Assembly: GCA_964407175.1 (NCBI GenBank)
Contig: CAYOUK010000002.1
Location: 1-39,261, forward strand
Length of the DNA stretch: 39,261 nucleotides
Direction of reading: 5' to 3'
Origin: an uncultured Muribaculaceae bacterium
Lineage (GTDB): Bacteria > Bacillota_I > Bacilli_A > RF39 > UBA660
Shown here: in pieces, positions 1-39,261 of the stretch
How positions within the stretch are numbered: position 1 is the first letter of the stretch
How the letters are laid out: the number at the start of each line of letters is the position of its first letter
The notes under the pieces: generated by a model
Seen by the model: the letters and a program-made list of their open reading frames with translations, nothing else
Database searches by the model: none
Told to the model about the DNA's origin: nothing
Program-made: the position numbers and the translations under genes

Positions 1-1
1 A

Positions 2-1555
2 TTTGTCCTTGCTAATACATTATTATATTTTTTTAATACTGATATAGATAAAAAAAATAAAAAAGCATCCTTATTGTTACTGTTAATTTTAATATCCCCT
101 CTTTGTTTTAATTTAATATATTACATGTGGCACATGTTTGCAAAACCTATCTGGTATCCTCATAGATATATTTTTATAATATCCTTTTTCTTAATATTCT
201 TATCATCAGAAAACTTAAAGAAGATAAAAGGACTCAGTCTATCAAAAAACAAAAAGATAATTATTAGCACTGTTATTATAATTTTAATAGAATTATCTTC
301 AATTAATAAATTTAACTATAATTTATACTTTGGTATCCGCAACACACATTTAGGTTACTTTTTATTATTTAGTTTTTTTGCAATAGCTATATATATATTT
401 CTGCTTGGAAAAAATAATAAGAAAATTTTATTACTGTTTTTAACAATATTCTTTATAGATATATCTATTAACACAATAAATACTGTTTATCAAAACAGTT
501 TAGACACTATTAAAAAGGGGTCTAAAGATATTAACATCAAAAAACAATTGAATTTATTAAAAAAGAAAGATACATCCTTTTATAGAATTGATTTAGACTC
601 TGGGGATTATTATAATGATGGACTTTTATTTGATTTCTCGTCACCAGAATATGTTAGTTCTGTAAGAAATAATATAATAAATAGATTTATTGTTCATCAT
701 GGATTATTGGAATCATCTAATTTTGCACAAATAGGAATAGAATCATATGATCCAAGTTTAATCGATTTATTTGGAATAAAATATATAATTAATGATAATA
801 ATAAACCTTATAGAACAAATAAAAATGCTTTGTCTCTTGGATTTACAGTTGATAAAAAAACAAGGAATTATAAAACTCCCGATGGACGAAACTATGGGAA
901 AAACTATAATATACTATACTCATCATTTTTAAATAATGATTGTGGTTTTTATAGTTTTATTGGTTATGAGAAATTTAAAACACACAAAAAAGGTAAAGAG
1001 TTCTTCTCGACATATTCTTTTAAAGTAAAGAATAATTCTTTATTAACAACTAGTGGTAACGTATACAAAATTAAAATTAATAATAAAAAATATGATAGTC
1101 ATGATCTTGGTATATCGTTTAGTGTTAAAAAAGGTGATAACATATCTATCACATATAATTATGACAAAAATATTTCCAAAGATTTGATATACTTTTTACT
1201 ACTTGATTATTCTAAATATGACAAGGCAATTAATACATTAAAAGATAACACGAGTGAATTATACAACATAAAAATTAACCAAAATCATCATATAATCTCT
1301 GGTGAAATAGATGTTAATAAAAAATATACTTATTTATTTACAACTATTGGTTATCATAAAGGCATGAAAGTATATGTAGATGGAAAAAGAGTAAAACCGG
1401 ATATAATAGATAATGCCGTAATTGGACTAGATTTAACTAAGGGACATCACAAAATCATAATAGATTATATTCCTCAAGGATTTATACCAGGCTTAATAAC
1501 AAGTATAATCGGAATTGTAGGAACTATCATATTTACCAGAAAAAGAAAAAAGTAG
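2..1555 (+). CDS. YfhO-family polytopic membrane protein (putative glycosylation-related), 5' end cut by the window edge
   Basis: The frame stays open from base 2 to TAG at 1553-1555, so the TTG at 74 in the track is probably internal. The visible part has hydrophobic helices, then a ~330-aa soluble beta-rich region, then a final TM helix plus an RKRKK tail. I associate this layout with YfhO proteins, by eye only. Confidence 0.5.
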   Translation, partial: FVLANTLLYFFNTDIDKKNKKASLLLLLILISPLCFNLIYYMWHMFAKPIWYPHRYIFIISFFLIFLSSENLKKIKGLSLSKNKKIIISTVIIILIELSSINKFNYNLYFGIRNTHLGYFLLFSFFAIAIYIFLLGKNNKKILLLFLTIFFIDISINTINTVYQNSLDTIKKGSKDINIKKQLNLLKKKDTSFYRIDLDSGDYYNDGLLFDFSSPEYVSSVRNNIINRFIVHHGLLESSNFAQIGIESYDPSLIDLFGIKYIINDNNKPYRTNKNALSLGFTVDKKTRNYKTPDGRNYGKNYNILYSSFLNNDCGFYSFIGYEKFKTHKKGKEFFSTYSFKVKNNSLLTTSGNVYKIKINNKKYDSHDLGISFSVKKGDNISITYNYDKNISKDLIYFLLLDYSKYDKAINTLKDNTSELYNIKINQNHHIISGEIDVNKKYTYLFTTIGYHKGMKVYVDGKRVKPDIIDNAVIGLDLTKGHHKIIIDYIPQGFIPGLITSIIGIVGTIIFTRKRKK

Positions 1556-1574
1556 ATTTTTTAATCTACTTTTT
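1551..1574. terminator. Bidirectional factor-independent terminator between convergent genes
   Basis: AGTAGATT (1551-1558) pairs with AATCTACT (1563-1570) as a perfect 8-bp stem with a 4-nt loop. A T-run follows on the + strand (1571-1574) and a T-rich run follows on the - strand (complement of 1541-1550). The hairpin overlaps or abuts both stop codons. The stem is AT-rich and therefore weak. Confidence 0.5.
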
Positions 1575-3006
1575 ACTTTCTAAATAAACCAAATAATCCA
1601 CCAGAGCTTGATTGAGTGTTATTTTTTCTAAATACTCCTAATTTATTTAAGAAGCCATCAAGTACTGCTTGATTATCTTTTCTATCATCAAGTGGAGGAA
1701 TATTATAGAATATTGGTACTTTAGCTTCGTATTCAAACTCTTTTACATCTTGATTAGTAAGCATTGATTTATTAAGTACTATTTTAGAATTCTTTAGTTT
1801 TTCAAGTGCTCTTCTATCGCGACGCATTAGTGTATTTAATTTAATCATGCTAGGTTCCATTAAGTATACAACTTCATTACATGTACCATCTGTTGCAACT
1901 GGGCTATTGTTAATATCAATAAGTACAATCTCATATTGAGAGAATCTATTTTTAACAGTGGATACTTGTGAATTTTGTACACTAATTAATTCTGTATCAT
2001 TGAAGTATGTAAAATCTGTATCATTTACTTCAACAGCTAATACTTTATATCCTTTTAATTGTTTTTTTAACATATATACAAGAGAAGTAGCTCCTGCACC
2101 TTCTGTTAAATCTTTAAATCCAATAACTAATGTTCCATTTACTACAGGTTGACTTTCAGGCTGTGCTTCTACTTGGCTTTGAACAGGAGCATCTTGAATG
2201 AACTGTCCACCTTGAGGTGCTTGTCCCATATTTGCTGGATTATTATAATTTACATTATTTGGCTGTGCTTCTGGTTGCATTTGAGGTGCCATTCCTTGCA
2301 TTTGCATTTGTGGTTGTGGTGGCATTTCAGGTTGCATTTGCATTTGAGGCGCAGCCATTTGATTAGCTGGGAAAGGACTTGGTGCCATTTGACCAGGCAT
2401 TCCAGTATTCATCATACCGCCCATGTTCATATTCATGTTATTCATCATCATAGCTTGTGGATTTGGCTGTGCAACTGGAGCACCAAATGGAGAAATTGGC
2501 TCTTGTGAAGCTTGCATTTGAGGTGCTTGCATTTCAGGCTGTTGCGGCGCTGGTTCTGGTGGCGTTGGAATACTTGTATTATTATCACTACCAGATTTAG
2601 GTGCAAGAGATGAACCAAGGTTAGTATTGGCTAAATCATGATACTGAGCAACATCCCTATAACTATTTGGATTCTCCATTAAATATGTTATACCCGTCAA
2701 CTCTCTAGTAAAGTTATATATACCTAAGCTAATAATCTGAGATAAATAAGAATTATTTACTCTAGGATCGTTATCTAAAAATAGAATAATTTTAGATGAA
2801 TCTATACCAGCGATAAGCTGTTGCATAACAGCAATATTAAAATGGTCTTTTAATGCTGTTATATCTAGAATCATTCTATTAAAATAGAAATTCTGGAATG
2901 TTTCAGTTATAGTTTCAACATCAAACTCTCCATCCATACGTTTGATTACATCAATATTCAAACTAGATAACGAGTCTTTATACTTATTGGCAATAATTAC
3001 ATTCAT
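1573..3006 (-). CDS. TadZ/CpaE-like pilus assembly protein: receiver-like N-domain, P/Q/M-rich linker, degenerate MinD/ParA-like domain
   Basis: The first ~120 aa show a beta-alpha receiver-like pattern. Residues ~131-289 are low complexity (PQMQMQ, MMMNNMNMNMGGMM). The C-terminal part reads LVIGFKDLTEGAGATS...YKVLAVEVN...YEIVLIDINNS, a MinD/ParA layout. SD AAGGAAGGA precedes ATG 3006. It is the last gene of the Tad-like operon. Confidence 0.6.
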   Translation of the reverse strand: MNVIIANKYKDSLSSLNIDVIKRMDGEFDVETITETFQNFYFNRMILDITALKDHFNIAVMQQLIAGIDSSKIILFLDNDPRVNNSYLSQIISLGIYNFTRELTGITYLMENPNSYRDVAQYHDLANTNLGSSLAPKSGSDNNTSIPTPPEPAPQQPEMQAPQMQASQEPISPFGAPVAQPNPQAMMMNNMNMNMGGMMNTGMPGQMAPSPFPANQMAAPQMQMQPEMPPQPQMQMQGMAPQMQPEAQPNNVNYNNPANMGQAPQGGQFIQDAPVQSQVEAQPESQPVVNGTLVIGFKDLTEGAGATSLVYMLKKQLKGYKVLAVEVNDTDFTYFNDTELISVQNSQVSTVKNRFSQYEIVLIDINNSPVATDGTCNEVVYLMEPSMIKLNTLMRRDRRALEKLKNSKIVLNKSMLTNQDVKEFEYEAKVPIFYNIPPLDDRKDNQAVLDGFLNKLGVFRKNNTQSSSGGLFGLFRK

Positions 3007-3037
3007 ATTTATTTCCTTCCTTTTTATTCTTTTTTAA

Positions 3038-3940
3038 TTATGAAAACGGCAATATTCCAGCGATTCCTGTTCCTGCTGAACCCCATAATTTAAGCGCAGT
3101 ATCTACAACTGCTATTGAGAAGCTTGTTGCAAAGCCAAGCTGTCCATCATTGTCGTCTCCCATCAAATCTACGTGTGTATGCTCTACTTCTTCATCTTCA
3201 TTATCTATTTTTCCGTTTCCGTTAGTATCTTCTTTCCATTTAAGCATACTTGGAAGAAGTGAGTTCCCTTCAATAATAGTATGGCTTGATACATGAGGCT
3301 CTTCTTCTTCGCCTTCATTAATTAAATCTATATTTACATTATAATCATATATAGCTTTAGTATCTCCCGACACTGGTATTTTTATTGCAACTCCAAGTAT
3401 TGGAATATCATATGTAAAAAATGTTGTTATTCTATAATATATTCTATTAGATGCAGCTGGATCTGTTTGTGTAGCATTAACTGTATCATCTTCTGTCTCT
3501 CTTGGCGCTACAAATTCTTGAATATATAAACTACATTCATGACTTGTAACATCAGGAGTAAGACCCATATCATACATACTTAAATAACATACTTTATCAA
3601 AAGAAGTTGCTTCACAATTTTCAGGATTAGTTTCATTACAAGTTAATAATTGTTCTTTCTTTAATTTACCATGTCCAGAATATCCTTGGCTGGCAAGGAA
3701 TGATTTAATTTCTCCCTGAAGTTTACAATACTCTTCAGTAGACCCTTGTCCACATGTTACATGACCAGGATTGGTTCCACTATAATTAAGTCCTTCTTCT
3801 TTTTCTATCATTTTTATAATGTGATTTTTAATTCTAAATGCTTTGTTATAATTAACTGATGCAGATAAAACTGCGATAAACAAAACCATAAAAGTCATAA
3901 CCAACCCAAGTATCCAGGTTGCTCCAATTGACTCTTTCAC
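3038..3940 (-). CDS. TadE-like minor pilin (pseudopilin) with a ~100-aa acidic C-terminal extension
   Basis: The leader MKESIG/ATWILGLVMTFMVLF is followed by a hydrophobic helix. The core is paralogous to the upstream 178-aa protein (RIYYRITTFFTYDIPILGVAIKIPVSGDTKAIYDY versus TVYRITTFYKLDVPVIDLAIQFPISSDTRAIFDF). The GTG start forms a GTGA overlap with the upstream stop, and a strong SD GGAGGTGG lies 7 nt upstream. Confidence 0.6.
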   Translation of the reverse strand: MKESIGATWILGLVMTFMVLFIAVLSASVNYNKAFRIKNHIIKMIEKEEGLNYSGTNPGHVTCGQGSTEEYCKLQGEIKSFLASQGYSGHGKLKKEQLLTCNETNPENCEATSFDKVCYLSMYDMGLTPDVTSHECSLYIQEFVAPRETEDDTVNATQTDPAASNRIYYRITTFFTYDIPILGVAIKIPVSGDTKAIYDYNVNIDLINEGEEEEPHVSSHTIIEGNSLLPSMLKWKEDTNGNGKIDNEDEEVEHTHVDLMGDDNDGQLGFATSFSIAVVDTALKLWGSAGTGIAGILPFS

Positions 3941-4473
3941 GGAGTACCACCTCCAGTATTATTTGCAAAATCAAATATAGCCCTTGTATCACTACTTATA
4001 GGAAATTGAATTGCAAGATCAATAACAGGAACATCTAATTTATAGAATGTTGTTATTCTATACACAGTTTTAGTATTTGTTCCAGTTGGATCGACTTGAC
4101 CATCACTTCTATTGTTTTGCTTAATTGGTTCAACACTTCTTTGAATCCAAACTTCACATTGGTTATAATCATTACTTATTAAACATTCAATTGAACATAG
4201 TGGGTCATTATCTATTACACAATTAAATTTTTGTCTATCATTTATATTACCATGATTAAAATAACCACTATATGATAAGTATCTACTAACTCTATTAACA
4301 AATTGAACGTCTCCATCACGATATCCTTCGTTTAATTCAACCATGCTGACCAAATTATTTTTAACCTGAAAAGACTTAGCTAAATTTATAGCTACAGAAA
4401 TGTATGAAGTAAACAAAATTATAAATGCAATCATAATACCTAAAACCCATGTTGCACCCATAGCCTGTCTCAT
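3937..4473 (-). CDS. TadE-like minor pilin (pseudopilin)
   Basis: The leader MRQAMG/ATWVLGIMIAFIILF is a G-A-T motif followed by a hydrophobic helix, like TadE/TadF N-termini. It has 4 Cys in the mature part. SD AAGGGA is upstream. It sits immediately after the pilin gene. Confidence 0.6.
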   Translation of the reverse strand: MRQAMGATWVLGIMIAFIILFTSYISVAINLAKSFQVKNNLVSMVELNEGYRDGDVQFVNRVSRYLSYSGYFNHGNINDRQKFNCVIDNDPLCSIECLISNDYNQCEVWIQRSVEPIKQNNRSDGQVDPTGTNTKTVYRITTFYKLDVPVIDLAIQFPISSDTRAIFDFANNTGGGTP

Positions 4474-4502
4474 TTAGCTTTCATCCCTTTCTATTAATAG
4501 TT

Positions 4503-4535
4503 ATAAACGTGATAGTGTTTAGCTATCACGTTTAT
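4503..4535 (-). terminator. Intra-operon stem-loop just downstream of the pilin gene (attenuator or mRNA stabiliser)
   Basis: Perfect 13-bp stem ATAAACGTGATAG (4503-4515) / CTATCACGTTTAT (4523-4535) with a 7-nt loop, 25 nt after the pilin stop. No clean U-run follows on the minus strand, so it is probably a partial terminator or a stabiliser. Confidence 0.5.
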
Positions 4536-4559
4536 ATTATTTGCTATATGTTTTTCAGA

Positions 4560-4835
4560 TTATTCTGTTTTTTCATAACAAATTTTTGTAGTATCTTTTG
4601 ATTTACTATCAATATAGTGGCAAGTCCAAGAAGTTGCTCCTGATGCAGCTGTATCACAAGATACTTTATACTTTTCTCCATCTTGTTTATAACCTGCACC
4701 ATTTCCACAAGCTTGTCCTAATATGATATTAGCTCTAAGCATTGGTAGTAAAAATACTGTAAATAAACCTGCGATAGCTGCGATTGCAACAATTGCGATA
4801 ACTGTTGTTGATAGTTCACCTGTTGCTTCCTTCAT
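4560..4835 (-). CDS. Putative major pilin of the Tad-like system (atypical, 91 aa, 4-Cys head)
   Basis: A short charged leader MKEATG is followed by a ~25-aa hydrophobic helix (ELSTTVIAIVAIAAIAGLFTVFLLPML). The gene sits between the platform genes and the TadE-like genes. It has a very strong SD (AAAGGAGGAA), its own promoter and a downstream hairpin. Confidence 0.55.
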   Translation of the reverse strand: MKEATGELSTTVIAIVAIAAIAGLFTVFLLPMLRANIILGQACGNGAGYKQDGEKYKVSCDTAASGATSWTCHYIDSKSKDTTKICYEKTE

Positions 4836-4878
4836 AAATAATCATTCCTCCTTTATTTTATCTATTATTTATAAATTA

Positions 4879-4907
4879 ATTATAAATCATATTTATATTT
4901 TTTTCAA
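4879..4907 (-). promoter_or_regulatory. Sigma-A type promoter in front of the pilin gene
   Basis: On the minus strand it reads TTGAAA (complement of 4902-4907), a 17-nt spacer, then TATAAT (complement of 4879-4884). It lies between the tadC-like stop (4927) and the pilin start (4835). Confidence 0.5.
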
Positions 4908-4926
4908 TACAAAGTTAAGCTACTTG

Positions 4927-5739
4927 TCAGAATAATGAAGCTCCACCACTAACGCTTGTAAATGTCATGAGAATTGCAACTACTAGTAGAATCATAACTC
5001 CAATACCAGTAACAATTAACATACGCATGGTCTTACCTTCCATTTTTTCAAGTCTTTCTTTATATTTTGTTTCACGAGCTTTTTGTTGTAGATTAGAAAT
5101 AGTCTTAGAAAAGCTCATTAATTGTTCTTGTTTTCTCTCTTGTCTACCAAGACTAAGTCTGTATAAAAGTCTCATCATACGCATTGAGTCTCTAACCGGG
5201 AACTCTCTTGCAAATTGCATGTATGGTTCAATTGAAGAATCACCACCATTAATTGAATCAATTAATCTTTGTAATCCTTCTTTAAATATAGGTGGTGCAG
5301 TTTCAATTGATTTACCAATTGCAACTGGCACTGTATAATGTTGAATAAGTATTTCTAGATTCTTTAAATAATAAGGAAGTTGTACATCTATTTCATGCAT
5401 ATGTCTTGCTCTATATGATTTTAAATCCATATAAGGCATTTTATATACAAGAATAATTGCCCCTACTATTGCTAGTAATGATAGATATTTTAAACTAGTT
5501 ATAAATATTATAAAACCTAGTCCTGCAGCGATCATCGCTGATCTTATTCTCTTGTTAAAAGCTTCATCGACATCTACGTCATCACCATATCTCGCTTTTA
5601 GTAAAAAGTCATAATCAGATTCTTTTAACTTTAAGAATAAGTCTTTATTATCAGTCGCTATTCTTTTAATACTTACGACTCCATCATATTCACATAAAGC
5701 AATTAATATTATTGCTACTATTACAATTTCATAATACAT
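4927..5739 (-). CDS. TadC-like inner-membrane platform protein (T2SS-F family)
   Basis: TM helices flank a ~110-aa helical cytoplasmic domain, with a final TM. It is the second of two tandem platform-like genes right after the secretion ATPase. Its start lies 1 nt from the upstream stop. Confidence 0.55.
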   Translation of the reverse strand: MYYEIVIVAIILIALCEYDGVVSIKRIATDNKDLFLKLKESDYDFLLKARYGDDVDVDEAFNKRIRSAMIAAGLGFIIFITSLKYLSLLAIVGAIILVYKMPYMDLKSYRARHMHEIDVQLPYYLKNLEILIQHYTVPVAIGKSIETAPPIFKEGLQRLIDSINGGDSSIEPYMQFAREFPVRDSMRMMRLLYRLSLGRQERKQEQLMSFSKTISNLQQKARETKYKERLEKMEGKTMRMLIVTGIGVMILLVVAILMTFTSVSGGASLF

Positions 5740-5740
5740 A

Positions 5741-6643
5741 TTACTCAGCTCCTATATCTTCATTGTAGAATTTAGTTCCATTAAGTAAGAAGTAAGAATT
5801 AATAAGTATTATGGCATGTAATAATATTTGTATATACCATAACTTACACATATTTAAATATGTTTCTCTTCCGAGCATGAACTGCATTATCATGATAAGT
5901 AAATAAAGCATTAGACCAAAAGTTAAGAACTTTTTATAGAAAGCCGCTCTATCTATTTTGTCACGATATACACCTTCTACAAGCATATCTATATCTAGCA
6001 TCATATTCTCTAGTGATTCACCTGAGTCTTTTGCACCTTCATTTGTAATCTGCAAGAATAATTGATGCATATTTTTTACCATGTAATATGGATATTTATC
6101 ATTCATGAAACTAAGTGCTTCATCAATAGTTCCGTTTGCATATGACATATCAATCATAGTTTTAACATCACTTAATATTGGTTCTTCTAAGATCCCAGAA
6201 TCTCTAACACCTTCAAGTGATTTAACAAAACTCTGTGAAGTATTAAATTCCATAATTACGTTTGTACAGTAAACCTGTATTTCCTCAAATATATATTCAT
6301 TATATATTCTTTTTAATCTTAAATAGTTAACATATGGAACAAATAGTACCGCAACACCTGCATAAATAATTACTAATATAAGATTATAGAAGTAAAGATA
6401 CGCAATACCACCAGCAACTACTGCGAAAAGCACAGCTTGAACAGTATATTGTCTAACAGTGTATTCTTGACCAAGTTCCTTGGCTTTTTGTTTAACTACC
6501 TTGAAACTATATGGTGCGTATTTGTCGTATACTCCACCGATTGTTTCAGTAAAATATTTATATGTACCTTGGCCTGGGCTTTTTCTATATATAAATATAA
6601 ATACTGCGCCAAGTGCCATAATTATAAACTCTAACCAATACAT
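5741..6643 (-). CDS. TadB-like inner-membrane platform protein (T2SS-F family)
   Basis: N-terminal TMs, a central helical cytoplasmic domain and C-terminal TMs. I moved the start to ATG 6643 because SD TAGGTG lies 7 nt upstream and it sits 1 nt after the ATPase stop. The track's GTG at 6652 is the alternative. Confidence 0.55.
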   Translation of the reverse strand: MYWLEFIIMALGAVFIFIYRKSPGQGTYKYFTETIGGVYDKYAPYSFKVVKQKAKELGQEYTVRQYTVQAVLFAVVAGGIAYLYFYNLILVIIYAGVAVLFVPYVNYLRLKRIYNEYIFEEIQVYCTNVIMEFNTSQSFVKSLEGVRDSGILEEPILSDVKTMIDMSYANGTIDEALSFMNDKYPYYMVKNMHQLFLQITNEGAKDSGESLENMMLDIDMLVEGVYRDKIDRAAFYKKFLTFGLMLYLLIMIMQFMLGRETYLNMCKLWYIQILLHAIILINSYFLLNGTKFYNEDIGAE

Positions 6644-6644
6644 A

Positions 6645-7934
6645 TTACGCACCTACACTTTCTGTTTGAGGATTGACTGCTGGTGCCAAAGACGGATTCA
6701 TCTCTGGTAATTCAGCACTAATTTGTGGACTGGCTGCTTGTTGCGCTGCTGGAGCAGTAGGAACAGCTTGTGCTTGAGCTGCTGGAGCAGCAGGAGCAGC
6801 TTGTGCTTGAGCTGCTGGAGCAGCAGGAGCAGCTTGTGCTTGAGCTGCCGGAGCAGCTGGAGCTTCATCCACTTGGTTTAATCTAAACGTATCTTCAGGT
6901 AAAAGTACACCTTGAATAGCTATATAATCCAAAAGATGTTTTGTAGGATTATTCATTGTGATTTTACCTTCCAATGTCTTTTTATAAATCATATTAGATT
7001 TTGCCTCATTCGTTTTATCATCTACATAAAACTCACAAACTTCTAGTATCTCACGCTGGAATCTCTCTAGTTCTCTACTATAGAATCCCTTAACGTATAC
7101 ACCCAGCTGGATATATCTACAAATAGTTCTTTCAAACTGTCCAACATCTTGATTACCTTCAAGAAGCGCGTACATACGCATTGGTATACTTGAAGCTTTA
7201 TCAGAGTGGATTGTCGATATAATGTTATGTCCAGATGATATTGAGTTTCTAACCGCCATAACGGCTTCAGCACTACGAACTTCGGAAATAAGTATCCACT
7301 GAGGATTCTGTCTCATACAGCCTTCTAGTAAGTCTGAGTATGCTGCAATGTTATTTGTTTTCATCGCAACTATATCTCTATGTGGATATATCTTATCTAA
7401 GTGAAGCTCTAAAGTATCTTCAATCGTTATTATCTTTTCATTCTCTTTTATATGACTAGCTAGGTACTTAACAAGCTCTGTTTTACCTGAACCAGTTTCA
7501 CCACTTACTATAATGTTACAGTGTCCTTCGACACATTTCATTAAGAAGTCATGAATTTGTATATTTACATATCCTTCATCTAATAATTTCTTTTTATTAA
7601 GTCTTATCTTAGCTGGTGTTTTACGAATAACACAAGCAACACCATTCGTCGCAATCGACTCATGAACGAAGTTAAGACGGAGTTCTGCACTTTCAGCATC
7701 CAGAAGTGGATGGGCCATATTGAATGTTGAACCCATAACGTTTGAACACTGAAAGGCAAGTTTTTCCATAAAAGCATTATTAATCTCAGGATCTTCAACT
7801 GGATAAATACCTTTGCTTAAAGTCTTTAAATGTATCTGACCACCATTACTATACGATACGTCTGTAATGTCGTCATCATCGAGAAATTTTTGAAGAGGTC
7901 CAAAATCTATCTGGGAGAAAATTGCCTCATTCAT
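6645..7934 (-). CDS. tadA: TadA/CpaF-type (VirB11 superfamily) secretion ATPase with an Ala/Pro/Gln repeat tail
   Basis: Walker A VSGETGSGKTE, IITIEDTLEL, NPQWILISEVRSAEA and SSGHNIISTIHS boxes are typical of T2SS-E/VirB11/CpaF ATPases. SD AAGGAGAG is upstream. The C-terminal ~65 aa are APAAQ-type repeats. Confidence 0.85.
   Translation of the reverse strand: MNEAIFSQIDFGPLQKFLDDDDITDVSYSNGGQIHLKTLSKGIYPVEDPEINNAFMEKLAFQCSNVMGSTFNMAHPLLDAESAELRLNFVHESIATNGVACVIRKTPAKIRLNKKKLLDEGYVNIQIHDFLMKCVEGHCNIIVSGETGSGKTELVKYLASHIKENEKIITIEDTLELHLDKIYPHRDIVAMKTNNIAAYSDLLEGCMRQNPQWILISEVRSAEAVMAVRNSISSGHNIISTIHSDKASSIPMRMYALLEGNQDVGQFERTICRYIQLGVYVKGFYSRELERFQREILEVCEFYVDDKTNEAKSNMIYKKTLEGKITMNNPTKHLLDYIAIQGVLLPEDTFRLNQVDEAPAAPAAQAQAAPAAPAAQAQAAPAAPAAQAQAVPTAPAAQQAASPQISAELPEMNPSLAPAVNPQTESVGA
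6743..6863 (-). repeat. 33-bp in-frame tandem repeat (~3.7 copies) encoding AAPAAPAAQAQ units
   Basis: Units at 6765-6797 and 6798-6830 are identical. The unit at 6831-6863 has 2 mismatches. A partial copy lies at 6743-6764. Confidence 0.9.
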
Positions 7935-7946
7935 ATTCTTCTCTCC

Positions 7947-8819
7947 TTAATTATTATCTTTGTTTTCTTCTGCTTTTTTAGTATCGTCTTTATTATCTGC
8001 ATCATCAGTGTTAGTATCTTCTAACTCACATTCTGCAGTTCCTGTTTCAGACTTAATACATTCATCTGGTATAGTAGCAGTTTGATCAAGTACTAATGTT
8101 TTTAAGTAATCACTACTTACTAGAGTCTCACCAGCTTTAGCAGTATAATTATTATTTCTTGGTACAATTACTATTTGAAGTCCAAGATATTCAGCTTTTT
8201 TAAGTAGTAAATATAAATCTTCTGGTACTGCGAATAGTAATCTTGCTGGTGTTCTATGTTCAACTGTAGTTTCAAATACGTTTCTACCACTTGAATCTTT
8301 AACACCAAGTACTTTTATACTTTGAATAAATTTACCATATAATAATTTTCCATCTGCAGCAGTTGTTCTAAGATATAAATCAATATAATCATCAGGGAAT
8401 ATTGAGTTACCATAAGTAGAATCTTGAGTAACAGGTAAGTTATAAATTGTTTCCCCATCTGGAATAGAATCAAATGCACTATCTGGCATATCTTCAGCAG
8501 TCATTACTGCTTCCTTGTAGAAAAGTGAGTTTTGAGGTATTTCAGCAGCATAGCTTGAATATTTACCTTTTACTTGACTACAATCTTGAATAACATTTCC
8601 TGTAATCTGAGTAGATAAAACTTTTGTTGTTGAAAGCATATCTTCAGTTATGGCAGTTCTTGCTGGAATAGTTTGTGATGCTACACAAACAGTTGTTGTT
8701 TGAACAGCACTTTTAAGTCTCCAAGAATAAACTGCATATACTAGTACAACACAAACTAAAATTGCTAGTAAAGTAACAGTATTCTTATTTGATAAAAATC
8801 TTTTTAATGTATTACCCAT
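7947..8819 (-). CDS. cpaB: CpaB/RcpC-like Flp pilus assembly protein (N-terminal TM anchor, SAF-like domain)
   Basis: A TM anchor (VTLLAILVCVVLVYAVY) is followed by VASQTIPARTAITEDMLSTTKV, a SAF-domain-like start. The gene lies immediately upstream of the ATPase. Strong SD AAAGGAGGAA. The C-terminal tail is acidic. Confidence 0.6.
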   Translation of the reverse strand: MGNTLKRFLSNKNTVTLLAILVCVVLVYAVYSWRLKSAVQTTTVCVASQTIPARTAITEDMLSTTKVLSTQITGNVIQDCSQVKGKYSSYAAEIPQNSLFYKEAVMTAEDMPDSAFDSIPDGETIYNLPVTQDSTYGNSIFPDDYIDLYLRTTAADGKLLYGKFIQSIKVLGVKDSSGRNVFETTVEHRTPARLLFAVPEDLYLLLKKAEYLGLQIVIVPRNNNYTAKAGETLVSSDYLKTLVLDQTATIPDECIKSETGTAECELEDTNTDDADNKDDTKKAEENKDNN

Positions 8820-8858
8820 TTTTATTCCTCCTTTACTTTCCTATGGGTTATGTTACCA

Positions 8859-9272
8859 CTAACTTCCATTGCTAAGCTCCAAAATAGCATTTATTCTATT
8901 CTTAAGTGCTACACTGGTAGTAGTTGTATCTCTTACAAAGAATTGGGATGACGTCGTTGATACTTCAACTGTCACCTTTGGTGGAACTTCATATATGTCA
9001 TAGAAGTTAATTGTTGTCGTTTTATTAATTGTAATAACTTCTGCATATCTTCTAATGAAGTTTTCCATAAATTTCTCACTGCTTATTCTAAGTTCACCAT
9101 ATTTTCTATAATAAGCATAATCAACAGCTTCTATCATTGAAGCTTCTGTTATTTGTTTTGTCATGTAATAGTTTTGTTCGCTGGTTGTTGTCATGTCAGT
9201 TACTAGTAAAATGACTGATAACACAATCAAGCCTAGAACCATCATCCACCAGCCCCACACAGCTTCATTCAT
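8859..9272 (-). CDS. Small membrane-anchored protein of unknown function (Tad-operon member)
   Basis: One N-terminal TM helix (WWMMVLGLIVLSVILLV) plus a ~105-aa T-rich ectodomain. SD GGGGTGA is upstream. I recognise no family. Confidence 0.5.
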   Translation of the reverse strand: MNEAVWGWWMMVLGLIVLSVILLVTDMTTTSEQNYYMTKQITEASMIEAVDYAYYRKYGELRISSEKFMENFIRRYAEVITINKTTTINFYDIYEVPPKVTVEVSTTSSQFFVRDTTTTSVALKNRINAILELSNGS

Positions 9273-9330
9273 GAGATGATCACCCCGATATCAATAGGAG
9301 ATCTAATTTTCGAATAATATAAATAGTATT

Positions 9331-10035
9331 TCATAATTCTTTGTCATATCTCCTTCTAAGCATTTCCTGTAGAACCACGTAAGCTAAGGCTATAAGTGCA
9401 GTTCCAACAGCTACTATAATTATTATCTTTTTATGATCTTTTATTTGTTCTAATAAAGCTTTGTTTTTTGGATCTGTATCTGGTGGTGCGACTTTATTTA
9501 AAAATGCTGCATTAGAGCCAAAATCAAAGTCTTCCTTTACAAACTTCTTACAAAAGTCTTCACTGCTGGTCTTGCAGTATTCATATTCACTATATGGATT
9601 ATATTTAGGTGTAGTTATTTTTTTTGTTCCAACAAGGTCACCTTTACACATTACTCTATTTGAATAAATACTTAACTTATAGTTATAAATGTTGCTGTAG
9701 TCATAATGTTCATATGTATAAACACCATTTTTAGTATCTTCATAAGAAACATTGACTTGAACGTTATCTACATCATTTGATAATACAACATATATATCAT
9801 CTTTAATATTATAAATATTTATTTTATAAATGTAGTTTGGAATAGTATATGTTGTTTTATTGTTACCAACCTTTAATGGGACGATTTTGCTATTATCCTC
9901 AACGTCGTAGCTAATTTGAACTTGGTTTGCGGCTTTTTTAATTTCTAGGTTCTCTGTAGAACTACAAGATAAAGCACTTACATCAAGTGCTGAAAAAGTA
10001 ATAAGCAAGAAAAACAACATAATTACTTTCTTCAT
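9331..10035 (-). CDS. Type-I membrane protein of unknown function (signal peptide, 4-Cys ectodomain, C-terminal TM plus basic tail); paralog of the 176-aa protein
   Basis: Signal peptide MKKVIMLFFLLITFSALDVSA, a Y/N-rich beta-like ectodomain, then a TM (IIIIVAVGTALIALAYVVL) followed by RRRYDKEL. It is the first gene of the Tad-like operon. Confidence 0.55.
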   Translation of the reverse strand: MKKVIMLFFLLITFSALDVSALSCSSTENLEIKKAANQVQISYDVEDNSKIVPLKVGNNKTTYTIPNYIYKINIYNIKDDIYVVLSNDVDNVQVNVSYEDTKNGVYTYEHYDYSNIYNYKLSIYSNRVMCKGDLVGTKKITTPKYNPYSEYEYCKTSSEDFCKKFVKEDFDFGSNAAFLNKVAPPDTDPKNKALLEQIKDHKKIIIIVAVGTALIALAYVVLQEMLRRRYDKEL

Positions 10036-10060
10036 ATTATCCCTACTTTACATATATAAT

Positions 10061-10069
10061 ATTATATCA
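10061..10069 (-). promoter_or_regulatory. Candidate extended -10 element (TGATATAAT) for the Tad-like operon
   Basis: The minus strand reads TGATATAAT about 25-30 nt upstream of the 234-aa gene start, just downstream of the terminator of the giant gene. No good -35 is present. Confidence 0.3.
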
Positions 10070-10107
10070 TAGATGTATATCAAATAAAAGCAAAAAAGTG
10101 TATTTTT

Positions 10108-10145
10108 TTATAAAAAAACCTAATTGTTTTTTTACAATTAGGTTT
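10108..10145 (-). terminator. Factor-independent terminator after the giant gene
   Basis: 11-bp perfect stem AAACCTAATTG (10116-10126) / CAATTAGGTTT (10135-10145) with an 8-nt loop, followed on the minus strand by TTTTTATAAAAAAA. The stop codon lies inside the stem. Confidence 0.7.
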
Positions 10146-13100
10146 ATTCATATACACTAAGTTTTCCAAGTACATCTCTAACCATTTGACTAACGACTCC
10201 ACTTACTACATCATCTGTTAAATTATTGCCATTTTGATTAAGTTCAATACCAACAGAAGACAGTAATCGTTTTAGAACGGTAGAAGCTTCAGATGTAAAC
10301 ATTCCTTGGTCTGCGCCCGATAATACATCTCTAAATGTCGATGCATATGTCCATATAAGTGATCCAAATTCCTCAAGTGTTGGAACATGATCCATAGACA
10401 CATATATTCTAGTTGGATCTTCACTTTTAATAAGTTTTTCTCCGTTTGTAACATTTTTATAAGCTTCATAATCTAGTTTATTCTGCTTAGTTATAAGTTT
10501 TTGAATATTAGCCTTTAAATCCCATTCTTCAGATTGATTCGAATCTGATTTGTAACTAGAGAATACGTCTTTGATATCTTGTTTTACTTCAGGGGTGTAT
10601 TTAATTGTCTGAACTGGAGATACAATATCATTACAATAATCATTTCCACCATAGTATATACACCATAAGAATGGACTATACCAGTGATATCCAATGTTAT
10701 TATCCTGGTTATTATATCTTCTATATACATAATCAGGTACAGTAGTAGATGCGCTTGATGATGTATCTTTAAAATCAACTATCCATTTAGTAGAACCATC
10801 AGCATTATCAAATCTTCTTACATTTCCGTCGCTATCTTCTTCCGAAAGCCCATTATAATCAACAATTCCAAGAGACCAATCGGCATATCCTCTTCTTTGG
10901 TTTCCGCCAACTGCAGAATTATTGTTAAGAGTTCCGCTGTTATCAGTAATTATAGACATTTTCACTCTATTATAACGACGTATTAGTCTCATTGTAGGAG
11001 TGGATAACCTAAATGTGAATTTATCCTTACCTGTTAAAACTTGATAATCATTATCTGCTTGTTTAAATAAGTTGTCTTCAGAATCATCTCCTGTACCAGC
11101 TAACCTAGATGCTTTATATGCCTCTATTCTTTGAACAAGACCATTATAAGGACCTTTTGTTGATGCTAGATTACTATAGTTCCAGTTTGCTCCAAGCGCT
11201 CTTTTTTGAGGATTAATATCGCTTAAGGCAATAGTTCTATAGAAGAAGTTAGCGTTTCCTAAATCTTCATCTACTTTATATGAACATACATATTGTTCTG
11301 TTCCACCCGAACCAATATATCCATCACTAGTTAAAGTTTTGGCTTCGTGCGGACTAGATATATTTGCTTTATCTGCAAGACCTTGATTCTTAATATAGTT
11401 TTGAAGTGAATAATCATCTACAGTATTATCATGTGATACTTCTGAAACCATTTCAGAATCTATTCCGCCCACTTGAGATGATGCTTTTGACCATTCATCC
11501 CATGTACTTTGTGGAACTTTACTTGGTTTTTCTGTGTCTAATGTTGGCATCTTTCTTGTTGGTCCCATATTTATATCGACACTTATTCTAAAATTCTTAG
11601 TTCCACTTGTTGTATCAAATCCAATTGGAATCGAGTTATTCGGAAGTACAACATATTCAGAGTTTTTAGCAAGTACACTATCATCAAACTTATCCATATA
11701 TGTTATGGCAGTACCACCCTTAACTATTATTTGAGGAATAGATGCATAAAGAACTATATTTTCACTCTTATAATAATAGTCTTTAACTGTCCAGAATCCA
11801 TTTAAGAAGTCATACCAGAACTTTTCTAAGTTTACTCCAAGAGATGTAATGACATTTTGATCAGCATAGTCTTCCGCTGCTGGGATAGCCGCACATTTTG
11901 CCCACATTCTTTCATAAAATGAATCTCCTGTTTCATTCTGCAAGTCAGCAGCGGTTGTATCTGAACAAGCATATACTGGAGAAGACCTTGAGTCATCAGC
12001 ACTAGTTAGTTCATTACCACTTTCATCTGCACAGAAGATACCAAGGTCAGCAAGACTAAGTTCTCCATTTTCACCAGCTTGAACCTCAATAAACTGTTTA
12101 TGTAAATTAGGACACTTAATAGCTCTTAAATCAAGATCTATATATCCTTGATTATCTTTTATAGCAGTATCATAATCATCATAATATAATCTTGCTTTAA
12201 CTATTGGTGTGTTGCTAGAGTTATTACCCTTAATATACTCAGTAATACTATTGGCAATCTGAGCTCTCTCAGTTGGATCAGTTGTTTGATTATGATCTAA
12301 ATCAATACCAAATAAATTACTATATTGTAGATAATTTTTAAAGAACTGATGTTGAACGTTGAAATTAACTTGATTGACAAGAATATCTGTAGGGTTAAAA
12401 GTACGTGTACTAAGCGCCTTGGTAGATACACATGTTTTCTTGAGTTCTATTTTAGCAATAGGTGCTCTTGTATCAATTGTTTTATTATTAAATTCTCTAT
12501 TATAAGTAAAGTATGAGTTATTATTACCAATCGTTACAAACTGACCTTTTTGACCACTATCCTGAATACCAGGATAAGTTATTTTATATGCATCAGCACA
12601 TACTATATCCATACCGCGATATCTAAGTGATTTCATAGAATCAGGAAGTATACTATATCCAACTCCAGTGGCTTTTCCTCTTGATAACTGTGAATACCAG
12701 CTGTCATAATCTCTAATAACATTTCCAGAGCTATCTTTTTCTATTCTATTTGGAGATGCTTCGATGTATTTACCAGATGATACTTCTTGGTAATCATCTA
12801 CAGTACAAGCATAATCCATATCTATATGATATGCTTTACATTTAACAACAGGTGTAGTTGTTGTTTGCATAAATGTGGTTAGTTCAGCAGATAATGCCCC
12901 GGTAATACCTGAGTGAGCAAAAGTGTCTCTATTATAGTATGGGTTATCACTTAATTCTATTCTTTGATAATGGATTTTGCTATCTGTTGCTCCCCATCTA
13001 AAACCATTGTAACCAGCATATTCATAATGATAATTACCATTGGCGTCATAACAACACTCTGTTTCTTCGTTACATCCACATGTTTTTACTTGTAATATTG

Positions 13101-15252
13101 CAGATAAGTCAGCAGCATAAATATGCTTAGTCATAGCTGATATTACCGGCGGCCATCCCCAAGTATCACTTATACTGAACTGTGTTGCAGTTCCTTTCAT
13201 TTGTCGAGCCTGGCTTTCAGGGACTGCTTTAGCGCCACTTAACAATAGTGCTTCTATGCCATCTAAACCTAGGACTTTATCTACACCCTCTGAAACACTT
13301 TTAGATGAAATTAGGGTGAAGAAGGTATCTACTCCATTTTGGAGAAGGTCTGTGGTCATGTCCCCAAATAATCCAGCAGTCTTGACAGATTCTAATAGTT
13401 TATAAGTTTCTATTTGTTCTATTTCTTTAGAATCTAATGGCACTAAATTACCATCTACTATTTTTTTAGATTCTTTCAACATATTTGCTGTTCCATTGTA
13501 ATTTAGACCAGTCGAGTCATAACAACACTCTATTTCTGGATCACAACCACAGCTTTTCATTATTACTTTGTTTTGGTCTGCTACAGGAAGTTTATCGGCT
13601 TTTAACAAATCAATATTTTGATAATTAGTTCTACCATTAGAGTCAGTATATGGTATAACAGCGCGATATCTGTCTAATACGTTTGGAACCTGTATTTGTA
13701 TTGTATTTCTGCGTCCTTCCTCGTCTCCTGAAAGATATACTGTTTCAGCAAAAAGTGTTGGTTTATCTTTAACGTATTCATACCTTAGGGATGCCGCATT
13801 AACGTTACCAAGGATATTACTTATACTGCTGTCGGCGATTTCATTAACTTTGTCATGTATATTACCAATGATATTTAAACTATCAAAAAGACTAATAATT
13901 TGACTTCTACCAATGATGTCGTTTAATTTATTACTAGCATCTTGAAGTGCATTATAAGCACCAAATAAACCTTGGTTAGTTTTTTTATAACAACATTCTT
14001 CTAATGGATTACATGTAATTTCACACTTTGTTAGAATTCCTCCACTTGTGTCACTTCCATGTTCTTTTCCATCCCAATATCCAGTTTTAGTATATGTATA
14101 ATGATCAGGTGTATCTTTACGAATAGTTGAATCATAATGAACCACTACATTACCATTTTCATCTACGTTAGTTTGACTACCACCTGATAACATATCCATA
14201 ATCCTCGAGAATATTCCAGAAAGAAAACCTCCCGTATTACTGTTACTTGTTGCACCGGAGAATGAAGCTCCATCTGCATAACAACAAGTCTTATTTTCAT
14301 CACATGGTTCTACGGTTGGTCCCTCACAAGTATATGCCATTACATATATTACAGGCGAATAGTAAAAGTATGTACAATCAGCAAAAGGTGATGTTATTTG
14401 ATTACACACTGAAATTTCTGTACCAGGAGGTACTGTTGGTAAAAATGAAGAATAATAAGCTTCAGTAGAAGCCTTTTTTCTTTCGACAAGAAATTTTTTC
14501 GCATTGCCATTTCCATAAAAAGGAATACTAAAGTCGCTAGAAGTATAATTTTTTGATAAAGATTTTCCAGAATAACCGCCAGAATATGTAGGTTTTTCAA
14601 AATATAAATCTACTTTTGTCTTAGGCAATAAAGTTGACTTTTCATTAACAGGATAAATTGTTCCTGTTATTGCCCTAGACGCAGTAAAGTCCCAAGCATT
14701 AGTAATATCTTCGTCGCTGTGTGAATTAACACCCGCATTGCTACCTGGAATAATTAATCTAATTTCTGATGTGTTATCTCCACTACCAATTACTTTATAT
14801 ATATAATTGTTTTCATTAGGTGTCCATCCGTTCTCTGATTTTTTGTTAGAATATAAATCTGTTATTTTCTTTAATTGATTCCAGTATTCATCAACGCTCC
14901 AATTATTTTTAAGATCTAACCCTGAAATTGAACCTGAGCAGGTACTGGCATTTTCTACTGTTTGATTTCTTCCATAATTTCCTCCAATAAATGTTAGATG
15001 ATGAGTTGTATTAAAACCTATTGTGCCAGAACAACCAACTCTATAGATATGCTCATCAAATTGAAAGAAATCGTATGGTTCAGAAAGATTCTCGTGAGCG
15101 TCAAAGGAATATTCCCCAGCTCTAAAGAAATAAATATTGTAATAAGTTCTTCCCTGGACACATGAAAAATTATCGGTGTTGTCCATTTCGGCATATACAT
15201 CGATAACAAAACACACTAAAAGAATAAGTAGAATGTTTAATACTTTTTTCAT
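10144..15252 (-). CDS. 1702-aa secreted giant protein of unknown function with four C-x-C-x5-CCY cysteine clusters
   Basis: Uninterrupted 5.1-kb ORF with Sec signal peptide MKKVLNILLILLVCFVIDVYA/EMD. It has no C-terminal TM and no LPXTG. The start overlaps the stop of the upstream gene (ATGA), with SD AAAGGGG upstream. Confidence 0.8.
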   Translation of the reverse strand: MKKVLNILLILLVCFVIDVYAEMDNTDNFSCVQGRTYYNIYFFRAGEYSFDAHENLSEPYDFFQFDEHIYRVGCSGTIGFNTTHHLTFIGGNYGRNQTVENASTCSGSISGLDLKNNWSVDEYWNQLKKITDLYSNKKSENGWTPNENNYIYKVIGSGDNTSEIRLIIPGSNAGVNSHSDEDITNAWDFTASRAITGTIYPVNEKSTLLPKTKVDLYFEKPTYSGGYSGKSLSKNYTSSDFSIPFYGNGNAKKFLVERKKASTEAYYSSFLPTVPPGTEISVCNQITSPFADCTYFYYSPVIYVMAYTCEGPTVEPCDENKTCCYADGASFSGATSNSNTGGFLSGIFSRIMDMLSGGSQTNVDENGNVVVHYDSTIRKDTPDHYTYTKTGYWDGKEHGSDTSGGILTKCEITCNPLEECCYKKTNQGLFGAYNALQDASNKLNDIIGRSQIISLFDSLNIIGNIHDKVNEIADSSISNILGNVNAASLRYEYVKDKPTLFAETVYLSGDEEGRRNTIQIQVPNVLDRYRAVIPYTDSNGRTNYQNIDLLKADKLPVADQNKVIMKSCGCDPEIECCYDSTGLNYNGTANMLKESKKIVDGNLVPLDSKEIEQIETYKLLESVKTAGLFGDMTTDLLQNGVDTFFTLISSKSVSEGVDKVLGLDGIEALLLSGAKAVPESQARQMKGTATQFSISDTWGWPPVISAMTKHIYAADLSAILQVKTCGCNEETECCYDANGNYHYEYAGYNGFRWGATDSKIHYQRIELSDNPYYNRDTFAHSGITGALSAELTTFMQTTTTPVVKCKAYHIDMDYACTVDDYQEVSSGKYIEASPNRIEKDSSGNVIRDYDSWYSQLSRGKATGVGYSILPDSMKSLRYRGMDIVCADAYKITYPGIQDSGQKGQFVTIGNNNSYFTYNREFNNKTIDTRAPIAKIELKKTCVSTKALSTRTFNPTDILVNQVNFNVQHQFFKNYLQYSNLFGIDLDHNQTTDPTERAQIANSITEYIKGNNSSNTPIVKARLYYDDYDTAIKDNQGYIDLDLRAIKCPNLHKQFIEVQAGENGELSLADLGIFCADESGNELTSADDSRSSPVYACSDTTAADLQNETGDSFYERMWAKCAAIPAAEDYADQNVITSLGVNLEKFWYDFLNGFWTVKDYYYKSENIVLYASIPQIIVKGGTAITYMDKFDDSVLAKNSEYVVLPNNSIPIGFDTTSGTKNFRISVDINMGPTRKMPTLDTEKPSKVPQSTWDEWSKASSQVGGIDSEMVSEVSHDNTVDDYSLQNYIKNQGLADKANISSPHEAKTLTSDGYIGSGGTEQYVCSYKVDEDLGNANFFYRTIALSDINPQKRALGANWNYSNLASTKGPYNGLVQRIEAYKASRLAGTGDDSEDNLFKQADNDYQVLTGKDKFTFRLSTPTMRLIRRYNRVKMSIITDNSGTLNNNSAVGGNQRRGYADWSLGIVDYNGLSEEDSDGNVRRFDNADGSTKWIVDFKDTSSSASTTVPDYVYRRYNNQDNNIGYHWYSPFLWCIYYGGNDYCNDIVSPVQTIKYTPEVKQDIKDVFSSYKSDSNQSEEWDLKANIQKLITKQNKLDYEAYKNVTNGEKLIKSEDPTRIYVSMDHVPTLEEFGSLIWTYASTFRDVLSGADQGMFTSEASTVLKRLLSSVGIELNQNGNNLTDDVVSGVVSQMVRDVLGKLSVYE

Positions 15253-15779
15253 TTGTTCTTACCCCTTTTTAATACAAATATAGCTAAAACAAATAATCCA
15301 ATTGTTGCAACTATTAGTCCAATAGTAATTAAAATCTTTTTAGTAGATAGACCATTTGAAACAACAGATCCATCATCGAATACTTTTGTTGCGCCTTTAT
15401 TATAATATGGTAAAAATATTTCTTCAGTTTTAATAGGTTTATTAGTACATCCTTTAAAATAGAAATATATATTGTTTACTCCACCAAATACTTTAGCAGA
15501 TCCATTAGATATAATTTGCGAATTATCTCCTGAATCCATAACTAGTGCCATAAAATTATCATTTAATCCTTCAACAGATATATTTATATATTTAACGGGT
15601 ACTCCATTTTTATCTTTATTAGCAACATTATCGTATTTTATTACATAATTATAATCAATTTCATTTAAAGCTTTTCTATATTCTCTTAAGTTTCCATCAG
15701 CGCATAAGTTTGCAGCGCTAACTAAACTAGGTATAAGTAAAAAAGACATAATTATTACATATGTTAATATTCTTTTCAT
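15249..15779 (-). CDS. Type-I membrane protein of unknown function (signal peptide, ectodomain, C-terminal TM plus KRGKNK tail); paralog of the 234-aa protein
   Basis: Signal peptide ...LLIPSLVSA/AN and C-terminal TM ILITIGLIVATIGLFVLAIFVL. SD AAGGTAGGTG is upstream. It is translationally coupled to the giant gene. Confidence 0.6.
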   Translation of the reverse strand: MKRILTYVIIMSFLLIPSLVSAANLCADGNLREYRKALNEIDYNYVIKYDNVANKDKNGVPVKYINISVEGLNDNFMALVMDSGDNSQIISNGSAKVFGGVNNIYFYFKGCTNKPIKTEEIFLPYYNKGATKVFDDGSVVSNGLSTKKILITIGLIVATIGLFVLAIFVLKRGKNK

Positions 15780-15804
15780 ATTTACACCTACCTTACACTA
15801 AATA

Positions 15805-15813
15805 AGTATAACA
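15805..15813 (-). promoter_or_regulatory. Candidate extended -10 element (TGTTATACT) for the 176-aa/1702-aa unit
   Basis: The minus strand reads TGTTATACT about 25 nt upstream of the ATG at 15779, downstream of the SBP-gene terminator. The -35 is poor. Confidence 0.3.
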
Positions 15814-15834
15814 TACAAATATACATTTTGAAAG

Positions 15835-15868
15835 CGAAAAAATAACAAAACTGTTAAGTTTTGTTATT
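15835..15868 (-). terminator. Factor-independent terminator after the SBP lipoprotein gene
   Basis: 11-bp perfect stem AATAACAAAAC (15841-15851) / GTTTTGTTATT (15858-15868) with a 6-nt loop, followed on the minus strand by TTTTCGCTTT. The stop codon is in the stem. Confidence 0.65.
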
Positions 15869-16730
15869 CCATTAATTCTTTTTTGAAGTTATCAATATTG
15901 TCTCTCATCATAGTTTCATATGTTGTATGTTCGTTTTCTTCGCTTTCAGATAAAACAGTCATCGAATGTATTTTATTTATCTCTGCTCCAAGATTTTTTA
16001 ATTCTTCTGTTGCAGCAGTTTCTTTTGTTGTATCAAGCATATATATATATTTTACTTTTCCGCTTGCTATTAATCTTCTTGCTTCTTCCATTGACTTAGA
16101 AGATACTTCATAATATGTACTATCAACATCAGTGACTGTTAAACCATATTCACTTAAGAAAAGTAATTCTTCACTTGCTATTATTATATTTTTATCTTCA
16201 GCATTAATAGACATCATTTCCATCTCTGCATCATAACTACTTATCAATAGTTTTAAATCATTATAATTTTTGTTAATCTCTTGTTTTACAACAGTGCTTT
16301 TAATATAATTTTCAAGCCCTGTTTTTAAGTTATTAGCAAGCATTAGAAAGTCACTTGGATTAAGCCATAATTCACAAATGCCTCTTTCATATTCCATGCC
16401 TTCACTAACATCTATTATTTTCATATTATTATTTCTGTTTATTAAATCTCTTGCAATAAGTGTTTCATCTCCAAGGCCATTATATACAAATAGTCCTCCC
16501 TCAGCATAACTTTCTTTTTGTTTGTTAGTTAAACTATATTTAGATAAATCCACTCCTGCTGGATAAATACTTTTTACATTAGAGTTATATCCATATAATT
16601 TCTCTGTTATATATGTAATTGGGTAAACAGTTGTATATACATCTATATCTTCAAGATCATCTCTTTTAAAACAACCCGATAGTAATAATAAAGTTATTAA
16701 AATCACACATAATTTTTTTAGTTTGTTCAT
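15864..16730 (-). CDS. ZnuA/TroA-like (cluster A-I) solute-binding lipoprotein, orphan
   Basis: Lipobox LLLSGC. VYTTVYPITYITEKLYG, ELWLNP and LFLSEYGL resemble the conserved blocks of Zn/Mn ABC substrate-binding proteins. I moved the start to ATG 16730 because SD AAGGTGA lies 5 nt upstream. No ABC ATPase or permease gene is adjacent. Confidence 0.6.
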   Translation of the reverse strand: MNKLKKLCVILITLLLLSGCFKRDDLEDIDVYTTVYPITYITEKLYGYNSNVKSIYPAGVDLSKYSLTNKQKESYAEGGLFVYNGLGDETLIARDLINRNNNMKIIDVSEGMEYERGICELWLNPSDFLMLANNLKTGLENYIKSTVVKQEINKNYNDLKLLISSYDAEMEMMSINAEDKNIIIASEELLFLSEYGLTVTDVDSTYYEVSSKSMEEARRLIASGKVKYIYMLDTTKETAATEELKNLGAEINKIHSMTVLSESEENEHTTYETMMRDNIDNFKKELME

Positions 16731-16840
16731 TTCTATCACCTTTTTACTTGATATATTAATTTTACTATAATTTGGCCTTTTTGTAAAATAAAACTAGTAA
16801 TTTAACTTATTATTTTATATAATATTTACGGTGATTAAAA

Positions 16841-17500
16841 ATGAAGTTTTTAGAAAAATATGGTATTCATTTAAAGGATACTAATACTCTAAAAACAGCG
16901 CTTACTCACTCTTCATATGCTAATGAACATAATACTGATAGTTATGAAAGACTTGAGTTTTTAGGAGATGCTGTTTTAGAGCTTATAACAAGTGAATACT
17001 TCTATAAGACAACTGACTTTGAAGAAGGAAAGATGAGCAAAAAAAGAAGCGAATACGTATGTGAACATGCCCTATACGAATATGCTAAAAAGATTGGTTA
17101 TATCCCTTATATTCGTGTAGGAAATGGTCAGATACATAATGTTAATGAGACTATAATCGCTGATATATTTGAAGCTATACTTGGAGCTATCTTTTTAGAA
17201 TGTGGTTTTGATACTGCTAAAAAATATGTTCTAGAGATAATTACGCCTTATATAGAGGGTGGTATAGAGCTTTATACAGACTATAAGTCTCTTCTTCAAG
17301 AAATGGTTCAAACAGATAGAAAATCACTTGAATATAGATTAATTAGTGAAACTGGTCCACAACATGATAAAACTTATGTAGTAGAAGTATTAATCGATGA
17401 TATTATCTATGGGGAAGGTTCTGGTAAGTCAAAAAAAGATGCTGAGAAGGCTGCCGCTTATGATGCTTATCAAAAGTGCGCTAATAAGGAGCAATTATGA
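16841..17500 (+). CDS. rnc: Ribonuclease III
   Basis: The ERLEFLGDAVLEL signature is present, with a C-terminal dsRBD (GPQHDKTY...GSGKSKKDAEKAAA). ATGA overlap with smc, which is the classic rnc-smc arrangement. Confidence 0.95.
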   Translation: MKFLEKYGIHLKDTNTLKTALTHSSYANEHNTDSYERLEFLGDAVLELITSEYFYKTTDFEEGKMSKKRSEYVCEHALYEYAKKIGYIPYIRVGNGQIHNVNETIIADIFEAILGAIFLECGFDTAKKYVLEIITPYIEGGIELYTDYKSLLQEMVQTDRKSLEYRLISETGPQHDKTYVVEVLIDDIIYGEGSGKSKKDAEKAAAYDAYQKCANKEQL

Positions 17501-20442
17501 AACTGTTAAAAATAAAAGCTAATGGTTTTAAATCATTCGCAGATAAAATAGATATAGACGTTAAAAATGGAATCACTGGTATAGTTGGACCAAACGGCTC
17601 AGGTAAGTCAAATATAGTTGATGCTGTTAAATGGGTTCTTGGTGAACAATCAATTAAAGCACTACGTGGTTCTATGAATATGAGTGATGTCATATTCCAA
17701 GGAAGTAAATCAAGACAAGGCGTTAAAAGAGCTAGTGTTTCTTTAGTTATCGATAATAGCGATCACTATTTAAATACTGAGTTTAAAGAACTTGAAATAA
17801 AAAGAGTTGTATATCAAAGTGGAGAGAACGAATATTACATAAATGGTTCTCATGTAAGACTAAAAGATATCACCGATTTATTTTTAGATTCAGGCGCTGG
17901 TAAAGAAGCCTTCTCTATTATTAGTCAAGGTAAAACTTTAGAGATTTTAAATAGCAAACCACAAGATAGAAGATTAATAATTGAAGAAGCCGCTGGTGTA
18001 TTAAAATATAAGAAAAGAAAGATAGAATCACTAAGAAAATTAGAAAAATCAAATGATAATCTATCTAAGATAGAACTTGTAATAAACGAGCTATCATCAA
18101 CCATAGAACCTTTAAAAGAAGAAGCTTTTAAAGCTAAAAAATATAAAGAATATATGGAAGATTTATCTAAAGAAGAAGTATCTCTTTTAGTTAAAGATAT
18201 CACTGATATAAATGAAGATTATGAAAGAATTAAAAAAGAAAGTGATGCTTTAAAAGAAGAATTAGATTCTCTTGAAAAATCTGGTGTAAATGAAGATGCT
18301 AGACTAGAAAAAATAAAACTTGATATATTAAAATTAGAAACTAAGATTAATGATAAAAATAAAGAATTAATTAGAAATGCTGAAGAGATATCTACTCTAT
18401 CTTCAAGTAGACAAGTAATCACTGAAAGAAAGAAATATGAAGTAGATGATATAAAGTTAGAAGAAAATATTTTAACTTTAAAAGAGAATATTTTAGCACT
18501 TAAAAATGATTTAAAATCACTTGAAGATGACCTTAAAGAATCAGAAGAAAAATTAAAAGCATTGAATGCTTCATATGAAAAAGAAGAAAAAGAATTTAAA
18601 CAAAAATTAAGTGATAAAAATTATATAACAAACGATATTGCGCTTAAAAACAAACTTTTAATGGATGTTTTAAATAAGATAGAAATTACTAAGAATAATA
18701 TCGAAAATGGTGCAAGTATACCCCACTCTGTTAAAGTATGTTTAGATAATCCTAGACTAAAAGGTTTATGCGGGACAATCTCTAATCTAATCGAAGTTGA
18801 TGAAGGATATGAAGTAGCGATTAACACTGCGCTTGGTGCAAATGAAAATATCATAGTCACTGAAAAAGAACAACATGCTAAAGAAGCTATCGAATTTCTA
18901 AAAGAAAACAAACAAGGACGTGCGACGTTCTTCCCGCTTAGTGTGATTAAACCAAGATTTGTTAAAGATGATATTTATAATATTATAAGTCATGATCCTG
19001 GTTTTATAGATATTGCAAATAACGTTGTTAAAAATGATTCAAAATATGAAAATGTTGTTAACAATCTACTTGGAAATATCATAGTTACAAAAGATATAGA
19101 TAGTATGAATAGAATTGGAAAAACAATTAACTATTCATATAGAATAGTTACAATAGATGGAGAAATATTACATACTGGTGGTGGTATCACTGGTGGTAAA
19201 AAAGCAAATAATAATAGTGTAACTATAGAAAAAAGCAAATTAGAGTCATATATAAAAAATCAAAAACTATATGAAGAAGAGTTAGAAAAACTTCGAAAGA
19301 AAGAAGAAAAATCAACAAAAGAAATAATGGCTTTAAATGAAAAAAGAGAATCAACACATATTCAAATAAACTTACTTAGTGAAACTATAAAAGATAAAAA
19401 ACATAAGATTGATATGTTAAGTAACTCTATTAGTTTAAAAGAAGAAGAGTTAAAAGGTACTAAAAACGTTAAAGATAATTCTCTAGATAAAGAGTTAGAT
19501 AAAACTTTAAATCTATACTATGAAGCTCTTGGTAAAAAGGATAAACTAGAAGAAGAATTAGAAAAACTAAAGAGTGAAAAATCTAACTTAAATGAAGAAT
19601 TAAATGATATTGAATTTAGAAATAAAAAAGCAAATAGTGAATTTAACAAGAAAAATAACACATACAATAGTAACCTAATCACTCTAGGTAAATATGATAT
19701 TAAATTAGATAACCTATTACTTCGTTTAAATGAAGAATATAATATAACATATGAAAAAGCTAAAAACGAAGTTAATATTGATATCGATACAAAAGTGGTT
19801 AGAACGAAAGTTGAAAGTTTAAGAAAGAATATTAAAGAACTTGGTGAAGTAAGTATCGCTTCTATCGATGAATATAATAGAATTAATGAAAGATACACAT
19901 TCCTAGTTAATCAAAGAGATGACATAAATAAATCTATTGAAGATTTACTTGGTGTTATAAATGAAATGGATGAAACTATGGAAAAAGAGTTTAAAGAAAC
20001 CTTTGATAAAGTTAATAAAGAATTTAAAGTTGTATTTAAAAAACTATTTAAAGGTGGATCTGGTGAAATGTTATTAACTGAACCAGATAACTTACTTGAA
20101 ACAGGTGTTGATATAGTCGCTGAACCTCCTGGTAAGAAACTTAAAAATATTAATTTACTATCTGGTGGCGAAAAGACTTTAACGGCAATTGCAATACTAT
20201 TTGCAATATTAAATGTTAAACCTGTACCATTCTGTATTCTAGACGAAGTAGAAGCTGCTCTTGATGATGTAAACGTTGAAAGTTTTGGTTCATACTTAAA
20301 AGAATATGAAGATAAAACACAGTTTATAGTTATTACACATAAGAAGAAAACTATGGAGTATGCTAATACATTATATGGTATTACAATGCAAGAATCAGGT
20401 GTATCTAAGTTAGTTAGTGTTAAACTTGAAGGCATAAAATAA
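17497..20442 (+). CDS. smc: Chromosome partition protein SMC
   Basis: N-terminal FKSFA...GPNGSGKSN Walker A, long K/E-rich coiled coils, a central hinge, and C-terminal LSGGEKTL plus ILDEVEAALD. Confidence 0.95.
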   Translation: MKLLKIKANGFKSFADKIDIDVKNGITGIVGPNGSGKSNIVDAVKWVLGEQSIKALRGSMNMSDVIFQGSKSRQGVKRASVSLVIDNSDHYLNTEFKELEIKRVVYQSGENEYYINGSHVRLKDITDLFLDSGAGKEAFSIISQGKTLEILNSKPQDRRLIIEEAAGVLKYKKRKIESLRKLEKSNDNLSKIELVINELSSTIEPLKEEAFKAKKYKEYMEDLSKEEVSLLVKDITDINEDYERIKKESDALKEELDSLEKSGVNEDARLEKIKLDILKLETKINDKNKELIRNAEEISTLSSSRQVITERKKYEVDDIKLEENILTLKENILALKNDLKSLEDDLKESEEKLKALNASYEKEEKEFKQKLSDKNYITNDIALKNKLLMDVLNKIEITKNNIENGASIPHSVKVCLDNPRLKGLCGTISNLIEVDEGYEVAINTALGANENIIVTEKEQHAKEAIEFLKENKQGRATFFPLSVIKPRFVKDDIYNIISHDPGFIDIANNVVKNDSKYENVVNNLLGNIIVTKDIDSMNRIGKTINYSYRIVTIDGEILHTGGGITGGKKANNNSVTIEKSKLESYIKNQKLYEEELEKLRKKEEKSTKEIMALNEKRESTHIQINLLSETIKDKKHKIDMLSNSISLKEEELKGTKNVKDNSLDKELDKTLNLYYEALGKKDKLEEELEKLKSEKSNLNEELNDIEFRNKKANSEFNKKNNTYNSNLITLGKYDIKLDNLLLRLNEEYNITYEKAKNEVNIDIDTKVVRTKVESLRKNIKELGEVSIASIDEYNRINERYTFLVNQRDDINKSIEDLLGVINEMDETMEKEFKETFDKVNKEFKVVFKKLFKGGSGEMLLTEPDNLLETGVDIVAEPPGKKLKNINLLSGGEKTLTAIAILFAILNVKPVPFCILDEVEAALDDVNVESFGSYLKEYEDKTQFIVITHKKKTMEYANTLYGITMQESGVSKLVSVKLEGIK

Positions 20443-20466
20443 GCTAGAAAATATTCTAGCTTTTTT
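20441..20466. terminator. Bidirectional terminator between smc and scpB
   Basis: AAGCTAGAA (20441-20449) pairs with TTCTAGCTT (20454-20462), a 9-bp stem with a 4-nt loop, followed by a T-run at 20463-20466. It lies between convergent stop codons. Confidence 0.65.
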
Positions 20467-21025
20467 ATTGTTCTTTATAAATAGATGTAAATAACTCTTC
20501 TTCTTTTGATTCTTCTTTTATCTCCATTTTTGGTAAATCATCTTTAGTGGCAAGGCCAAAATAATCTAAAAATTCACTTGTTATTCCATATAGATTAGGT
20601 TTACCTGGTAGATTAGACTTACCAACAACCTTTATTAGACCTCTAGCAGATAGTTTTCTAATAACATACCCACTTGATACTCCTCTTAGATTATCTACCT
20701 CTAGCCTTGTAATAGGCTCATTATACGCGATAATTGCAAGTACTTCTAAGTTAGATGGACTAAGTGTTTGTATTTCCTTTGAACCAAGTAGTTTTTGAAA
20801 ATAGTCTTTATGTTCCCTTTTAGTTGTTAATTTAAAAGTATTCCCTAAATAACTAATTCTAATTCCATGAGATTCTTTTTCATATTCTTCTTGTAAAGTC
20901 TTTAATAACTCTTTAACCTTCTTCTCATTTAGTTCCATTATCTCTGATAGAGTTTTAACAGTTATACCTTCATCCCCAACAGCGAATAGTATGCCTTCGA
21001 GTATTCCTAGTTCCATTTTTATCAC
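20465..21025 (-). CDS. scpB: Segregation and condensation protein B
   Basis: LEGILFAVGDEGITV..., winged-helix repeats and EVLAIIAYNEPITRLEVDNLRGV are all typical of ScpB. The GTG start forms a GTGA overlap with the scpA stop. ATG at 21016 is an alternative start. Confidence 0.9.
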   Translation of the reverse strand: MIKMELGILEGILFAVGDEGITVKTLSEIMELNEKKVKELLKTLQEEYEKESHGIRISYLGNTFKLTTKREHKDYFQKLLGSKEIQTLSPSNLEVLAIIAYNEPITRLEVDNLRGVSSGYVIRKLSARGLIKVVGKSNLPGKPNLYGITSEFLDYFGLATKDDLPKMEIKEESKEEELFTSIYKEQ

Positions 21026-21747
21026 TTCGCTTCTATTGTTATTTTATCAAAATTTTTATCTTGTCTTATATTTATTTCCCCTGTCTTAGCCATTTCTAAA
21101 ACAGATAAGAAAGTAACCACAATATATGGTTTAGTTACTTCTTCAAATAATTCAAAGAAATCTATTTTTTTCTTATGTTTAATTAAACTTCTTATTTCAT
21201 TACTTCTTTTTGTAATACTAAGTTCTCTACTAGTAATCTTAGTATCTAGTGGTTTTATATATTTTTGTCTATCTAAAAATGCTTCAAAAGCTTTTATTAA
21301 ATCATCTAGAGTAGTATCAGTATTTAACTCGACATCTTCCCTATATTCACTCAAACTCTCTGGAAGTTTTGTAAATACTTCTTTTCTTTTAGATTCTAAA
21401 TCTTTAAAGCCTTCAGAAAGTCTTTTATATTCTTCATATTCAACTAGTCTTCTCTCTAGTTCTTCTTTTGTAGCTATTTCATCTTCTTCTTTTTCTTCTT
21501 CATCCTTTATATTAACAAGCATTTTACTTTTAATATGAACAAGTGTAGATGCCATAACTAGATATTCACTTGCAATATCTATGTCTAGCTTTTGCATACT
21601 TTCAATAAAATCAATATATTGTTTTGTTATCTCTTCTATTTTTAGATCATAGATATCCATTTTAGTTTCTTTTACAAGATGCAAAAGAAGATCTAGAGGA
21701 CCTTCAAAATCATTAATTGTTAATTTAAGTTTATCCATTGCATGCAA
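21022..21747 (-). CDS. scpA: Segregation and condensation protein A
   Basis: FEGPLDLLLHLV is the ScpA N-terminal signature. Size and position upstream of scpB fit. SD AGAGGG is upstream. Confidence 0.9.
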   Translation of the reverse strand: MHAMDKLKLTINDFEGPLDLLLHLVKETKMDIYDLKIEEITKQYIDFIESMQKLDIDIASEYLVMASTLVHIKSKMLVNIKDEEEKEEDEIATKEELERRLVEYEEYKRLSEGFKDLESKRKEVFTKLPESLSEYREDVELNTDTTLDDLIKAFEAFLDRQKYIKPLDTKITSRELSITKRSNEIRSLIKHKKKIDFFELFEEVTKPYIVVTFLSVLEMAKTGEINIRQDKNFDKITIEAK

Positions 21748-22621
21748 AACCCTCTGCTTCCATTTTAAATTTAATTATATTCGCATTTGTCCCTGAACCA
21801 AACACATAATCTTCATCTATTTCTTTTAAATCAATAGATTTGCTGTAATCTACTTCAAATAAGAATACTAAGTAATCAGGATCTTCTACCATACTAGCAG
21901 TTAAACCATCTATCCCATTATATTTATTAACTTTCTTTTGTAGTGTAAGTCTATTATTAACGCTTTCTTCTTCGTCTTGTGAGTATACTTCTCTTCGAAC
22001 AGTTTCTTTAGATATAACTCCATCAGAGTTTTCTTTATTATCAAATGTATATCTATATGTATCTCTGTTTCTTGAACATAGAAGTGAACTGGTTCCATTT
22101 GAAGTTACATTTAAATTAGCATTTGGTATTCCACTGTCACTTATATGACTGATAATAAAGTAATTAGACTCTGTTATGCCAAGGCCAGCGATATTAACAC
22201 TAACTGTAAGTGGTTTCTTAGATATCTTACCTTTAAGCATTCTTCTTGTTATAAATTCATTATTTGAGTTATAAAACTCAATATAATAGTTTAATTCTTC
22301 AAGAGTTCCTTCTTTTTTAGAAGTTATAGCCATATTTAAGTTTGTTATATATCCACTACTTAAGTCATATGTTACATTTTCAATAGTTATATCATTATAT
22401 GTTAAACTTTTTTGCTCATTTATTATATATTGATCACTTGCTCCTGCAGTGGTATCAATATCTTTTTGTTCTTTTTTAGACTCAATATCATTTGATTTAA
22501 AGTTTTTTCTATAATAATCTTGTAAACTAGGAAGATAAAAAATAAATGCAAAAATACCTATTACTCCAAGAATTAATATAATAGCGCTACTTGTACTTCC
22601 CTTTTTGTTTTTTTCACTCAT
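21731..22621 (-). CDS. Membrane-anchored protein of unknown function
   Basis: I placed the start at ATG 22621 because SD GGAGGA lies 6 nt upstream; the track's earlier start has no SD. It has one N-terminal TM (AIILILGVIGIFAFIFYL) and a ~250-aa extracytoplasmic domain. I recognise no family. Confidence 0.6.
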   Translation of the reverse strand: MSEKNKKGSTSSAIILILGVIGIFAFIFYLPSLQDYYRKNFKSNDIESKKEQKDIDTTAGASDQYIINEQKSLTYNDITIENVTYDLSSGYITNLNMAITSKKEGTLEELNYYIEFYNSNNEFITRRMLKGKISKKPLTVSVNIAGLGITESNYFIISHISDSGIPNANLNVTSNGTSSLLCSRNRDTYRYTFDNKENSDGVISKETVRREVYSQDEEESVNNRLTLQKKVNKYNGIDGLTASMVEDPDYLVFLFEVDYSKSIDLKEIDEDYVFGSGTNANIIKFKMEAEGFACNG

Positions 22622-22666
22622 TTTAATCCTCCAATACCATAATAATTTTATCATAAAAAAAGGCAT

Positions 22667-22698
22667 AAAAAAAGACCAAATTAATCATGGTCTTTTTT
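22667..22698 (-). terminator. Factor-independent terminator after hup
   Basis: On the minus strand AAGACCA and TGGTCTT form the stem with a 9-nt loop, followed by a U-run (TTTTTTTATGCC). Confidence 0.65.
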
Positions 22699-22708
22699 CA
22701 CCTTCATA

Positions 22709-22981
22709 TTAGTTTAAAGCGTCTTTAAGCTTGCTTCCAGCTTTGAAAGAAGCAACTGTTTTAGCTGGAATATGTAAAGGTTCTTTAGTTAATGGATTGA
22801 TTCCATCTCTTGCAGCTCTCTTTTTAGCTGTGAAAGTTCCGAATCCAATTAGAGATACCTTTCCACTTTTTTTAAGACCAGAAGTTATACCTTCTACTGT
22901 TGCATCAATAACACGGCTAGCTTCAGCTTTAGAAACACCAGCTTTAGCTGCAACAAATTCTACTAATTCAGCTTTTGACAT
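22709..22981 (-). CDS. hup: DNA-binding protein HU
   Basis: 90 aa. MSKAELVEFVA...GFGTF...RAARDGINP...I.A....FKAG..LK is the canonical HU/IHF pattern. Strong SD GGGAGG. Confidence 0.95.
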   Translation of the reverse strand: MSKAELVEFVAAKAGVSKAEASRVIDATVEGITSGLKKSGKVSLIGFGTFTAKKRAARDGINPLTKEPLHIPAKTVASFKAGSKLKDALN

Positions 22982-23117
22982 AATAATTACCTCCCATAAA
23001 AACTAAAATTATAAGAAATAATGTCTTAGTTATTCCTTACATTTATAAGGTACCATATTTAAGGGGTAAAAATCAAGCATATTTGCTTATTTTTCTGCAT
23101 TTTTCTAAAGATTTTGT

Positions 23118-24596
23118 CTAAAAAACGACAGCAATTAAATTATTTGACCCTTTATTTACTATTTTAGTCATAGTAGTGCCTAATTTATACCTTGTATTTT
23201 CTGGCATCATAGCTAGTTTTGCTTCTATTCCTTCCCTAACTATTGAGTGAAGACTTCTGCCAAATATTTCGCTTTCCCAAATGCTGTTTGGATTATTTTC
23301 TCCATCTTTCATTAGATAGTCTACTAGGTCTTTGCTTTCTTTCTCGCTTCCAATAATTGGTTCAAATGTACTTTCTACATCAACCTTTACTAAGTGAATT
23401 GAGCTTGCAATAGCTTTTAACCTAACTCCATATCTACTTCCCTGTTTAATAATCTCTGGTTTATCTAGTTTCATATCTTTTAATTTAGGATATAGTATTC
23501 CATACCCTGTTTTTCTAGCCATCTTGAGTGCTTCTTTAAGTGATTTAGTCTCATCCTCTCCTGAGGAAGAGTCAATAAACATTTTAAGAATAGCACCTTT
23601 ACTAAGTGAATCCTTTCCAACTATCTTTTCTAGCTCCTGCCTATATAATTCATCACTAGCTTCCATTTTAAGTGTAACAATGCCAGTCCCTGCATCTAAA
23701 TTACTAATATAACTATTTTCTATATATGTACAATCATTAAATGCATTTAGTATATTATCAGTATCTTTTAATTTATTTATGTCAGTCATACTTTCTTTTA
23801 TCTTAGTAATAAACTCATGTTTAATTTCATTATTTTGTGGTAAAACATCTACCCAATCAGGAATATCTACACATATATCGTTTATTGGAAATTCCATAAG
23901 TGATAGCTTTAAAACATCATATATATCTTGTATAGACATAGTCTCTATATTAAGTGGTAATACCGGTACTTTATATTCTTCTTCTAAGTCTTTACTTATA
24001 GAAATAGTTTCACTACTACTTGGATGAGATGAATTCATAATAACTATAAATGGTTTATTAATTGCTTTTAGTTCATTTATAACTCTAGATTCTGCTTGTA
24101 TATATTTACCTCTTTTAATCTCTCCAAAAGAGCCATCAGTAGTTACGACAATGCCAATAGTTGCATGATCTTCAATTACTTTTTTGGTACCTATCTCTGC
24201 AGCTTCAACAAATGGTATATCTTCAGTTGACCAAGGAGTTTTAACCATTCTTGGATTACCCATTTCATCTTCATATCCACTTGCCCCATCAATAACATAA
24301 CCAACACAATCGATTAGTTTAATGTTTGTTTTAAAGTTTTCTATTTTAATTTCAGTCCCTGAGGATGGAACAAACTTCGGTTCCGTTGTCATAATCGCTT
24401 TACCTGCACCACTTTGTGGTATTTCGTCTAAGCATCTTTTCTTTTCAAATTCATCATCTATATTTGGAACGACTAAGTTTTCAATAACCTTCTTAATAAA
24501 GGTAGATTTACCAGTCCTAACAGCGCCGACAACCCCTAAGTAGATCTCCCCATTACCTCTAGTTGAAATAGATTTAATAATATTGTTTTTATCCAT
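23118..24596 (-). CDS. spoIVA: Stage IV sporulation protein A (spore coat morphogenetic ATPase)
   Basis: GEIYLGVVGAVRTGKSTFIKK, TTEPKFVP, IIKQGSRYGVRLKA and a C-terminal LIAVVF end are collinear with Bacillus SpoIVA as I recall it. Confidence 0.95.
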   Translation of the reverse strand: MDKNNIIKSISTRGNGEIYLGVVGAVRTGKSTFIKKVIENLVVPNIDDEFEKKRCLDEIPQSGAGKAIMTTEPKFVPSSGTEIKIENFKTNIKLIDCVGYVIDGASGYEDEMGNPRMVKTPWSTEDIPFVEAAEIGTKKVIEDHATIGIVVTTDGSFGEIKRGKYIQAESRVINELKAINKPFIVIMNSSHPSSSETISISKDLEEEYKVPVLPLNIETMSIQDIYDVLKLSLMEFPINDICVDIPDWVDVLPQNNEIKHEFITKIKESMTDINKLKDTDNILNAFNDCTYIENSYISNLDAGTGIVTLKMEASDELYRQELEKIVGKDSLSKGAILKMFIDSSSGEDETKSLKEALKMARKTGYGILYPKLKDMKLDKPEIIKQGSRYGVRLKAIASSIHLVKVDVESTFEPIIGSEKESKDLVDYLMKDGENNPNSIWESEIFGRSLHSIVREGIEAKLAMMPENTRYKLGTTMTKIVNKGSNNLIAVVF

Positions 24597-24666
24597 ATAA
24601 AAATTCCTTTCAATTAATAATACTTAAGTTTTAAGGAATTATGACAAAAAAACTAACTTATCTTTT

Positions 24667-25476
24667 TCATCTTTTCTTTTTTTCTATATCTTTTATACTT
24701 TTATTTGGAGTTGGCATATTTTCTGGCATTGTTCCTCCTGCTTTTTTTATTGCTTTTCTAACAATCTTTCCGACTTCATTATGTGCTTTATTAGCATTAG
24801 ATTCTCCTTCTATTTTTTCTCTTTTCAATTTATCATCAGTTTGAGTAATTCTAAAAAGATTAGCAGCAAGCTCAATACTTCCCATATTATCCAGAATATC
24901 TTCCCTATACCTTAATCCTTTTCTATTGGCACTATCAGCAACAGTCTCTCCATTATATAATCCTTTATACCCTGCATTATGAAAACTATCAAAGTTTTTA
25001 ACGCCGCTTTTTTTTGCGGTTTGATTAAGAGAATAATTGCCCCTTCTTGTCAATGCCCTTTGAAATAATCTTTTGTCATCTTCTGAAATGCTATTATACC
25101 CGATTTCTAATAATTCTTGTTTTCTTGTTTGAACTGCAAAATAAGTCTGTGCCAAAGCCACGACTTCTTTTCTTGGATCAGCATTTTGAGCAATCAAATA
25201 ACAGGCATACCTAGTCAATTTATAACTTTTAACATATTGTGTGTTTCCGTTTCCACCTTTTATCGGTTTCCTAATATCAAGAAACTGTTCATTTAATTCT
25301 TTTTCACTTAAAACACAAGCTATCTTTGCTTTTTTAATAACCTTATGAAAGTTTTCCCACTTGTTATATTCTAGTATTTTCTGTAATTCTCTAGCGTCCC
25401 AATATTCTTTTTTATATTTGTCCATATGTTTAATTTTCTCAAACATACTTTCAGTATTATTAATAATTTCTTTCAT
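24667..25476 (-). CDS. dinD: DNA damage-inducible protein D homolog (Bro-N/KilA-N-like N-domain)
   Basis: RYACYLIAQNADPRKEVVALAQTYFAVQTRKQE, MGSIELAANLFRITQTDDKLKRE and GGTMPENMPTP..SIK match E. coli DinD blocks from memory. Strong SD AGGAGG. Confidence 0.8.
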   Translation of the reverse strand: MKEIINNTESMFEKIKHMDKYKKEYWDARELQKILEYNKWENFHKVIKKAKIACVLSEKELNEQFLDIRKPIKGGNGNTQYVKSYKLTRYACYLIAQNADPRKEVVALAQTYFAVQTRKQELLEIGYNSISEDDKRLFQRALTRRGNYSLNQTAKKSGVKNFDSFHNAGYKGLYNGETVADSANRKGLRYREDILDNMGSIELAANLFRITQTDDKLKREKIEGESNANKAHNEVGKIVRKAIKKAGGTMPENMPTPNKSIKDIEKKKR

Positions 25477-25527
25477 ATAACCTCCTAATATTATTATTCA
25501 GGAGTTTTTTGATTTTTCTCATAAAAA

Positions 25528-25543
25528 AAGAGGATAACCTCTT
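25528..25543 (-). terminator. Short terminator hairpin after the 788-aa gene
   Basis: AAGAGG (25528-25533) pairs with CCTCTT (25538-25543) with a 4-nt loop, followed on the minus strand by TTTTTTATGAG. The stop codon is inside the stem. The stem is only 6 bp. Confidence 0.45.
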
Positions 25544-27908
25544 ATTTTATTATTTCAAAATGCATACCATGATAAACCTTCATAGAATCCCCTGGTTTAT
25601 ATTTTTCTCCATTTGATGAATCAACAGAGTATTTTACATTTTTCTTCTTAGGTAATTTATATGTAGAACCCTCTTCTTCAAGATACTTGTATTTATTCTT
25701 TTCCGTTACTTTATCTTCAGAAGTAGTAACCATCCACATAGTTTTACCTTTAATATTAGTTATTGGTTTTTTATACATAGATTCATTCATTTGGTTTTCT
25801 TTTAAATATACTTTAAATTTATCTAGAGTTATGTAATCATAATCGACAAGCAGTTTTATTTCTCTTGCTCTTAAACCTTCATAAAGGTTTCTTGGAAGAG
25901 TATCTTTAAATGTATCATATGTATAATCGTTAGCCTTTAGTATTTCATTTCTTATCTCTGGCCACTTAATATTTTTATCAAAACCATATAGATTAGATAA
26001 AGATACTTCATCATCTGTCGTTAATACATCATTTGCGATTAAGTTATAATTATTTGTAGTAACTACATGGTAATACTTAATCGGTTTGTTAATTTTTTCT
26101 ATGTTTTCAACAGCGACTGTTTCTAAAGTGCCATCTTCACTTACTTTAGCTATCTTGATTCCTTTTTTAAATGATTTACTTGCAGTATTTATAAATTCAT
26201 ACTTATCCATATCGAATAGTCCATGTTTTTTAACAACATTTAAAATGGTTCCATCTGATAAAGTAATTTTAGTGTAAGAAGATTCAGTTTCCTCTTTTTC
26301 CACCCATATTGGATATGCACTACCTTCCTTACCTTCAGTATAATTCCAAACTGAAACTAGGTCGTTGTAGTCAATATCTTCAATACGTTTATATGAACCA
26401 TCAGCCATTTTAATAAGTGTTCCTTCAGCGAGGCAACCACCACCACCAGAAGCTTCACCTGATATTACAACTTTACCAGTTACAGAAGCAATTTTAAAAG
26501 TATAATTTTGATTACTATTTCTAGTATACGTATACTGACTTGTTGTAAGTGTTCTACCACCCATTGTAACTGAATCAAGTGATGATGGGACCGTATATAA
26601 TCCAGAGGCAGTAATATTAAATTCTAATGCATCACCAGCTTCAACTTCACTAGGACCAGTATTAGAAAGATTAGTTAATTTATAAGTAACAGTGTATTTC
26701 CAAGAAAGTCTTGTATCACTACTTTTAGATGCATAACCAGAAGCAGTTGTTGCTCCATCGATAGTTTGAGCATCCGGTTCTTTATCTAGTGTATCTCTAC
26801 CATATACAAGGGCATAATAATCTAAGCCACCTTTTACTCCTTTAAATGGAATTGATGTTTCACTTCCTGTTGTCTGTTTTTCCTCAACGAGTGTTCCATC
26901 TTTTTTATATAATCTTACTGTGTAATATTTAATTCCACTTTCATCAGTGCCACTCCAAGAAACTGTTGCAGAACCCGCAGTTGTTTCTTTAGCAATTGTA
27001 ACATCTGAAATAACTGGTGGACCAGAATCATTTAAAGATGCGTCTATATCTACAGATACAGATACATTACCAGCAGCTGATGATGGTAAATCTGTCGATT
27101 TAATCATTACTGTAACTGATTGAGGACTTGAAGCAAAACCTGTTTGATTTAGTCTAGTTATATAGAATGTATAGTTTTGTGTATCCCCTGCTGCTATGTT
27201 GTAACTAAGAGGATTACCAGAAGCATCAGTAATACTAAAGTTATTTGTATCTGTTGGAGCTAGTGTAAATGTCTTAGCACTTTGATATGAATTAATTACA
27301 CTTACTGTGTATGGACCAGCGATAGTATTGTTCCCTGTTAAATCTCCAGTTGCGCCATCTGCAATACTTCCAAGTAAACTTCCGTATAATTCTGGAGTTG
27401 TATCGGTATCTAGAGATGCATCCGCAGAATATGAACCACTGTTATCAAGTGGAGTAAGGGTTACTCTGACTGCAAAAGTTCTAGATGTTCTAGAAGGTAT
27501 CTTCTCCCCTTCTTCTATATCTTCAAAAGTAAAATCAATTGTAGCATTTGCAGTATCACCAAAATCTATATCTGGTGTAAACTTATCTGATCCAAAAGTA
27601 TAATCATAAAAACTATCATTAGATATAGTTATATTATATACAGCATAATATGTATCATTCATACCATTTCCACTAAAAGCAAAATGGAAATCTATATTTT
27701 CGTCTGAAAAACTAGGATTTTCAGTATTAGTTAAGTTATTATTATCAGTTAATATTACATTACTAATTCTAATCTTACCTTGAGTAGTAATAATAGTTGT
27801 TCCACGCGCAAAAAGGCTTGCCCCATAAGTGGCAAAACCTACCCCAGAAAACACAACAAATAATATAACTATTAAAAATATTGAAATTTGTACTATTTTA
27901 TTTTTCAC
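25542..27908 (-). CDS. Large exported fibre-associated protein: SipW-type leader, TasA-like N-domain, Ig/FN3 domains, Hint domain, unknown C-domain
   Basis: The leader ends in GVGFATY, the same motif as the 191-aa subunit. An FN3-like segment spans aa ~297-378 (SATVSWSGT...YYTVRLY...YYALVYG). GGGG/CLAEGTLI at aa 488-499 starts a Hint fold. The GTG start forms a GTGA overlap with the upstream stop. Confidence 0.75.
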   Translation of the reverse strand: MKNKIVQISIFLIVILFVVFSGVGFATYGASLFARGTTIITTQGKIRISNVILTDNNNLTNTENPSFSDENIDFHFAFSGNGMNDTYYAVYNITISNDSFYDYTFGSDKFTPDIDFGDTANATIDFTFEDIEEGEKIPSRTSRTFAVRVTLTPLDNSGSYSADASLDTDTTPELYGSLLGSIADGATGDLTGNNTIAGPYTVSVINSYQSAKTFTLAPTDTNNFSITDASGNPLSYNIAAGDTQNYTFYITRLNQTGFASSPQSVTVMIKSTDLPSSAAGNVSVSVDIDASLNDSGPPVISDVTIAKETTAGSATVSWSGTDESGIKYYTVRLYKKDGTLVEEKQTTGSETSIPFKGVKGGLDYYALVYGRDTLDKEPDAQTIDGATTASGYASKSSDTRLSWKYTVTYKLTNLSNTGPSEVEAGDALEFNITASGLYTVPSSLDSVTMGGRTLTTSQYTYTRNSNQNYTFKIASVTGKVVISGEASGGGGCLAEGTLIKMADGSYKRIEDIDYNDLVSVWNYTEGKEGSAYPIWVEKEETESSYTKITLSDGTILNVVKKHGLFDMDKYEFINTASKSFKKGIKIAKVSEDGTLETVAVENIEKINKPIKYYHVVTTNNYNLIANDVLTTDDEVSLSNLYGFDKNIKWPEIRNEILKANDYTYDTFKDTLPRNLYEGLRAREIKLLVDYDYITLDKFKVYLKENQMNESMYKKPITNIKGKTMWMVTTSEDKVTEKNKYKYLEEEGSTYKLPKKKNVKYSVDSSNGEKYKPGDSMKVYHGMHFEIIK

Positions 27909-28945
27909 TTGCCATCACTCTTTAATATATATTGCCATGCATTAGTATCACTAATAAGTGTGAAATAGCAAACCCCAGTTCTTTCATTTTCATAATAATT
28001 AATAGGCATTCTTATTTCACTATGAGCATCTATTAATTCATCAAATGATTCTGTTTTAATAACACTTAATCCATCTAAATCAGGATTATTCTTAACATTT
28101 ACTATTATACTATCATATGTACTAAGTATTTTCTTTTTAGTAATCTCAAATTTATGTCTATGCTCTACTTCTTTTTTTATTCTATACATACAAGCTATTA
28201 CATAAATGCTTATTAGTATAAACAGTACACCAACAGCTTTAAATAGTAAATATTTAGCATCATGTTTTTTAACTACTGTTTCTATTTTTTTATTTGTATT
28301 ATTATTATCTTTATCTATGTTTGCTTCAACTGCTAGAGATGATAATGGAATATTAAACCCAAGTGATGAATTAATTGGTTTTAAATCCATACTATTGTTT
28401 GTTAAATTATTAGTTACTTTTAAATATACTGATAATTTACCATCTAATGATAATCCCATCGCTGTCTTGAAATCATTTAATATACCATTAAATTTATTAT
28501 AATCCACCTTTATTGAATTTGAAATCAAATAATTACTAGCATTATTAATCTCTATTGTTTGTTTATCAGATAGAGGATAATCTTTTGTCCAATATACTCC
28601 ATCTTCACCATTCGGTTTACTAGCTTCTATAGTAGCCATAATATAGTACTCATATGTACCACTAACTTCTTTATCAAATTCAATATTGTAGTTATAATCC
28701 ACATTAATATAATCAATTAAGTTTGTTATATACGTTTTGTTTTCTTCTAAGTATGGCTCATCAAAGAAGTCATTTGGTTTAAGATAAACCTTATATTTAA
28801 CATCTGATTTACTTGTATCATATGTAAGAAAAATAGTTTCATTGTTGTCAAAACCTTTAGATAGGAAAAATACACCACATCCAAGAAAACACAAAGATAT
28901 AATTGTCAAAATAACATATGTAAATGTAATCTTCTTTGATTTCAT
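27905..28945 (-). CDS. Two-TM accessory membrane protein (architecture like DUF5305-type SipW-neighbour proteins)
   Basis: TM1 at aa ~9-28, a ~200-aa ectodomain, TM2 at aa ~233-253 and a ~90-aa cytoplasmic tail. SD AAGGGA is upstream. It is translationally coupled to the downstream gene. The DUF5305 call is recollection only. Confidence 0.5.
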   Translation of the reverse strand: MKSKKITFTYVILTIISLCFLGCGVFFLSKGFDNNETIFLTYDTSKSDVKYKVYLKPNDFFDEPYLEENKTYITNLIDYINVDYNYNIEFDKEVSGTYEYYIMATIEASKPNGEDGVYWTKDYPLSDKQTIEINNASNYLISNSIKVDYNKFNGILNDFKTAMGLSLDGKLSVYLKVTNNLTNNSMDLKPINSSLGFNIPLSSLAVEANIDKDNNNTNKKIETVVKKHDAKYLLFKAVGVLFILISIYVIACMYRIKKEVEHRHKFEITKKKILSTYDSIIVNVKNNPDLDGLSVIKTESFDELIDAHSEIRMPINYYENERTGVCYFTLISDTNAWQYILKSDGK

Positions 28946-28967
28946 GTCTTTTCCCTTTCTATTTTTT

Positions 28968-30089
28968 TTAATCTATTACTTCTCTAACCCATATGGTTGG
29001 ATATCCTATGTATTTAACTACATATTTTACTTTACCCAAAACCGCCTGATTTGTTATTTTAATATTATCTGGTGTGTTATTGGCATCACCTTTTGTAACG
29101 ATGGTAACTTGATCACCGTTTTTCTTGATAGAATGTATTCTGTGTGTTACTACTATTCCGTTTCTATTAAATGCGATTACTTCACCATTTCTAAGTTTAC
29201 TTGGTTCTATCTTTTCATATATAACTGCATCACCTTTATAGAATGCTGGAACCATTGAATTTGAACCAATCGCTAAGATCTTATATTTAAACAATCCAGT
29301 GATAAGCGATATCATAACAAATGCAAATATTGCAATTGGTACCATTACTATCCACCTAGAAGCCCTTTTACTGTAAATTGCTCCTTTCTCTTTATAGTTA
29401 ATCGTCTTCCTCGAGAAAAAGTATACAGTATATGGCATAAGTACGTGAACAACACTATTAATGTAATTGCCGACATTTGGAATTAATGGCGTAAAGAACG
29501 CGTAAAATAAAGGCACTATTCTATAAACCATACCTGGTAAATAACTAACTTTATAAGTTAGATATGAACAAAGTGTTTGTTTTGCAATCGCGGGAACTAT
29601 AACGACACAAACGAAAATGAATATCATTTCTCTACTATGCAAATTATAACCTTTTATTTGCATTACAATATCTAATATTATAAGTATTAAAGTATATATT
29701 ATTAAAGGCTTTTTATTCTTTTGCCCATTTCTTGCAATAATATATCTTATTAATTCTTCAGATATAACAAGTACTATATCTAGTAACAGATAATTAAATA
29801 TATTGGACCATGTAAAATATATTGCATTTCTACTAAATCCCATAAAAAATCCAAAGAAGAATATAATAAGTAGAAACGCTAAAAGTGTAGCAATAACAAC
29901 TCTTACTACATTTCCCTTAGTATAATTATTATCTTTCATTACACCATATTTAATAGCCATAAAAATAGCCATCATTAAAAATAGTAATGTAATTACTAGT
30001 AAGTTGTTATTTTGATTAACTCTATTAGATATTATAATAAAAATAAATAATATTATTTCTATTAAGTATAGTCCTCTTATTCTTTTCAT
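28968..30089 (-). CDS. ER/archaeal-type (SipW-like, S26B) signal peptidase I fused to an N-terminal ~245-aa polytopic membrane domain
   Basis: The C-terminal ~130 aa read GSNSMVP (catalytic Ser box), VVTHRI (His box) and TKGDANNTPD, as in SipW/Sec11-type peptidases. The N-terminal part has about 6-8 predicted TM helices. The start is uncertain: ATG 30089 (MKRIRG...) is preferred over the track's TTG at 30107. Confidence 0.7.
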   Translation of the reverse strand: MKRIRGLYLIEIILFIFIIISNRVNQNNNLLVITLLFLMMAIFMAIKYGVMKDNNYTKGNVVRVVIATLLAFLLIIFFFGFFMGFSRNAIYFTWSNIFNYLLLDIVLVISEELIRYIIARNGQKNKKPLIIYTLILIILDIVMQIKGYNLHSREMIFIFVCVVIVPAIAKQTLCSYLTYKVSYLPGMVYRIVPLFYAFFTPLIPNVGNYINSVVHVLMPYTVYFFSRKTINYKEKGAIYSKRASRWIVMVPIAIFAFVMISLITGLFKYKILAIGSNSMVPAFYKGDAVIYEKIEPSKLRNGEVIAFNRNGIVVTHRIHSIKKNGDQVTIVTKGDANNTPDNIKITNQAVLGKVKYVVKYIGYPTIWVREVID

Positions 30090-30118
30090 TGCAATCATCT
30101 CTTTCAATAAAACAAATC

Positions 30119-30145
30119 ACTATCTGCCTATAAAAGGCAGATAGT
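30119..30145 (-). terminator. Stem-loop between the subunit gene and the signal peptidase gene (attenuator or stabiliser)
   Basis: 10-bp perfect stem ACTATCTGCC (30119-30128) / GGCAGATAGT (30136-30145) with a 7-nt loop, followed on the minus strand by GATTTGTTTTATTG. Confidence 0.5.
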
Positions 30146-30173
30146 CACTTGTAAATCTATATATTAATTATGA

Positions 30174-30749
30174 TTATGATGATTGCGTAGATTGTGAATT
30201 AGCATCTTCGTAATATAGAGATGCAGTTAGAGTAATTGTTTGATCTGTACTTGGTAAGTCGCTAGAGCTTTCAGGTTGTAAGTATTCAACTCTTACCTTA
30301 ACTGGCTTACTAGTGTTTTTAGCTAAAGCTATGTTTAAATTATTATTAGTTGCAGTATATTCTGTACCATCATAGTATACTGAATATTTTAAATATTTAG
30401 CTTGTTCTGCAGTTAATGCAGTCATAGTTAATTTCTTTAATACAGCGTCGATAGTACCAAAGTTTTTAGCATCTGCTGTTGCTTCATAGAAGTCACCTGG
30501 TTCATTTAGTGTTACTGTAAATGTCCAATCAGTAGCAGTTAAAGTGCTAGGGTTAGCAGTAACGCTTCCTGTTAGTGGTGTAATTCCTTTTTCAGTATCA
30601 TACTGAACTTTCCATTCAGATTTTTTAACTGTAGCAGTACCGTTAATGTTAAGTGTTTGTGTATAAGTCGCAAAACCTACTGACATTACAAGTATAGCAA
30701 CAGCTAATACCGCAATAATAATTGTTTGTGTACTCTTTTCTTTTTTCAT
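30174..30749 (-). CDS. TasA/CalY-like (M73-fold-like) secreted fibre subunit candidate
   Basis: The leader MKKEKSTQTIIIAVLAVAILVMSVGFA/TY is followed by TLNINGTATV and LNEPGDFYEATADAKNFGTIDAVL. This resembles the TasA/camelysin L.PGD....F.v.N.G...A block. Very strong SD AGGAGGAG. It has its own promoter and is the first gene of the operon. Confidence 0.55.
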   Translation of the reverse strand: MKKEKSTQTIIIAVLAVAILVMSVGFATYTQTLNINGTATVKKSEWKVQYDTEKGITPLTGSVTANPSTLTATDWTFTVTLNEPGDFYEATADAKNFGTIDAVLKKLTMTALTAEQAKYLKYSVYYDGTEYTATNNNLNIALAKNTSKPVKVRVEYLQPESSSDLPSTDQTITLTASLYYEDANSQSTQSS

Positions 30750-30775
30750 AATTTCTCCTCCTATTTTCTATAAAA

Positions 30776-30805
30776 ATTTTATCACAAATAGTGGCTTTTC
30801 GTCAA
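30776..30805 (-). promoter_or_regulatory. Sigma-A type promoter of the fibre operon
   Basis: The minus strand reads TTGACG (complement of 30800-30805), an 18-nt spacer, then TGATAAAAT, an extended -10 (TAAAAT is the complement of 30776-30781). It directly follows the terminator of the HerA-like gene. Confidence 0.55.
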
Positions 30806-30810
30806 TATAA

Positions 30811-30835
30811 AAAACCACTACTTTATAGTGGTTTT
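30811..30835 (-). terminator. Factor-independent terminator after the HerA-like gene
   Basis: AAAACCACT (30811-30819) pairs with AGTGGTTTT (30827-30835) with a 7-nt loop, followed on the minus strand by TTATATT. Confidence 0.6.
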
Positions 30836-30838
30836 ACT

Positions 30839-32599
30839 TTATTGCCATGCTTTTGCAACATCTGCATTAGAACTGTATGGCGTTGGATTAGGCATTTGTA
30901 GTTTCGTTATAAGTGGTATTTGGAATGCAGAACCAAAGCTTATACAAATACCTGGTTGCAAGCTAGAAAGCTTTTTAATTATATCTACACTCATGCCCGG
31001 AAGCATTTTTTCAATGTAATTAACATCCGCTGGATGGGTTGTTTTAAATATTAAGAAATTTGAAATCTGTGAAATAACAGTGTCAGATAATTCGACAGGT
31101 CTTTGACTAATAATGTCAAGTAAGACACCATATTTACGCCCTTCTTTAGCAATACGTTCAAATATATTATAACCAATTAAGAAATTATCCTTATCATTTT
31201 GAACATATCTATGTGCTTCTTCTAAGAATAAATGGAATGGAATACTTGCTCTTTCAGGTCTGCTCTTAGCAAAATCGAAGAACATTCTAGCAAATATCTT
31301 AACTATTACTTTAGCAAGTTGGTCATCTATACCTTCTAAGTTAATATTAACTATTTGACAACGTTTATTGTCTTGTACAACTAATCTTGATATATATTGT
31401 TCTAGTGTAATAAAGTCTGGATAGTTAAATAATCTTTTATTAGTTGAATTAACTATTGAATGAAGTCTAACTTGAAGCATAGTTGCTGCATTTTGAAATT
31501 GAGAGTTTTCTTGAATGCCTTCACTGATAAGAGTAAATTCTAAAGCAGTTTCAAAATCTTCTATAGAAAAATACTGATTATCTTCTGGCATATTATTCTC
31601 TAGGCTTTCATCTAAGAATGATGAAATATATTGATTAATTAATACAGATTCAGAGAATTGCCCATTAGAATCTATTTCAAAACAATCAGCAAGACTTCTT
31701 GTAAATCCAACACCTTGTAGCTGCGCATTAAAGTTAAACTGTGGTGTATTTGTTTTATTAAGTAGTTTAAATACTTCGTTCTTTTTTCCAGAGTTTGTTA
31801 AACTAGAGAAAAGAATCGCTGTTAAAGCCTTTGCAATTAAGTGGTTTTTTAAACTTAAACTTCCCTCATCTTTTCTTGCAAAAATTCTAACAAGTTTTAA
31901 CGCTCTTTCAAGAAGCGTCATTTGTGAATGTTCTGTTGCATTAAGCATAAGAGCAATATCATCTAGAGTTAGAAGATAAATTGGTATTGATAAATCTTCA
32001 TCTGTTGGTTCTTGTTTATTAGAAGTTATAAATTTATAGTTATAATTAGCATTTAATTGACTTATGTTTCTAAAAGCATTTTTATATTCACCATATGCGT
32101 CGAAGAATATTAAATTAGCACTTTTAACTACCATTTCAGGATTAGAAAAGATATTTTGGATGATTCTTGCTGTTGCACATGATTTACCTGAACCAGATGA
32201 TCCAAGCACTGCAAAGTGATTAGAAAATAAAGCATTAACATCTACATACATTGGATAATTATTATATAAAGGCGTATATCCAAGTAAAAACTCCCCTGGT
32301 CCTTTATCTCCGATTAGTATTTTTAACTCTGCTTCATTAATAAGTCTTAGTTTAGAATCAAGGGTTGGTTTTTTAACTATACCTGGAACAAATTTATTAT
32401 CAGTTGAAAACTCACCTAATAATTTAACTGTTAATGTTTCATCGTTAATATCATCTACTTCCCCTAGTATTCTTTGTTGACCACTCATAAAAATCACATG
32501 TAGGTTCATCAAATCTGGCATTGCATTACCAGTTTTATTAAGAGAAACAACAGCGTTATCATCAGATATTTTAAGTATATTTCCAAACACTCTAACCAT
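30839..32599 (-). CDS. HerA/FtsK-superfamily ATPase (DUF87-like), orphan
   Basis: An N-terminal beta-barrel-like region (GNILKISDDNAVVSL...ILGEVDDI) is followed by Walker A AVLGSSGSGKSC and Walker B FHLFLEEAHRYV, with C-terminal GICISFGSAF. This is the HerA layout. The start is uncertain: ATG 32599 has a poor SD and GTG 32590 is possible. Confidence 0.65.
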   Translation of the reverse strand: MVRVFGNILKISDDNAVVSLNKTGNAMPDLMNLHVIFMSGQQRILGEVDDINDETLTVKLLGEFSTDNKFVPGIVKKPTLDSKLRLINEAELKILIGDKGPGEFLLGYTPLYNNYPMYVDVNALFSNHFAVLGSSGSGKSCATARIIQNIFSNPEMVVKSANLIFFDAYGEYKNAFRNISQLNANYNYKFITSNKQEPTDEDLSIPIYLLTLDDIALMLNATEHSQMTLLERALKLVRIFARKDEGSLSLKNHLIAKALTAILFSSLTNSGKKNEVFKLLNKTNTPQFNFNAQLQGVGFTRSLADCFEIDSNGQFSESVLINQYISSFLDESLENNMPEDNQYFSIEDFETALEFTLISEGIQENSQFQNAATMLQVRLHSIVNSTNKRLFNYPDFITLEQYISRLVVQDNKRCQIVNINLEGIDDQLAKVIVKIFARMFFDFAKSRPERASIPFHLFLEEAHRYVQNDKDNFLIGYNIFERIAKEGRKYGVLLDIISQRPVELSDTVISQISNFLIFKTTHPADVNYIEKMLPGMSVDIIKKLSSLQPGICISFGSAFQIPLITKLQMPNPTPYSSNADVAKAWQ

Positions 32600-32655
32600 C
32601 CCTATTCTTATATAATGATAGCATAGTTTTGACTAAAAAAAAAGAAAAAAGTATT

Positions 32656-32868
32656 CTAAAACATATTATCTATGTTTTTTGGCACTTTATCTTCTTTTAT
32701 TGTTTTTTTTATCTTTTCTTTTAACTCTGGGCTTACATTTTTGCCTGTTGCAAGAGAAAGTGTATCGATGACTTCATCAAGGGTATTTTCATCTTTCATA
32801 TTTCCACTAGATAACTTTTCTGCAAGCTTAGTAATTAAGTTTTTATCAACGTTTGTTATCTTTGACAA
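32656..32868 (-). CDS. spoVIF: Stage VI sporulation protein F-like small protein
   Basis: 70 aa. GNMKDENTLDEVID...VSPELKEKIKKTI resembles the SpoVIF (YjcC) blocks NFKDENTV and VPKELEDKIV from memory. The TTG start has a weak SD, so the start is uncertain. Confidence 0.55.
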   Translation of the reverse strand: MSKITNVDKNLITKLAEKLSSGNMKDENTLDEVIDTLSLATGKNVSPELKEKIKKTIKEDKVPKNIDNMF

Positions 32869-32917
32869 TTTAATTAATAATTCTTCATTCAGATAATCAC
32901 AATTATATTATATGAAA

Positions 32918-32943
32918 AAAGTGATGAACTATGTCATCACTTT
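32918..32943 (-). terminator. Factor-independent terminator ~170 nt downstream of the holin-like gene
   Basis: AAAGTGATGA (32918-32927) pairs with TCATCACTTT (32934-32943), a 10-bp stem with a 6-nt loop, followed on the minus strand by TTTTCATAT. Confidence 0.65.
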
Positions 32944-33112
32944 CAAGTTTATTCGTTAGAGTTTTAGAAGGATAAGATTATATATTTACCATTTTACTGG
33001 TTATTTCATATTCATTAGTGTTTATTATTAAATTATCACCTCATGTCTTACACGTTAAGTATATTATTATACTTTGTTACTTTTGTGGGCTTAAGGTGAA
33101 ATCTATGTGATA

Positions 33113-33433
33113 TTATTCATATATAATTCCTTCACAGTTAATATTTTCACATACTTCAGCGATTAACATTTTTATTTCAAACTCCGTTAAGTTAATTTCT
33201 CTTTTTTCTAATATTAATTTAATATTTTTAAGAACTAGCTTATACTTTTCTTTTGGAGATAAATCTTTATATATATGATTAATTGATTTAACACATGTCT
33301 TAGCAACTTCTTTTTCTTCAAGTAATCGAAGCCATCTAATGATTTGTTTTTTTAGTTCAAATCCAATATAACTAATTATCCCCATTAAAATAGTATAAAA
33401 AATAGTATTACCATATTGGACAAAACAAGACAT
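33113..33433 (-). CDS. Small membrane protein resembling LL-H-family phage holins
   Basis: One N-terminal TM (TIFYTILMGIISYIGF) is followed by a helical tail with LSPKEKYKLVLKNIKLILEKREINLTEFEIKMLIAEV. This matches the general pattern of LL-H-type holins as I recall it. SD AAAGGA is upstream. Confidence 0.45.
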   Translation of the reverse strand: MSCFVQYGNTIFYTILMGIISYIGFELKKQIIRWLRLLEEKEVAKTCVKSINHIYKDLSPKEKYKLVLKNIKLILEKREINLTEFEIKMLIAEVCENINCEGIIYE

Positions 33434-33469
33434 ATAATTATCCTTTCTTCTTGATATATTATATGTCTA

Positions 33470-35479
33470 TTAATTATTTTTGCTACATTCTGGGCAGTAT
33501 GTTCTCTTACCCTTTTTAACCATTAGACCATTACAGTCTGGGCAAGTCTCTCCAGTTGGTTCATCCCATAATGCATAATCACACTTAGGAAAATTATCAC
33601 AACCATAGAAAATCTTTTTTCTCTTAGTTCTTTTTTCTATTATGTTTCCACCACATTTTGGACACTTAGCATATACTTTCTTTTCTTCTGGTTTAATATA
33701 TTTACATTCTGGATAGTTAGAGCAAGCGATAAATTCACCGAATTTACCATTTCTTATAACTAAGTCACTTCCACATTCAGGGCAAGTCTCTCCAGTTTTA
33801 GTTGGAGCTTTTTTCTCCATTGTTTTAAATGCAGATTCTACAAGTGGTTCAAACTTATTATAAAAGTCTCTTAAAACTTTGACGTTGTCATAACTATCAT
33901 CAGCGATTTTATCTAAGTCTTCTTCCATCTCTGCGGTATATTTAACATTAATAATATCACTAAATGCTTCTTGAAGTTTATCCGTTATCTCAAAGCCTAT
34001 CTCTGTTGGAATAAATTTCTTGTCTTCAACAGTTACATATGAACGAGATTTTAAAGTATCCATAGTACTAGCATATGTAGATGGTCTACCTATACCAAGT
34101 GATTCCATTTCTTTAATCAAACTAGCTTCAGTATATCTTGGCGCTGGTTTAGTGAAATGTTGATCTTTTGTAATCTCTTTTGCTATAACTATCTTTGTTT
34201 TTAAGTTAGTTAAATCTGGAAGTATAACGTCTTCTGTTTTAGAATACTGTCCATATACTTTTAAGTAACCATCAAATATAAGTATTTGACCTGTTGCTTT
34301 AAACATATATTCGTTGTTTTCAAGCCAGATTGTAGTTGCATTTACTTTTGCATCAGCCATAAGTGATGCAAGTGTTCTTGCATATATTAAACTATATAAT
34401 TTATACTCTTCTGTTGATAAGTATTCTTTTATCGACTCTGGAGTTCTTGTTATATCTGTTGGACGAATTGCTTCGTGTGCATCTTGTACATTATCTTTTT
34501 TCTTTTGCACCTTAACTGCGCCCTTATATTCTTTACCAAAAGTCTTTTCAATGTAATCCATAGCAGGATACGTAAATGTTCCAGAAAGTCTTGTTGAGTC
34601 TGTACGCATATATGTAATGATACCGACTGTCTCATCACCAAGGTCAACACCTTCATATAACTTTTGAGCAATTCTCATAGTTCTAGAAGAACTAAAATTA
34701 AATAAGTTTATAGCAGCTTGCTGCATAGTACTTGTCGTAAAAGGCATAACACCTTTTTTATTTTTTACTTTAGTATCTATAGAATCGATATTAAAACACA
34801 TGGATAATTTACTAATAATTTCATTAGCTTCATCTTCTGTTTTAACTTCTATATCTTTATTTTTATATTTTTCAAGTGTAGCTTCAAATTCTTCAAATAT
34901 ACCTTTTATTGTCCAGTATTCTTCAGGGTTAAATGCTAGTATTTCTCTTTCTCTATCTACGATTAGTTTAAGTGCAACTGATTGTACTCTACCTGCGCTT
35001 TTACCAGATGTTTTAGATTGCATTAACTTAGATAATCTAAAACCAATTATTCTATCTAGCATTCTTCTAGTCTCTTGTGATTTAACTAAATCCATATCTA
35101 TATCTCTTGGATTTTCTAAAGCGCTTAAAACAGCATTTTTAGTTATTTCATTAAATACTATTCTTTCATAATTTTTAAGTCCAAGTGTATCTTTTAAATG
35201 CCAACTTATAGCTTCTCCTTCACGGTCTGGATCGCTAGCTAGATATACTTTAGCATCTTTTGTTTCTTTCTTTAAATCACTTATTAATTTTGTTTTATCT
35301 TTTATAGCAATATAGTTGGGTTCAAAATCATGTTCAACGTCAATACCAAGTCCAAATTTACCTGTTGTTGCCAAATCTCTGATATGACCTTTAGAAGAAA
35401 TTACTTTATAATCACTTCCTAAATACTTAGATATAGTTTTGGTCTTACTTGGTGATTCGACGATGATAACATTTTTCAT
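33470..35479 (-). CDS. topA: DNA topoisomerase I
   Basis: Toprim start MKNVIIVESPSKTKTI, DPDREGEAISWH, the active-site region YMRTDS and three C-terminal C4 zinc ribbons (CPECG...C..YPEC). Confidence 0.95.
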   Translation of the reverse strand: MKNVIIVESPSKTKTISKYLGSDYKVISSKGHIRDLATTGKFGLGIDVEHDFEPNYIAIKDKTKLISDLKKETKDAKVYLASDPDREGEAISWHLKDTLGLKNYERIVFNEITKNAVLSALENPRDIDMDLVKSQETRRMLDRIIGFRLSKLMQSKTSGKSAGRVQSVALKLIVDREREILAFNPEEYWTIKGIFEEFEATLEKYKNKDIEVKTEDEANEIISKLSMCFNIDSIDTKVKNKKGVMPFTTSTMQQAAINLFNFSSSRTMRIAQKLYEGVDLGDETVGIITYMRTDSTRLSGTFTYPAMDYIEKTFGKEYKGAVKVQKKKDNVQDAHEAIRPTDITRTPESIKEYLSTEEYKLYSLIYARTLASLMADAKVNATTIWLENNEYMFKATGQILIFDGYLKVYGQYSKTEDVILPDLTNLKTKIVIAKEITKDQHFTKPAPRYTEASLIKEMESLGIGRPSTYASTMDTLKSRSYVTVEDKKFIPTEIGFEITDKLQEAFSDIINVKYTAEMEEDLDKIADDSYDNVKVLRDFYNKFEPLVESAFKTMEKKAPTKTGETCPECGSDLVIRNGKFGEFIACSNYPECKYIKPEEKKVYAKCPKCGGNIIEKRTKRKKIFYGCDNFPKCDYALWDEPTGETCPDCNGLMVKKGKRTYCPECSKNN

Positions 35480-37765
35480 TTAATCATTTCCTTCCTTTTC
35501 ATTACTTTTACTTTCAAGAGCACTACTACTATTATTATCATAATTTTCAAAATAGTCAAATAAATAATTCATATAGTTGTTTCTAATAGCTAATGTGCTC
35601 ATGCTTCTAAGCTTAGTAATCTCTTCATTTCTTGCTATAATTTTTTCATCCGTTATATCTTCTCCACTTCCAGATGGAATAAATTCACCCTTAGAAGAAC
35701 TATAGAATCCTTCTTTTGATTGCCAGCTGTTATCTGGGAACACAACATATGGATCATAATCACTAAATACATCGTGTCCTAAATATAGTCTTGGATCATA
35801 TTCTATTCCAAACATATTAAGTAGTGTTGGAGTATAATCTATTGGTGATGTAATATTCGTAATTGTATCACCTGGAGTTTCACTATTATATATTATAAAT
35901 GGTGTACGATCCATTTCTTGATTTTTACTAATATCATAATTAGCAATTGACTGATATTCATCTTCAGATAATGCATATGGATAATGGTCTCCAAATAACA
36001 CTATAACAGTATCATCAAGTATGCCTCTTCTATCAAGTTCATCAAGTAAATATTCAAGTGCTAAGTCGACAACTTTAATCTTACTTAAATATCTTTTTGT
36101 ATCGATATCTAAATCTAATCCTTCAAATAAATCTAGATACATATCACCATAAGTACTAGAATACATATATGGAGTATGACTAGTAACTGTTACCATATAA
36201 GATGCAAACTTATCTTTATCTGCAAATAAAGGTATAGCTTTTTCCATCATAGTTAAGTCACTAGGCCATTCTTTATATAGTGGACTATATGTCATTCCAA
36301 GATCAGTTACTCCATAATACTTCTCTGCCCCTAAATTATATTCATATATAGACCTATAATAATAATGATCAGTAAAGTTATGATATGTACTTGTATAATA
36401 ACCATTTTTATTTAACATGGATAATAAAGCTTCTTTATATCCATTATTTTTATATGCATTAACTGTACATGTTGTTTCGATGCTATATAAACTTGTTTGA
36501 CTAATCATCTCTGATTCACCAGTTGCACAGTTATTTTTAGGACTATAGTTATTAATACCAGTAATACCTTCATTATATAGCTTATTAAGTGTTGGATAAT
36601 ATTCTTTAAATTCATCACTAAATACAGCTTCAGAGACAGATTCCATCATAATCATAACTAAGTTTTTATCTTCAAATATACCAGTATATTCATTAGTATC
36701 TGGAATATCTCTATTAATAAAGAATTTATTTAGAGTATTATATGTCACATTTTTTTCTTCATCGATTAAAGCTTCAAACTTTGTATCATCTATTTCTCTT
36801 GATGAAGATTTAAAACCTGTATTACTTAAATACTCAATATATGTTTCATCTGGCTCACCAAATAGTGTTCCCTTAACGTCTAGTAAAAAGTATACACTTG
36901 TACCATAGTTCTTAATTGCAATAGATGGATTTGATGGATACTTGAATAACTTTTTATTTGATATAGTTTGATATTTGTTTTGCATAAAACCAAAAGTAAT
37001 AGTTCCATAATATAATCCACCAAGAATCAAATATCCAAATAATACTGTTAGTAAATTATATTTATTATATTTATACTTAGCTAAATAGCCTTTATTTGTT
37101 AATTTCTTTTCAAATATATAATATAAAGATATAAGTATAAAAGGTATATATATTAGATGTGTAGTCCATTTATATGAGTTTAAAAAGTCTGCGATATAAT
37201 TAGTTACTTTAGTTCCTTGACTAGCATTCCCAAGTGACATAAATGCTCCAAGGAATCCTATAAAACCAATTTGCATCCATGCATAGAAAACAATAAATAA
37301 GTTAAATAATATATAAAATATTTTTCTAAATATATTACTTAAGTTATTACCAATTAGTGTTATTATTCCACTTATCATAATAGAACTAATAACTATTCTT
37401 AAAAGTGGCCATGAAAAAGAGAAAGTACCAAGAAGCACTTTTGTAAGTATTTCTATTAATATGATATAAACAGTTTCAATTATAAAAGACATTAGAACAC
37501 GATCTTTGTCTAATTTTATTAGATCTTTTATTTTATTTATAATTATATTAATTACTAAGTTATTATTTTTACTTTGTTTTTTCTTTTTTGTTTTTTTAAC
37601 TGTTTTCTTTTTTGGAGTTTGCTTTTTAGTTGTTGTTTTCTTTTTTACAGCCTTTTTTGGAGCAGCTTTTTTAGCTGCACTAGTTTTAGTTTTAGCCTTC
37701 GTGTTTGCTGTTTTCTTTGTCCCCGTTTTTTTCTTTTTTGTTGCTTCGTTTTCTTTTTCTTTCAT
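35480..37765 (-). CDS. LTA synthase (LtaS)-family sulfatase-fold enzyme with a Lys-rich N-terminal tail
   Basis: A ~65-aa K/T/A-rich tail, about 5 TM helices, then an extracellular sulfatase-like domain (LVMIMMESVSE, NNCATGESEMISQTSL, FGDHYP). Its stop abuts the topA start. Confidence 0.75.
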   Translation of the reverse strand: MKEKENEATKKKKTGTKKTANTKAKTKTSAAKKAAPKKAVKKKTTTKKQTPKKKTVKKTKKKKQSKNNNLVINIIINKIKDLIKLDKDRVLMSFIIETVYIILIEILTKVLLGTFSFSWPLLRIVISSIMISGIITLIGNNLSNIFRKIFYILFNLFIVFYAWMQIGFIGFLGAFMSLGNASQGTKVTNYIADFLNSYKWTTHLIYIPFILISLYYIFEKKLTNKGYLAKYKYNKYNLLTVLFGYLILGGLYYGTITFGFMQNKYQTISNKKLFKYPSNPSIAIKNYGTSVYFLLDVKGTLFGEPDETYIEYLSNTGFKSSSREIDDTKFEALIDEEKNVTYNTLNKFFINRDIPDTNEYTGIFEDKNLVMIMMESVSEAVFSDEFKEYYPTLNKLYNEGITGINNYSPKNNCATGESEMISQTSLYSIETTCTVNAYKNNGYKEALLSMLNKNGYYTSTYHNFTDHYYYRSIYEYNLGAEKYYGVTDLGMTYSPLYKEWPSDLTMMEKAIPLFADKDKFASYMVTVTSHTPYMYSSTYGDMYLDLFEGLDLDIDTKRYLSKIKVVDLALEYLLDELDRRGILDDTVIVLFGDHYPYALSEDEYQSIANYDISKNQEMDRTPFIIYNSETPGDTITNITSPIDYTPTLLNMFGIEYDPRLYLGHDVFSDYDPYVVFPDNSWQSKEGFYSSSKGEFIPSGSGEDITDEKIIARNEEITKLRSMSTLAIRNNYMNYLFDYFENYDNNSSSALESKSNEKEGND

Positions 37766-38381
37766 TTAAATCACTTCCGTCTATTATGCTTTTTATCGGT
37801 TCAAAAGTTTTCCTATGTTTATCAAGAACACCTAAAGCTAAAACGCTTTCTACATGTTTTTTTGTTGGATAGCCTTTGTGACTTGCAAAACCATAACCTG
37901 GATGAATTTTGTCTTCTTCTTCCATCATTCTATCTCTAGTTACTTTTGCTATAACACTTGCTGCTGCAATAGATAAACTCTTAGAATCACCTTTAATAAT
38001 GCTTGTTGATGGAATGTCTAAATTCTCTAGTTTCATTGCATCTATTAGCACATGCTCTGGTTTAACTTTAAGCTTATTTATTGCTTCATACATAGCTTCT
38101 TTTGTCGCTTCATAAATATTAATTTCATCGATAACTTCGTTTGATTTTTCACCAATCCCAATAGCTATCGCATCGCGACATATTATATCATAAAATTTAT
38201 CTCTTTGCCTAGGGGTTAATTTCTTAGAATCTGTAAGTCCTTCTAATTTATAACCTTTTTTAAGTATTACTGCAGCGGTAACAACAGGGCCATATAATGG
38301 CCCTCTTCCAACTTCATCAACACCTGCAATATACTTTATTCCTTCATCATATAATTTGTTCTCATATTCAAGTAAATTCAT
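37692..38381 (-). CDS. rnhB: Ribonuclease HII
   Basis: GVDEVGRGPLYGPVV and ...DSKKLT...DAMK...KGDS.S..IAAAS..AKV.RD motifs. I placed the start at ATG 38381 (SD GGAGA). The 3' end overlaps the next gene by 74 nt. Confidence 0.9.
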   Translation of the reverse strand: MNLLEYENKLYDEGIKYIAGVDEVGRGPLYGPVVTAAVILKKGYKLEGLTDSKKLTPRQRDKFYDIICRDAIAIGIGEKSNEVIDEINIYEATKEAMYEAINKLKVKPEHVLIDAMKLENLDIPSTSIIKGDSKSLSIAAASVIAKVTRDRMMEEEDKIHPGYGFASHKGYPTKKHVESVLALGVLDKHRKTFEPIKSIIDGSDLNERKRKRSNKKEKNGDKENSKHEG

Positions 38382-38382
38382 A

Positions 38383-39249
38383 TTATCTCCTATCAAAAGT
38401 AACACCACTTATATTAGATGATCTTATATCATTAAGTATAAATCTAGATACTCTATCAAAATCTATTTCACCATTTAAATATGGAATACCAAGTTTTATA
38501 GTTATTACATAATAATCAATTAAAATATCTTCCCTAAGTATATCTAGTCCATATCTTGATTTTAGTTTCTCAGGATAATAATCATTTAGTTTTTTAAGGA
38601 TATGATATGAAACTTCTTTAACAGGCACTATTCTTTCAGCGATAGAATTCATACTAGCAAGGTTTAAAGCTACTTCATCACTTTCAAATTTTGGATAAAG
38701 CATACCTGGAGAATCAAGTAGTAAAAAGTTCCCTGCTTTAAGCCATGATAGATTTTTAGTAAATCCAGGAGTATTAGCAGCCTTTGCAACTTTTTTCTTA
38801 GCAATAGCATTAATAAATGTACTCTTTCCAGAATTTGGCACACCAAAAACAAGCGCTCTTGGTTCTTTAGCTTTTAAGCCCTTAGATTTTCTTCTTTCAT
38901 TTATTACATCACTTACTTCATTTAATTTACTTATTAGTTTCTTGTAATCATTTCTATCTCTTAAATCAACTAAGACAACACTTTCACCATTATCTTCATA
39001 ATACTTAATCCATTTATTAGTTTCATTTAAATCACATATATCTTTTTTAGTCATAACTATAATATGTTCTTTATTCTTAACTATCTTTTCTAAATCAATT
39101 ATTCTAGAAGATAGTGGCATTCTAGCATCAACTATTTCTATTACAAAATCTATTATAGGCATTAACTTAGAGATTTCCTCTCTAGTTTTTTTCATATGCC
39201 CTGGATACCACTTGATTACGGTTTTATTAAACCCTTTTTCTTCGTTCAT
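38383..39249 (-). CDS. rbgA: Ribosome biogenesis GTPase A (YlqF/RbgA)
   Basis: WYPGHMKK, the circularly permuted GTPase order (MTKKD before GVPNSGKST) and DSPGML. The frame is open to the window edge, so the start (ATG 39249 or TTG 39258) is uncertain. Confidence 0.9.
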   Translation of the reverse strand: MNEEKGFNKTVIKWYPGHMKKTREEISKLMPIIDFVIEIVDARMPLSSRIIDLEKIVKNKEHIIVMTKKDICDLNETNKWIKYYEDNGESVVLVDLRDRNDYKKLISKLNEVSDVINERRKSKGLKAKEPRALVFGVPNSGKSTFINAIAKKKVAKAANTPGFTKNLSWLKAGNFLLLDSPGMLYPKFESDEVALNLASMNSIAERIVPVKEVSYHILKKLNDYYPEKLKSRYGLDILREDILIDYYVITIKLGIPYLNGEIDFDRVSRFILNDIRSSNISGVTFDRR

Positions 39250-39261
39250 TTGGATCAACTC

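Follow-up and report, generated by a model that had tools for sequence, protein, structure and literature searches.

The window, which is the whole 39,261-nucleotide stretch of DNA analysed here, carries a giant open reading frame encoding 1702 aa at positions 10144-15252 (minus strand, as are all features described below). This is the largest member of an undescribed family. It is preceded by the gene for a 176-aa type-I membrane protein (15249-15779), whose TGA stop codon overlaps the ATG start codon of the giant, such that the minus strand reads ...AACAAATGAAAAAAG. A ribosome-binding site, AAAGGGG, can be read 5′ of this ATG. The two-gene unit and its coupling through ATGA, which had been described in an earlier note on this DNA, are borne out by the ORF coordinates and the sequence. 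Downstream lie the genes for a second type-I membrane protein, of 234 aa and with four Cys residues that are conserved (9331-10035), and a pilin-shaped protein of the Pfam family DUF5411 (8859-9272, 137 aa), followed by a block of Tad-like machine genes (1573-8819) assigned from Pfam, NCBIfam and position.

Signals that could delimit the two-gene unit are evident on both sides. The stop codon of a ZnuA-family lipoprotein gene is accompanied by a terminator-like hairpin with a T-run (15836-15866), as judged by sequence and fold, and this hairpin separates the ZnuA gene from the module. A promoter-like sequence with an extended -10 element, TTCAAA-16-TGtTATACT (15805-15832), is found by consensus match ahead of the 176-aa gene. 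Three related loci (L001, L002 and L008) have similarly placed counterparts of the ZnuA-gene hairpin and a TGnTATA(C/A)T counterpart of the candidate promoter. Directly past the giant stop codon, a terminator-like hairpin with a 12-bp stem, a 6-nt loop and a T-run occupies 10108-10145. Its folded portion (10116-10145) yields -14.8 kcal/mol (z = -5.4), and 0 of 200 shuffled sequences fold as well. The shape and position of this hairpin are kept in L001 and L002 with a different sequence, and the hairpin is absent from L008 and L011. A second promoter-like match, TTGATA-16-TATTAT (10056-10083), precedes the 234-aa gene. The sequence TGATATAAT at 10061-10069, which overlaps this candidate promoter, is kept in all five loci of the window lineage. 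The window thus has sequences that match the promoter and strong terminator claimed for the unit. A separate 176-aa/giant unit with its own terminator is not a general trait, as it is limited to the window lineage (the window, L001, L002, L008 and L011).

The two small membrane proteins are similar in layout. The 176-aa protein has a signal peptide, an ectodomain of about 120 aa, a C-terminal TM segment and a basic tail, and its relatives include L004_189 (E 3e-8) and L003_187. The 234-aa protein, which is the ubiquitous small partner of the module, likewise has an N-terminal signal and a C-terminal TM segment, and it matches L003_244 with an E value of 2e-45. Families built with jackhmmer from the two proteins converge (105/105), and we therefore consider them paralogs, as had been proposed. 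No PDB match to the 234-aa family was obtained by profile search. We rejected a lipoprotein reading of either protein, as a conserved Cys resides 2-4 residues past an AXA-type site and there is no lipobox.

An AF2 model of the DUF5411 protein (pLDDT 78) consists of a helix spanning residues 2-48 and a three-stranded sheet. Its leader, MKES.W[GA], resembles the leader of the pilin encoded in the same locus (MKEATG) and those of the TadE-like proteins (M[KR]E[SA].G). On the basis of model shape and leader motif, DUF5411 is a candidate pilin-like protein. Foldseek yields no PDB fold match for the model (best E 0.6), and hhalign aligns DUF5411 with the TadE-like family over the 12-residue leader alone, at 11% probability. 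About 15 species have DUF5411 fusions to Ig-like, SH3 and Peptidase_M15 domains, and such an arrangement would suit a membrane protein that remodels the wall no less than a pilin at the tip.

The machine genes begin with a CpaB-like gene (7947-8819), whose product scores below the cut-offs of both relevant models (TIGR03177, 46.8 versus 71 bits; RcpC, 22.4 versus 28.8 bits). The next gene (6645-7934) encodes an ATPase with a T2SSE Pfam match (9e-29). Its best PDB matches are CpaF (E 6e-20) and then FlaI, which identifies it as TadA/CpaF-type, although its NCBIfam matches to VirB11, TadA and FlaI all fall under the curated cut-offs. Polytopic membrane proteins are encoded at the TadB and TadC positions (5741-6652 and 4927-5739); neither gives a T2SSF match in Pfam or a PDB match by profile search. 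Next come the genes for a 91-aa pilin (4560-4835) and two TadE-like pilin-like proteins (3937-4473 and 3038-3940), and then that for a 477-aa protein at the TadZ position (1573-3006), which has no match. The pilin leader MKEATG is followed by ELSTTV and thus lacks the EY at +5/+6 that is characteristic of the Flp motif G/XXXXEY. Neither the window ORFs put through the Pfam scan nor the other translations that were read revealed a prepilin peptidase (A24/TadV). On these grounds, we name the operon ‘Tad-like’ rather than Tad, and propose from its sequence features that it encodes a divergent Tad/archaeal-type type IV filament system. It is a different system from the canonical Erysipelotrichales tad locus of Bulleidia, which has the order tadV-pilA-tadEFG (PMC12786226).

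Architecture of the giant protein

The giant protein (~190 kDa) begins with a hydrophobic N-terminus that corresponds to a signal peptide (residues 1-21, MKKVLNILLILLVCFVIDVYA, followed by E; 15190-15252) with a VYA/E cleavage-type site. Residues 1-25 form its sole hydrophobic segment, and no second TM-like segment was found. A regular-expression search for LPXTG, as expected of a sortase-anchored adhesin, found none, and the C-terminus reads ...GKLSVYE. Topology and motif searches therefore agree with the earlier description of a Sec-exported protein that carries neither a C-terminal TM segment nor LPXTG.

That description had also noted no repeat family or domain recognizable by eye, and the searches for known domains agree: there is no Pfam domain at E≤0.1, and NCBIfam, PHROGs and PDB sequence searches are without a match. 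Sequence and profile searches of the PDB with the giant family are likewise empty, and no Pfam domain recurs among 38 family members at E≤1. A search for a known adhesin or toxin family matched none, and a phage link was rejected from the PHROGs result. Self-BLAST gave no internal repeats. However, a short Cys motif, C-x(1-7)-C-[DN]-[PE]-x3-CCY, is present in four copies (residues 309-325, 410-422, 568-578 and 725-735) and is kept in all orthologues. AF2 modelling of residues 1141-1702 from 11 sequences reached a pLDDT of 39, and hence the model does not provide a fold.

Conservation is distributed very unevenly along the protein. The N-terminal ‘head’ (residues 22-700; 13153-15189) is hypervariable, with 22-47% identity between species of the window genus and no detectable similarity in other genera; housekeeping proteins of those same species are 81-95% identical. 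Three of the four CCY motifs are inside the head (14278-14328, 13987-14025 and 13519-13551), and the fourth is located where the core begins (13048-13080). Within this conserved core (residues 701-1596; 10465-13152), each 50-residue block retains 47-80% identity in the genus, with the exception of a variable block at residues 1251-1300 (29%). Only residues ~800-1596 are common to the entire family, and in most genera the protein ends where the core ends, at ...LI.KQN.LD. The window genus alone adds a variable C-terminal tail of 106 aa (residues 1597-1702; 10147-10464) that is not found in other genera.

Invariant core residues are C885, P894, C941, C1323, N1356, W1357, N1428 and S1526. Across the family alignment, most invariant positions are occupied by Cys, Asn or an aromatic residue, and one by Ser (S1526). 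The complete lack of invariant His, Asp and Glu disfavours an enzyme and favours a structural or binding role. Overall identity within the genus is 45-46% for the giant, 51-53% for the 176-aa and 234-aa proteins and 60-63% for the pilin, whereas machine proteins (87-94%) are conserved to the extent of housekeeping proteins (81-95%).

Distribution of the family and its linkage to DUF5411

The giant family is difficult to detect by ordinary searches. A word-indexed homologue search returned four proteins with the full giant and none with an alignment of the C-terminal domain. The first scan of the genome collection with a giant alignment gave 0 relatives, the window genus apparently being either not in the collection or masked, and a genus-level profile, searched exhaustively with HMMER, had no more than 12 matches. 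The family became visible only after the profile was iterated on loci retrieved via DUF5411. This approach yielded 76 distinct complete relatives from uncultured gut Bacilli, with lengths of 916-1702 aa (median 1228). All 76 have an N-terminal hydrophobic segment of the Sec type, and none has another TM-like segment. The existence of these relatives, together with full-length orthologues of 45-46% identity, places the giant ORF far beyond chance. The giants constitute an undescribed protein family of about 70 species of uncultured gut Bacilli, carried by species from mouse, rabbit, ruminant, chicken and human hosts, and were found here only in Bacilli MAGs.

The earlier note had raised the question of whether homologs of the giant always occur together with the Tad-like operon and with the 176-aa and 234-aa paralogs. 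Association with the small proteins is seen for all relatives with readable context, where these and a DUF5411 gene form one module with the giant. Linkage to the Tad-like operon is true for most species, in which the module is its opening part. Typically, the giant is followed by DUF5411 and then by genes for a CpaB-like protein, a CpaF-like ATPase, two membrane proteins, a pilin and proteins of the TadE-like type. The exception is the sub-clade L028-L040, whose modules do not adjoin the ATPase operon in the fetched DNA (≤10 kb on each side). Outside the window lineage the module reads 234-like, 176-like, giant and DUF5411, with genes that overlap or nearly do so.

An iterated profile of the C-terminal domain reveals an ORF of 900-1700 aa directly upstream of DUF5411 in essentially all of the 69 species loci that have sufficient upstream DNA, and the gap between giant and DUF5411 is -20 to +20 nt in 75 of 80 cases. 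The module recurs in at least three different chromosomal neighbourhoods (e.g. ZnuA/rnc/smc versus FtsW/Metallophos/Rce1). The giant is thus not a stray insertion. Judging from gene order, the functional unit appears to be four genes, with DUF5411 rather than the ATPase as the tightest partner of the giant.

Four genomes (L032, L033, L038 and L046) carry two giant-DUF5411 pairs each. In three of these, the two DUF5411 genes show 0-3 differences over 432-441 nt, whereas the paired giants of these duplicated modules are only 29-50% identical. The flanks of the duplicated modules are unrelated in L032 and L033, and in L038 the upstream 200 nt are still about 82% identical. Near-identical DUF5411 genes beside diverged giants fit a constant adaptor with exchangeable heads.

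Candidate functions of the module

Because the giant sits beside DUF5411 and usually inside the Tad-like operon, it is most likely carried or handled by the filament, probably as a fast-evolving tip adhesin. We infer docking, tip location and adhesion from gene linkage and conservation. Specifically, we give a probability of roughly 45% to the giant being a functional analogue, but not a homologue, of PilC/PilY1 that is docked via DUF5411 at the filament tip. It would then be a dedicated accessory protein of a Tad/archaeal-type filament system in uncultured gut Bacilli, acting from a four-part front module composed of one or two 176/234-aa paralogs, the giant and the pilin-shaped DUF5411 protein. 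After export by Sec and removal of the signal peptide, the conserved core (about residues 800-1600) would dock on the membrane-embedded DUF5411 adaptor, and the small membrane proteins could hold the two in place. The giant/DUF5411 complex might enter an assembly-priming complex with the TadE-like proteins, and pilins added from below would push it through the cell wall to the filament tip, where the ~700 fast-evolving residues of the N-terminus would serve as a ligand-binding head. Such logic would equal that of PilC/PilY1 and the minor pilins of type IVa pili, achieved via an unrelated protein. It is known that the C-terminus of PilC/PilY1 docks on a minor pilin (PMC13533445) and that Tad pili carry exchangeable tip complexes (PMC12075869). 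The modules of sub-clade L028-L040 that reside away from the ATPase operon count against the tip model, as does the extra 106-aa tail of the window genus, beneath which any terminal docking strand would be buried.

Alternatively, the giant might be the cargo of a piston similar to that of a T2SS. At about 190 kDa, it would be too large for diffusion across peptidoglycan after Sec export, and a short Tad-like filament with DUF5411 on top would push it across and then release it into the wall or the medium. Roles in secretion are known for type IV filament machines (PMC6668835). In favour of a cargo, the giant has a Sec signal and neither anchor motif nor TM segment, its gene is dedicated to filament genes, and the fusions of DUF5411 to the cell-wall peptidase Peptidase_M15 in about 15 species hint at the importance of wall crossing to the module. 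However, T2SS substrates are seldom co-translated one-to-one with a pseudopilin or duplicated together with one, and the combination of a hypervariable head with a conserved, docking-type core fits a retained surface receptor-binding protein better than cargo. No monoderm type IV filament is known for certain to secrete proteins in the manner of a T2SS. We regard this explanation as unlikely. The membrane-anchored small partners that are always present, the location of the module in nearly every operon at the 5′ end beside the CpaB-like gene, and the peptidoglycan contact to which the M15, SH3 and Ig fusions point could also suggest a collar or conduit that spans the wall and lets the filament pass, made up of the giant, the 176/234-aa anchors and DUF5411 (with its peptidase in some species), as a monoderm substitute for a secretin complex. 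A structural part of the machine would not be expected to evolve as the giant does, at 45% identity compared to 87-94% for machine parts and with an N-terminal half that is unalignable between genera. The presence of two very different giants in one genome and the existence of modules away from machine genes further render a collar rather improbable.

It is highly improbable that the giant is an unrelated surface protein or toxin whose place beside the operon merely reflects inherited synteny. A promoter-like site and terminator dedicated to the 176-aa/giant pair in the window lineage would suit such a neighbour, and a conserved core that gives way to a variable tail at the C-terminus is reminiscent of polymorphic toxins, but the association extends over about 70 species, several gene orders and contexts, and includes translational coupling to DUF5411. 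Moreover, domain searches revealed neither toxin nor immunity domains, only one genus has the tail, which is itself without a toxin domain, and the gene downstream of it is a member of the ubiquitous 234-aa family that is not tail-linked. Another use of a filament-borne giant, which we deem rather improbable, would be a contact device directed at other cells. Exchangeable giant receptor-binding heads on the constant DUF5411 adaptor, which in some species bears the peptidoglycan peptidase M15, would permit a Tad-like filament of these small-genome gut Bacilli to attach to the wall of partner or prey bacteria and breach it locally, or to cut an exit through the wall of its producer. Monoderms would then have an equivalent of the Myxococcus Kil pilus made of unrelated parts.

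Relation to known filament systems and implications

For the preferred tip-adhesin reading, the closest parallels include PilC/PilY1 of type IVa pili with their minor pilins of the PilK/PilX family. PilC/PilY1 is a large Sec-dependent non-pilin (about 1000-1200 aa) whose gene lies with those of pilin-like proteins. As in the giant, its C-terminal region is conserved and its N-terminal region varies, and its proposed role is in assembly priming and tip adhesion (PMC13533445). The giant shares with it the Sec signal and the absence of a pilin-type leader and of a membrane anchor, and the same is true of 76/76 relatives. However, PF05567, a vWA domain and sequence kinship are all lacking in the 38 members scanned, the host system is Tad/archaeal-like and monoderm, the partner is DUF5411 in place of a PilK-type minor pilin, and the module includes the additional type-I membrane proteins of 176 and 234 aa.

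Large accessory proteins also tailor the end of Tad filaments in the TadG/CpaL and Kil ‘Tip’ minor-pilin complexes, of which a genome can have several alternative modules (PMC12075869), to which the tandem giant-DUF5411 modules of L032, L033, L038 and L046 are comparable. TadG, CpaL and KilN are pilin-like proteins with a class III signal, an N-terminal helix and often vWA or modular C-terminal domains. In contrast, the giant has a classical Sec signal of the AXA type, no pilin helix and no M-K/R-E-x-x-G leader, and its family has no vWA module, as evident by the absence of any Pfam domain in 38 members.

Adhesive modules on pilin-like carriers are known from the monoderm type IV filament of Streptococcus sanguinis (PilB/PilC). 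The Ig, SH3 and M15 fusions of DUF5411 are comparable to these modular pilins, but in S. sanguinis the adhesive module is fused to the pilin, whereas the large module of the present system is a protein of its own that is exported by Sec. CpaF/PilC operons bearing DUF5411 have been predicted by gene-context embedding, as secretion- or pilus-like operons, in gut Clostridia, including Roseburia, Ruminococcus and Eubacterium (PMC9523054). These share the CpaF-type ATPase and DUF5411 with the operon described here, but encode small internalin-like proteins (151-478 aa) and no protein of 0.9-1.7 thousand aa (PMC9523054).

These findings define a new protein family without Pfam or PDB sequence matches and give the Pfam family DUF5411 a functional context. 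How type IV filaments and large attached parts transit the thick wall of monoderms is poorly understood, and likewise little is understood of how Tad-type pili gain binding specificity. The module offers a conserved and hitherto unannotated candidate set: a Sec-exported giant whose head is hypervariable, a pilin-shaped DUF5411 adaptor that is kept identical in duplicates, the small membrane proteins and, where fused to the adaptor, a cell-wall peptidase. If the tip-adhesin model is true, then a PilY1-type solution would have evolved independently in a Tad-like system, and the head of the giant would be a prime determinant of host or partner specificity in these commensals.

Organization of the operon and its surroundings

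The gene for the 1702-aa Sec-exported protein (the giant) lies within a series of minus-strand genes. In order, these encode a ZnuA-family lipoprotein (15864-16739), the 176-aa protein (15249-15779), the giant (10144-15252), the 234-aa protein (9331-10035), a DUF5411 protein (8859-9272), a CpaB-like protein (7947-8819), a secretion ATPase (6645-7934), two polytopic membrane proteins (5741-6652 and 4927-5739), a 91-aa pilin-like protein (4560-4835), two TadE-like proteins (3937-4473 and 3038-3940) and, in the TadZ position, a 477-aa protein (1573-3006). The earlier note described the giant and the 176-aa ORF as a two-gene unit, and it did so correctly. The ATG of the giant overlaps the TGA of the 176-aa ORF, the hairpin 3′ of the giant's stop codon (-14.8 kcal/mol, z -5.4) is a terminator by structure match only, and the promoter-like elements 5′ of the 176-aa and 234-aa genes are consensus matches only. 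This hairpin recurs with the same shape and a different sequence in two sister species, and a TGATATAAT element upstream of the 234-aa gene is conserved in 5/5 loci of the window's lineage.

The ATPase is nearest to CpaF (6e-20), then to archaeal FlaI and GspE and then to VirB11, and the CpaB-like protein yields CpaB matches under curated cut-offs. The two polytopic membrane proteins give no T2SSF match, and no Flp G/XXXXEY motif is present in the pilin. The operon merits the label 'Tad-like' but not 'Tad'; the canonical tad locus known from Bulleidia (Erysipelotrichales) represents a separate system (PMC12786226). The ATPase measures 429 aa in the window versus 407 aa in the sister species, and a 33-nt tandem repeat (3.7 copies; 6741-6864, minus strand) encodes an APAAPAAQAQA-type low-complexity tail at its C-terminus. 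The 477-aa protein has no Pfam match; its centre is a Pro/Gln/Met-rich low-complexity region of ~160 residues, and its C-terminal third has, by eye only, the look of a degenerate ParA/MinD fold.

A second possible surface-fibre cluster occupies 25542-32599 (minus strand). It comprises a HerA/DUF87 ATPase (30839-32599), a 191-aa secreted protein whose N-terminus looks TasA-like by eye, and a protein in which a signal peptidase S26/S24 domain is joined to a polytopic membrane domain (28968-30107). Also encoded there are a DUF5305 protein (27905-28945) and a 788-aa protein that matches fn3 and Hint modules weakly (25542-27908). Adjoining spoIVA is a 269-aa ORF (24667-25476, minus strand) that may be a mobile-element remnant; in the sister loci, the ORF at the corresponding position has an ORF6N (KilA-N-like) domain. 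A YfhO-family membrane protein ORF (74-1555, plus strand) matches profile positions 310-834 of 835 only, and is either N-terminally truncated or disrupted at its start near the window edge.

Divergence and anatomy of the giant

A search of 5.8 billion clusters with the giant returned only four proteins, one 99% identical and three 45-46% identical over their full length. Two of the latter reside on long contigs whose gene order is identical to that of the window between SpoIVA and the operon end, and the proteins of these sister loci were compared one by one with those of the window. Identities are 81-95% for the housekeeping neighbours (RNase III, SMC, ScpA/B, SpoIVA, ZnuA) and 87-94% for the CpaB-like, ATPase, membrane and DUF5411 proteins, and fall to 61-68% for the TadE-like proteins, 60-63% for the pilin, 51% and 53% for the 176-aa and 234-aa proteins, and 45-46% for the giant. 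Therefore, the predicted extracellular components are the fastest-evolving genes of the region.

The giant has a single hydrophobic segment (residues 1-25, with a VYA|E site), no further TM-like segment and no LPXTG. It matches nothing in Pfam, NCBIfam, PHROGs or PDB sequences, its family profile returned nothing from the PDB, and no Pfam family recurs among 38 family members even at E<=1. The earlier note saw no repeat family, and self-BLAST indeed finds no internal repeat. However, the note overlooked a cysteine motif, C-x(1-7)-C-[DN]-[PE]-x3-CCY, present in four copies (residues 309-325, 410-422, 568-578 and 725-735; window 13048-14328, minus strand) that are often trailed by DSTGxxY. The motif is kept in all orthologues, and P0125 and P0133, which are distant relatives, have it as well; at domain junctions it may form a disulfide knot or a metal site.

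Within the genus, identity is 22-47% over residues 1-700, the signal-peptide block excepted, and mostly 47-80% over residues 701-1600, except in a variable block at 1251-1300 (29%). In the 38-member alignment, conservation is limited to residues ~800-1600 of the window's protein; the invariant positions include C885, P894, C941, C1323, N1356, W1357, N1428 and S1526, with no invariant His, Asp or Glu. Over the last 106 residues, identity within the genus is 23-31%; other genera lack this stretch, and their giants terminate ...LI.KQN.LD. This genus-specific tail (10147-10464, minus strand) varies between species. In the L001 and L002 giants of the window's lineage, the last ~110 residues abound in GxxxG-like glycine-zipper spacing (GGLLVGVDTSGLVNAGGSVLGKLIGAATG), resembling membrane-active tails of polymorphic toxins, but a toxin or immunity domain was looked for and not found.

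The giant family and its DUF5411 partner

HMMER, run exhaustively over 1.84 billion representatives with a profile of the giant's C-terminal 1200 residues, gave only 12 proteins. Matches outside the genus are confined to the last ~300 residues, and no full-length match carries a Pfam domain. DUF5411 as a starting point led to 214 relatives and then to 69 loci in species-representative genomes, all from uncultured Bacilli, Erysipelotrichaceae or 'Tenericutes'-labelled MAGs of animal and human guts, some bins bearing evidently wrong taxon labels. When the C-terminal domain of the giant was made into a profile and iterated over these loci, a 900-1700-aa ORF with this domain was found abutting the DUF5411 start wherever upstream DNA suffices; the sole exceptions (L060, L063 and L066) have too short an upstream sequence. 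The 76 distinct complete giants span 916-1702 aa (median 1228), the window's being the longest; every one of the 76 starts with a signal-like N-terminus and lacks any other TM-like segment. The gap to DUF5411 is -20 to +20 nt in 75/80 cases, and the other five constitute the window's lineage, in which the 234-aa gene is interposed.

Jackhmmer families seeded from each window protein reveal a recurrent order: 234-like (one or two copies), giant, DUF5411, CpaB-like, ATPase, two membrane proteins, pilin, TadE-like (one or two copies) and the TadZ-position protein. The contexts of two full-length matches from the HMMER search show the module too, ordered 176-like, giant, 234-like, DUF5411 in L008, and 234-like, 176-like, giant, DUF5411 in L009. 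Pairwise BLAST alone relates the 176-aa and 234-aa proteins at just E 0.002, but their families converge (105/105), and they are therefore paralogs. In the sub-clade L028-L040, one or two modules are present with no ATPase operon beside them in the DNA covered (up to 10 kb on either side), and thus the giant's constant partner is DUF5411. Between the 234-like gene and the giant, these modules (e.g. L030 244-10435, L033 5066-16417) encode one more protein, of 300-460 aa and with a TM segment at its N-terminus, and the genes after the module are spoVS-like and unrelated ones in place of the ATPase operon.

An AF2 model of DUF5411 (77 sequences, pLDDT 78) has a helix at 2-48, short helices and a three-stranded sheet, a pilin 'lollipop' shape. 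Across species its leader, MKES.W[GA]|[WY]W, is similar to the pilin leader (MKEATG|EL) and to that of the TadE-like proteins (M[KR]E[SA].G|A.W). A pilin identity is plausible but unproven, because Foldseek against the PDB found no match and hhalign with the TadE-like family aligned the leader alone. No prepilin peptidase gene was detected among the window's ORFs, whether compared with Pfam or read as translations. The window's copy is 137 aa and unextended; in about 15 species (e.g. L045, L057, L069, L072, L074, L076, L060, L049, L039) Big_2 (Ig-like), SH3_3 and Peptidase_M15 domains lengthen DUF5411 to 270-560 aa, the last of these placing a cell-wall peptidase on the protein.

Possible roles of the giant

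We consider it probable (roughly 85-90%) that the giant is dedicated to the Tad-like filament system as one of its components. The cluster's chromosomal neighbourhoods differ (ZnuA/rnc/smc in the window, FtsW/Metallophos/Rce1 elsewhere), so the linkage is more than inherited synteny, and a giant with no functional link to the filament system seems very improbable. Within the system, the giant could be cargo pushed through the wall, which we regard as unlikely, or a wall-spanning structural part, which appears slightly less likely still.

A tip adhesin with a working logic of the PilC/PilY1 type is a better, though still tentative, reading by analogy. PilC/PilY1 is a large protein that is exported by Sec and is not itself a pilin; it is encoded alongside a minor pilin, on which it docks through a conserved C-terminal part, while its N-terminal adhesive part varies. 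The giant module fits this logic (PMC13533445). Tandem giant-DUF5411 modules are also reminiscent of the tip complexes that can be exchanged in the Myxococcus Kil Tad pilus (PMC12075869). The giant does not qualify for either family: it has no PilC/PilY1 domain, vWA domain or pilin leader. In the literature searched, DUF5411 is mentioned once, in a computationally predicted CpaF/PilC operon of gut Clostridia whose other proteins are, unlike the giant, small (151-478 aa; PMC9523054), and neither the giant family nor its pairing with DUF5411 was found described there.

Three two-module genomes bear on function. The DUF5411 copies of L032 (10001-10432 and 15955-16386), L033 (10001-10435 and 15983-16417) and L038 (10001-10441 and 15462-15902) differ at 0-3 of 432-441 nt, whereas the giants next to them share only 29-50% identity. 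The flanks in L032 and L033 are unrelated and identity ends at the ORF borders, a pattern that points to ORF-limited concerted evolution; in L038 the 200 nt upstream are still about 82% identical. From these sequences, DUF5411 would be an adaptor held constant while the giant heads diverge.

Follow-up and report, generated by a model that had tools for sequence, protein, structure and literature searches.

Monoderm Tad (type IVc) loci have been described, among them the tad locus of Bifidobacterium breve and the Erysipelotrichales tad locus (PMC12786226). In the Ena fibres of Bacillus, a Cys-Cys doublet is bonded to two separate single cysteines (10.1101/2020.08.21.260141). Exported Firmicute proteins generally obey a "cysteine exclusion" rule, and an even bias in the cysteine counts of exported proteins is an established mark of disulfide use (PMC2823432).

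We analyzed a stretch of 39,261 nucleotides, called the window below, in which a reverse-strand gene block resembles the monoderm Tad loci in its candidate parts (Table 1): a putative TadA-clade ATPase, CpaB-like and small pilin-like proteins, a pair of polytopic membrane proteins, and pseudopilins of TadE/F-like type. The ATPase scored above the cut-off of Pfam T2SSE (E=9e-29), while its matches to the NCBIfam VirB11, TadA, and FlaI models (E 1e-27 to 1e-32) were all below the curated cut-offs. The block also encodes a DUF5411 protein and a giant protein whose residues 1-21 (MKKVLNILLILLVCFVIDVYA, the leader ending VYA/E) form a Sec-type signal peptide. To our knowledge, no described Tad locus combines a giant Sec-exported protein (960-1700 aa) with DUF5411.

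The giant gene lies zero to one genes upstream of DUF5411 in the window and in all eight contigs of relatives with downstream sequence (L001-L008), and the order after the giant in these nine is DUF5411, the CpaB-like gene, and the TadA-like ATPase where the contig continues. The gene for the 176-aa protein shares 4 bp with the start of the giant gene and is the upstream neighbor in L001, L002, and L004 as well. At the other end, a terminator-like hairpin overlaps the giant's stop codon (10144-10146) and extends downstream; the gene for the 91-aa pilin-like protein lies between a strong promoter-like site and a terminator-like hairpin. N-termini of the G/(A,E)-hydrophobic type occur in the 91-, 178-, and 300-aa neighbors. 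With its classical Sec leader in place of a class III signal peptide, the giant does not fit the pattern of a type IV pilin or Tad pseudopilin. No prepilin peptidase (peptidase A24) was found in the window, and an Rfam scan of the window gave no match. We take the giant to be a conserved accessory part of this Tad-like (type IV filament) locus with DUF5411. The hosts of this locus are anaerobic, spore-forming, low-GC gut Firmicutes, and the host of the window is probably an anaerobe.

Table 1. Features of the gene block and of the giant protein it encodes, with positions in the window.
Feature	Residues	Positions	Strand	Basis or remark
Two TadE/TadF-like pseudopilins (M..G/ATW.LG...), 4 and 6 conserved Cys		3038..4473	(-)	Sequence
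91-aa pilin-like protein (MKEATG/ELSTTVIAIVAI...), 4 conserved Cys		4560..4835	(-)	N-terminus read from sequence
Two polytopic membrane proteins, TadB/TadC position		4927..6652	(-)	Position only; no Pfam/T2SSF match
TadA/VirB11/FlaI-clade secretion ATPase (T2SSE)		6645..7934	(-)	Pfam, NCBIfam
CpaB/RcpC-like protein, 4 conserved extracytoplasmic Cys		7947..8819	(-)	TIGR03177, E=2.3e-12, below cut-off
DUF5411 protein, downstream partner throughout the giant family		8859..9272	(-)	E=2.7e-52
234-aa protein, signal peptide and C-terminal TM anchor, 4 conserved Cys		9331..10035	(-)	Sequence
Terminator-like hairpin, 12-bp stem and T run		10116..10145	(-)	Consensus scan only
Giant ORF, 1702 aa		10144..15252	(-)	Translation; full-length homologues P0001-P0004
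Conserved core and C-terminal region	~800-1560	10573..12855	(-)	60-62% identical to orthologues
Signature Y-R-x-[IV]-x4-I-N-P-x2-R-x-L-G-x-N-W		11182..11241	(-)	Pattern match; present in all relatives
Cys cluster 4, CGCNEETECCYD	725-736	13045-13080	(-)	Translation
Cluster 4 with extension, C725-G-C727-NEETE-C733-C734-Y735-DANGNYHYEYAGY		13009..13080	(-)	Translation, ortholog alignment
Cys cluster 3, CGCDPEIECCYD	568-579	13516-13551	(-)	Translation
Cluster 3 with extension, C568-G-C570-DPEIE-C576-C577-Y578-DSTGLNYNGTA		13486..13551	(-)	Translation, ortholog alignment
Cys cluster 2, CEITCNPLEECCY	410-422	13987-14025	(-)	Translation, ortholog alignment
Cys cluster 1 core, PCDENKTCCY	316-325	14278-14307	(-)	Translation
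Cys cluster 1, C309-x7-C317-x5-C323-C324-Y325		14278..14328	(-)	Translation; invariant in orthologues
176-aa protein, signal peptide and C-terminal TM anchor, 2 conserved Cys		15249..15779	(-)	Sequence
Orphan ZnuA-family lipoprotein, head of gene block		15864..16739	(-)	Pfam

The conserved core and C-terminal region of the giant is common to its distant relatives (P0005-P0013). The family ranges from ~960 to 1700 aa and is very rare, with ~13 proteins among 1.8-5.8 billion. A DNA pattern for the family signature, TAYMGNNNNRTN(N12)ATHAAYCCN(N6)MGNNNNYTNGGNNNNAAYTGG, picked out L003, a single metagenome contig from JGI. In word-indexed searches the family alignment brought in P0013 and nothing else, and the 44-aa module alignment yielded no candidates. 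Our scan of GTDB representatives, run with just two N-terminal peptide patterns and therefore a weak negative, found no relative.

Neither the giant nor its relatives matched Pfam (threshold E<=0.01), NCBIfam, or PHROGs, and the modules, scanned in isolation, had no Pfam match either. Sequence searches of the PDB with the full-family profile and with a 44-column module profile found nothing significant, the only match to the cysteine part of the module profile being the spider ICK toxin GsMTx2 (non-significant, E=3.6). AlphaFold2 models of aa 270-760 (four sequences, pLDDT 30.1) and aa 701-1702 (11 sequences, pLDDT 36.8) were unusable, and a Foldseek search of the latter low-confidence model against the PDB returned nothing at E<=0.001. 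The earlier note had allowed that the cysteines might be ordinary disulfides of a known fold; no known fold could be assigned. By these comparisons, the giant represents a new protein family, a DUF5411-linked giant secreted protein matching nothing in Pfam, NCBIfam, PHROGs, or the PDB.

Four dense cysteine clusters in the giant had been noted earlier. Translation of 10144-15252 (-) and mapping of the coordinates showed that they are real and their sub-ranges correct, with spacings of 93, 158, and 157 aa from first Cys to first Cys. The first cluster had been correctly placed at C317-Y325, but a fourth invariant cysteine, C309 (YTCEGPTVEPCDENKTCCY), had been missed; with it, all four copies are four-Cys clusters. 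Chance does not explain them. For a protein of the giant's composition, 0.00078 matches to C-x5-CCY are expected; at least one such match occurred in only 8 of 20,000 shuffles, and at least four CC doublets in only 46 of 20,000. A six-frame scan found no further open-frame copies elsewhere in the window.

Several details were revised. The acidic residues described as invariant follow a consensus, [DN]-[PE]-E-x-[EQ], without strict invariance. Copies 3 and 4 are indeed alike in DNA (30/36 identical), but this is not evidence of recent duplication because the 8/12 shared residues and AT-rich codon bias account for it. Recent duplication or gene conversion of the two copies was rejected, shared residues and codon bias being sufficient. 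GLFG-like segments are present at aa 341-352, 427-436, and 625-634, but only the one after copy 2 (C410-x3-C414-x5-C420-C421-Y422, then Q-G-L-x-G) is conserved in the orthologues; the other two are positionally unconserved.

Lack of conservation in orthologs would have pointed to chance clustering in one genome. We found all 16 cysteines and four tyrosines (20/20 motif residues) invariant in the orthologues P0002-P0004. The region around the clusters (aa 283-760) is 35-39% identical to these proteins. The alignments indicate that the motif is under strong constraint, because its 20 residues are all invariant where just 24% of columns are. This motif opens a longer, family-specific module of ~25 residues, C-(x1,3,7)-C-[DN]-[PE]-E-x-x-C-C-[YF]-D-S-x-G-N-Y-x-x-x-Y, and the extended consensus of cluster 3 is common to P0005, P0011, and P0012. 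The term "repeated modules" holds for ~25 residues, while homology beyond that is weakly supported: self-BLASTP detected no internal repeat in the giant, and although hhalign of sub-alignments gave 91-97% probability for modules 2/3 and 3/4, we do not rely on it because the Cys motif drives those alignments (Neff 1.5-2).

Relatives carry zero, one, three, or four copies of the module. Copy 4 borders the conserved core on its N-terminal side; in alignments it corresponds to the single copies of P0011 and P0012 and to copy three of P0005, and L003 carries GCDKTNQCCYDDAGNYHYEY at its counterpart; the alignments identify the copy at aa 725-748 as the ancestral one. The C-to-CC spacing is x5 in 20/20 listed copies; P0011, with one copy, has x6. 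The other cysteine lies at -2, -4, or -8 or is locally absent (P0011, P0012, L003). Copies 3 and 4 and P0005 all keep the Gly of C-G-C without exception, and C-G-C is absent from copies 1 and 2. After CC, P0005 copy c and P0012 have Phe in place of Tyr, the residue before CC alternates between Gln and Glu within and between proteins (EECC, IECC, TQCC), and a His near the motif alternates with Gln or Asn.

From the motif, its conservation and copy-number variation, the genomic linkage, and the even cysteine counts described below, we infer that each cluster forms two intramolecular disulfides, a reading to which we give a probability of roughly 0.55. One bond of the CC doublet would reach the Cys five residues away and close a tight, acidic Asx-Pro turn, and the other would reach the second, variably placed single Cys; in cluster 4, C727 is predicted to pair with C733 or C734, and C725 with the remaining one. 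Both would tie the preceding β-strand-like segment to the Tyr-rich hairpin after the cluster, giving a compact staple or rivet at module junctions that might resist proteases and force. Against this reading, the hairpin geometry would have to be irregular, because in a regular two-residue register C-x-C and C-C could not make both cross-strand bonds at once.

A disulfide knot was among the options raised in the earlier note. We favor it, as staples whose bonds are predicted, because cysteine counts are even, extra cysteines are gained in pairs, and the fourth cysteine shifts position. The mature giant has 32 Cys, and the counts per mature homologue (32, 36, 36, 36, 24, 22, 34) are all even; the distant member P0013, with an odd count of 47, speaks against disulfides. 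The extra cysteines of P0002-P0004 come as pairs (S-C-K-N-P...C and T-C-M-x-G-Y-C). The extracytoplasmic cysteines of the other locus proteins are conserved and even as well (pilin 4, TadE-like 4, TadF-like 6, 234-aa 4, 176-aa 2, CpaB-like 4), and exported proteins outside the locus are Cys-poor (one Cys in a 788-aa protein, two in an LtaS-like protein). The fixed x5 spacing combined with a shifting other cysteine fits a partner set by three-dimensional proximity, and the variable copy number fits a dispensable structural module. Functional DsbA/VKOR enzymes are present in Clostridia (PMC12453122). Counting against staples, the sequence at hand shows no thiol oxidase, and the host is probably an anaerobe of a phylum that generally avoids exported cysteines.

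Each cluster might instead be a Cys4 (or Cys3 plus X) site for Zn2+, Fe, or Cu in a folding or cross-bracing module, which we regard as unlikely. Zn and Fe sites, too, canonically have four cysteines, a point against staples, and here exactly four are invariant within 11-16 residues per cluster, with acidic residues close by and a likely anaerobic habitat to keep thiols reduced. However, C-x-C with an adjacent C-C is poor geometry for one tetrahedral ion and differs from CxxC knuckles such as those of the Zn ribbons in the window's own TopA. The "fourth" cysteine is locally missing in P0011, P0012, and L003, and many of the cysteines behind the even counts across the locus form isolated Cys pairs, which are impossible as metal sites. 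The ZnuA-family lipoprotein gene, first in the block both in the window and in L001, L002, and L004, would suit a metal role, but in this close clade its synteny is inseparable from that of rnc and smc, the gene is absent from L005 and L006 (the P0011 and P0009 loci), and the three canonical His ligand positions of the protein appear substituted. A function of this neighbor as a zinc chaperone was rejected, its His ligands appearing lost and the gene being absent from more distant loci.

CXC motifs and vicinal disulfides can be redox-active, as with the C-G-C of Erv2 and the C-P-C of Mia40. The invariant Gly of C-G-C and the strained CC doublet are traits of such motifs and count against purely structural staples. 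The clusters may accordingly be read as reactive thiol-disulfide sites, with C-G-C and the vicinal C-C as an exchange relay or with Ena-like intermolecular CC bonds to pilins, to the 176/234-aa anchors, or to other giants that rivet the surface assembly. All partner proteins of the locus have conserved cysteines, and Ena provides a precedent for Cys-Cys cross-links (10.1101/2020.08.21.260141). We find this quite unlikely: even counts per protein argue for pairing satisfied intramolecularly, copies 1 and 2 have no C-G-C, and neither Pfam nor NCBIfam detected a thioredoxin-like or other catalytic domain. A broader and very doubtful version would make the clusters covalent docking or redox sites and the giant a riveted wall-spanning sheath or tip adhesin of a new monoderm Tad-like machine. 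The CC doublets and C-G-C would then exchange disulfides with the Cys pairs of the locus pilins, pseudopilins, and anchors, and anaerobic spore-formers would have a type IV filament system cross-linked by disulfides.

Finally, a thioester (Cys-Gln, as in Gram-positive TED adhesins), also proposed earlier, or other covalent chemistry such as a Cys-Tyr cofactor would suit a cysteine adjoining an invariant Tyr/Phe in a Gram-positive surface protein but is scarcely credible, given that there is no TED/TQXA or other Pfam match, that the only nearby Gln alternates with Glu and the nearby His with Gln or Asn, and that an essential Tyr hydroxyl is excluded because Phe replaces Tyr in P0005 copy c and P0012.

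If the staple reading is true, the locus adds a new cysteine-rich mini-module and a new ~1000-1700 aa family with an obligatory DUF5411 neighbor in a distinctive Tad-like locus of uncultured gut Firmicutes, and DUF5411-type loci gain a candidate adhesin, conduit, or substrate. It would also be a clear exception to cysteine exclusion, a whole surface machine apparently built with conserved paired cysteines, and would therefore imply dedicated oxidative folding in an anaerobe. The significance would be considerably higher if the clusters proved reactive or metal-binding.

Among known cysteine frameworks, Cys4 zinc ribbons and metallothioneins share the four clustered cysteines, and metallothioneins also have C-x-C and C-C spacings. 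Zinc ribbons, however, have two CxxC/CPxC knuckles, whereas the giant's spacings are C-x1/3/7-C-x5-C-C with no knuckles; unlike metallothioneins, the giant is extracytoplasmic and its clusters sit in aromatic-rich surroundings that are then Cys-free for 90-150 residues. The CC-doublet frameworks of toxins (α-conotoxin CC-C-C; inhibitor cystine knot C-C-CC-C-C) share a dense cluster with short, fixed loops. Knottins have six Cys in ~30-40 residues, whereas the giant's clusters have three to four in the order C-C-CC with the next cysteine ~70-150 residues away, and they lie inside a 1700-aa protein, are followed by a conserved Tyr-rich hairpin, and have no sequence homology to these toxins. The N-terminal connector of Ena1A/Ena1B in the Bacillus cereus group also has a conserved Cys-Cys doublet, and it too belongs to an extracellular fibre or surface protein made by a spore-forming Firmicute. 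Ena bonds are intermolecular and link subunits with a DUF3992 jellyroll, whereas the giant is a 1702-aa protein with internal clusters and no DUF3992 match; its partner cysteines lie 6-16 residues upstream on the same chain, and their parity suggests intramolecular bonds.

The 1702-aa giant protein is a minus-strand ORF with a classical Sec signal peptide, and mapping coordinates on its translation placed all four cysteine motifs exactly where the earlier note had put them. Copy 1 had been read incompletely, the invariant C309, eight residues before C317, having been missed; with it, every copy has four cysteines (see table). For a protein of this composition 0.0008 matches to C-x5-CCY are expected, and only 8 of 20,000 shuffles contained at least one. 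Conservation in orthologues had been proposed as a check, and in an alignment with the full-length homologues 16 of 16 cysteines and 4 of 4 tyrosines of the clusters are invariant, which together with the shuffle statistics rules out a chance origin. The DNA likeness of copies 3 and 4 also held (30 of 36 positions identical) but is accounted for by 8 of 12 shared residues and AT-biased codons rather than by recent duplication. As for the GLFG-like segments said to follow the clusters, position is conserved for Q-G-L-x-G after copy 2 but largely not for the rest. Conservation along the protein is lowest at aa 283-760 (35-39% identity, 24% invariant columns).

Among 5.8 billion clustered proteins there were just four full-length homologues, with identities of 99% (one protein) and about 45% (the other three). 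When 1.84 billion representatives were searched exhaustively by HMMER, a profile of aa 300-1490 matched no more than 10 proteins, and neither the giant protein nor its relatives matched Pfam, NCBIfam, PHROGs or, by sequence, the PDB. The motif is genuine and conserved, and the module to which it belongs is new, as is the very rare protein family that carries it.

Distant relatives reveal the motif as the start of this longer module, with the consensus C-(G)-C-[DN]-[PE]-E-x-x-C-C-[YF]-D-[SA]-x-G-N-Y-[HQ]-x-[ED]-Y. The 962-aa relative P0005 carries three, spaced by 50-70 residues (CRKPCDPTRECCYDSSG; CGCDPTGACCYDSSGNLHREY; CGCEPMKKCCFDSSGNYQYN), P0011 and P0012 have one each (KKCNPNGENNCCYSRNGTYQPNY and TCDKSRQCCFDSTGNYHAEY, respectively), a relative on the JGI metagenome contig L003 carries GCDKTNQCCYDDAGNYHYEY, and P0008-P0010 have none. 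Because copy 4 lies immediately upstream of the conserved core, and its counterparts in the family alignment are the third P0005 copy and the only copies in P0011 and P0012, we infer that it is probably ancestral and that copies 1-3 are lineage-specific additions. Self-BLASTP of the giant protein found no internal repeat. Comparison of the modules by hhalign gave probabilities of 91-97%, dominated by the cysteine columns at very low Neff, and homology past about 25 residues is at most weakly suggested.

Features of the Tad-like locus and of the cysteine clusters in the giant protein (TM, transmembrane)
Feature	Window position	Strand	Cysteines (extracytoplasmic number, or cluster residues)
ZnuA-like lipoprotein	15864-16739	-	
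176-aa signal-peptide/TM-anchored protein	15249-15779	-	2
Giant protein	10144-15252	-	
Copy 1, giant protein		-	C309/C317/C323/C324-Y325
Copy 2, giant protein		-	C410/C414/C420/C421-Y422
Copy 3, giant protein		-	C568/C570/C576/C577-Y578
Copy 4, giant protein		-	C725/C727/C733/C734-Y735
234-aa signal-peptide/TM-anchored protein	9331-10035	-	4
DUF5411	8859-9272	-	
CpaB/RcpC-like	7947-8819	-	4; a fifth, in the TM segment, not conserved
TadA/VirB11/FlaI-clade ATPase	6645-7934	-	
Two polytopic membrane proteins	4927-6652	-	
91-aa pilin-like protein	4560-4835	-	4
Two TadE/F-like pseudopilins	3038-4473	-	TadE-like 4; TadF-like 6
Q/P/M-rich protein, possibly TadZ-like	1573-3006	-	

The eight relatives' contigs that extend downstream of the giant-family gene (L001-L008) all carry a DUF5411 gene there, either adjacent or separated by one gene; among them are the contigs of P0009, which lacks the motif, and of the very distant P0013. 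Contigs that reach further continue with a CpaB-sized gene and the ATPase. Given this consistent context, the giant protein either belongs to a Tad-like type IV filament locus as a conserved component or is cargo dedicated to it. To our knowledge, no Tad-like locus with such a giant has been described. A giant accessory protein universal in DUF5411-type loci is of interest at the level of the system, and the new family is tied to a distinctive locus. In consensus scans, a terminator-like hairpin directly after the giant's stop codon (10116-10145), an 11/12 sigma-70-like promoter match upstream of the pilin-like gene (4879-4907) and a terminator-like hairpin with a 15-bp stem downstream of it (4502-4536) suggest separate transcription units and perhaps high pilin expression.

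Several further features of these loci were observed. The ATPase ends in a low-complexity tail of tandem APAAPAAQAQA repeats (6645-6800), and the 477-aa protein, which may be TadZ-like, has a long Q/P/M-rich region (2100-2600) followed by a P-loop-like C-terminal domain; Pfam had no match in the low-complexity regions of either. The giant's C-terminal tail (aa ~1560-1702; 10144-10573, minus strand) is Gly-rich with hydrophobic amphipathic segments and brings to mind glycine-zipper or membrane-active peptides. Orthologous tails occur in P0002-P0004 (for example GGLLIGVDTSGLVNAGGSVLGKLIGAATG in P0002). The feature is lineage-specific: P0005 and P0008-P0012 lack it and stop just past the LI-KQN-LD helix. 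P0011 (L005 10001-13582) was called as one ORF whose N-terminal ~215 aa (signal peptide, TM segment, then KKRKK) resemble the separate upstream signal-peptide/TM-anchored protein of other loci; either two genes have fused, or a stop or frameshift was missed in the assembly. In the P0013 contig, prophage-like genes (Gp10_C tail proteins, holin, CHAP/PG_binding endolysin) immediately precede the giant/DUF5411 block (L007 3102-7081), which elsewhere has housekeeping genes on its flanks. The ZnuA-family lipoprotein gene heads the block in L001, L002 and L004 and is absent in L005 and L006; in the window it is an orphan, with no ABC permease or ATPase genes adjacent.

The window has a low G+C content (about 24-35%) and, from its housekeeping and sporulation genes (rnc, smc, scpA/B-like, spoIVA, topA, rnhB, ylqF-like), is chromosomal DNA of a spore-forming Firmicute. 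Beside spoIVA lie phage-derived antirepressor-like genes, which encode a BRO-N domain protein in the window (24667-25476, minus strand) and ORF6N-domain proteins in the corresponding place in L001 and L002 (1-515). The stretch 25542-30749 (minus strand) looks like a second surface-structure locus, where genes for 191-aa and 788-aa proteins with a common N-terminal '...(S/G)VGFATY' motif adjoin those for a DUF5305 protein and an archaeal/SipW-type signal peptidase I (379 aa, TIGR02228, E=6.5e-24) whose N-terminus is extended by a long multi-TM region. In the 788-aa protein, a GGGG linker is followed by a Hint/intein-like segment that starts CLAEGT and has weak matches to Pfam Hint and to NCBIfam intein models, which suggests that the protein may be autoprocessed.

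Structure prediction of the giant protein failed (pLDDT 30.1 and 36.8 with 4- and 11-sequence alignments, respectively) and Foldseek found no PDB match to the second model at E<=0.001, so the case for what the clusters do is statistical and comparative. Mature giant homologues contain 32, 36, 36, 36, 24, 22 and 34 cysteines, all even numbers, with P0002-P0004 having two extra pairs not found in the window protein. In every other exported protein of the locus the extracytoplasmic number is conserved and even; the window's other exported proteins have few cysteines (one in the 788-aa protein, two in an LtaS-like protein). An even bias in exported proteins is an accepted computational signature of disulfide bonding, and since exported Firmicute proteins normally exclude cysteine (PMC2823432), the locus is an exception: an entire surface machine seems to use paired cysteines in a phylum where exported cysteine is usually avoided. 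Clostridia possess functional DsbA and VKOR enzymes (PMC12453122). Most likely, the clusters are disulfide staples in a secreted protein.

A metal site, with the canonical four cysteines and a ZnuA-family gene heading the block, is unlikely, because C-x-C and C-C make poor single-ion geometry, the fourth cysteine is not local in some relatives, and, when aligned to YcdH and AdcA, the ZnuA-like protein seems to have none of the three His ligands; its gene is also absent from the P0011 and P0009 loci. Somewhat less probable still is a redox-active site or intermolecular cross-link. The invariant C-G-C and the CC doublet recall redox-active motifs (Erv2 C-G-C, Mia40 C-P-C, vicinal disulfides), and all locus partners have conserved cysteines, but copies 1 and 2 lack C-G-C and the even count in each protein favours pairing inside the chain. 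A structural rivet also fits the variable copy number (0, 1, 3 or 4) better than a catalytic centre. A thioester (no TED match; neighbouring Gln alternating with Glu) or Cys-Tyr cofactor (Phe replacing Tyr in two copies) is very improbable.

For disulfide staples, the spacing suggests a pairing. The second cysteine precedes the doublet by x5 in 20 of 20 listed copies and by x6 in the P0011 copy, while the first lies at -2, -4 or -8 and is locally missing in P0011, P0012 and L003. One doublet cysteine would therefore close a five-residue acidic Asx-Pro loop and the other would bond to a spatially adjacent, variably placed cysteine. The flanks are strand-like, with hydrophobic alternation before the cluster and Y-x-Y-x-Y after a G-N turn, which may point to a small stapled beta-meander. 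Such disulfide staples in a secreted protein would be a variant of a familiar theme. In Bacillus Ena fibres a Cys-Cys doublet bonds two separate single cysteines (10.1101/2020.08.21.260141), the arrangement proposed here for the giant's clusters.

What the first reader, a model, noticed from the sequence alone, without database searches (positions are those of the whole stretch)
25542..30805. TasA/SipW-like fibre operon with non-canonical composition
Seen: a good sigma-A promoter (30776-30805) drives four genes. They are a 191-aa secreted TasA/camelysin-like subunit, a SipW-type signal peptidase (fused to a membrane domain), a two-TM accessory protein and a 788-aa multidomain exported protein. 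The last two junctions are tightly spaced or overlapping (GTGA at 27905-27908). Established: in Bacillus the tapA-sipW-tasA operon builds biofilm fibres, and SipW-type peptidases are dedicated to such substrates. Inference: here the TapA slot seems to be filled by a much larger FN3/Hint protein plus a DUF5305-like membrane protein. That suggests a different anchoring or nucleation mechanism for a TasA-like fibre.
Basis: partly seen in the sequence, partly recalled or inferred. Interest (0 to 1): 0.7.

Follow-up and report, generated by a model that had tools for sequence, protein, structure and literature searches.

The report
AbpX/TasA-type fibre operon with Hint subunit
A conserved four-gene cassette in an uncultured low-GC Firmicute most likely builds a TasA/AbpX-type surface fibre; this kind of locus was described in 2025-26, but here the minor subunit carries a conserved self-cleaving Hint domain not reported for such fibres.

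Summary
Four co-oriented genes (30749-25542, minus strand) lie between two terminators, behind the best promoter-like site in the region.

- **g1** (191 aa) has no Pfam or NCBIfam hit. Its model matches best the TasA fibre, archaeal bundling pili and Sulfolobus threads. Its predicted mature N-terminus, TYTQTLNING, mirrors the AbpX donor strand QWSETLSLSA.
- **g2** is an archaeal/ER-type signal peptidase I (TIGR02228) behind about 9 transmembrane helices.
- **g3** is DUF5305, the proposed peptidase accessory of archaeal Tafi and AbpX loci.
- **g4** (788 aa) starts with a g1 paralogue (hhalign 98%), followed by Ig-FN3-Ig, a Hint/BIL domain and a conserved C-terminal domain.

The g1-g2-g3 order recurs in all 11 other distinct loci examined, with unrelated flanks. 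A g4 homologue follows in all 11.

So this is a TasA-superfamily fibre locus of the AbpX/Tafi type, not a Bacillus tapA-sipW-tasA variant. DUF5305 does not fill the TapA slot; g4 plausibly does.

Two things appear new. The pilin family is uncurated (7116 cluster representatives). The minor subunit carries a Hint domain whose Cys492 is invariant, even in five Hint-less homologues that end just after it. Polymerisation and Hint chemistry remain inferred.

The parts
30811..30835 (-). Intrinsic terminator of the upstream herA-like gene. It marks the 5' boundary of the unit.
   Evidence: 11-bp stem followed by a T run. Sequence read.
30776..30805 (-). Sigma-A-type promoter candidate, TTGACG-18-TAAAAT, with a TG extended -10.
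   Evidence: best match in 24500-31500 (10 of 12, and the only site with TG). Promoter-like sites as a class are not enriched there, so the support is positional only.
30757..30762 (-). AGGAGG ribosome-binding site, 7 nt upstream of the g1 ATG.
   Evidence: Read directly from the sequence.
30174..30749 (-). g1, the presumed major fibre subunit (191 aa). Sec signal peptide aa 1-27 (30749-30669), predicted cleavage VGFA|TY, donor-strand-like segment TYTQTLNINGT aa 28-38 (30668-30636), beta-sandwich aa ~46-182.
   Evidence: Invariant residues M22, G25, A27, L33 and G37. AF2 pLDDT 87.5. Top PDB fold hits are 8AUR, 7UEG and 7PNB. hhalign to AbpX gives probability 55%, E 1.2e-4.
30119..30145 (-). 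Hairpin with a T-tract between g1 and g2. Presumed attenuator or partial terminator (or mRNA stabiliser) that would keep the major subunit in excess.
   Evidence: 11-bp stem, 5 GC pairs; the intergenic fold is -27.3 kcal/mol, and 7 of 8 homologous loci have a hairpin of different sequence at the same place.
28968..30089 (-). g2, a dedicated signal peptidase I (373 aa from ATG 30089; the ORF list starts it at TTG 30107). About 9 TM helices (29349-30089) precede a C-terminal archaeal/ER-type catalytic domain (28971-29348).
   Evidence: TIGR02228 84.6 bits (cut-off 51.85); SipW equivalog 58 bits (cut-off 190); hydropathy; invariant S278-M-x-P, G286-D287, T315-H316-R317, K333-G-D335-x-N337 and D341, plus E112 and R115 in the membrane part; 247 homologues; nearly all of the 120 listed are 365-392 aa.
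27905..28945 (-). g3, a DUF5305 protein (346 aa): TM1 aa 11-29, extracellular part, TM2 aa 233-251, cytoplasmic tail. Presumed accessory subunit of the signal peptidase (TafG-like).
   Evidence: PF17231 at 4.5e-12, 46.3 bits (cut-off 29); two TM segments. The role is proposed in PMC11821415, PMC12337348 and bioRxiv 10.64898/2026.01.04.697558.
27363..27908 (-). g4 N-terminal part: signal peptide and donor-strand-like segment (aa 1-36, SGVGFA|TYGASLFARG), then a g1-paralogous beta-sandwich (aa 46-182).
   Evidence: hhalign A1 against A2 gives probability 98.1%, E 8e-14 (g1 1-162 aligned to g4 1-157); the g1 HMM hits only g1 and g4 in the window. AF2 model.
26454..27350 (-). g4 stalk: Ig-like (aa 187-285), FN3 (aa 299-372), Ig-like (aa 393-485).
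   Evidence: secondary structure, pLDDT 75-93. (FN3/Ig arrays among the fold hits). (weak fn3 hit). (fn3 above threshold in the L003 homologue).
26013..26435 (-). g4 Hint / bacterial intein-like domain (aa 492-632). The Cys492 codon is at 26435-26433, preceded by GGGG.
   Evidence: BIL2 6Y75/6TMM, target-normalised TM 0.79, rmsd 2.6-3.1 A, 22-23% identity. C492, T497, H562, N622 and D632 invariant in 15 of 15 long forms; C492 also present in 5 of 5 short forms; translation check; this is the most conserved part of g4.
25545..26012 (-). g4 C-terminal domain (aa 633-788): a helical segment (aa 652-706) and a small beta domain (aa 723-787). Function unknown; conserved, not polymorphic.
   Evidence: model. 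(26-76% identity, similar to the rest of the protein); no match in PDB sequences, Pfam or phage records.
25528..25543 (-). Terminator hairpin overlapping the g4 stop codon. It marks the 3' boundary of the unit.

Best explanation
The cassette most likely encodes a self-contained apparatus for a donor-strand-complemented surface or matrix fibre of the TasA superfamily, of the AbpX/Tafi locus type.

**Proposed steps**
1. g1 is made in excess. It has a strong ribosome-binding site, and a hairpin separates it from the downstream genes.
2. g1 is exported by Sec and cut after the invariant G-F-A (A27|T28). The cut is made by g2, an archaeal-type Ser/His signal peptidase with about 9 TM helices, working with the DUF5305 protein g3.
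3. Cleavage frees the conserved amphipathic N-terminal strand TYTQTLNING. This strand inserts into the beta-sandwich of the next subunit to form the filament.
4. g4 carries the same cleavage site, the same strand and a g1-like sandwich. It would therefore join the filament as the single minor subunit (initiator, tip or base), presenting an Ig-FN3-Ig stalk.
5. The g4 Hint domain converts the bond before Cys492 into a thioester. This at least cleaves off the Hint and C-terminal module. It may instead transfer the fibre-bound fragment to another nucleophile.

**Shown here:** gene order and its conservation, domain identities, catalytic residues, g1/g4 paralogy, and fold similarity.

**Inferred:** cleavage by g2, polymerisation, the position of g4 in the fibre, and the Hint chemistry.
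For: - **Conserved unit.** The g1-g2-g3 order recurs in all 11 other distinct loci examined, with unrelated flanks, and a g4 homologue follows in all 11 (cut by the contig end in L013).
- **g1 fold.** The only three PDB hits with E below 1e-3 are the TasA fibre 8AUR, the P. calidifontis bundling pilus 7UEG and the S. acidocaldarius thread 7PNB. Chaperone-usher pilins follow.
- **g1 and AbpX.** hhalign to AbpX gives probability 55%, E 1.2e-4 over 129 columns that include the cleavage site and donor strand. Against TasA the probability is 1.7%.
- **Donor-strand motif.** AbpX reads QWSETLSLSAT and g1 reads TYTQTLNINGT.
- **Conservation.** The N-terminal segment is among the most conserved parts of the family: G25, A27, L33 and G37 are invariant. 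g4 shares it.
- **g2.** It passes TIGR02228 and keeps the Ser/His/Asp boxes invariant.
- **g3.** It passes the DUF5305 threshold. That family is the proposed peptidase partner in Tafi and AbpX loci. The Tafi peptidase TafD was shown genetically to be needed for pilin processing and for fimbriae.
- **Hairpin after g1.** It is conserved in position but not in sequence.
- **Hint.** The fold match is strong, the catalytic Cys and His are invariant, and it is the best conserved region of g4.
Against: - No oligomer could be modelled or observed.
- Fold matches for g1 are weak in TM-score (0.33-0.43) and high in rmsd. Many beta-sandwiches share the PGD...N.G motif.
- No significant sequence link to any solved fibre subunit was found. 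The A1 profile against PDB sequences gave AbpX at E 0.49, and the 55% hhalign probability is only moderate.
- g1 has Gln where AbpX-like proteins have the calcium-binding acidic residue, and it is less acidic (pI 4.7, 11% Asp+Glu).
- The g1-type domain also heads many longer proteins that carry enzyme-like or LRR C-termini, with no peptidase found within the fetched flanks. That pattern also fits a general sorting or display module.
- g4 has no wall or membrane anchor motif, so how the fibre is retained on the cell is unexplained.
Confidence: 0.65

Rival explanations
1. This is a dedicated sorting and display system, not a polymer. The g1-type N-terminal module (signal peptide plus beta-sandwich) would be a tag recognised and cut by the specialised peptidase g2/g3, comparable to the cognate signals of sortases or exosortases. 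g1 and g4 would then be monomeric surface or secreted proteins.
For: The g1-type domain is always N-terminal. It heads thousands of proteins (7116 cluster representatives), many with unrelated C-terminal domains such as DUF285/LRR, NAGPA, DUF4886, DUF6273 and ALK_LTK_GRD. One MAG carries at least four such proteins, with no peptidase found within the fetched flanks. Polymerisation is not shown.
Against: A short stand-alone 180-190-aa form, strongly expressed and always first in the cassette, fits a structural subunit better than a tag. The top fold hits are specifically donor-strand filaments. The motif conserved after the cleavage site matches the AbpX donor strand, and a leader that is discarded or a mere cleavage site would not need ten conserved mature residues. 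The two readings can also coexist: the fused proteins could be alternative tip subunits.
Confidence: 0.17
2. g4 is a fibre- or surface-displayed polymorphic toxin or effector. The Hint domain would release the C-terminal about 150 aa as a toxin, as proposed for Hint domains in bacterial polymorphic toxin systems.
For: A Hint domain sits just upstream of a C-terminal domain of unknown function. Papers on polymorphic toxin systems turned up in the Hint literature search (PMC3113570 and PMC3239186 are listed). The proposed toxin-releasing role of Hint domains is my own recollection; those papers were not read here.
Against: The C-terminal domain is not polymorphic. It is 26-76% identical across homologues, tracking the rest of the protein. 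No conserved downstream immunity-like gene exists: downstream genes differ in every locus, and a terminator follows g4. The C-terminal domain matched nothing in Pfam, PDB sequences or phage records. Whole-g4 scans against Pfam and NCBIfam also showed no toxin family.
Confidence: 0.05
3. This is a true orthologue of the Bacillus tapA-sipW-tasA (or C. perfringens sipW-bsaA) operon in which TapA has been replaced.
For: It has an ER-type peptidase like SipW, a fold-level TasA hit, and a minor subunit sharing the N-terminal strand, as TapA is thought to.
Against: No Peptidase_M73 hit appears in g1 or in any of the 40 family members scanned. There is no TIGR04088 hit. The SipW equivalog scores far below its cut-off. 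hhalign to TasA gives probability 1.7%. The peptidase has about 9 extra TM helices, and DUF5305 is present; both are traits of AbpX/Tafi loci.
Confidence: 0.05
4. The cassette makes a spore-associated appendage or coat component, suggested by its position beside spoIVA.
For: spoIVA lies about 1 kb downstream of the cassette, at 23118-24596; it was identified from its translation (identification from memory).
Against: The flanks differ in every other locus: rpsB/tsf, mur ligases, polA and others. The promoter resembles sigma-A, not a sporulation sigma. A separate transcription unit (dinD-like) and terminators lie in between.
Confidence: 0.03

Closest known systems
AbpX-like biomatrix fibril loci of archaea and Bacillota/Chloroflexota (P. 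abyssi AbpX; bioRxiv 10.64898/2026.01.04.697558)
   Same: - Small Sec-exported pilin with an SPase I site.
- Mature N-terminus with an aromatic at position 2 and the pattern x-[WY]-[ST]-x-T-L-x-[LI].
- Dedicated TIGR02228-type signal peptidase with many TM helices (10 reported; about 9 predicted here).
- DUF5305 accessory with the same two-TM topology.
- Extra pilin-like minor or tip subunits predicted to co-assemble by donor-strand complementation.
   Different: - Sequence similarity is only marginal (hhalign 55%; hmmsearch E 0.49).
- Position 4 of the donor strand is Gln, not the calcium-binding Asp/Glu.
- g1 is less acidic (pI 4.7, 11% Asp+Glu, against about 4.0 and about 15%).
- No SLH, LPXTG, sortase or signalling genes are present.
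- The single minor subunit carries a Hint/BIL domain plus a conserved C-terminal domain, which that paper does not mention (no occurrence of 'Hint' or 'intein').
Archaeal Tat-fimbriae / Tafi bundling pili (TafA/E, TafD, TafG, TafC/F; PMC11821415, PMC12337348)
   Same: A donor-strand pilin, a dedicated signal peptidase I (TafD, genetically required for processing and filament formation), a DUF5305 protein (TafG), and larger variable structural subunits, all in one cluster.
   Different: - Tafi pilins are mostly Tat substrates; g1 and g4 have no twin-arginine motif.
- TafD has an N-terminal peptidase domain and 4 TM helices; g2 has about 9 TM helices and a C-terminal peptidase domain.
- No TafB-type regulator is present here.
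- No hit to DUF1102, the family of the Thermococcus/Archaeoglobus relatives, was seen among g1 relatives.
Bacillus subtilis TapA-SipW-TasA and C. perfringens SipW-BsaA (PMC7395162, PMC11580942)
   Same: - An ER-type Ser/His signal peptidase dedicated to a matrix-fibre subunit.
- A fibre formed by N-terminal strand donation (TasA 8AUR is the top fold hit).
- An accessory subunit sharing the N-terminal strand.
   Different: - g1 is not in Peptidase_M73 and lacks the TIGR04088 signal.
- The peptidase is about twice as long, with a polytopic domain.
- DUF5305 is present.
- The gene order is pilin first.
- No TapA homologue is present.
Bacterial intein-like (BIL) / Hedgehog-type Hint domains, e.g. 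Tetrahymena BUBL BIL2 (PDB 6Y75/6TMM; PMC8616854) and type B BILs (PMC4031507)
   Same: - Hint fold (target-normalised TM 0.79 to BIL2).
- N-terminal Cys and block-B His are invariant.
- The domain is followed by a further conserved region, as Hint is followed by SRR/ARR in Hog proteins (PMC2362128).
- BIL2 shows that such a domain can ligate its N-terminal partner to a lysine amine without ATP.
   Different: - There is no C-terminal His-Asn; the domain ends T-x-D, like type B BILs, which mainly cleave.
- It sits at the end of a Sec-exported pilin-like protein.
- The Pfam Hint models score below threshold.
- No chemistry has been tested.

Membership tests
TasA / camelysin (Pfam PF12389 Peptidase_M73) | Significant match to the PF12389 profile | tested here: not met
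   No hit for g1 at E up to 0.1 or up to 1 (table for member 1). The family is not among the 25 most-matched families for the 40 members scanned. Only P0174, a distant three-domain relative, gives a sub-threshold 20.2 bits against a cut-off of 22.5.
TasA / camelysin (Pfam PF12389 Peptidase_M73) | SipW-dependent-type signal peptide (NCBIfam TIGR04088) | tested here: not met
   No NCBIfam hit for g1, and only an intein hit for g4, at E up to 0.1.
TasA superfamily (fold level: TasA, AbpA, thread, Tafi, AbpX) | Jelly-roll or beta-sandwich subunit resembling solved donor-strand fibres | tested here: inconclusive
   The top three PDB hits are 8AUR, 7UEG and 7PNB (E 4e-4 to 9e-4, probability 1.00), but TM is only 0.33-0.43 and rmsd 9-12 A. 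The model includes the uncleaved leader.
TasA superfamily (fold level: TasA, AbpA, thread, Tafi, AbpX) | Polymerisation by insertion of the N-terminal strand into the next subunit | not testable with these tools
   No multimer prediction was available. Indirect support: residues 28-45 are not assigned to any strand in the monomer model, and the segment is highly conserved.
AbpX-like clade | Detectable sequence homology to AbpX | tested here: inconclusive
   hhalign probability 55%, E 1.2e-4 over 129 columns. hmmsearch of the A1 profile against PDB sequences gives 9sj2 AbpX at E 0.49.
AbpX-like clade | [quoted passage not shown] | tested here: not met
   Tyr is at position 2, but the consensus at position 4 is Gln. 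Mature pI is 4.69 and Asp+Glu is 11%.
AbpX-like clade | Locus with a multi-TM TIGR02228 signal peptidase, a DUF5305 protein and pilin-like minor or tip subunits | tested here: met
   The layout is as described in bioRxiv 10.64898/2026.01.04.697558.
Archaeal Tafi | Twin-arginine (Tat) signal on the pilins, and a TafD-type peptidase (N-terminal catalytic domain, 4 TM helices) | tested here: not met
   The g1 and g4 leaders (MKKEKSTQ..., MKNKIVQ...) have no RR motif. The g2 catalytic domain is C-terminal, after about 9 TM helices.
Signal peptidase I, archaeal/ER type (NCBIfam TIGR02228) | Score above the curated cut-off, and Ser/His/Asp catalytic boxes | tested here: met
   84.6 bits against a cut-off of 51.85. 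Invariant SxSMxP, GD, THR and KGDxN...D in 24 homologues.
SipW proper (NCBIfam NF046067) | Equivalog score above the cut-off | tested here: not met
   58.4 bits against a cut-off of 190.
DUF5305 (Pfam PF17231; TafG-like) | Profile match above the gathering score, and a two-TM topology with an extracellular middle part | tested here: met
   46.3 bits against a cut-off of 29, covering profile positions 1-214 of 217. TM segments at aa 11-29 and 233-251.
Hint / bacterial intein-like domain | Hint fold with an N-terminal Cys/Ser nucleophile and a block-B His | tested here: met
   BIL2 6Y75/6TMM at target-normalised TM 0.79, rmsd 2.6-3.1 A. C492 and H562 are invariant in 15 of 15 long forms. Pfam Hint models alone are below threshold (16.8 bits against 29.7).
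Hint / bacterial intein-like domain | C-terminal His-Asn plus a +1 nucleophile (true intein or type A BIL, capable of splicing) | tested here: not met
   The domain ends ...T630-x-D632, and D632 is invariant. There is no Cys downstream, because g4 has a single Cys.
Hint / bacterial intein-like domain | Autoprocessing at the N-terminal junction | not testable with these tools
   This needs expression and mass spectrometry of g4 and of the C492A and H562A mutants.

The most novel reading that the evidence does not exclude
The Hint/BIL domain of g4 turns the bond before Cys492 into a thioester, and the conserved C-terminal domain acts like the Hedgehog SRR/ARR. It would direct transfer of the fibre-bound N-terminal fragment to a specific nucleophile. 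That nucleophile could be a peptidoglycan or teichoic-acid amine or hydroxyl on the producing cell, or a group on a target surface.

This would be a sortase-independent, ATP-independent way to attach a Gram-positive fibre covalently. It is comparable to BIL2-mediated isopeptide ligation in Tetrahymena.

The same Cys is kept at the extreme C-terminus of the Hint-less forms. That would point to a second, thiol-based way of making the same link.
Probability: 0.15. Interest if true: 0.85.

Novelty: new variant of a known kind. Interest (0 to 1): 0.55.

Why it matters
TasA-type donor-strand fibres have only recently been recognised as a cross-domain class of biofilm and bundling filaments. Their bacterial diversity outside Bacillus and Clostridium is barely charted.

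This cassette adds three things:
- **A large uncurated pilin family.** It has thousands of cluster representatives and no Pfam model. It occurs in uncultured low-GC Firmicutes/'Bacilli' MAGs and uses the archaeal-style machinery (multi-TM signal peptidase I plus DUF5305).
- **A Hint domain on the minor subunit.** Its catalytic residues are invariant, and it is the best conserved part of that protein.
- **A testable anchoring question.** How such fibres are held on Gram-positive cells is an open question for TasA/TapA and AbpX. A Hint-generated thioester is a concrete, testable candidate for attachment or regulated release.

The g1-type N-terminal module fused to many different C-terminal domains also suggests a general fibre-based display system.

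Tried and rejected
- **Related loci from the g1 alignment:** The search for related loci failed because the alignment had no sufficiently conserved stretch. The single-protein scan gave only 8 loci.
- **g1 against PDB sequences:** neither the single sequence nor the profile gave a significant hit.
- **g1 model against viral structures:** the job was submitted, but the server did not answer. It was of little relevance.
- **g4 C-terminal domain and g2 membrane domain:** Pfam gave nothing for either. PDB sequences gave nothing for the g4 C-terminal domain.
- **tblastn against phage and plasmid records:** the g4 Hint plus C-terminal region found nothing in phage records, and g1 found nothing in plasmid records.
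- **Organism name:** the cluster look-up returned no names. The host can only be described as an uncultured low-GC (about 30%) Firmicute that carries spoIVA.
- **CPBP/CAAX-protease idea for the g2 membrane domain:** rejected. The invariant motif is EExxR rather than EExxxR, and there are no invariant His motifs.
- **Intein-insertion explanation for the C-terminal Cys of short g4 forms:** rejected. Long forms have no Cys/Ser/Thr-initiated C-extein resembling the short-form tails, and g4 has a single Cys.
- **Disulfide partner within the operon:** unlikely. g1 has no Cys, and the g3 cysteines lie in TM or cytoplasmic segments.

Full report
**1. What is in the sequence**

- g1, 30749-30174, 191 aa
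- g2, 30107-28968
- g3, 28945-27905, 346 aa
- g4, 27908-25542, 788 aa

The g3 stop and the g4 GTG start overlap as GTGA at 27908-27905.

The promoter-like site TTGACG-18-TGaTAAAAT (30805-30776) is the best in a 7-kb scan and the only one with an extended -10. Such sites are no more frequent there than in shuffled sequence (36 found, 42.8 expected). Its weight therefore comes from position alone. It lies between the terminator of the upstream herA-like gene (30835-30811) and an AGGAGG site 7 nt before the g1 ATG.

Terminator-like hairpins are enriched (9 found, 1.8 expected). One overlaps the g4 stop (25543-25528). Another lies between g1 and g2 (30145-30119).

Homologues of g2 align from its residue 7, so ATG 30089 is the likelier start.

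The surrounding window is chromosomal. It carries topA, an LtaS-like sulfatase, rnhB, scpA/B, smc and rnc by Pfam hits, and spoIVA by its translation (from memory). GC content is about 30%.

**2. The four proteins**

*g1.* It has no Pfam or NCBIfam hit. Scans of 40 relatives give only scattered weak beta-sandwich matches and no Peptidase_M73.

It belongs to a large uncurated family. A word-indexed search found 202 relatives, mostly unnamed or called hypothetical, and 150-201 aa long among those listed. A profile search of 1.84 billion representatives found 7116 at E up to 1e-3 and 4003 at E up to 1e-10.

Among the best 150 hits the domain is nearly always at the N-terminus. About a third of them are longer proteins (300-880 aa). 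Those scanned have C-terminal parts such as DUF285/LRR, NAGPA, DUF4886, DUF6273 and ALK_LTK_GRD.

The alignment shows invariant M22, G25, A27, L33 and G37. This gives a leader ending ...M-S-V-G-F-A, followed by x-Y-x-Q-x-L-x-I-x-G. Small residues at -3 and -1 fit a type I signal peptidase site.

The AF2 model is confident for the sandwich (mean pLDDT 87.5). It assigns residues 28-45 to no strand.

A Foldseek search of the PDB gives only three hits below 1e-3: the TasA fibre 8AUR, the Pyrobaculum bundling pilus 7UEG and the Sulfolobus thread 7PNB. Chaperone-usher pilins follow. TM-scores are low, at 0.33-0.43.

*g2.* It passes the archaeal/ER-type signal peptidase I model TIGR02228 (84.6 bits, cut-off 51.85). 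It fails the SipW equivalog (58 bits, cut-off 190).

In 24 homologues the SxSMxP, GD, THR and KGDxN...D boxes are invariant. This is the Ser/His type (my reading, from memory, of the His in the THR box where bacterial-type enzymes have Lys).

The catalytic domain follows a membrane domain of about 250 aa. The hydropathy scan finds seven TM segments before the catalytic domain. Reading the sequence by eye suggests about nine. This domain has its own invariant residues (E112, R115 and others) and no Pfam match. The architecture is conserved: nearly all of the 120 listed homologues are 365-392 aa.

*g3.* It passes DUF5305 (46.3 bits, cut-off 29). It has two TM segments flanking an extracellular part of about 200 aa.

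*g4.* Its N-terminus is a paralogue of g1. hhalign of the two family alignments gives probability 98.1%, E 8e-14, with g1 1-162 aligned to g4 1-157. The shared region includes the ...VGFA|TY... site.

In the window, the g1 HMM hits only g1 and g4.

The AF2 model (pLDDT 82.5) shows these parts:
- a leader helix
- a disordered segment, aa 23-41
- a beta-sandwich, aa 46-182
- Ig-like, FN3 and Ig-like domains, up to aa 485
- a Hint domain, aa 492-632
- a helical segment, aa 652-706
- a small beta domain, aa 723-787

The Hint domain superposes on the Tetrahymena BIL2 domain (6Y75/6TMM) at target-normalised TM 0.79, rmsd 2.6-3.1 A and 22-23% identity.

**3. Conservation of the unit**

The order g1, g2, g3 is found in every locus recovered around g1 or g4 relatives:
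- L001/L002, L003/L004, L005 and L006
- L013-L016
- the P0132 locus and L017

Counting L001 and L002 separately, because their upstream flanks differ, that is 11 other distinct loci. A g4 homologue follows in all 11, although the L013 contig ends 100 aa into it.

Flanking genes are unrelated between loci (rpsB/tsf, mur ligases, polA and others), so the cassette is the conserved entity.

The g1-g2 spacer carries a strong hairpin of different sequence in 7 of 8 comparison loci. This fits an attenuator or mRNA stabiliser that keeps the first gene product in excess (inference).

g4 varies in length in a modular way:
- 280 aa: sandwich plus one Ig-like domain
- 493-535 aa: through the last Ig-like domain
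- 720-794 aa: with Hint and all or part of the C-terminal domain
- one 1100-aa form with an extra N-terminal region

**4. The Hint module**

In 15 of 15 long forms, C492, T497, H562, N622 and D632 are invariant.

Hint is the best conserved part of g4: 40-70% identity, against 30-77% for the N-terminal part. The C-terminal domain tracks the rest of the protein at 26-76%. It is therefore not a polymorphic toxin tip.

Cys492 is the only cysteine in g4.

The domain ends T-x-D rather than His-Asn. It therefore resembles type B BILs, which cleave rather than splice (PMC4031507).

BIL2 provides a precedent for a BIL domain that ligates its upstream partner to a lysine amine without ATP (PMC8616854). 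Hedgehog-type Hog proteins provide a precedent for a region after Hint that selects the adduct (PMC2362128).

One finding is unexplained. The same Cys is kept in five Hint-less homologues, from at least three lineages, which stop one or two residues after it (C-GG, C-G, C-T, C-NN). These short forms sit in the same cassette.

**5. Comparison with known systems**

A literature search on DUF5305 led to two systems.

*Archaeal Tafi.* The signal peptidase TafD is required for pilin processing and fimbriae. The DUF5305 protein TafG is proposed as its partner (PMC11821415, PMC12337348).

*AbpX.* This 2026 preprint reports AbpX-like loci in archaea and in Bacillota/Chloroflexota. They contain a ten-TM TIGR02228 signal peptidase, a DUF5305 'SPase I accessory', AbpX-like minor subunits and tip proteins predicted to co-assemble by donor-strand complementation. 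The window's cassette has exactly this layout.

Using the AbpX sequence from the preprint's supplement, hhalign against the g1 family gives probability 55%, E 1.2e-4 over 129 columns. That span runs from the cleavage site through most of the sandwich. TasA gives 1.7%.

The AbpX donor strand QWSETLSLSAT and g1 TYTQTLNINGT share the pattern aromatic-2, T-L, [LI]. However, g1 has Gln where AbpX-like proteins have the calcium-binding acidic residue. g1 is also less acidic.

The preprint does not mention Hint or intein. No paper in the searchable library combines 'Hint domain' and 'TasA'.

**6. Interpretation**

The best reading is a TasA-superfamily, AbpX/Tafi-type fibre cassette with four roles:
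- g1 as major subunit
- g2 and g3 as the dedicated processing complex
- g4 as the single pilin-like minor subunit, with a stalk and a self-processing Hint module

It is wrong in family assignment and in calling the composition non-canonical. DUF5305 belongs with the peptidase, not in the TapA slot.

Whether g4 initiates, caps or anchors the fibre is open. Whether Hint merely sheds the C-terminal module or ligates the fibre to something is also open. The modular loss of everything beyond the first two g4 domains in some lineages favours a tip or initiator role with lineage-specific add-ons (inference).

**7. Limits**

- No multimer modelling was possible.
- Fold similarity for g1 is specific in ranking but weak in TM-score.
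- The AbpX link is moderate.
- All mechanistic steps after gene and domain identification are inferred.

Noticed in passing
window 3000-15800 (minus strand): A second surface-appendage locus that looks like a Tad/Flp-type pilus cluster. It has a CpaF-like T2SSE ATPase (6645-7934), a sub-threshold RcpC/CpaB-like protein (7947-8819), DUF5411 (8859-9272) and further ORFs without a significant Pfam hit (4927-6652). It also has a 1702-aa ORF (10144-15252) with no Pfam or PADLOC match.
   Followed up: partly
window 30839-32599 and 24667-25476: The cassette is flanked by defence-associated genes. One is a HerA-type ATPase (PADLOC HerA 2e-104; NCBIfam antiphage HerA models below cut-off) with no obvious partner gene. 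The other is a DinD/PDC-S13-like protein (NF008573 1e-97). This suggests a variable island between topA and spoIVA.
   Followed up: partly
g4 homologues P0131-P0134 and L003:10812-12293: Short g4 forms (493-535 aa) lack the Hint and C-terminal module. They nevertheless keep the Hint nucleophile Cys as the second- or third-to-last residue (C-GG, C-G, C-T, C-NN). No explanation was found.
   Followed up: partly
L017:3830-4970: In this homologous cassette the g2 equivalent is called as two overlapping ORFs: a 209-aa membrane part and a 181-aa Peptidase_S26 part. This is either a natural split of the fusion or a frameshift.
   Followed up: no
L015:1-6877: Directly upstream of the cassette lie two short SipW-like peptidases (194 and 193 aa), a 464-aa ORF and an ORF of more than 2242 aa with no Pfam hit on record. 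This may be a second peptidase-dependent surface system.
   Followed up: no
L007, L008, L009 (three contigs of MAG JAZRPV01); also L010-L012: One MAG carries at least four proteins with the g1-type N-terminal domain fused to different C-terminal regions (219-431 aa). No g2 or g3 homologue was found within the fetched flanks. This hints that the domain is a general display or co-assembly module.
   Followed up: partly
P0174 (480 aa): This protein has three tandem g1-like domains. It gives the only sequence hint, below threshold, of a link to Peptidase_M73/TasA (E 5.6e-4, 20.2 bits against a cut-off of 22.5).
   Followed up: no
L006 and P0129: Two cassette or g4 homologues come from MAGs labelled Candidatus Saccharibacteria. 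P0129 (1100 aa) has an extra region of about 300 aa at its N-terminus in place of the usual leader. Either the system extends beyond Firmicutes or the contigs were mis-binned.
   Followed up: no

Follow-up and report, generated by a model that had tools for sequence, protein, structure and literature searches.

The window analyzed here, a stretch of 39,261 nucleotides from an uncultured bacterium of the RF39 lineage, encodes a 788-aa exported protein that we believe to be the large, minor subunit of a fibre, with a non-splicing Hint domain that removes its own C-terminal fragment, a tether or assembly aid. We give this interpretation a probability of roughly 55%. The C-terminal third of the protein would be a self-processing module made of the Hint domain (aa 492-632), a helical region (aa 633-721), and a beta domain resembling the InlB B-repeat (aa 722-788). 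The coordinates of these parts and of the neighboring features are collected in Table 1.

Re-translation returned the gene where the sequence-only reading had placed it, with a GTG start that overlaps the stop codon of the DUF5305 gene by 4 nt. Across positions 25542-26450, the translation runs SGGGG-C492-LAEGTLIKMADGS ... VVKKH562GLF ... YYHVVTTNNYNLIANDVLTTD632-D633 ... EIIK and then stops. The same reading had taken the product to be an exported protein in a signal-peptidase/fibre-type operon, and we agree. The N-termini of the small and large subunits are alike (BLASTP, E 2e-4), with ...MSVGFATYTQTLNINGTATV in the small subunit, and of the 85 long family members, most have the motif GVGFATYGASLFARGT. 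This motif region of the 788-aa protein is presumed to hold the signal peptidase site and a donor-strand-like N-terminus. The earlier description of the N-terminal part as "FN3/TasA-like" fared unevenly. The FN3 match is sub-threshold in the window protein, whereas orthologues P0031 and P0037 score above the Pfam cutoff. Sequence does not establish the TasA-like label, given that a profile of 20 small subunits reached AbpX (9sj2) only at E 0.68 and had no Pfam match.

The 788-aa protein is encoded by the last gene of a cassette that is complete in about 33 of 54 loci, with all genes on one strand and in the order small subunit, multi-TM signal peptidase, DUF5305 protein, large subunit. Promoter-like and terminator-like sites in the window bracket exactly these four genes. 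The 191-aa protein is presumed to be the major fibre subunit, and the DUF5305 protein is a putative accessory subunit of the signal peptidase, which itself has at least seven hydrophobic segments. Judging from its sequence, the hairpin between the small-subunit and peptidase genes may be a partial terminator that sets subunit stoichiometry. Downstream of the large subunit, no conserved gene was found among 45 loci, and the neighbors differ in nearly every locus.

Table 1. Features of the four-gene cassette and of the Hint-bearing protein, with positions in the window.
Feature	Position	Strand	Basis
Terminator-like hairpin closing the HerA gene, just before the promoter-like site	30811-30835		Sequence pattern
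Promoter-like site upstream of the small-subunit gene	30776..30805	-	TTGACG-18-TAAAAT, 10/12 plus TG extension; consensus match only
Small exported subunit, 191 aa	30174..30749	-	N-terminus MSVGFATYTQTLNINGTATV common to the large protein; cassette gene 1 in most loci
Terminator-like hairpin between small-subunit and peptidase genes	30119..30145	-	11-bp stem, then T-rich tail
SipW/archaeal-type signal peptidase I with long multi-TM N-terminal extension	28968..30107	-	TIGR02228, 84.6 bits, above cutoff; Peptidase_S24/S26
DUF5305 two-TM protein	27905..28945	-	PF17231, 46.3 bits (cutoff 29); 2 TM segments
Large exported subunit carrying the Hint module, 788 aa	25542..27908	-	ORF translation; fourth gene of conserved cassette
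Signal peptide (TM aa 5-23) and motif GVGFATYGASLFARGT (aa 22-37)	27798..27908	-	Hydrophobic segment; motif common to large and small subunits
FN3-like domain, aa 301-371, within the N-fragment	26796..27008	-	18.9 bits (cutoff 25), sub-threshold
Gly4 linker, aa 488-491	26436..26447	-	Translation
Hint domain, aa 492-632, terminus T-T-D instead of x-H-N	26013..26435	-	Profile, AF2 model, Foldseek
Cys492, Hint nucleophile (block A)	26433..26435	-	Translation, conservation
His562, block-B histidine	26223..26225	-	Aligns with BIL2 H69
156-aa tail after the Hint domain	25545-26012	-	Translation
Conserved helical region, aa 633-721, motif LSNLYGF	25746..26012	-	Profile, AF2 model, alignment
Beta sub-domain, aa 722-788, of the Listeria-Bacteroides repeat/InlB B-repeat kind	25545..25745	-	Profile, repeat matches, BFVD
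Stop codon of the 788-aa ORF	25542-25544	-	Translation
Terminator-like hairpin at the large-subunit stop codon, closing the four-gene unit	25528..25543	-	Sequence pattern

A Hint-like domain had been recognized in the sequence-only reading, which proposed structure prediction and a Foldseek search as a check, and this analysis confirmed the Hint fold for aa 492-632 in the predicted structure. The AF2 model of aa 487-788 has a pLDDT of 91.9 and a pTM of 0.89, and its comparison with the PDB by Foldseek gave 63 matches at E≤1e-3, the best 50 of which are all Hint domains. The top match was BIL2 of Tetrahymena BUBL (6y75; E 4e-10, TM 0.82), followed by mini-inteins and Hedgehog. Among the matches listed are BIL2, the gp41-1, RecA, and DnaB inteins, a Clostridium thermocellum BIL domain, and Hedgehog (1at0 and 6tyy), and the best TM scores, normalized to the target, were 0.82-0.86. 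Furthermore, a profile of 12 homologues matches the BIL2 Hint domain (6y75) over its full length (E 1.4e-5). The likeness to Hint domains thus exceeds chance by a wide margin. In the alignment with BIL2, H562 corresponds to the catalytic H69 of BIL2, T631 to the penultimate His, and D632 to the terminal Asn.

The residues expected to carry out Hint chemistry are largely retained. Cys492 is the sole cysteine of the protein, is Cys in 106 of 106 relatives, and begins a block A in which L-x-x-G-T follows. His562 is kept in 105 of these relatives. The earlier remark that block B keeps its His without the Thr of T-x-x-H is accurate for the window protein, where Val occupies the Thr position, but not for the family at large, since 58 of the 106 relatives have an aligned Thr and, ahead of the His, one additional residue. 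The F/G-block signature Y-N-[IV]-I-A-N-D is conserved (N622 at 96%), and the position of the F-block Asp varies (H, N, F, or Q). No Pfam model of the Hint type (Hint, Hint_2, Hom_end_hint, PT-HINT, Vint, and Intein_splicing) reached its gathering score in the window protein, the best being PF01079 with 16.8 bits against a cutoff of 29.7. These models likewise stayed below cutoff in all 13 full-length family members scanned, and therefore the domain escapes automatic annotation. On these sequence profiles, it is a Hint subfamily outside current Pfam models.

The apparatus for protein splicing is not retained. Where inteins carry the His-Asn of block G, the window protein has T631-D632 (family consensus T-[TS]-D); the second position is D in 75% of sequences, with E, S, Y, and N as the others. 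The +1 residue is D633 here, with G, D, or P in the family as a whole. Neither a +1 nucleophile nor a penultimate His is present in the window Hint domain, and 49 of 77 full-length relatives have no Cys anywhere downstream of Cys1. Contiguity across the insertion site, as for an intein, is not seen either: orthologues without the Hint domain stop at the site, so there is no C-extein. The sequence-only reading had described a non-splicing Hint domain with Cys1 and the block-B His but without the His-Asn end and +1 nucleophile, and had anticipated an N-S acyl shift at Gly491-Cys492. The description holds, and the acyl shift is likewise what we predict from the sequence. Because the His-Asn end and the +1 nucleophile are missing, only an N-terminal thioester and cleavage between Gly491 and Cys492 are expected. 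Gly491 is the predicted thioester carbonyl and new C-terminus, and the residue at the -1 position is small (G/T/S) in 71 of the 106 relatives.

The 156-aa tail after the Hint domain had been treated as one unknown domain. Its boundaries are correct, but it comprises two sub-domains, one helical and one InlB-B-repeat-like. The helical region of about 85 aa follows every Hint domain of the family and includes the near-invariant polar residues N639 (96%), R680, and E683. Its first ~30 residues are modeled with a pLDDT of 87-89 when the Hint domain is included and 43-67 when it is not. The region is hydrophilic (maximum Kyte-Doolittle value about 0.5), and searches revealed no homology to the SRR of Hedgehog proteins and no significant match to any solved structure.

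The beta sub-domain is of the internalin type. The family profile matches the multi-repeat proteins P0135, P0140, and P0155 (E 2e-18 to 2e-15), which are Flg_new proteins with 11-15 PF09479 repeats each. The matches fall in register with each repeat and cover the last ~45-65 residues (...F.GWYNT.D...Y.PGD.V.V..G.HF.A.Y). The PF09479 gathering score is reached neither in the window tail nor in 13 relatives scanned, and the window tail thus represents a single divergent copy that Pfam does not call. The top BFVD fold match is an "Internalin B" model (E 0.013), and the InlB match in the PDB is insignificant (rank 24, E 2.7). Among relatives, the tail ends in one of three ways: with the beta domain, with nothing, or with an acidic Pro/Glu-rich linker and a TM helix. 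Such an interchangeable end fits a role in cell association. Long proteins with the tail all carry the Hint domain too, except the three Flg_new repeat proteins.

The family, which Pfam does not call, numbers at least 251 clusters (50% identity) and is present in 54 species-level genomes; its module usually terminates the large subunit of the four-gene cassette. Hint modules of this family are also fused to type IV pilin-like proteins. The sequence-only reading had asked whether orthologous operons keep the module: it is usual but not universal at the end of the large subunit, and 52 orthologue clusters (~500-540 aa, in a set of 129 sequences) lack it. The large subunits of related lineages thus take three forms: with a Hint domain, with a terminal Cys alone (form B), or with neither (form C). 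Hint-less orthologues end 0-3 residues from the junction, and the domain is lost cleanly and not by decay. Form-B orthologues retain a Gly-rich tail with a terminal Cys and mostly have an odd number of Cys residues, and the two with contigs that were examined lie in the same four-gene cassette. That Hint-less orthologues stop at the predicted cleavage site suggests that the N-fragment is the mature product. Moreover, the three forms constitute a natural experiment that makes the question directly testable.

From this architecture, we infer that cleavage occurs and that events would proceed in the following order. The 788-aa protein would be exported by Sec, and the cassette peptidase would cut the N-terminal signal. 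Cys492, helped by His562, would then attack the carbonyl of Gly491 in an N-S acyl shift to yield a thioester. Because there is no terminal Asn, penultimate His, or downstream nucleophile, the sole productive outcome would be scission between Gly491 and Cys492, with water or another acyl acceptor resolving the thioester. Scission would part an Ig/FN3-rich N-fragment of ~460 aa, which we regard as the part that functions with the fibre, from a C-fragment of ~33 kDa. The C-fragment may be a removable tether or assembly aid, with the precursor held at the cell surface by the beta domain or, in some relatives, by a membrane anchor instead, and cleavage would mature or free the N-fragment. That the beta domain acts as a tether is conjecture, and we know of no established wall- or membrane-binding function for Flg_new repeats.

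Several observations sit less comfortably with cleavage of this kind. The missing block-B Thr in the window Hint domain and the variable F-block Asp position mean that catalysis could be slow or conditional, and the lone terminal Cys of form B suggests that the conservation of Cys492 could partly reflect some other thiol role. Also, the conserved ~85-aa helical region would be superfluous if simple self-removal were the whole story, which counts against our preferred explanation. PT-HINT and BIL domains do without such a region.

Among the alternatives, true intein-like splicing, or C-terminal cleavage through cyclization of Asp632, would draw on the placement of D632 at the terminal-Asn position of inteins, some of which use Asp or Gln there. 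However, we consider it very unlikely given the 75% conservation of this residue with E, S, Y, and N as substitutes, the missing penultimate His, the G, D, or P at +1, the lack of a downstream Cys, and Hint-less orthologues that offer no C-extein for ligation. The sequence-only reading had also raised the prospect that the Hint domain frees the 156-aa C-terminal domain as an effector. HINT domains do stand before C-terminal toxins in polymorphic toxin systems, and the tail has a basic, K/Y-rich composition. Against a toxin, however, at least 251 clusters conserve the tail, always after a Hint domain, whereas a polymorphic toxin tip would vary; the tail consists of a helical linker and a Flg_new-like repeat, has no toxin match in PDB, Pfam, NCBIfam, or PADLOC, and is truncated or swapped for a membrane anchor in some relatives. 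Moreover, no immunity gene follows at the 45 loci with their ever-changing downstream genes, and a Hint domain that cuts only on its N-terminal side would leave the tail joined to itself. We therefore regard toxin release as highly improbable and read the combination of Hint domain, helical region, and internalin-type repeat as a device for processing or anchoring.

A catalytically dead Hint domain, serving as a structural or adhesive module with Cys492 kept for some other reason, for instance as a free thiol or in an intermolecular disulfide, would agree with the Gly-rich-Cys tails and mostly odd Cys numbers of the Hint-less form-B orthologues and with the unconserved block-B Thr and F-block Asp. 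It nevertheless seems unlikely, since His562 is practically invariant (105/106), strong constraint acts on block A (C-L-x-x-G-T) and on the F/G-block residues, the Cys lies exactly at Hint position 1 with small residues before it, and the domain disappears by clean loss instead of decay. We find it doubtful, but well worth considering, that the module ligates, the covalent attachment that the sequence-only reading had put forward as its other inference. The Gly491 thioester would then be attacked by a nucleophile that the helical region recruits as an adduct-recognition element, and the terminal subunit of the fibre would be covalently anchored or cross-linked without a sortase. The acceptor could be an amine of peptidoglycan or lipid II, a hydroxyl of a teichoic acid or glycolipid, or, on another fibre subunit, a Lys or the N-terminal amine. 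The ~85-aa helical region follows the Hint domain in every variant, even those without the beta domain, and so mirrors the pairing of Hint and SRR in Hedgehog, where deletion of the SRR abolishes ligation and proteolysis remains. The near-invariant N639, R680, and E683 also favor ligation, as does the closest solved homologue, BIL2, which conjugates its N-flank to lysine amines. Likewise, bacterial loci of the AbpX type are reported to encode anchor proteins of the LPXTG or SLH kind, for which AF3 predicts donor-strand oligomers together with the fibril subunit (bioRxiv 10.64898/2026.01.04.697558), and variants of the present family with a C-terminal TM helix and charged tail resemble the topology of sorting signals. 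On the other hand, form-C orthologues, which belong to the same orthologue family, have no Hint domain, terminal Cys, or recognizable anchor, and the form-B orthologues examined share the cassette, and thus covalent C-terminal attachment is dispensable. The helical region is also hydrophilic with no detectable homology to the SRR or solved structures, and the sequence names no acceptor. A shade more tentative is the broader proposal that the Hint domain and helical region form an extracellular bacterial Hog-like ligase, sortase-independent and enzyme-free, that joins Gly491 to an envelope or fibre nucleophile and is widespread in uncultured gut Bacilli, Clostridia, and Saccharibacteria.

Cleavage by the module, which we favor, would define a step of maturation or release in the biology of a class of surface fibres in gut bacteria. 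Ligation would give the Gram-positive envelope a new means of protein anchoring, and the module, being compact, extracellular, and independent of cofactors, would then be of interest to biotechnology as a ligation tool.

Non-splicing Hint domains have precedents in Hedgehog proteins, BIL domains, and polymorphic toxins. The best match in both sequence and structure is BIL2 of Tetrahymena thermophila BUBL1 (6Y75/6TMM), with which Cys1 and the block-B His align. BIL2 acts on its N-terminal flank via a thioester, as predicted for the window Hint domain, and ligates that flank to lysines. BIL2 is eukaryotic, lies between two ubiquitin-like domains, and has a His-Asn end, whereas the window Hint domain is extracellular, ends in T-D, and precedes a helical region and a beta repeat. 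Hedgehog/Hog proteins share the fold (1at0 and 6tyy), the placement of a non-splicing Hint domain at the C-terminal end of a secreted protein, a conserved and mostly helical region of 50-100 aa right after it, and an N-fragment that is the functional product. In contrast to the SRR, however, the helical region described here is without sequence homology to it, is hydrophilic, and forms a compact multi-helix unit instead of an amphipathic helix-loop-helix. In addition, PF01079 scores below its cutoff, and the host is bacterial.

Type B BILs (Amitai et al. 2003, Dassa et al. 2004) are described in PMC7765530 as having the intein N-terminal motifs and no canonical C-terminal motif, and BILs are placed there in hypervariable regions of non-conserved secreted proteins. 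The window protein resembles them as a bacterial secreted or surface protein whose Hint domain has a compatible motif pattern and is expected to cleave N-terminally, and it lacks the C-terminal His-Asn of type A BILs (PMC7765530). Its Hint domain differs from type B in being fixed in a conserved operon protein with an obligatory partner region. As in PT-HINT proteins (PF07591), the domain precedes the C-terminal domain of an exported multidomain protein, but there is no PF07591 match, the C-terminal domain is conserved, and no immunity gene is present.

In the literature searched, we found no report of a Hint domain in a TasA/AbpX-type fibre cassette and no paper that pairs Hint domains with TasA, and recent Tafi and AbpX papers mention none. 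The cassette has two hallmarks of TasA-superfamily loci, a dedicated multi-TM signal peptidase I of the SipW/archaeal type and a DUF5305 protein. AbpX loci have the same make-up of small subunit, multi-TM signal peptidase I, DUF5305 protein, and larger accessory protein (bioRxiv 10.64898/2026.01.04.697558), and for the last of these, incorporation into the fibre through the N-terminus is predicted. The homology of the small subunit to TasA/AbpX is limited to the E value given above, and, unlike the AbpX anchors, the window protein has no LPXTG motif, SLH domain, or sortase. Sortase and Hint chemistry are nonetheless alike in that both use a thioester at the new C-terminus of a surface protein.

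Translation of the ORF for the large exported subunit gives SGGGG-C492-LAEGTLIKMADGS at the junction, ...NVVKKH562GLF... as the block-B-like stretch, and ...YYHVVTTNNYNLIANDVLTTD632 at the end of the Hint domain, after which D633 and 155 further residues run to the stop codon. The sequence previously quoted for this region, and the coordinates proposed for the Hint domain and the tail, proved to be exact. Cys492 is the sole cysteine of the protein.

Features of the fibre cassette and its surroundings in the window
Feature	Coordinates	Strand	Description
Cassette gene 1			191-aa exported protein (small subunit)
Cassette gene 2			379-aa SipW/archaeal-type signal peptidase I, at least 7 hydrophobic segments
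Cassette gene 3			DUF5305 protein, two TM segments
Cassette gene 4	25542..27908	minus	ORF of 788 aa with Hint module; module = final 297 codons
Hint domain	26013-26435	minus	from translation
Tail	25545-26012	minus	from translation
Terminator-like hairpin	30119-30145	minus	strong; 11-bp stem, T-rich tail; between small-subunit and signal-peptidase genes
DinD-like gene	24667-25476	minus	between cassette and spoIVA
HerA-type ATPase (DUF87)	30839-32599	minus	adjoins cassette upstream
1702-aa ORF	10144-15252	minus	no Pfam match at E<=1e-3

Existing domain models respond weakly to this protein. In Pfam, Hint, Hom_end_hint, and Hint_2 scored 14-17 bits, far under their cutoffs, in NCBIfam the intein portion of an intein-containing radical SAM protein was matched weakly and below threshold, and none of the 13 full-length relatives scanned passed any Hint model. 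A profile built from 12 homologues matched the BIL2 Hint domain of the Tetrahymena BUBL1 locus (6y75/6tmm) over its full length at E 1.4e-5, and several inteins were matched more weakly. In this profile alignment, His562 falls on BIL2 H69, described by its depositors as the key catalytic block-B histidine (PMC8616854), and T631-D632 aligns with the penultimate His and terminal Asn of BIL2. Furthermore, an AlphaFold2 model of aa 487-788 (pLDDT 91.9, pTM 0.89) gave 63 Foldseek matches in the PDB at E<=1e-3, and all 50 of the matches listed are Hint domains. The top match is again BIL2 (E 4e-10, target-normalised TM 0.82), followed by the gp41-1, RecA, DnaB, and DnaE mini-inteins, the C. thermocellum BIL 2lwy, and Hedgehog (1at0/6tyy). 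Three independent lines, namely profile, residue alignment, and predicted structure, thus settle that aa 492-632 form a Hint domain, as the sequence-only reading had claimed, and the Foldseek comparison it had suggested for aa 488-788 recovers that fold.

Conservation was assessed in a module alignment of 106 sequences, extending from five residues ahead of Cys1 through the C-terminus. Position 1 is Cys in 106 of 106 sequences that cover the junction, and the preceding residue is small (G, T, or S) in 71 of them. Within the module alignment, 105 of the 106 rows have both Cys1 and the block-B His, and the one other row is gapped at those columns. Also retained is the F/G-block signature Y-Y-x-V-x-S-x-x-Y-Y-N-[IV]-I-A-N-D-[IL]-L, with N622 at 96%. 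The canonical Hint end has been lost in favor of a family consensus T-[TS]-D (T630, 93%; D632, only 75%). The residue after the domain is G, D, or P in the family alignment, with no conserved nucleophile there, and cysteines past Cys1 are entirely absent from 49 of 77 full-length members. E537, at Hint position 46, is 92% conserved, and we presume that it might match Hedgehog D46, the base that activates cholesterol.

Judged by these residues, the domain is equipped for an N-S acyl shift and is without the parts for trans-esterification, Asn cyclisation, or ligation, and is therefore a non-splicing Hint. The same assignment had been made earlier and holds: the protein has no His-Asn end, D633 takes the place of a Cys/Ser/Thr nucleophile, and relatives have G, D, or P at this +1 position. 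Likewise, the window protein keeps the block-B His and is missing the Thr, as had been noted, and 58 of 106 relatives do have Thr at the aligned position. Non-splicing Hints resolve the thioester via hydrolysis or an external nucleophile (PMC7242414; PMC7765530).

The tail had been regarded as one unknown 156-aa domain. A region of this length does follow the Hint domain, but it comprises a helical part and a beta part that resembles the InlB B-repeat. When a tail-only profile was searched against 1.84 billion representative proteins, it matched at least 251 clusters at E<=1e-3, 175 of them at E<=1e-10, and a Hint lies directly upstream of the tail in every long match except for three multi-repeat proteins. 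In the AlphaFold2 model, aa 633-721 are helical, with six short helices. This region opens with the motif LSNLYGF (N639, 96%; F643, 88%; Y641, 80%), followed by W649 (80%) and the nearly invariant R680 and E683. It follows every Hint of the family, including members that stop there (P0010, P0011, P0078, P0080, P0122, P0128, P0166, and the Saccharibacteria loci L038 and L042). The initial ~30 tail residues reach pLDDT 87-89 when modelled with the Hint domain and 43-67 without it; because they are confident only when the Hint is present, the models suggest that they pack on it.

The distal part, aa 722-788, is a small beta domain. The family profile matches the three exceptional long proteins via 7-8 repeated stretches (E 2e-18 to 2e-15); these proteins carry 11-15 Listeria-Bacteroides repeats (Pfam Flg_new, InlB B-repeat family), and an HMM of the beta sub-domain matches each repeat in register. 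A Foldseek search of the tail against BFVD gave weak matches led by 'Internalin B' models (E 0.013). Against the PDB, the tail alone found nothing under E 0.7, with InlB only at rank 24, and a sequence-profile search of the PDB with the tail gave no match. In a few relatives (for example P0006, P0009, P0075, and L045, 7688-11002, the last from a Saccharibacteria (Nanosyncoccus) MAG), the beta domain is swapped for a linker that is acidic and Pro/Glu-rich, then the motif [AS]EP[LE]G.T, a hydrophobic helix, and a short tail of charged residues. This arrangement after a Hint looks like a sorting signal.

The module of Hint, helical region, and beta domain is also found on proteins with type IV pilin/pseudopilin-like N-termini (MKK.KGFTLVELL...; P0026, P0063, P0068, P0138, and also P0116) and on a 2470-aa protein, P0156, with an N-terminal short tandem repeat that is a putative BspA-type LRR. 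At four loci (L039, L043, L046, L047), it resides on a protein with a different N-terminal part, and the gene just downstream encodes a signal peptide and then ...SGIYAYxSYEIAxVENNxVSGAVNIE, a start that we take to resemble TasA/camelysin N-termini. These loci appear to be a second fibre-locus type using the same module, and the module seems able to move between surface and fibre proteins.

The window comes from the chromosome of a spore-forming bacterium of low GC content and encodes SpoIVA, SMC, ScpA/B, RNase III, topoisomerase I, and an LtaS-like sulfatase; no Rfam match was found anywhere in it, and an exact search of the assembly index for the window protein gave no record. Four genes run in one direction with the Hint gene at their end, a promoter-like site ahead of gene 1, and a hairpin at the final stop codon of the cassette. 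The internal hairpin after the small-subunit gene is what would be expected if far more of this subunit were made than of the other three products. An N-terminal motif (...VGFATY..L...GT; BLASTP E 2e-4) is common to the small and the large protein and also occurs in most of the 85 long members of the family. TasA-superfamily fibres built by donor-strand exchange come with DUF5305 and a signal peptidase of their own, as in Tafi of haloarchaea (PMC11821415). AbpX of archaea and Bacillota is another such fibre system. Its signal peptidase has ten TM helices, and minor and tip subunits are encoded in its loci as well, joined in bacteria by anchor proteins of the LPXTG or SLH type (bioRxiv 10.64898/2026.01.04.697558). 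In the PDB, the small-subunit profile reached AbpX 9sj2 at E 0.68 only, and a profile of the large protein matched only FN3 domains; from gene content, we infer that the cassette is 'TasA-type'.

Three neighboring observations concern the window itself. The DinD-like gene (NCBIfam PRK11525, E 1e-97; PADLOC candidate defence PDC-S13, E 2e-97) looks like an insertion because spoIVA directly follows the Hint gene in L001, a locus syntenic with the window past the cassette (HerA 81%, SpoIVA 70%). The HerA-type ATPase (PADLOC HerA, E 2e-104) has no obvious nuclease or sirtuin partner adjacent, with just small ORFs in the 870 bp up to topA. The third is the long ORF listed in the table.

Using the trimmed module alignment as the query and one genome per species, we located 54 loci, none above 58% identity over the module, in rumen and gut MAGs labelled Bacilli, 'Tenericutes', Erysipelotrichaceae, Clostridia, and Saccharibacteria. 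All four genes occur in the same order and strand in about 33 of them. A second search, with the N-terminal 491 residues and then a profile, recovered many orthologues of ~500-540 aa that span the entire N-fragment and have no module; at both contigs examined (n=2), they lie in the same four-gene cassette. On whether orthologous operons keep the Hint module, as had been asked, the picture is divided: the loci located by means of the module carry it, and two other forms of the large subunit lack it. Form B (31 clusters) ends in ...VTGDIAITANATRSGGGC followed by 0-3 residues, and its Cys lies as far from the last Ig-like domain as Cys492 does, with Gly before it in 22 of 31. One example ends '...ATRSGGGCGG*', and the Cys total is mostly odd (L055:8001-9500; P0167-P0201, P0221-P0224); in a sister group this Cys is missing. 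Form C (21 clusters) stops just past the last domain and has no Cys. Stop-codon read-through was rejected, as several stops follow in L055.

In a distance tree of N-fragments, the inferred root state is Hint-bearing, and most Hint-less forms group in a single clade; the tree as a whole implies at least 6 changes. From these results, we conclude that the N-fragment through the Gly linker is a self-sufficient functional unit, and it is the product expected from cleavage at Gly491|Cys492. A lone terminal Cys is kept after Hint loss, and conservation of Cys492 alone is therefore weaker proof of catalysis; the invariant His562 is the better evidence.

These data directly show a Hint fold that has its catalytic dyad and no splicing apparatus, and that is coupled to an obligatory helical partner and an exchangeable distal end; they also show the operon and the existence of orthologues that lack the Hint. 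We favor maturation or release, at a probability of roughly 0.55. The large protein would be exported and its signal removed, Cys492 would form a thioester with Gly491, and the chain would break at that bond. The C-fragment would hold the precursor at the cell surface via its beta repeat or, in some lineages, via a membrane anchor, until cleavage set the N-fragment free. The main rival, which the sequence-only reading had already put forward, is transfer of the N-fragment from the thioester to a specific nucleophile; it is possible but unlikely. The strictly conserved helical region sits where Hedgehog has its sterol-recognition region, loss of which leaves proteolysis and abolishes ligation (PMC7242414); BIL2 joins its N-flank to lysines (PMC8616854); and related AbpX loci have LPXTG/SLH anchor proteins. 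However, covalent attachment at the C-terminus is dispensable, as forms B and C show, and no relatives could be detected for the helical region, which is hydrophilic.

An inactive Hint is improbable, as the invariant His is hard to reconcile with it. Release of the tail as a toxin, which the sequence-only reading had entertained as a released effector, is close to excluded: the tail is conserved and repeat-like, in some relatives it is absent or membrane-anchored, it has no toxin or defence match (PADLOC returned none for the window protein or its tail), genes downstream vary between loci, and a Hint cutting only at its N-terminus would leave the tail unreleased. A toxin-immunity pair was rejected, there being no conserved downstream gene. 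We give similarly little credence to splicing or Asp632-driven cleavage, and protein splicing was rejected.

Hint domains are mentioned in neither the Tafi (PMC11821415) nor the AbpX (bioRxiv 10.64898/2026.01.04.697558) paper. Literature searches pairing 'Hint domain' with TasA found none, and those on Hint/intein-like domains in pili, in TasA, or in surface anchoring gave no relevant paper. By fold and active-site residues, the domain is a member of the Hint superfamily. It fails the defining tests of inteins and of type A BILs, is compatible with type B BILs in motifs but not in context, resembles Hog domains in architecture only, and is not a PT-HINT toxin module. We rate it as a Hint subfamily that had not been annotated before, has a partner region of its own, and occupies a fixed C-terminal place on the large subunit of a fibre cassette. 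The Hint class is familiar; what has gone unreported is that uncultured gut bacteria use it systematically in a surface-fibre system, and ligation, if true, would be a new anchoring chemistry.
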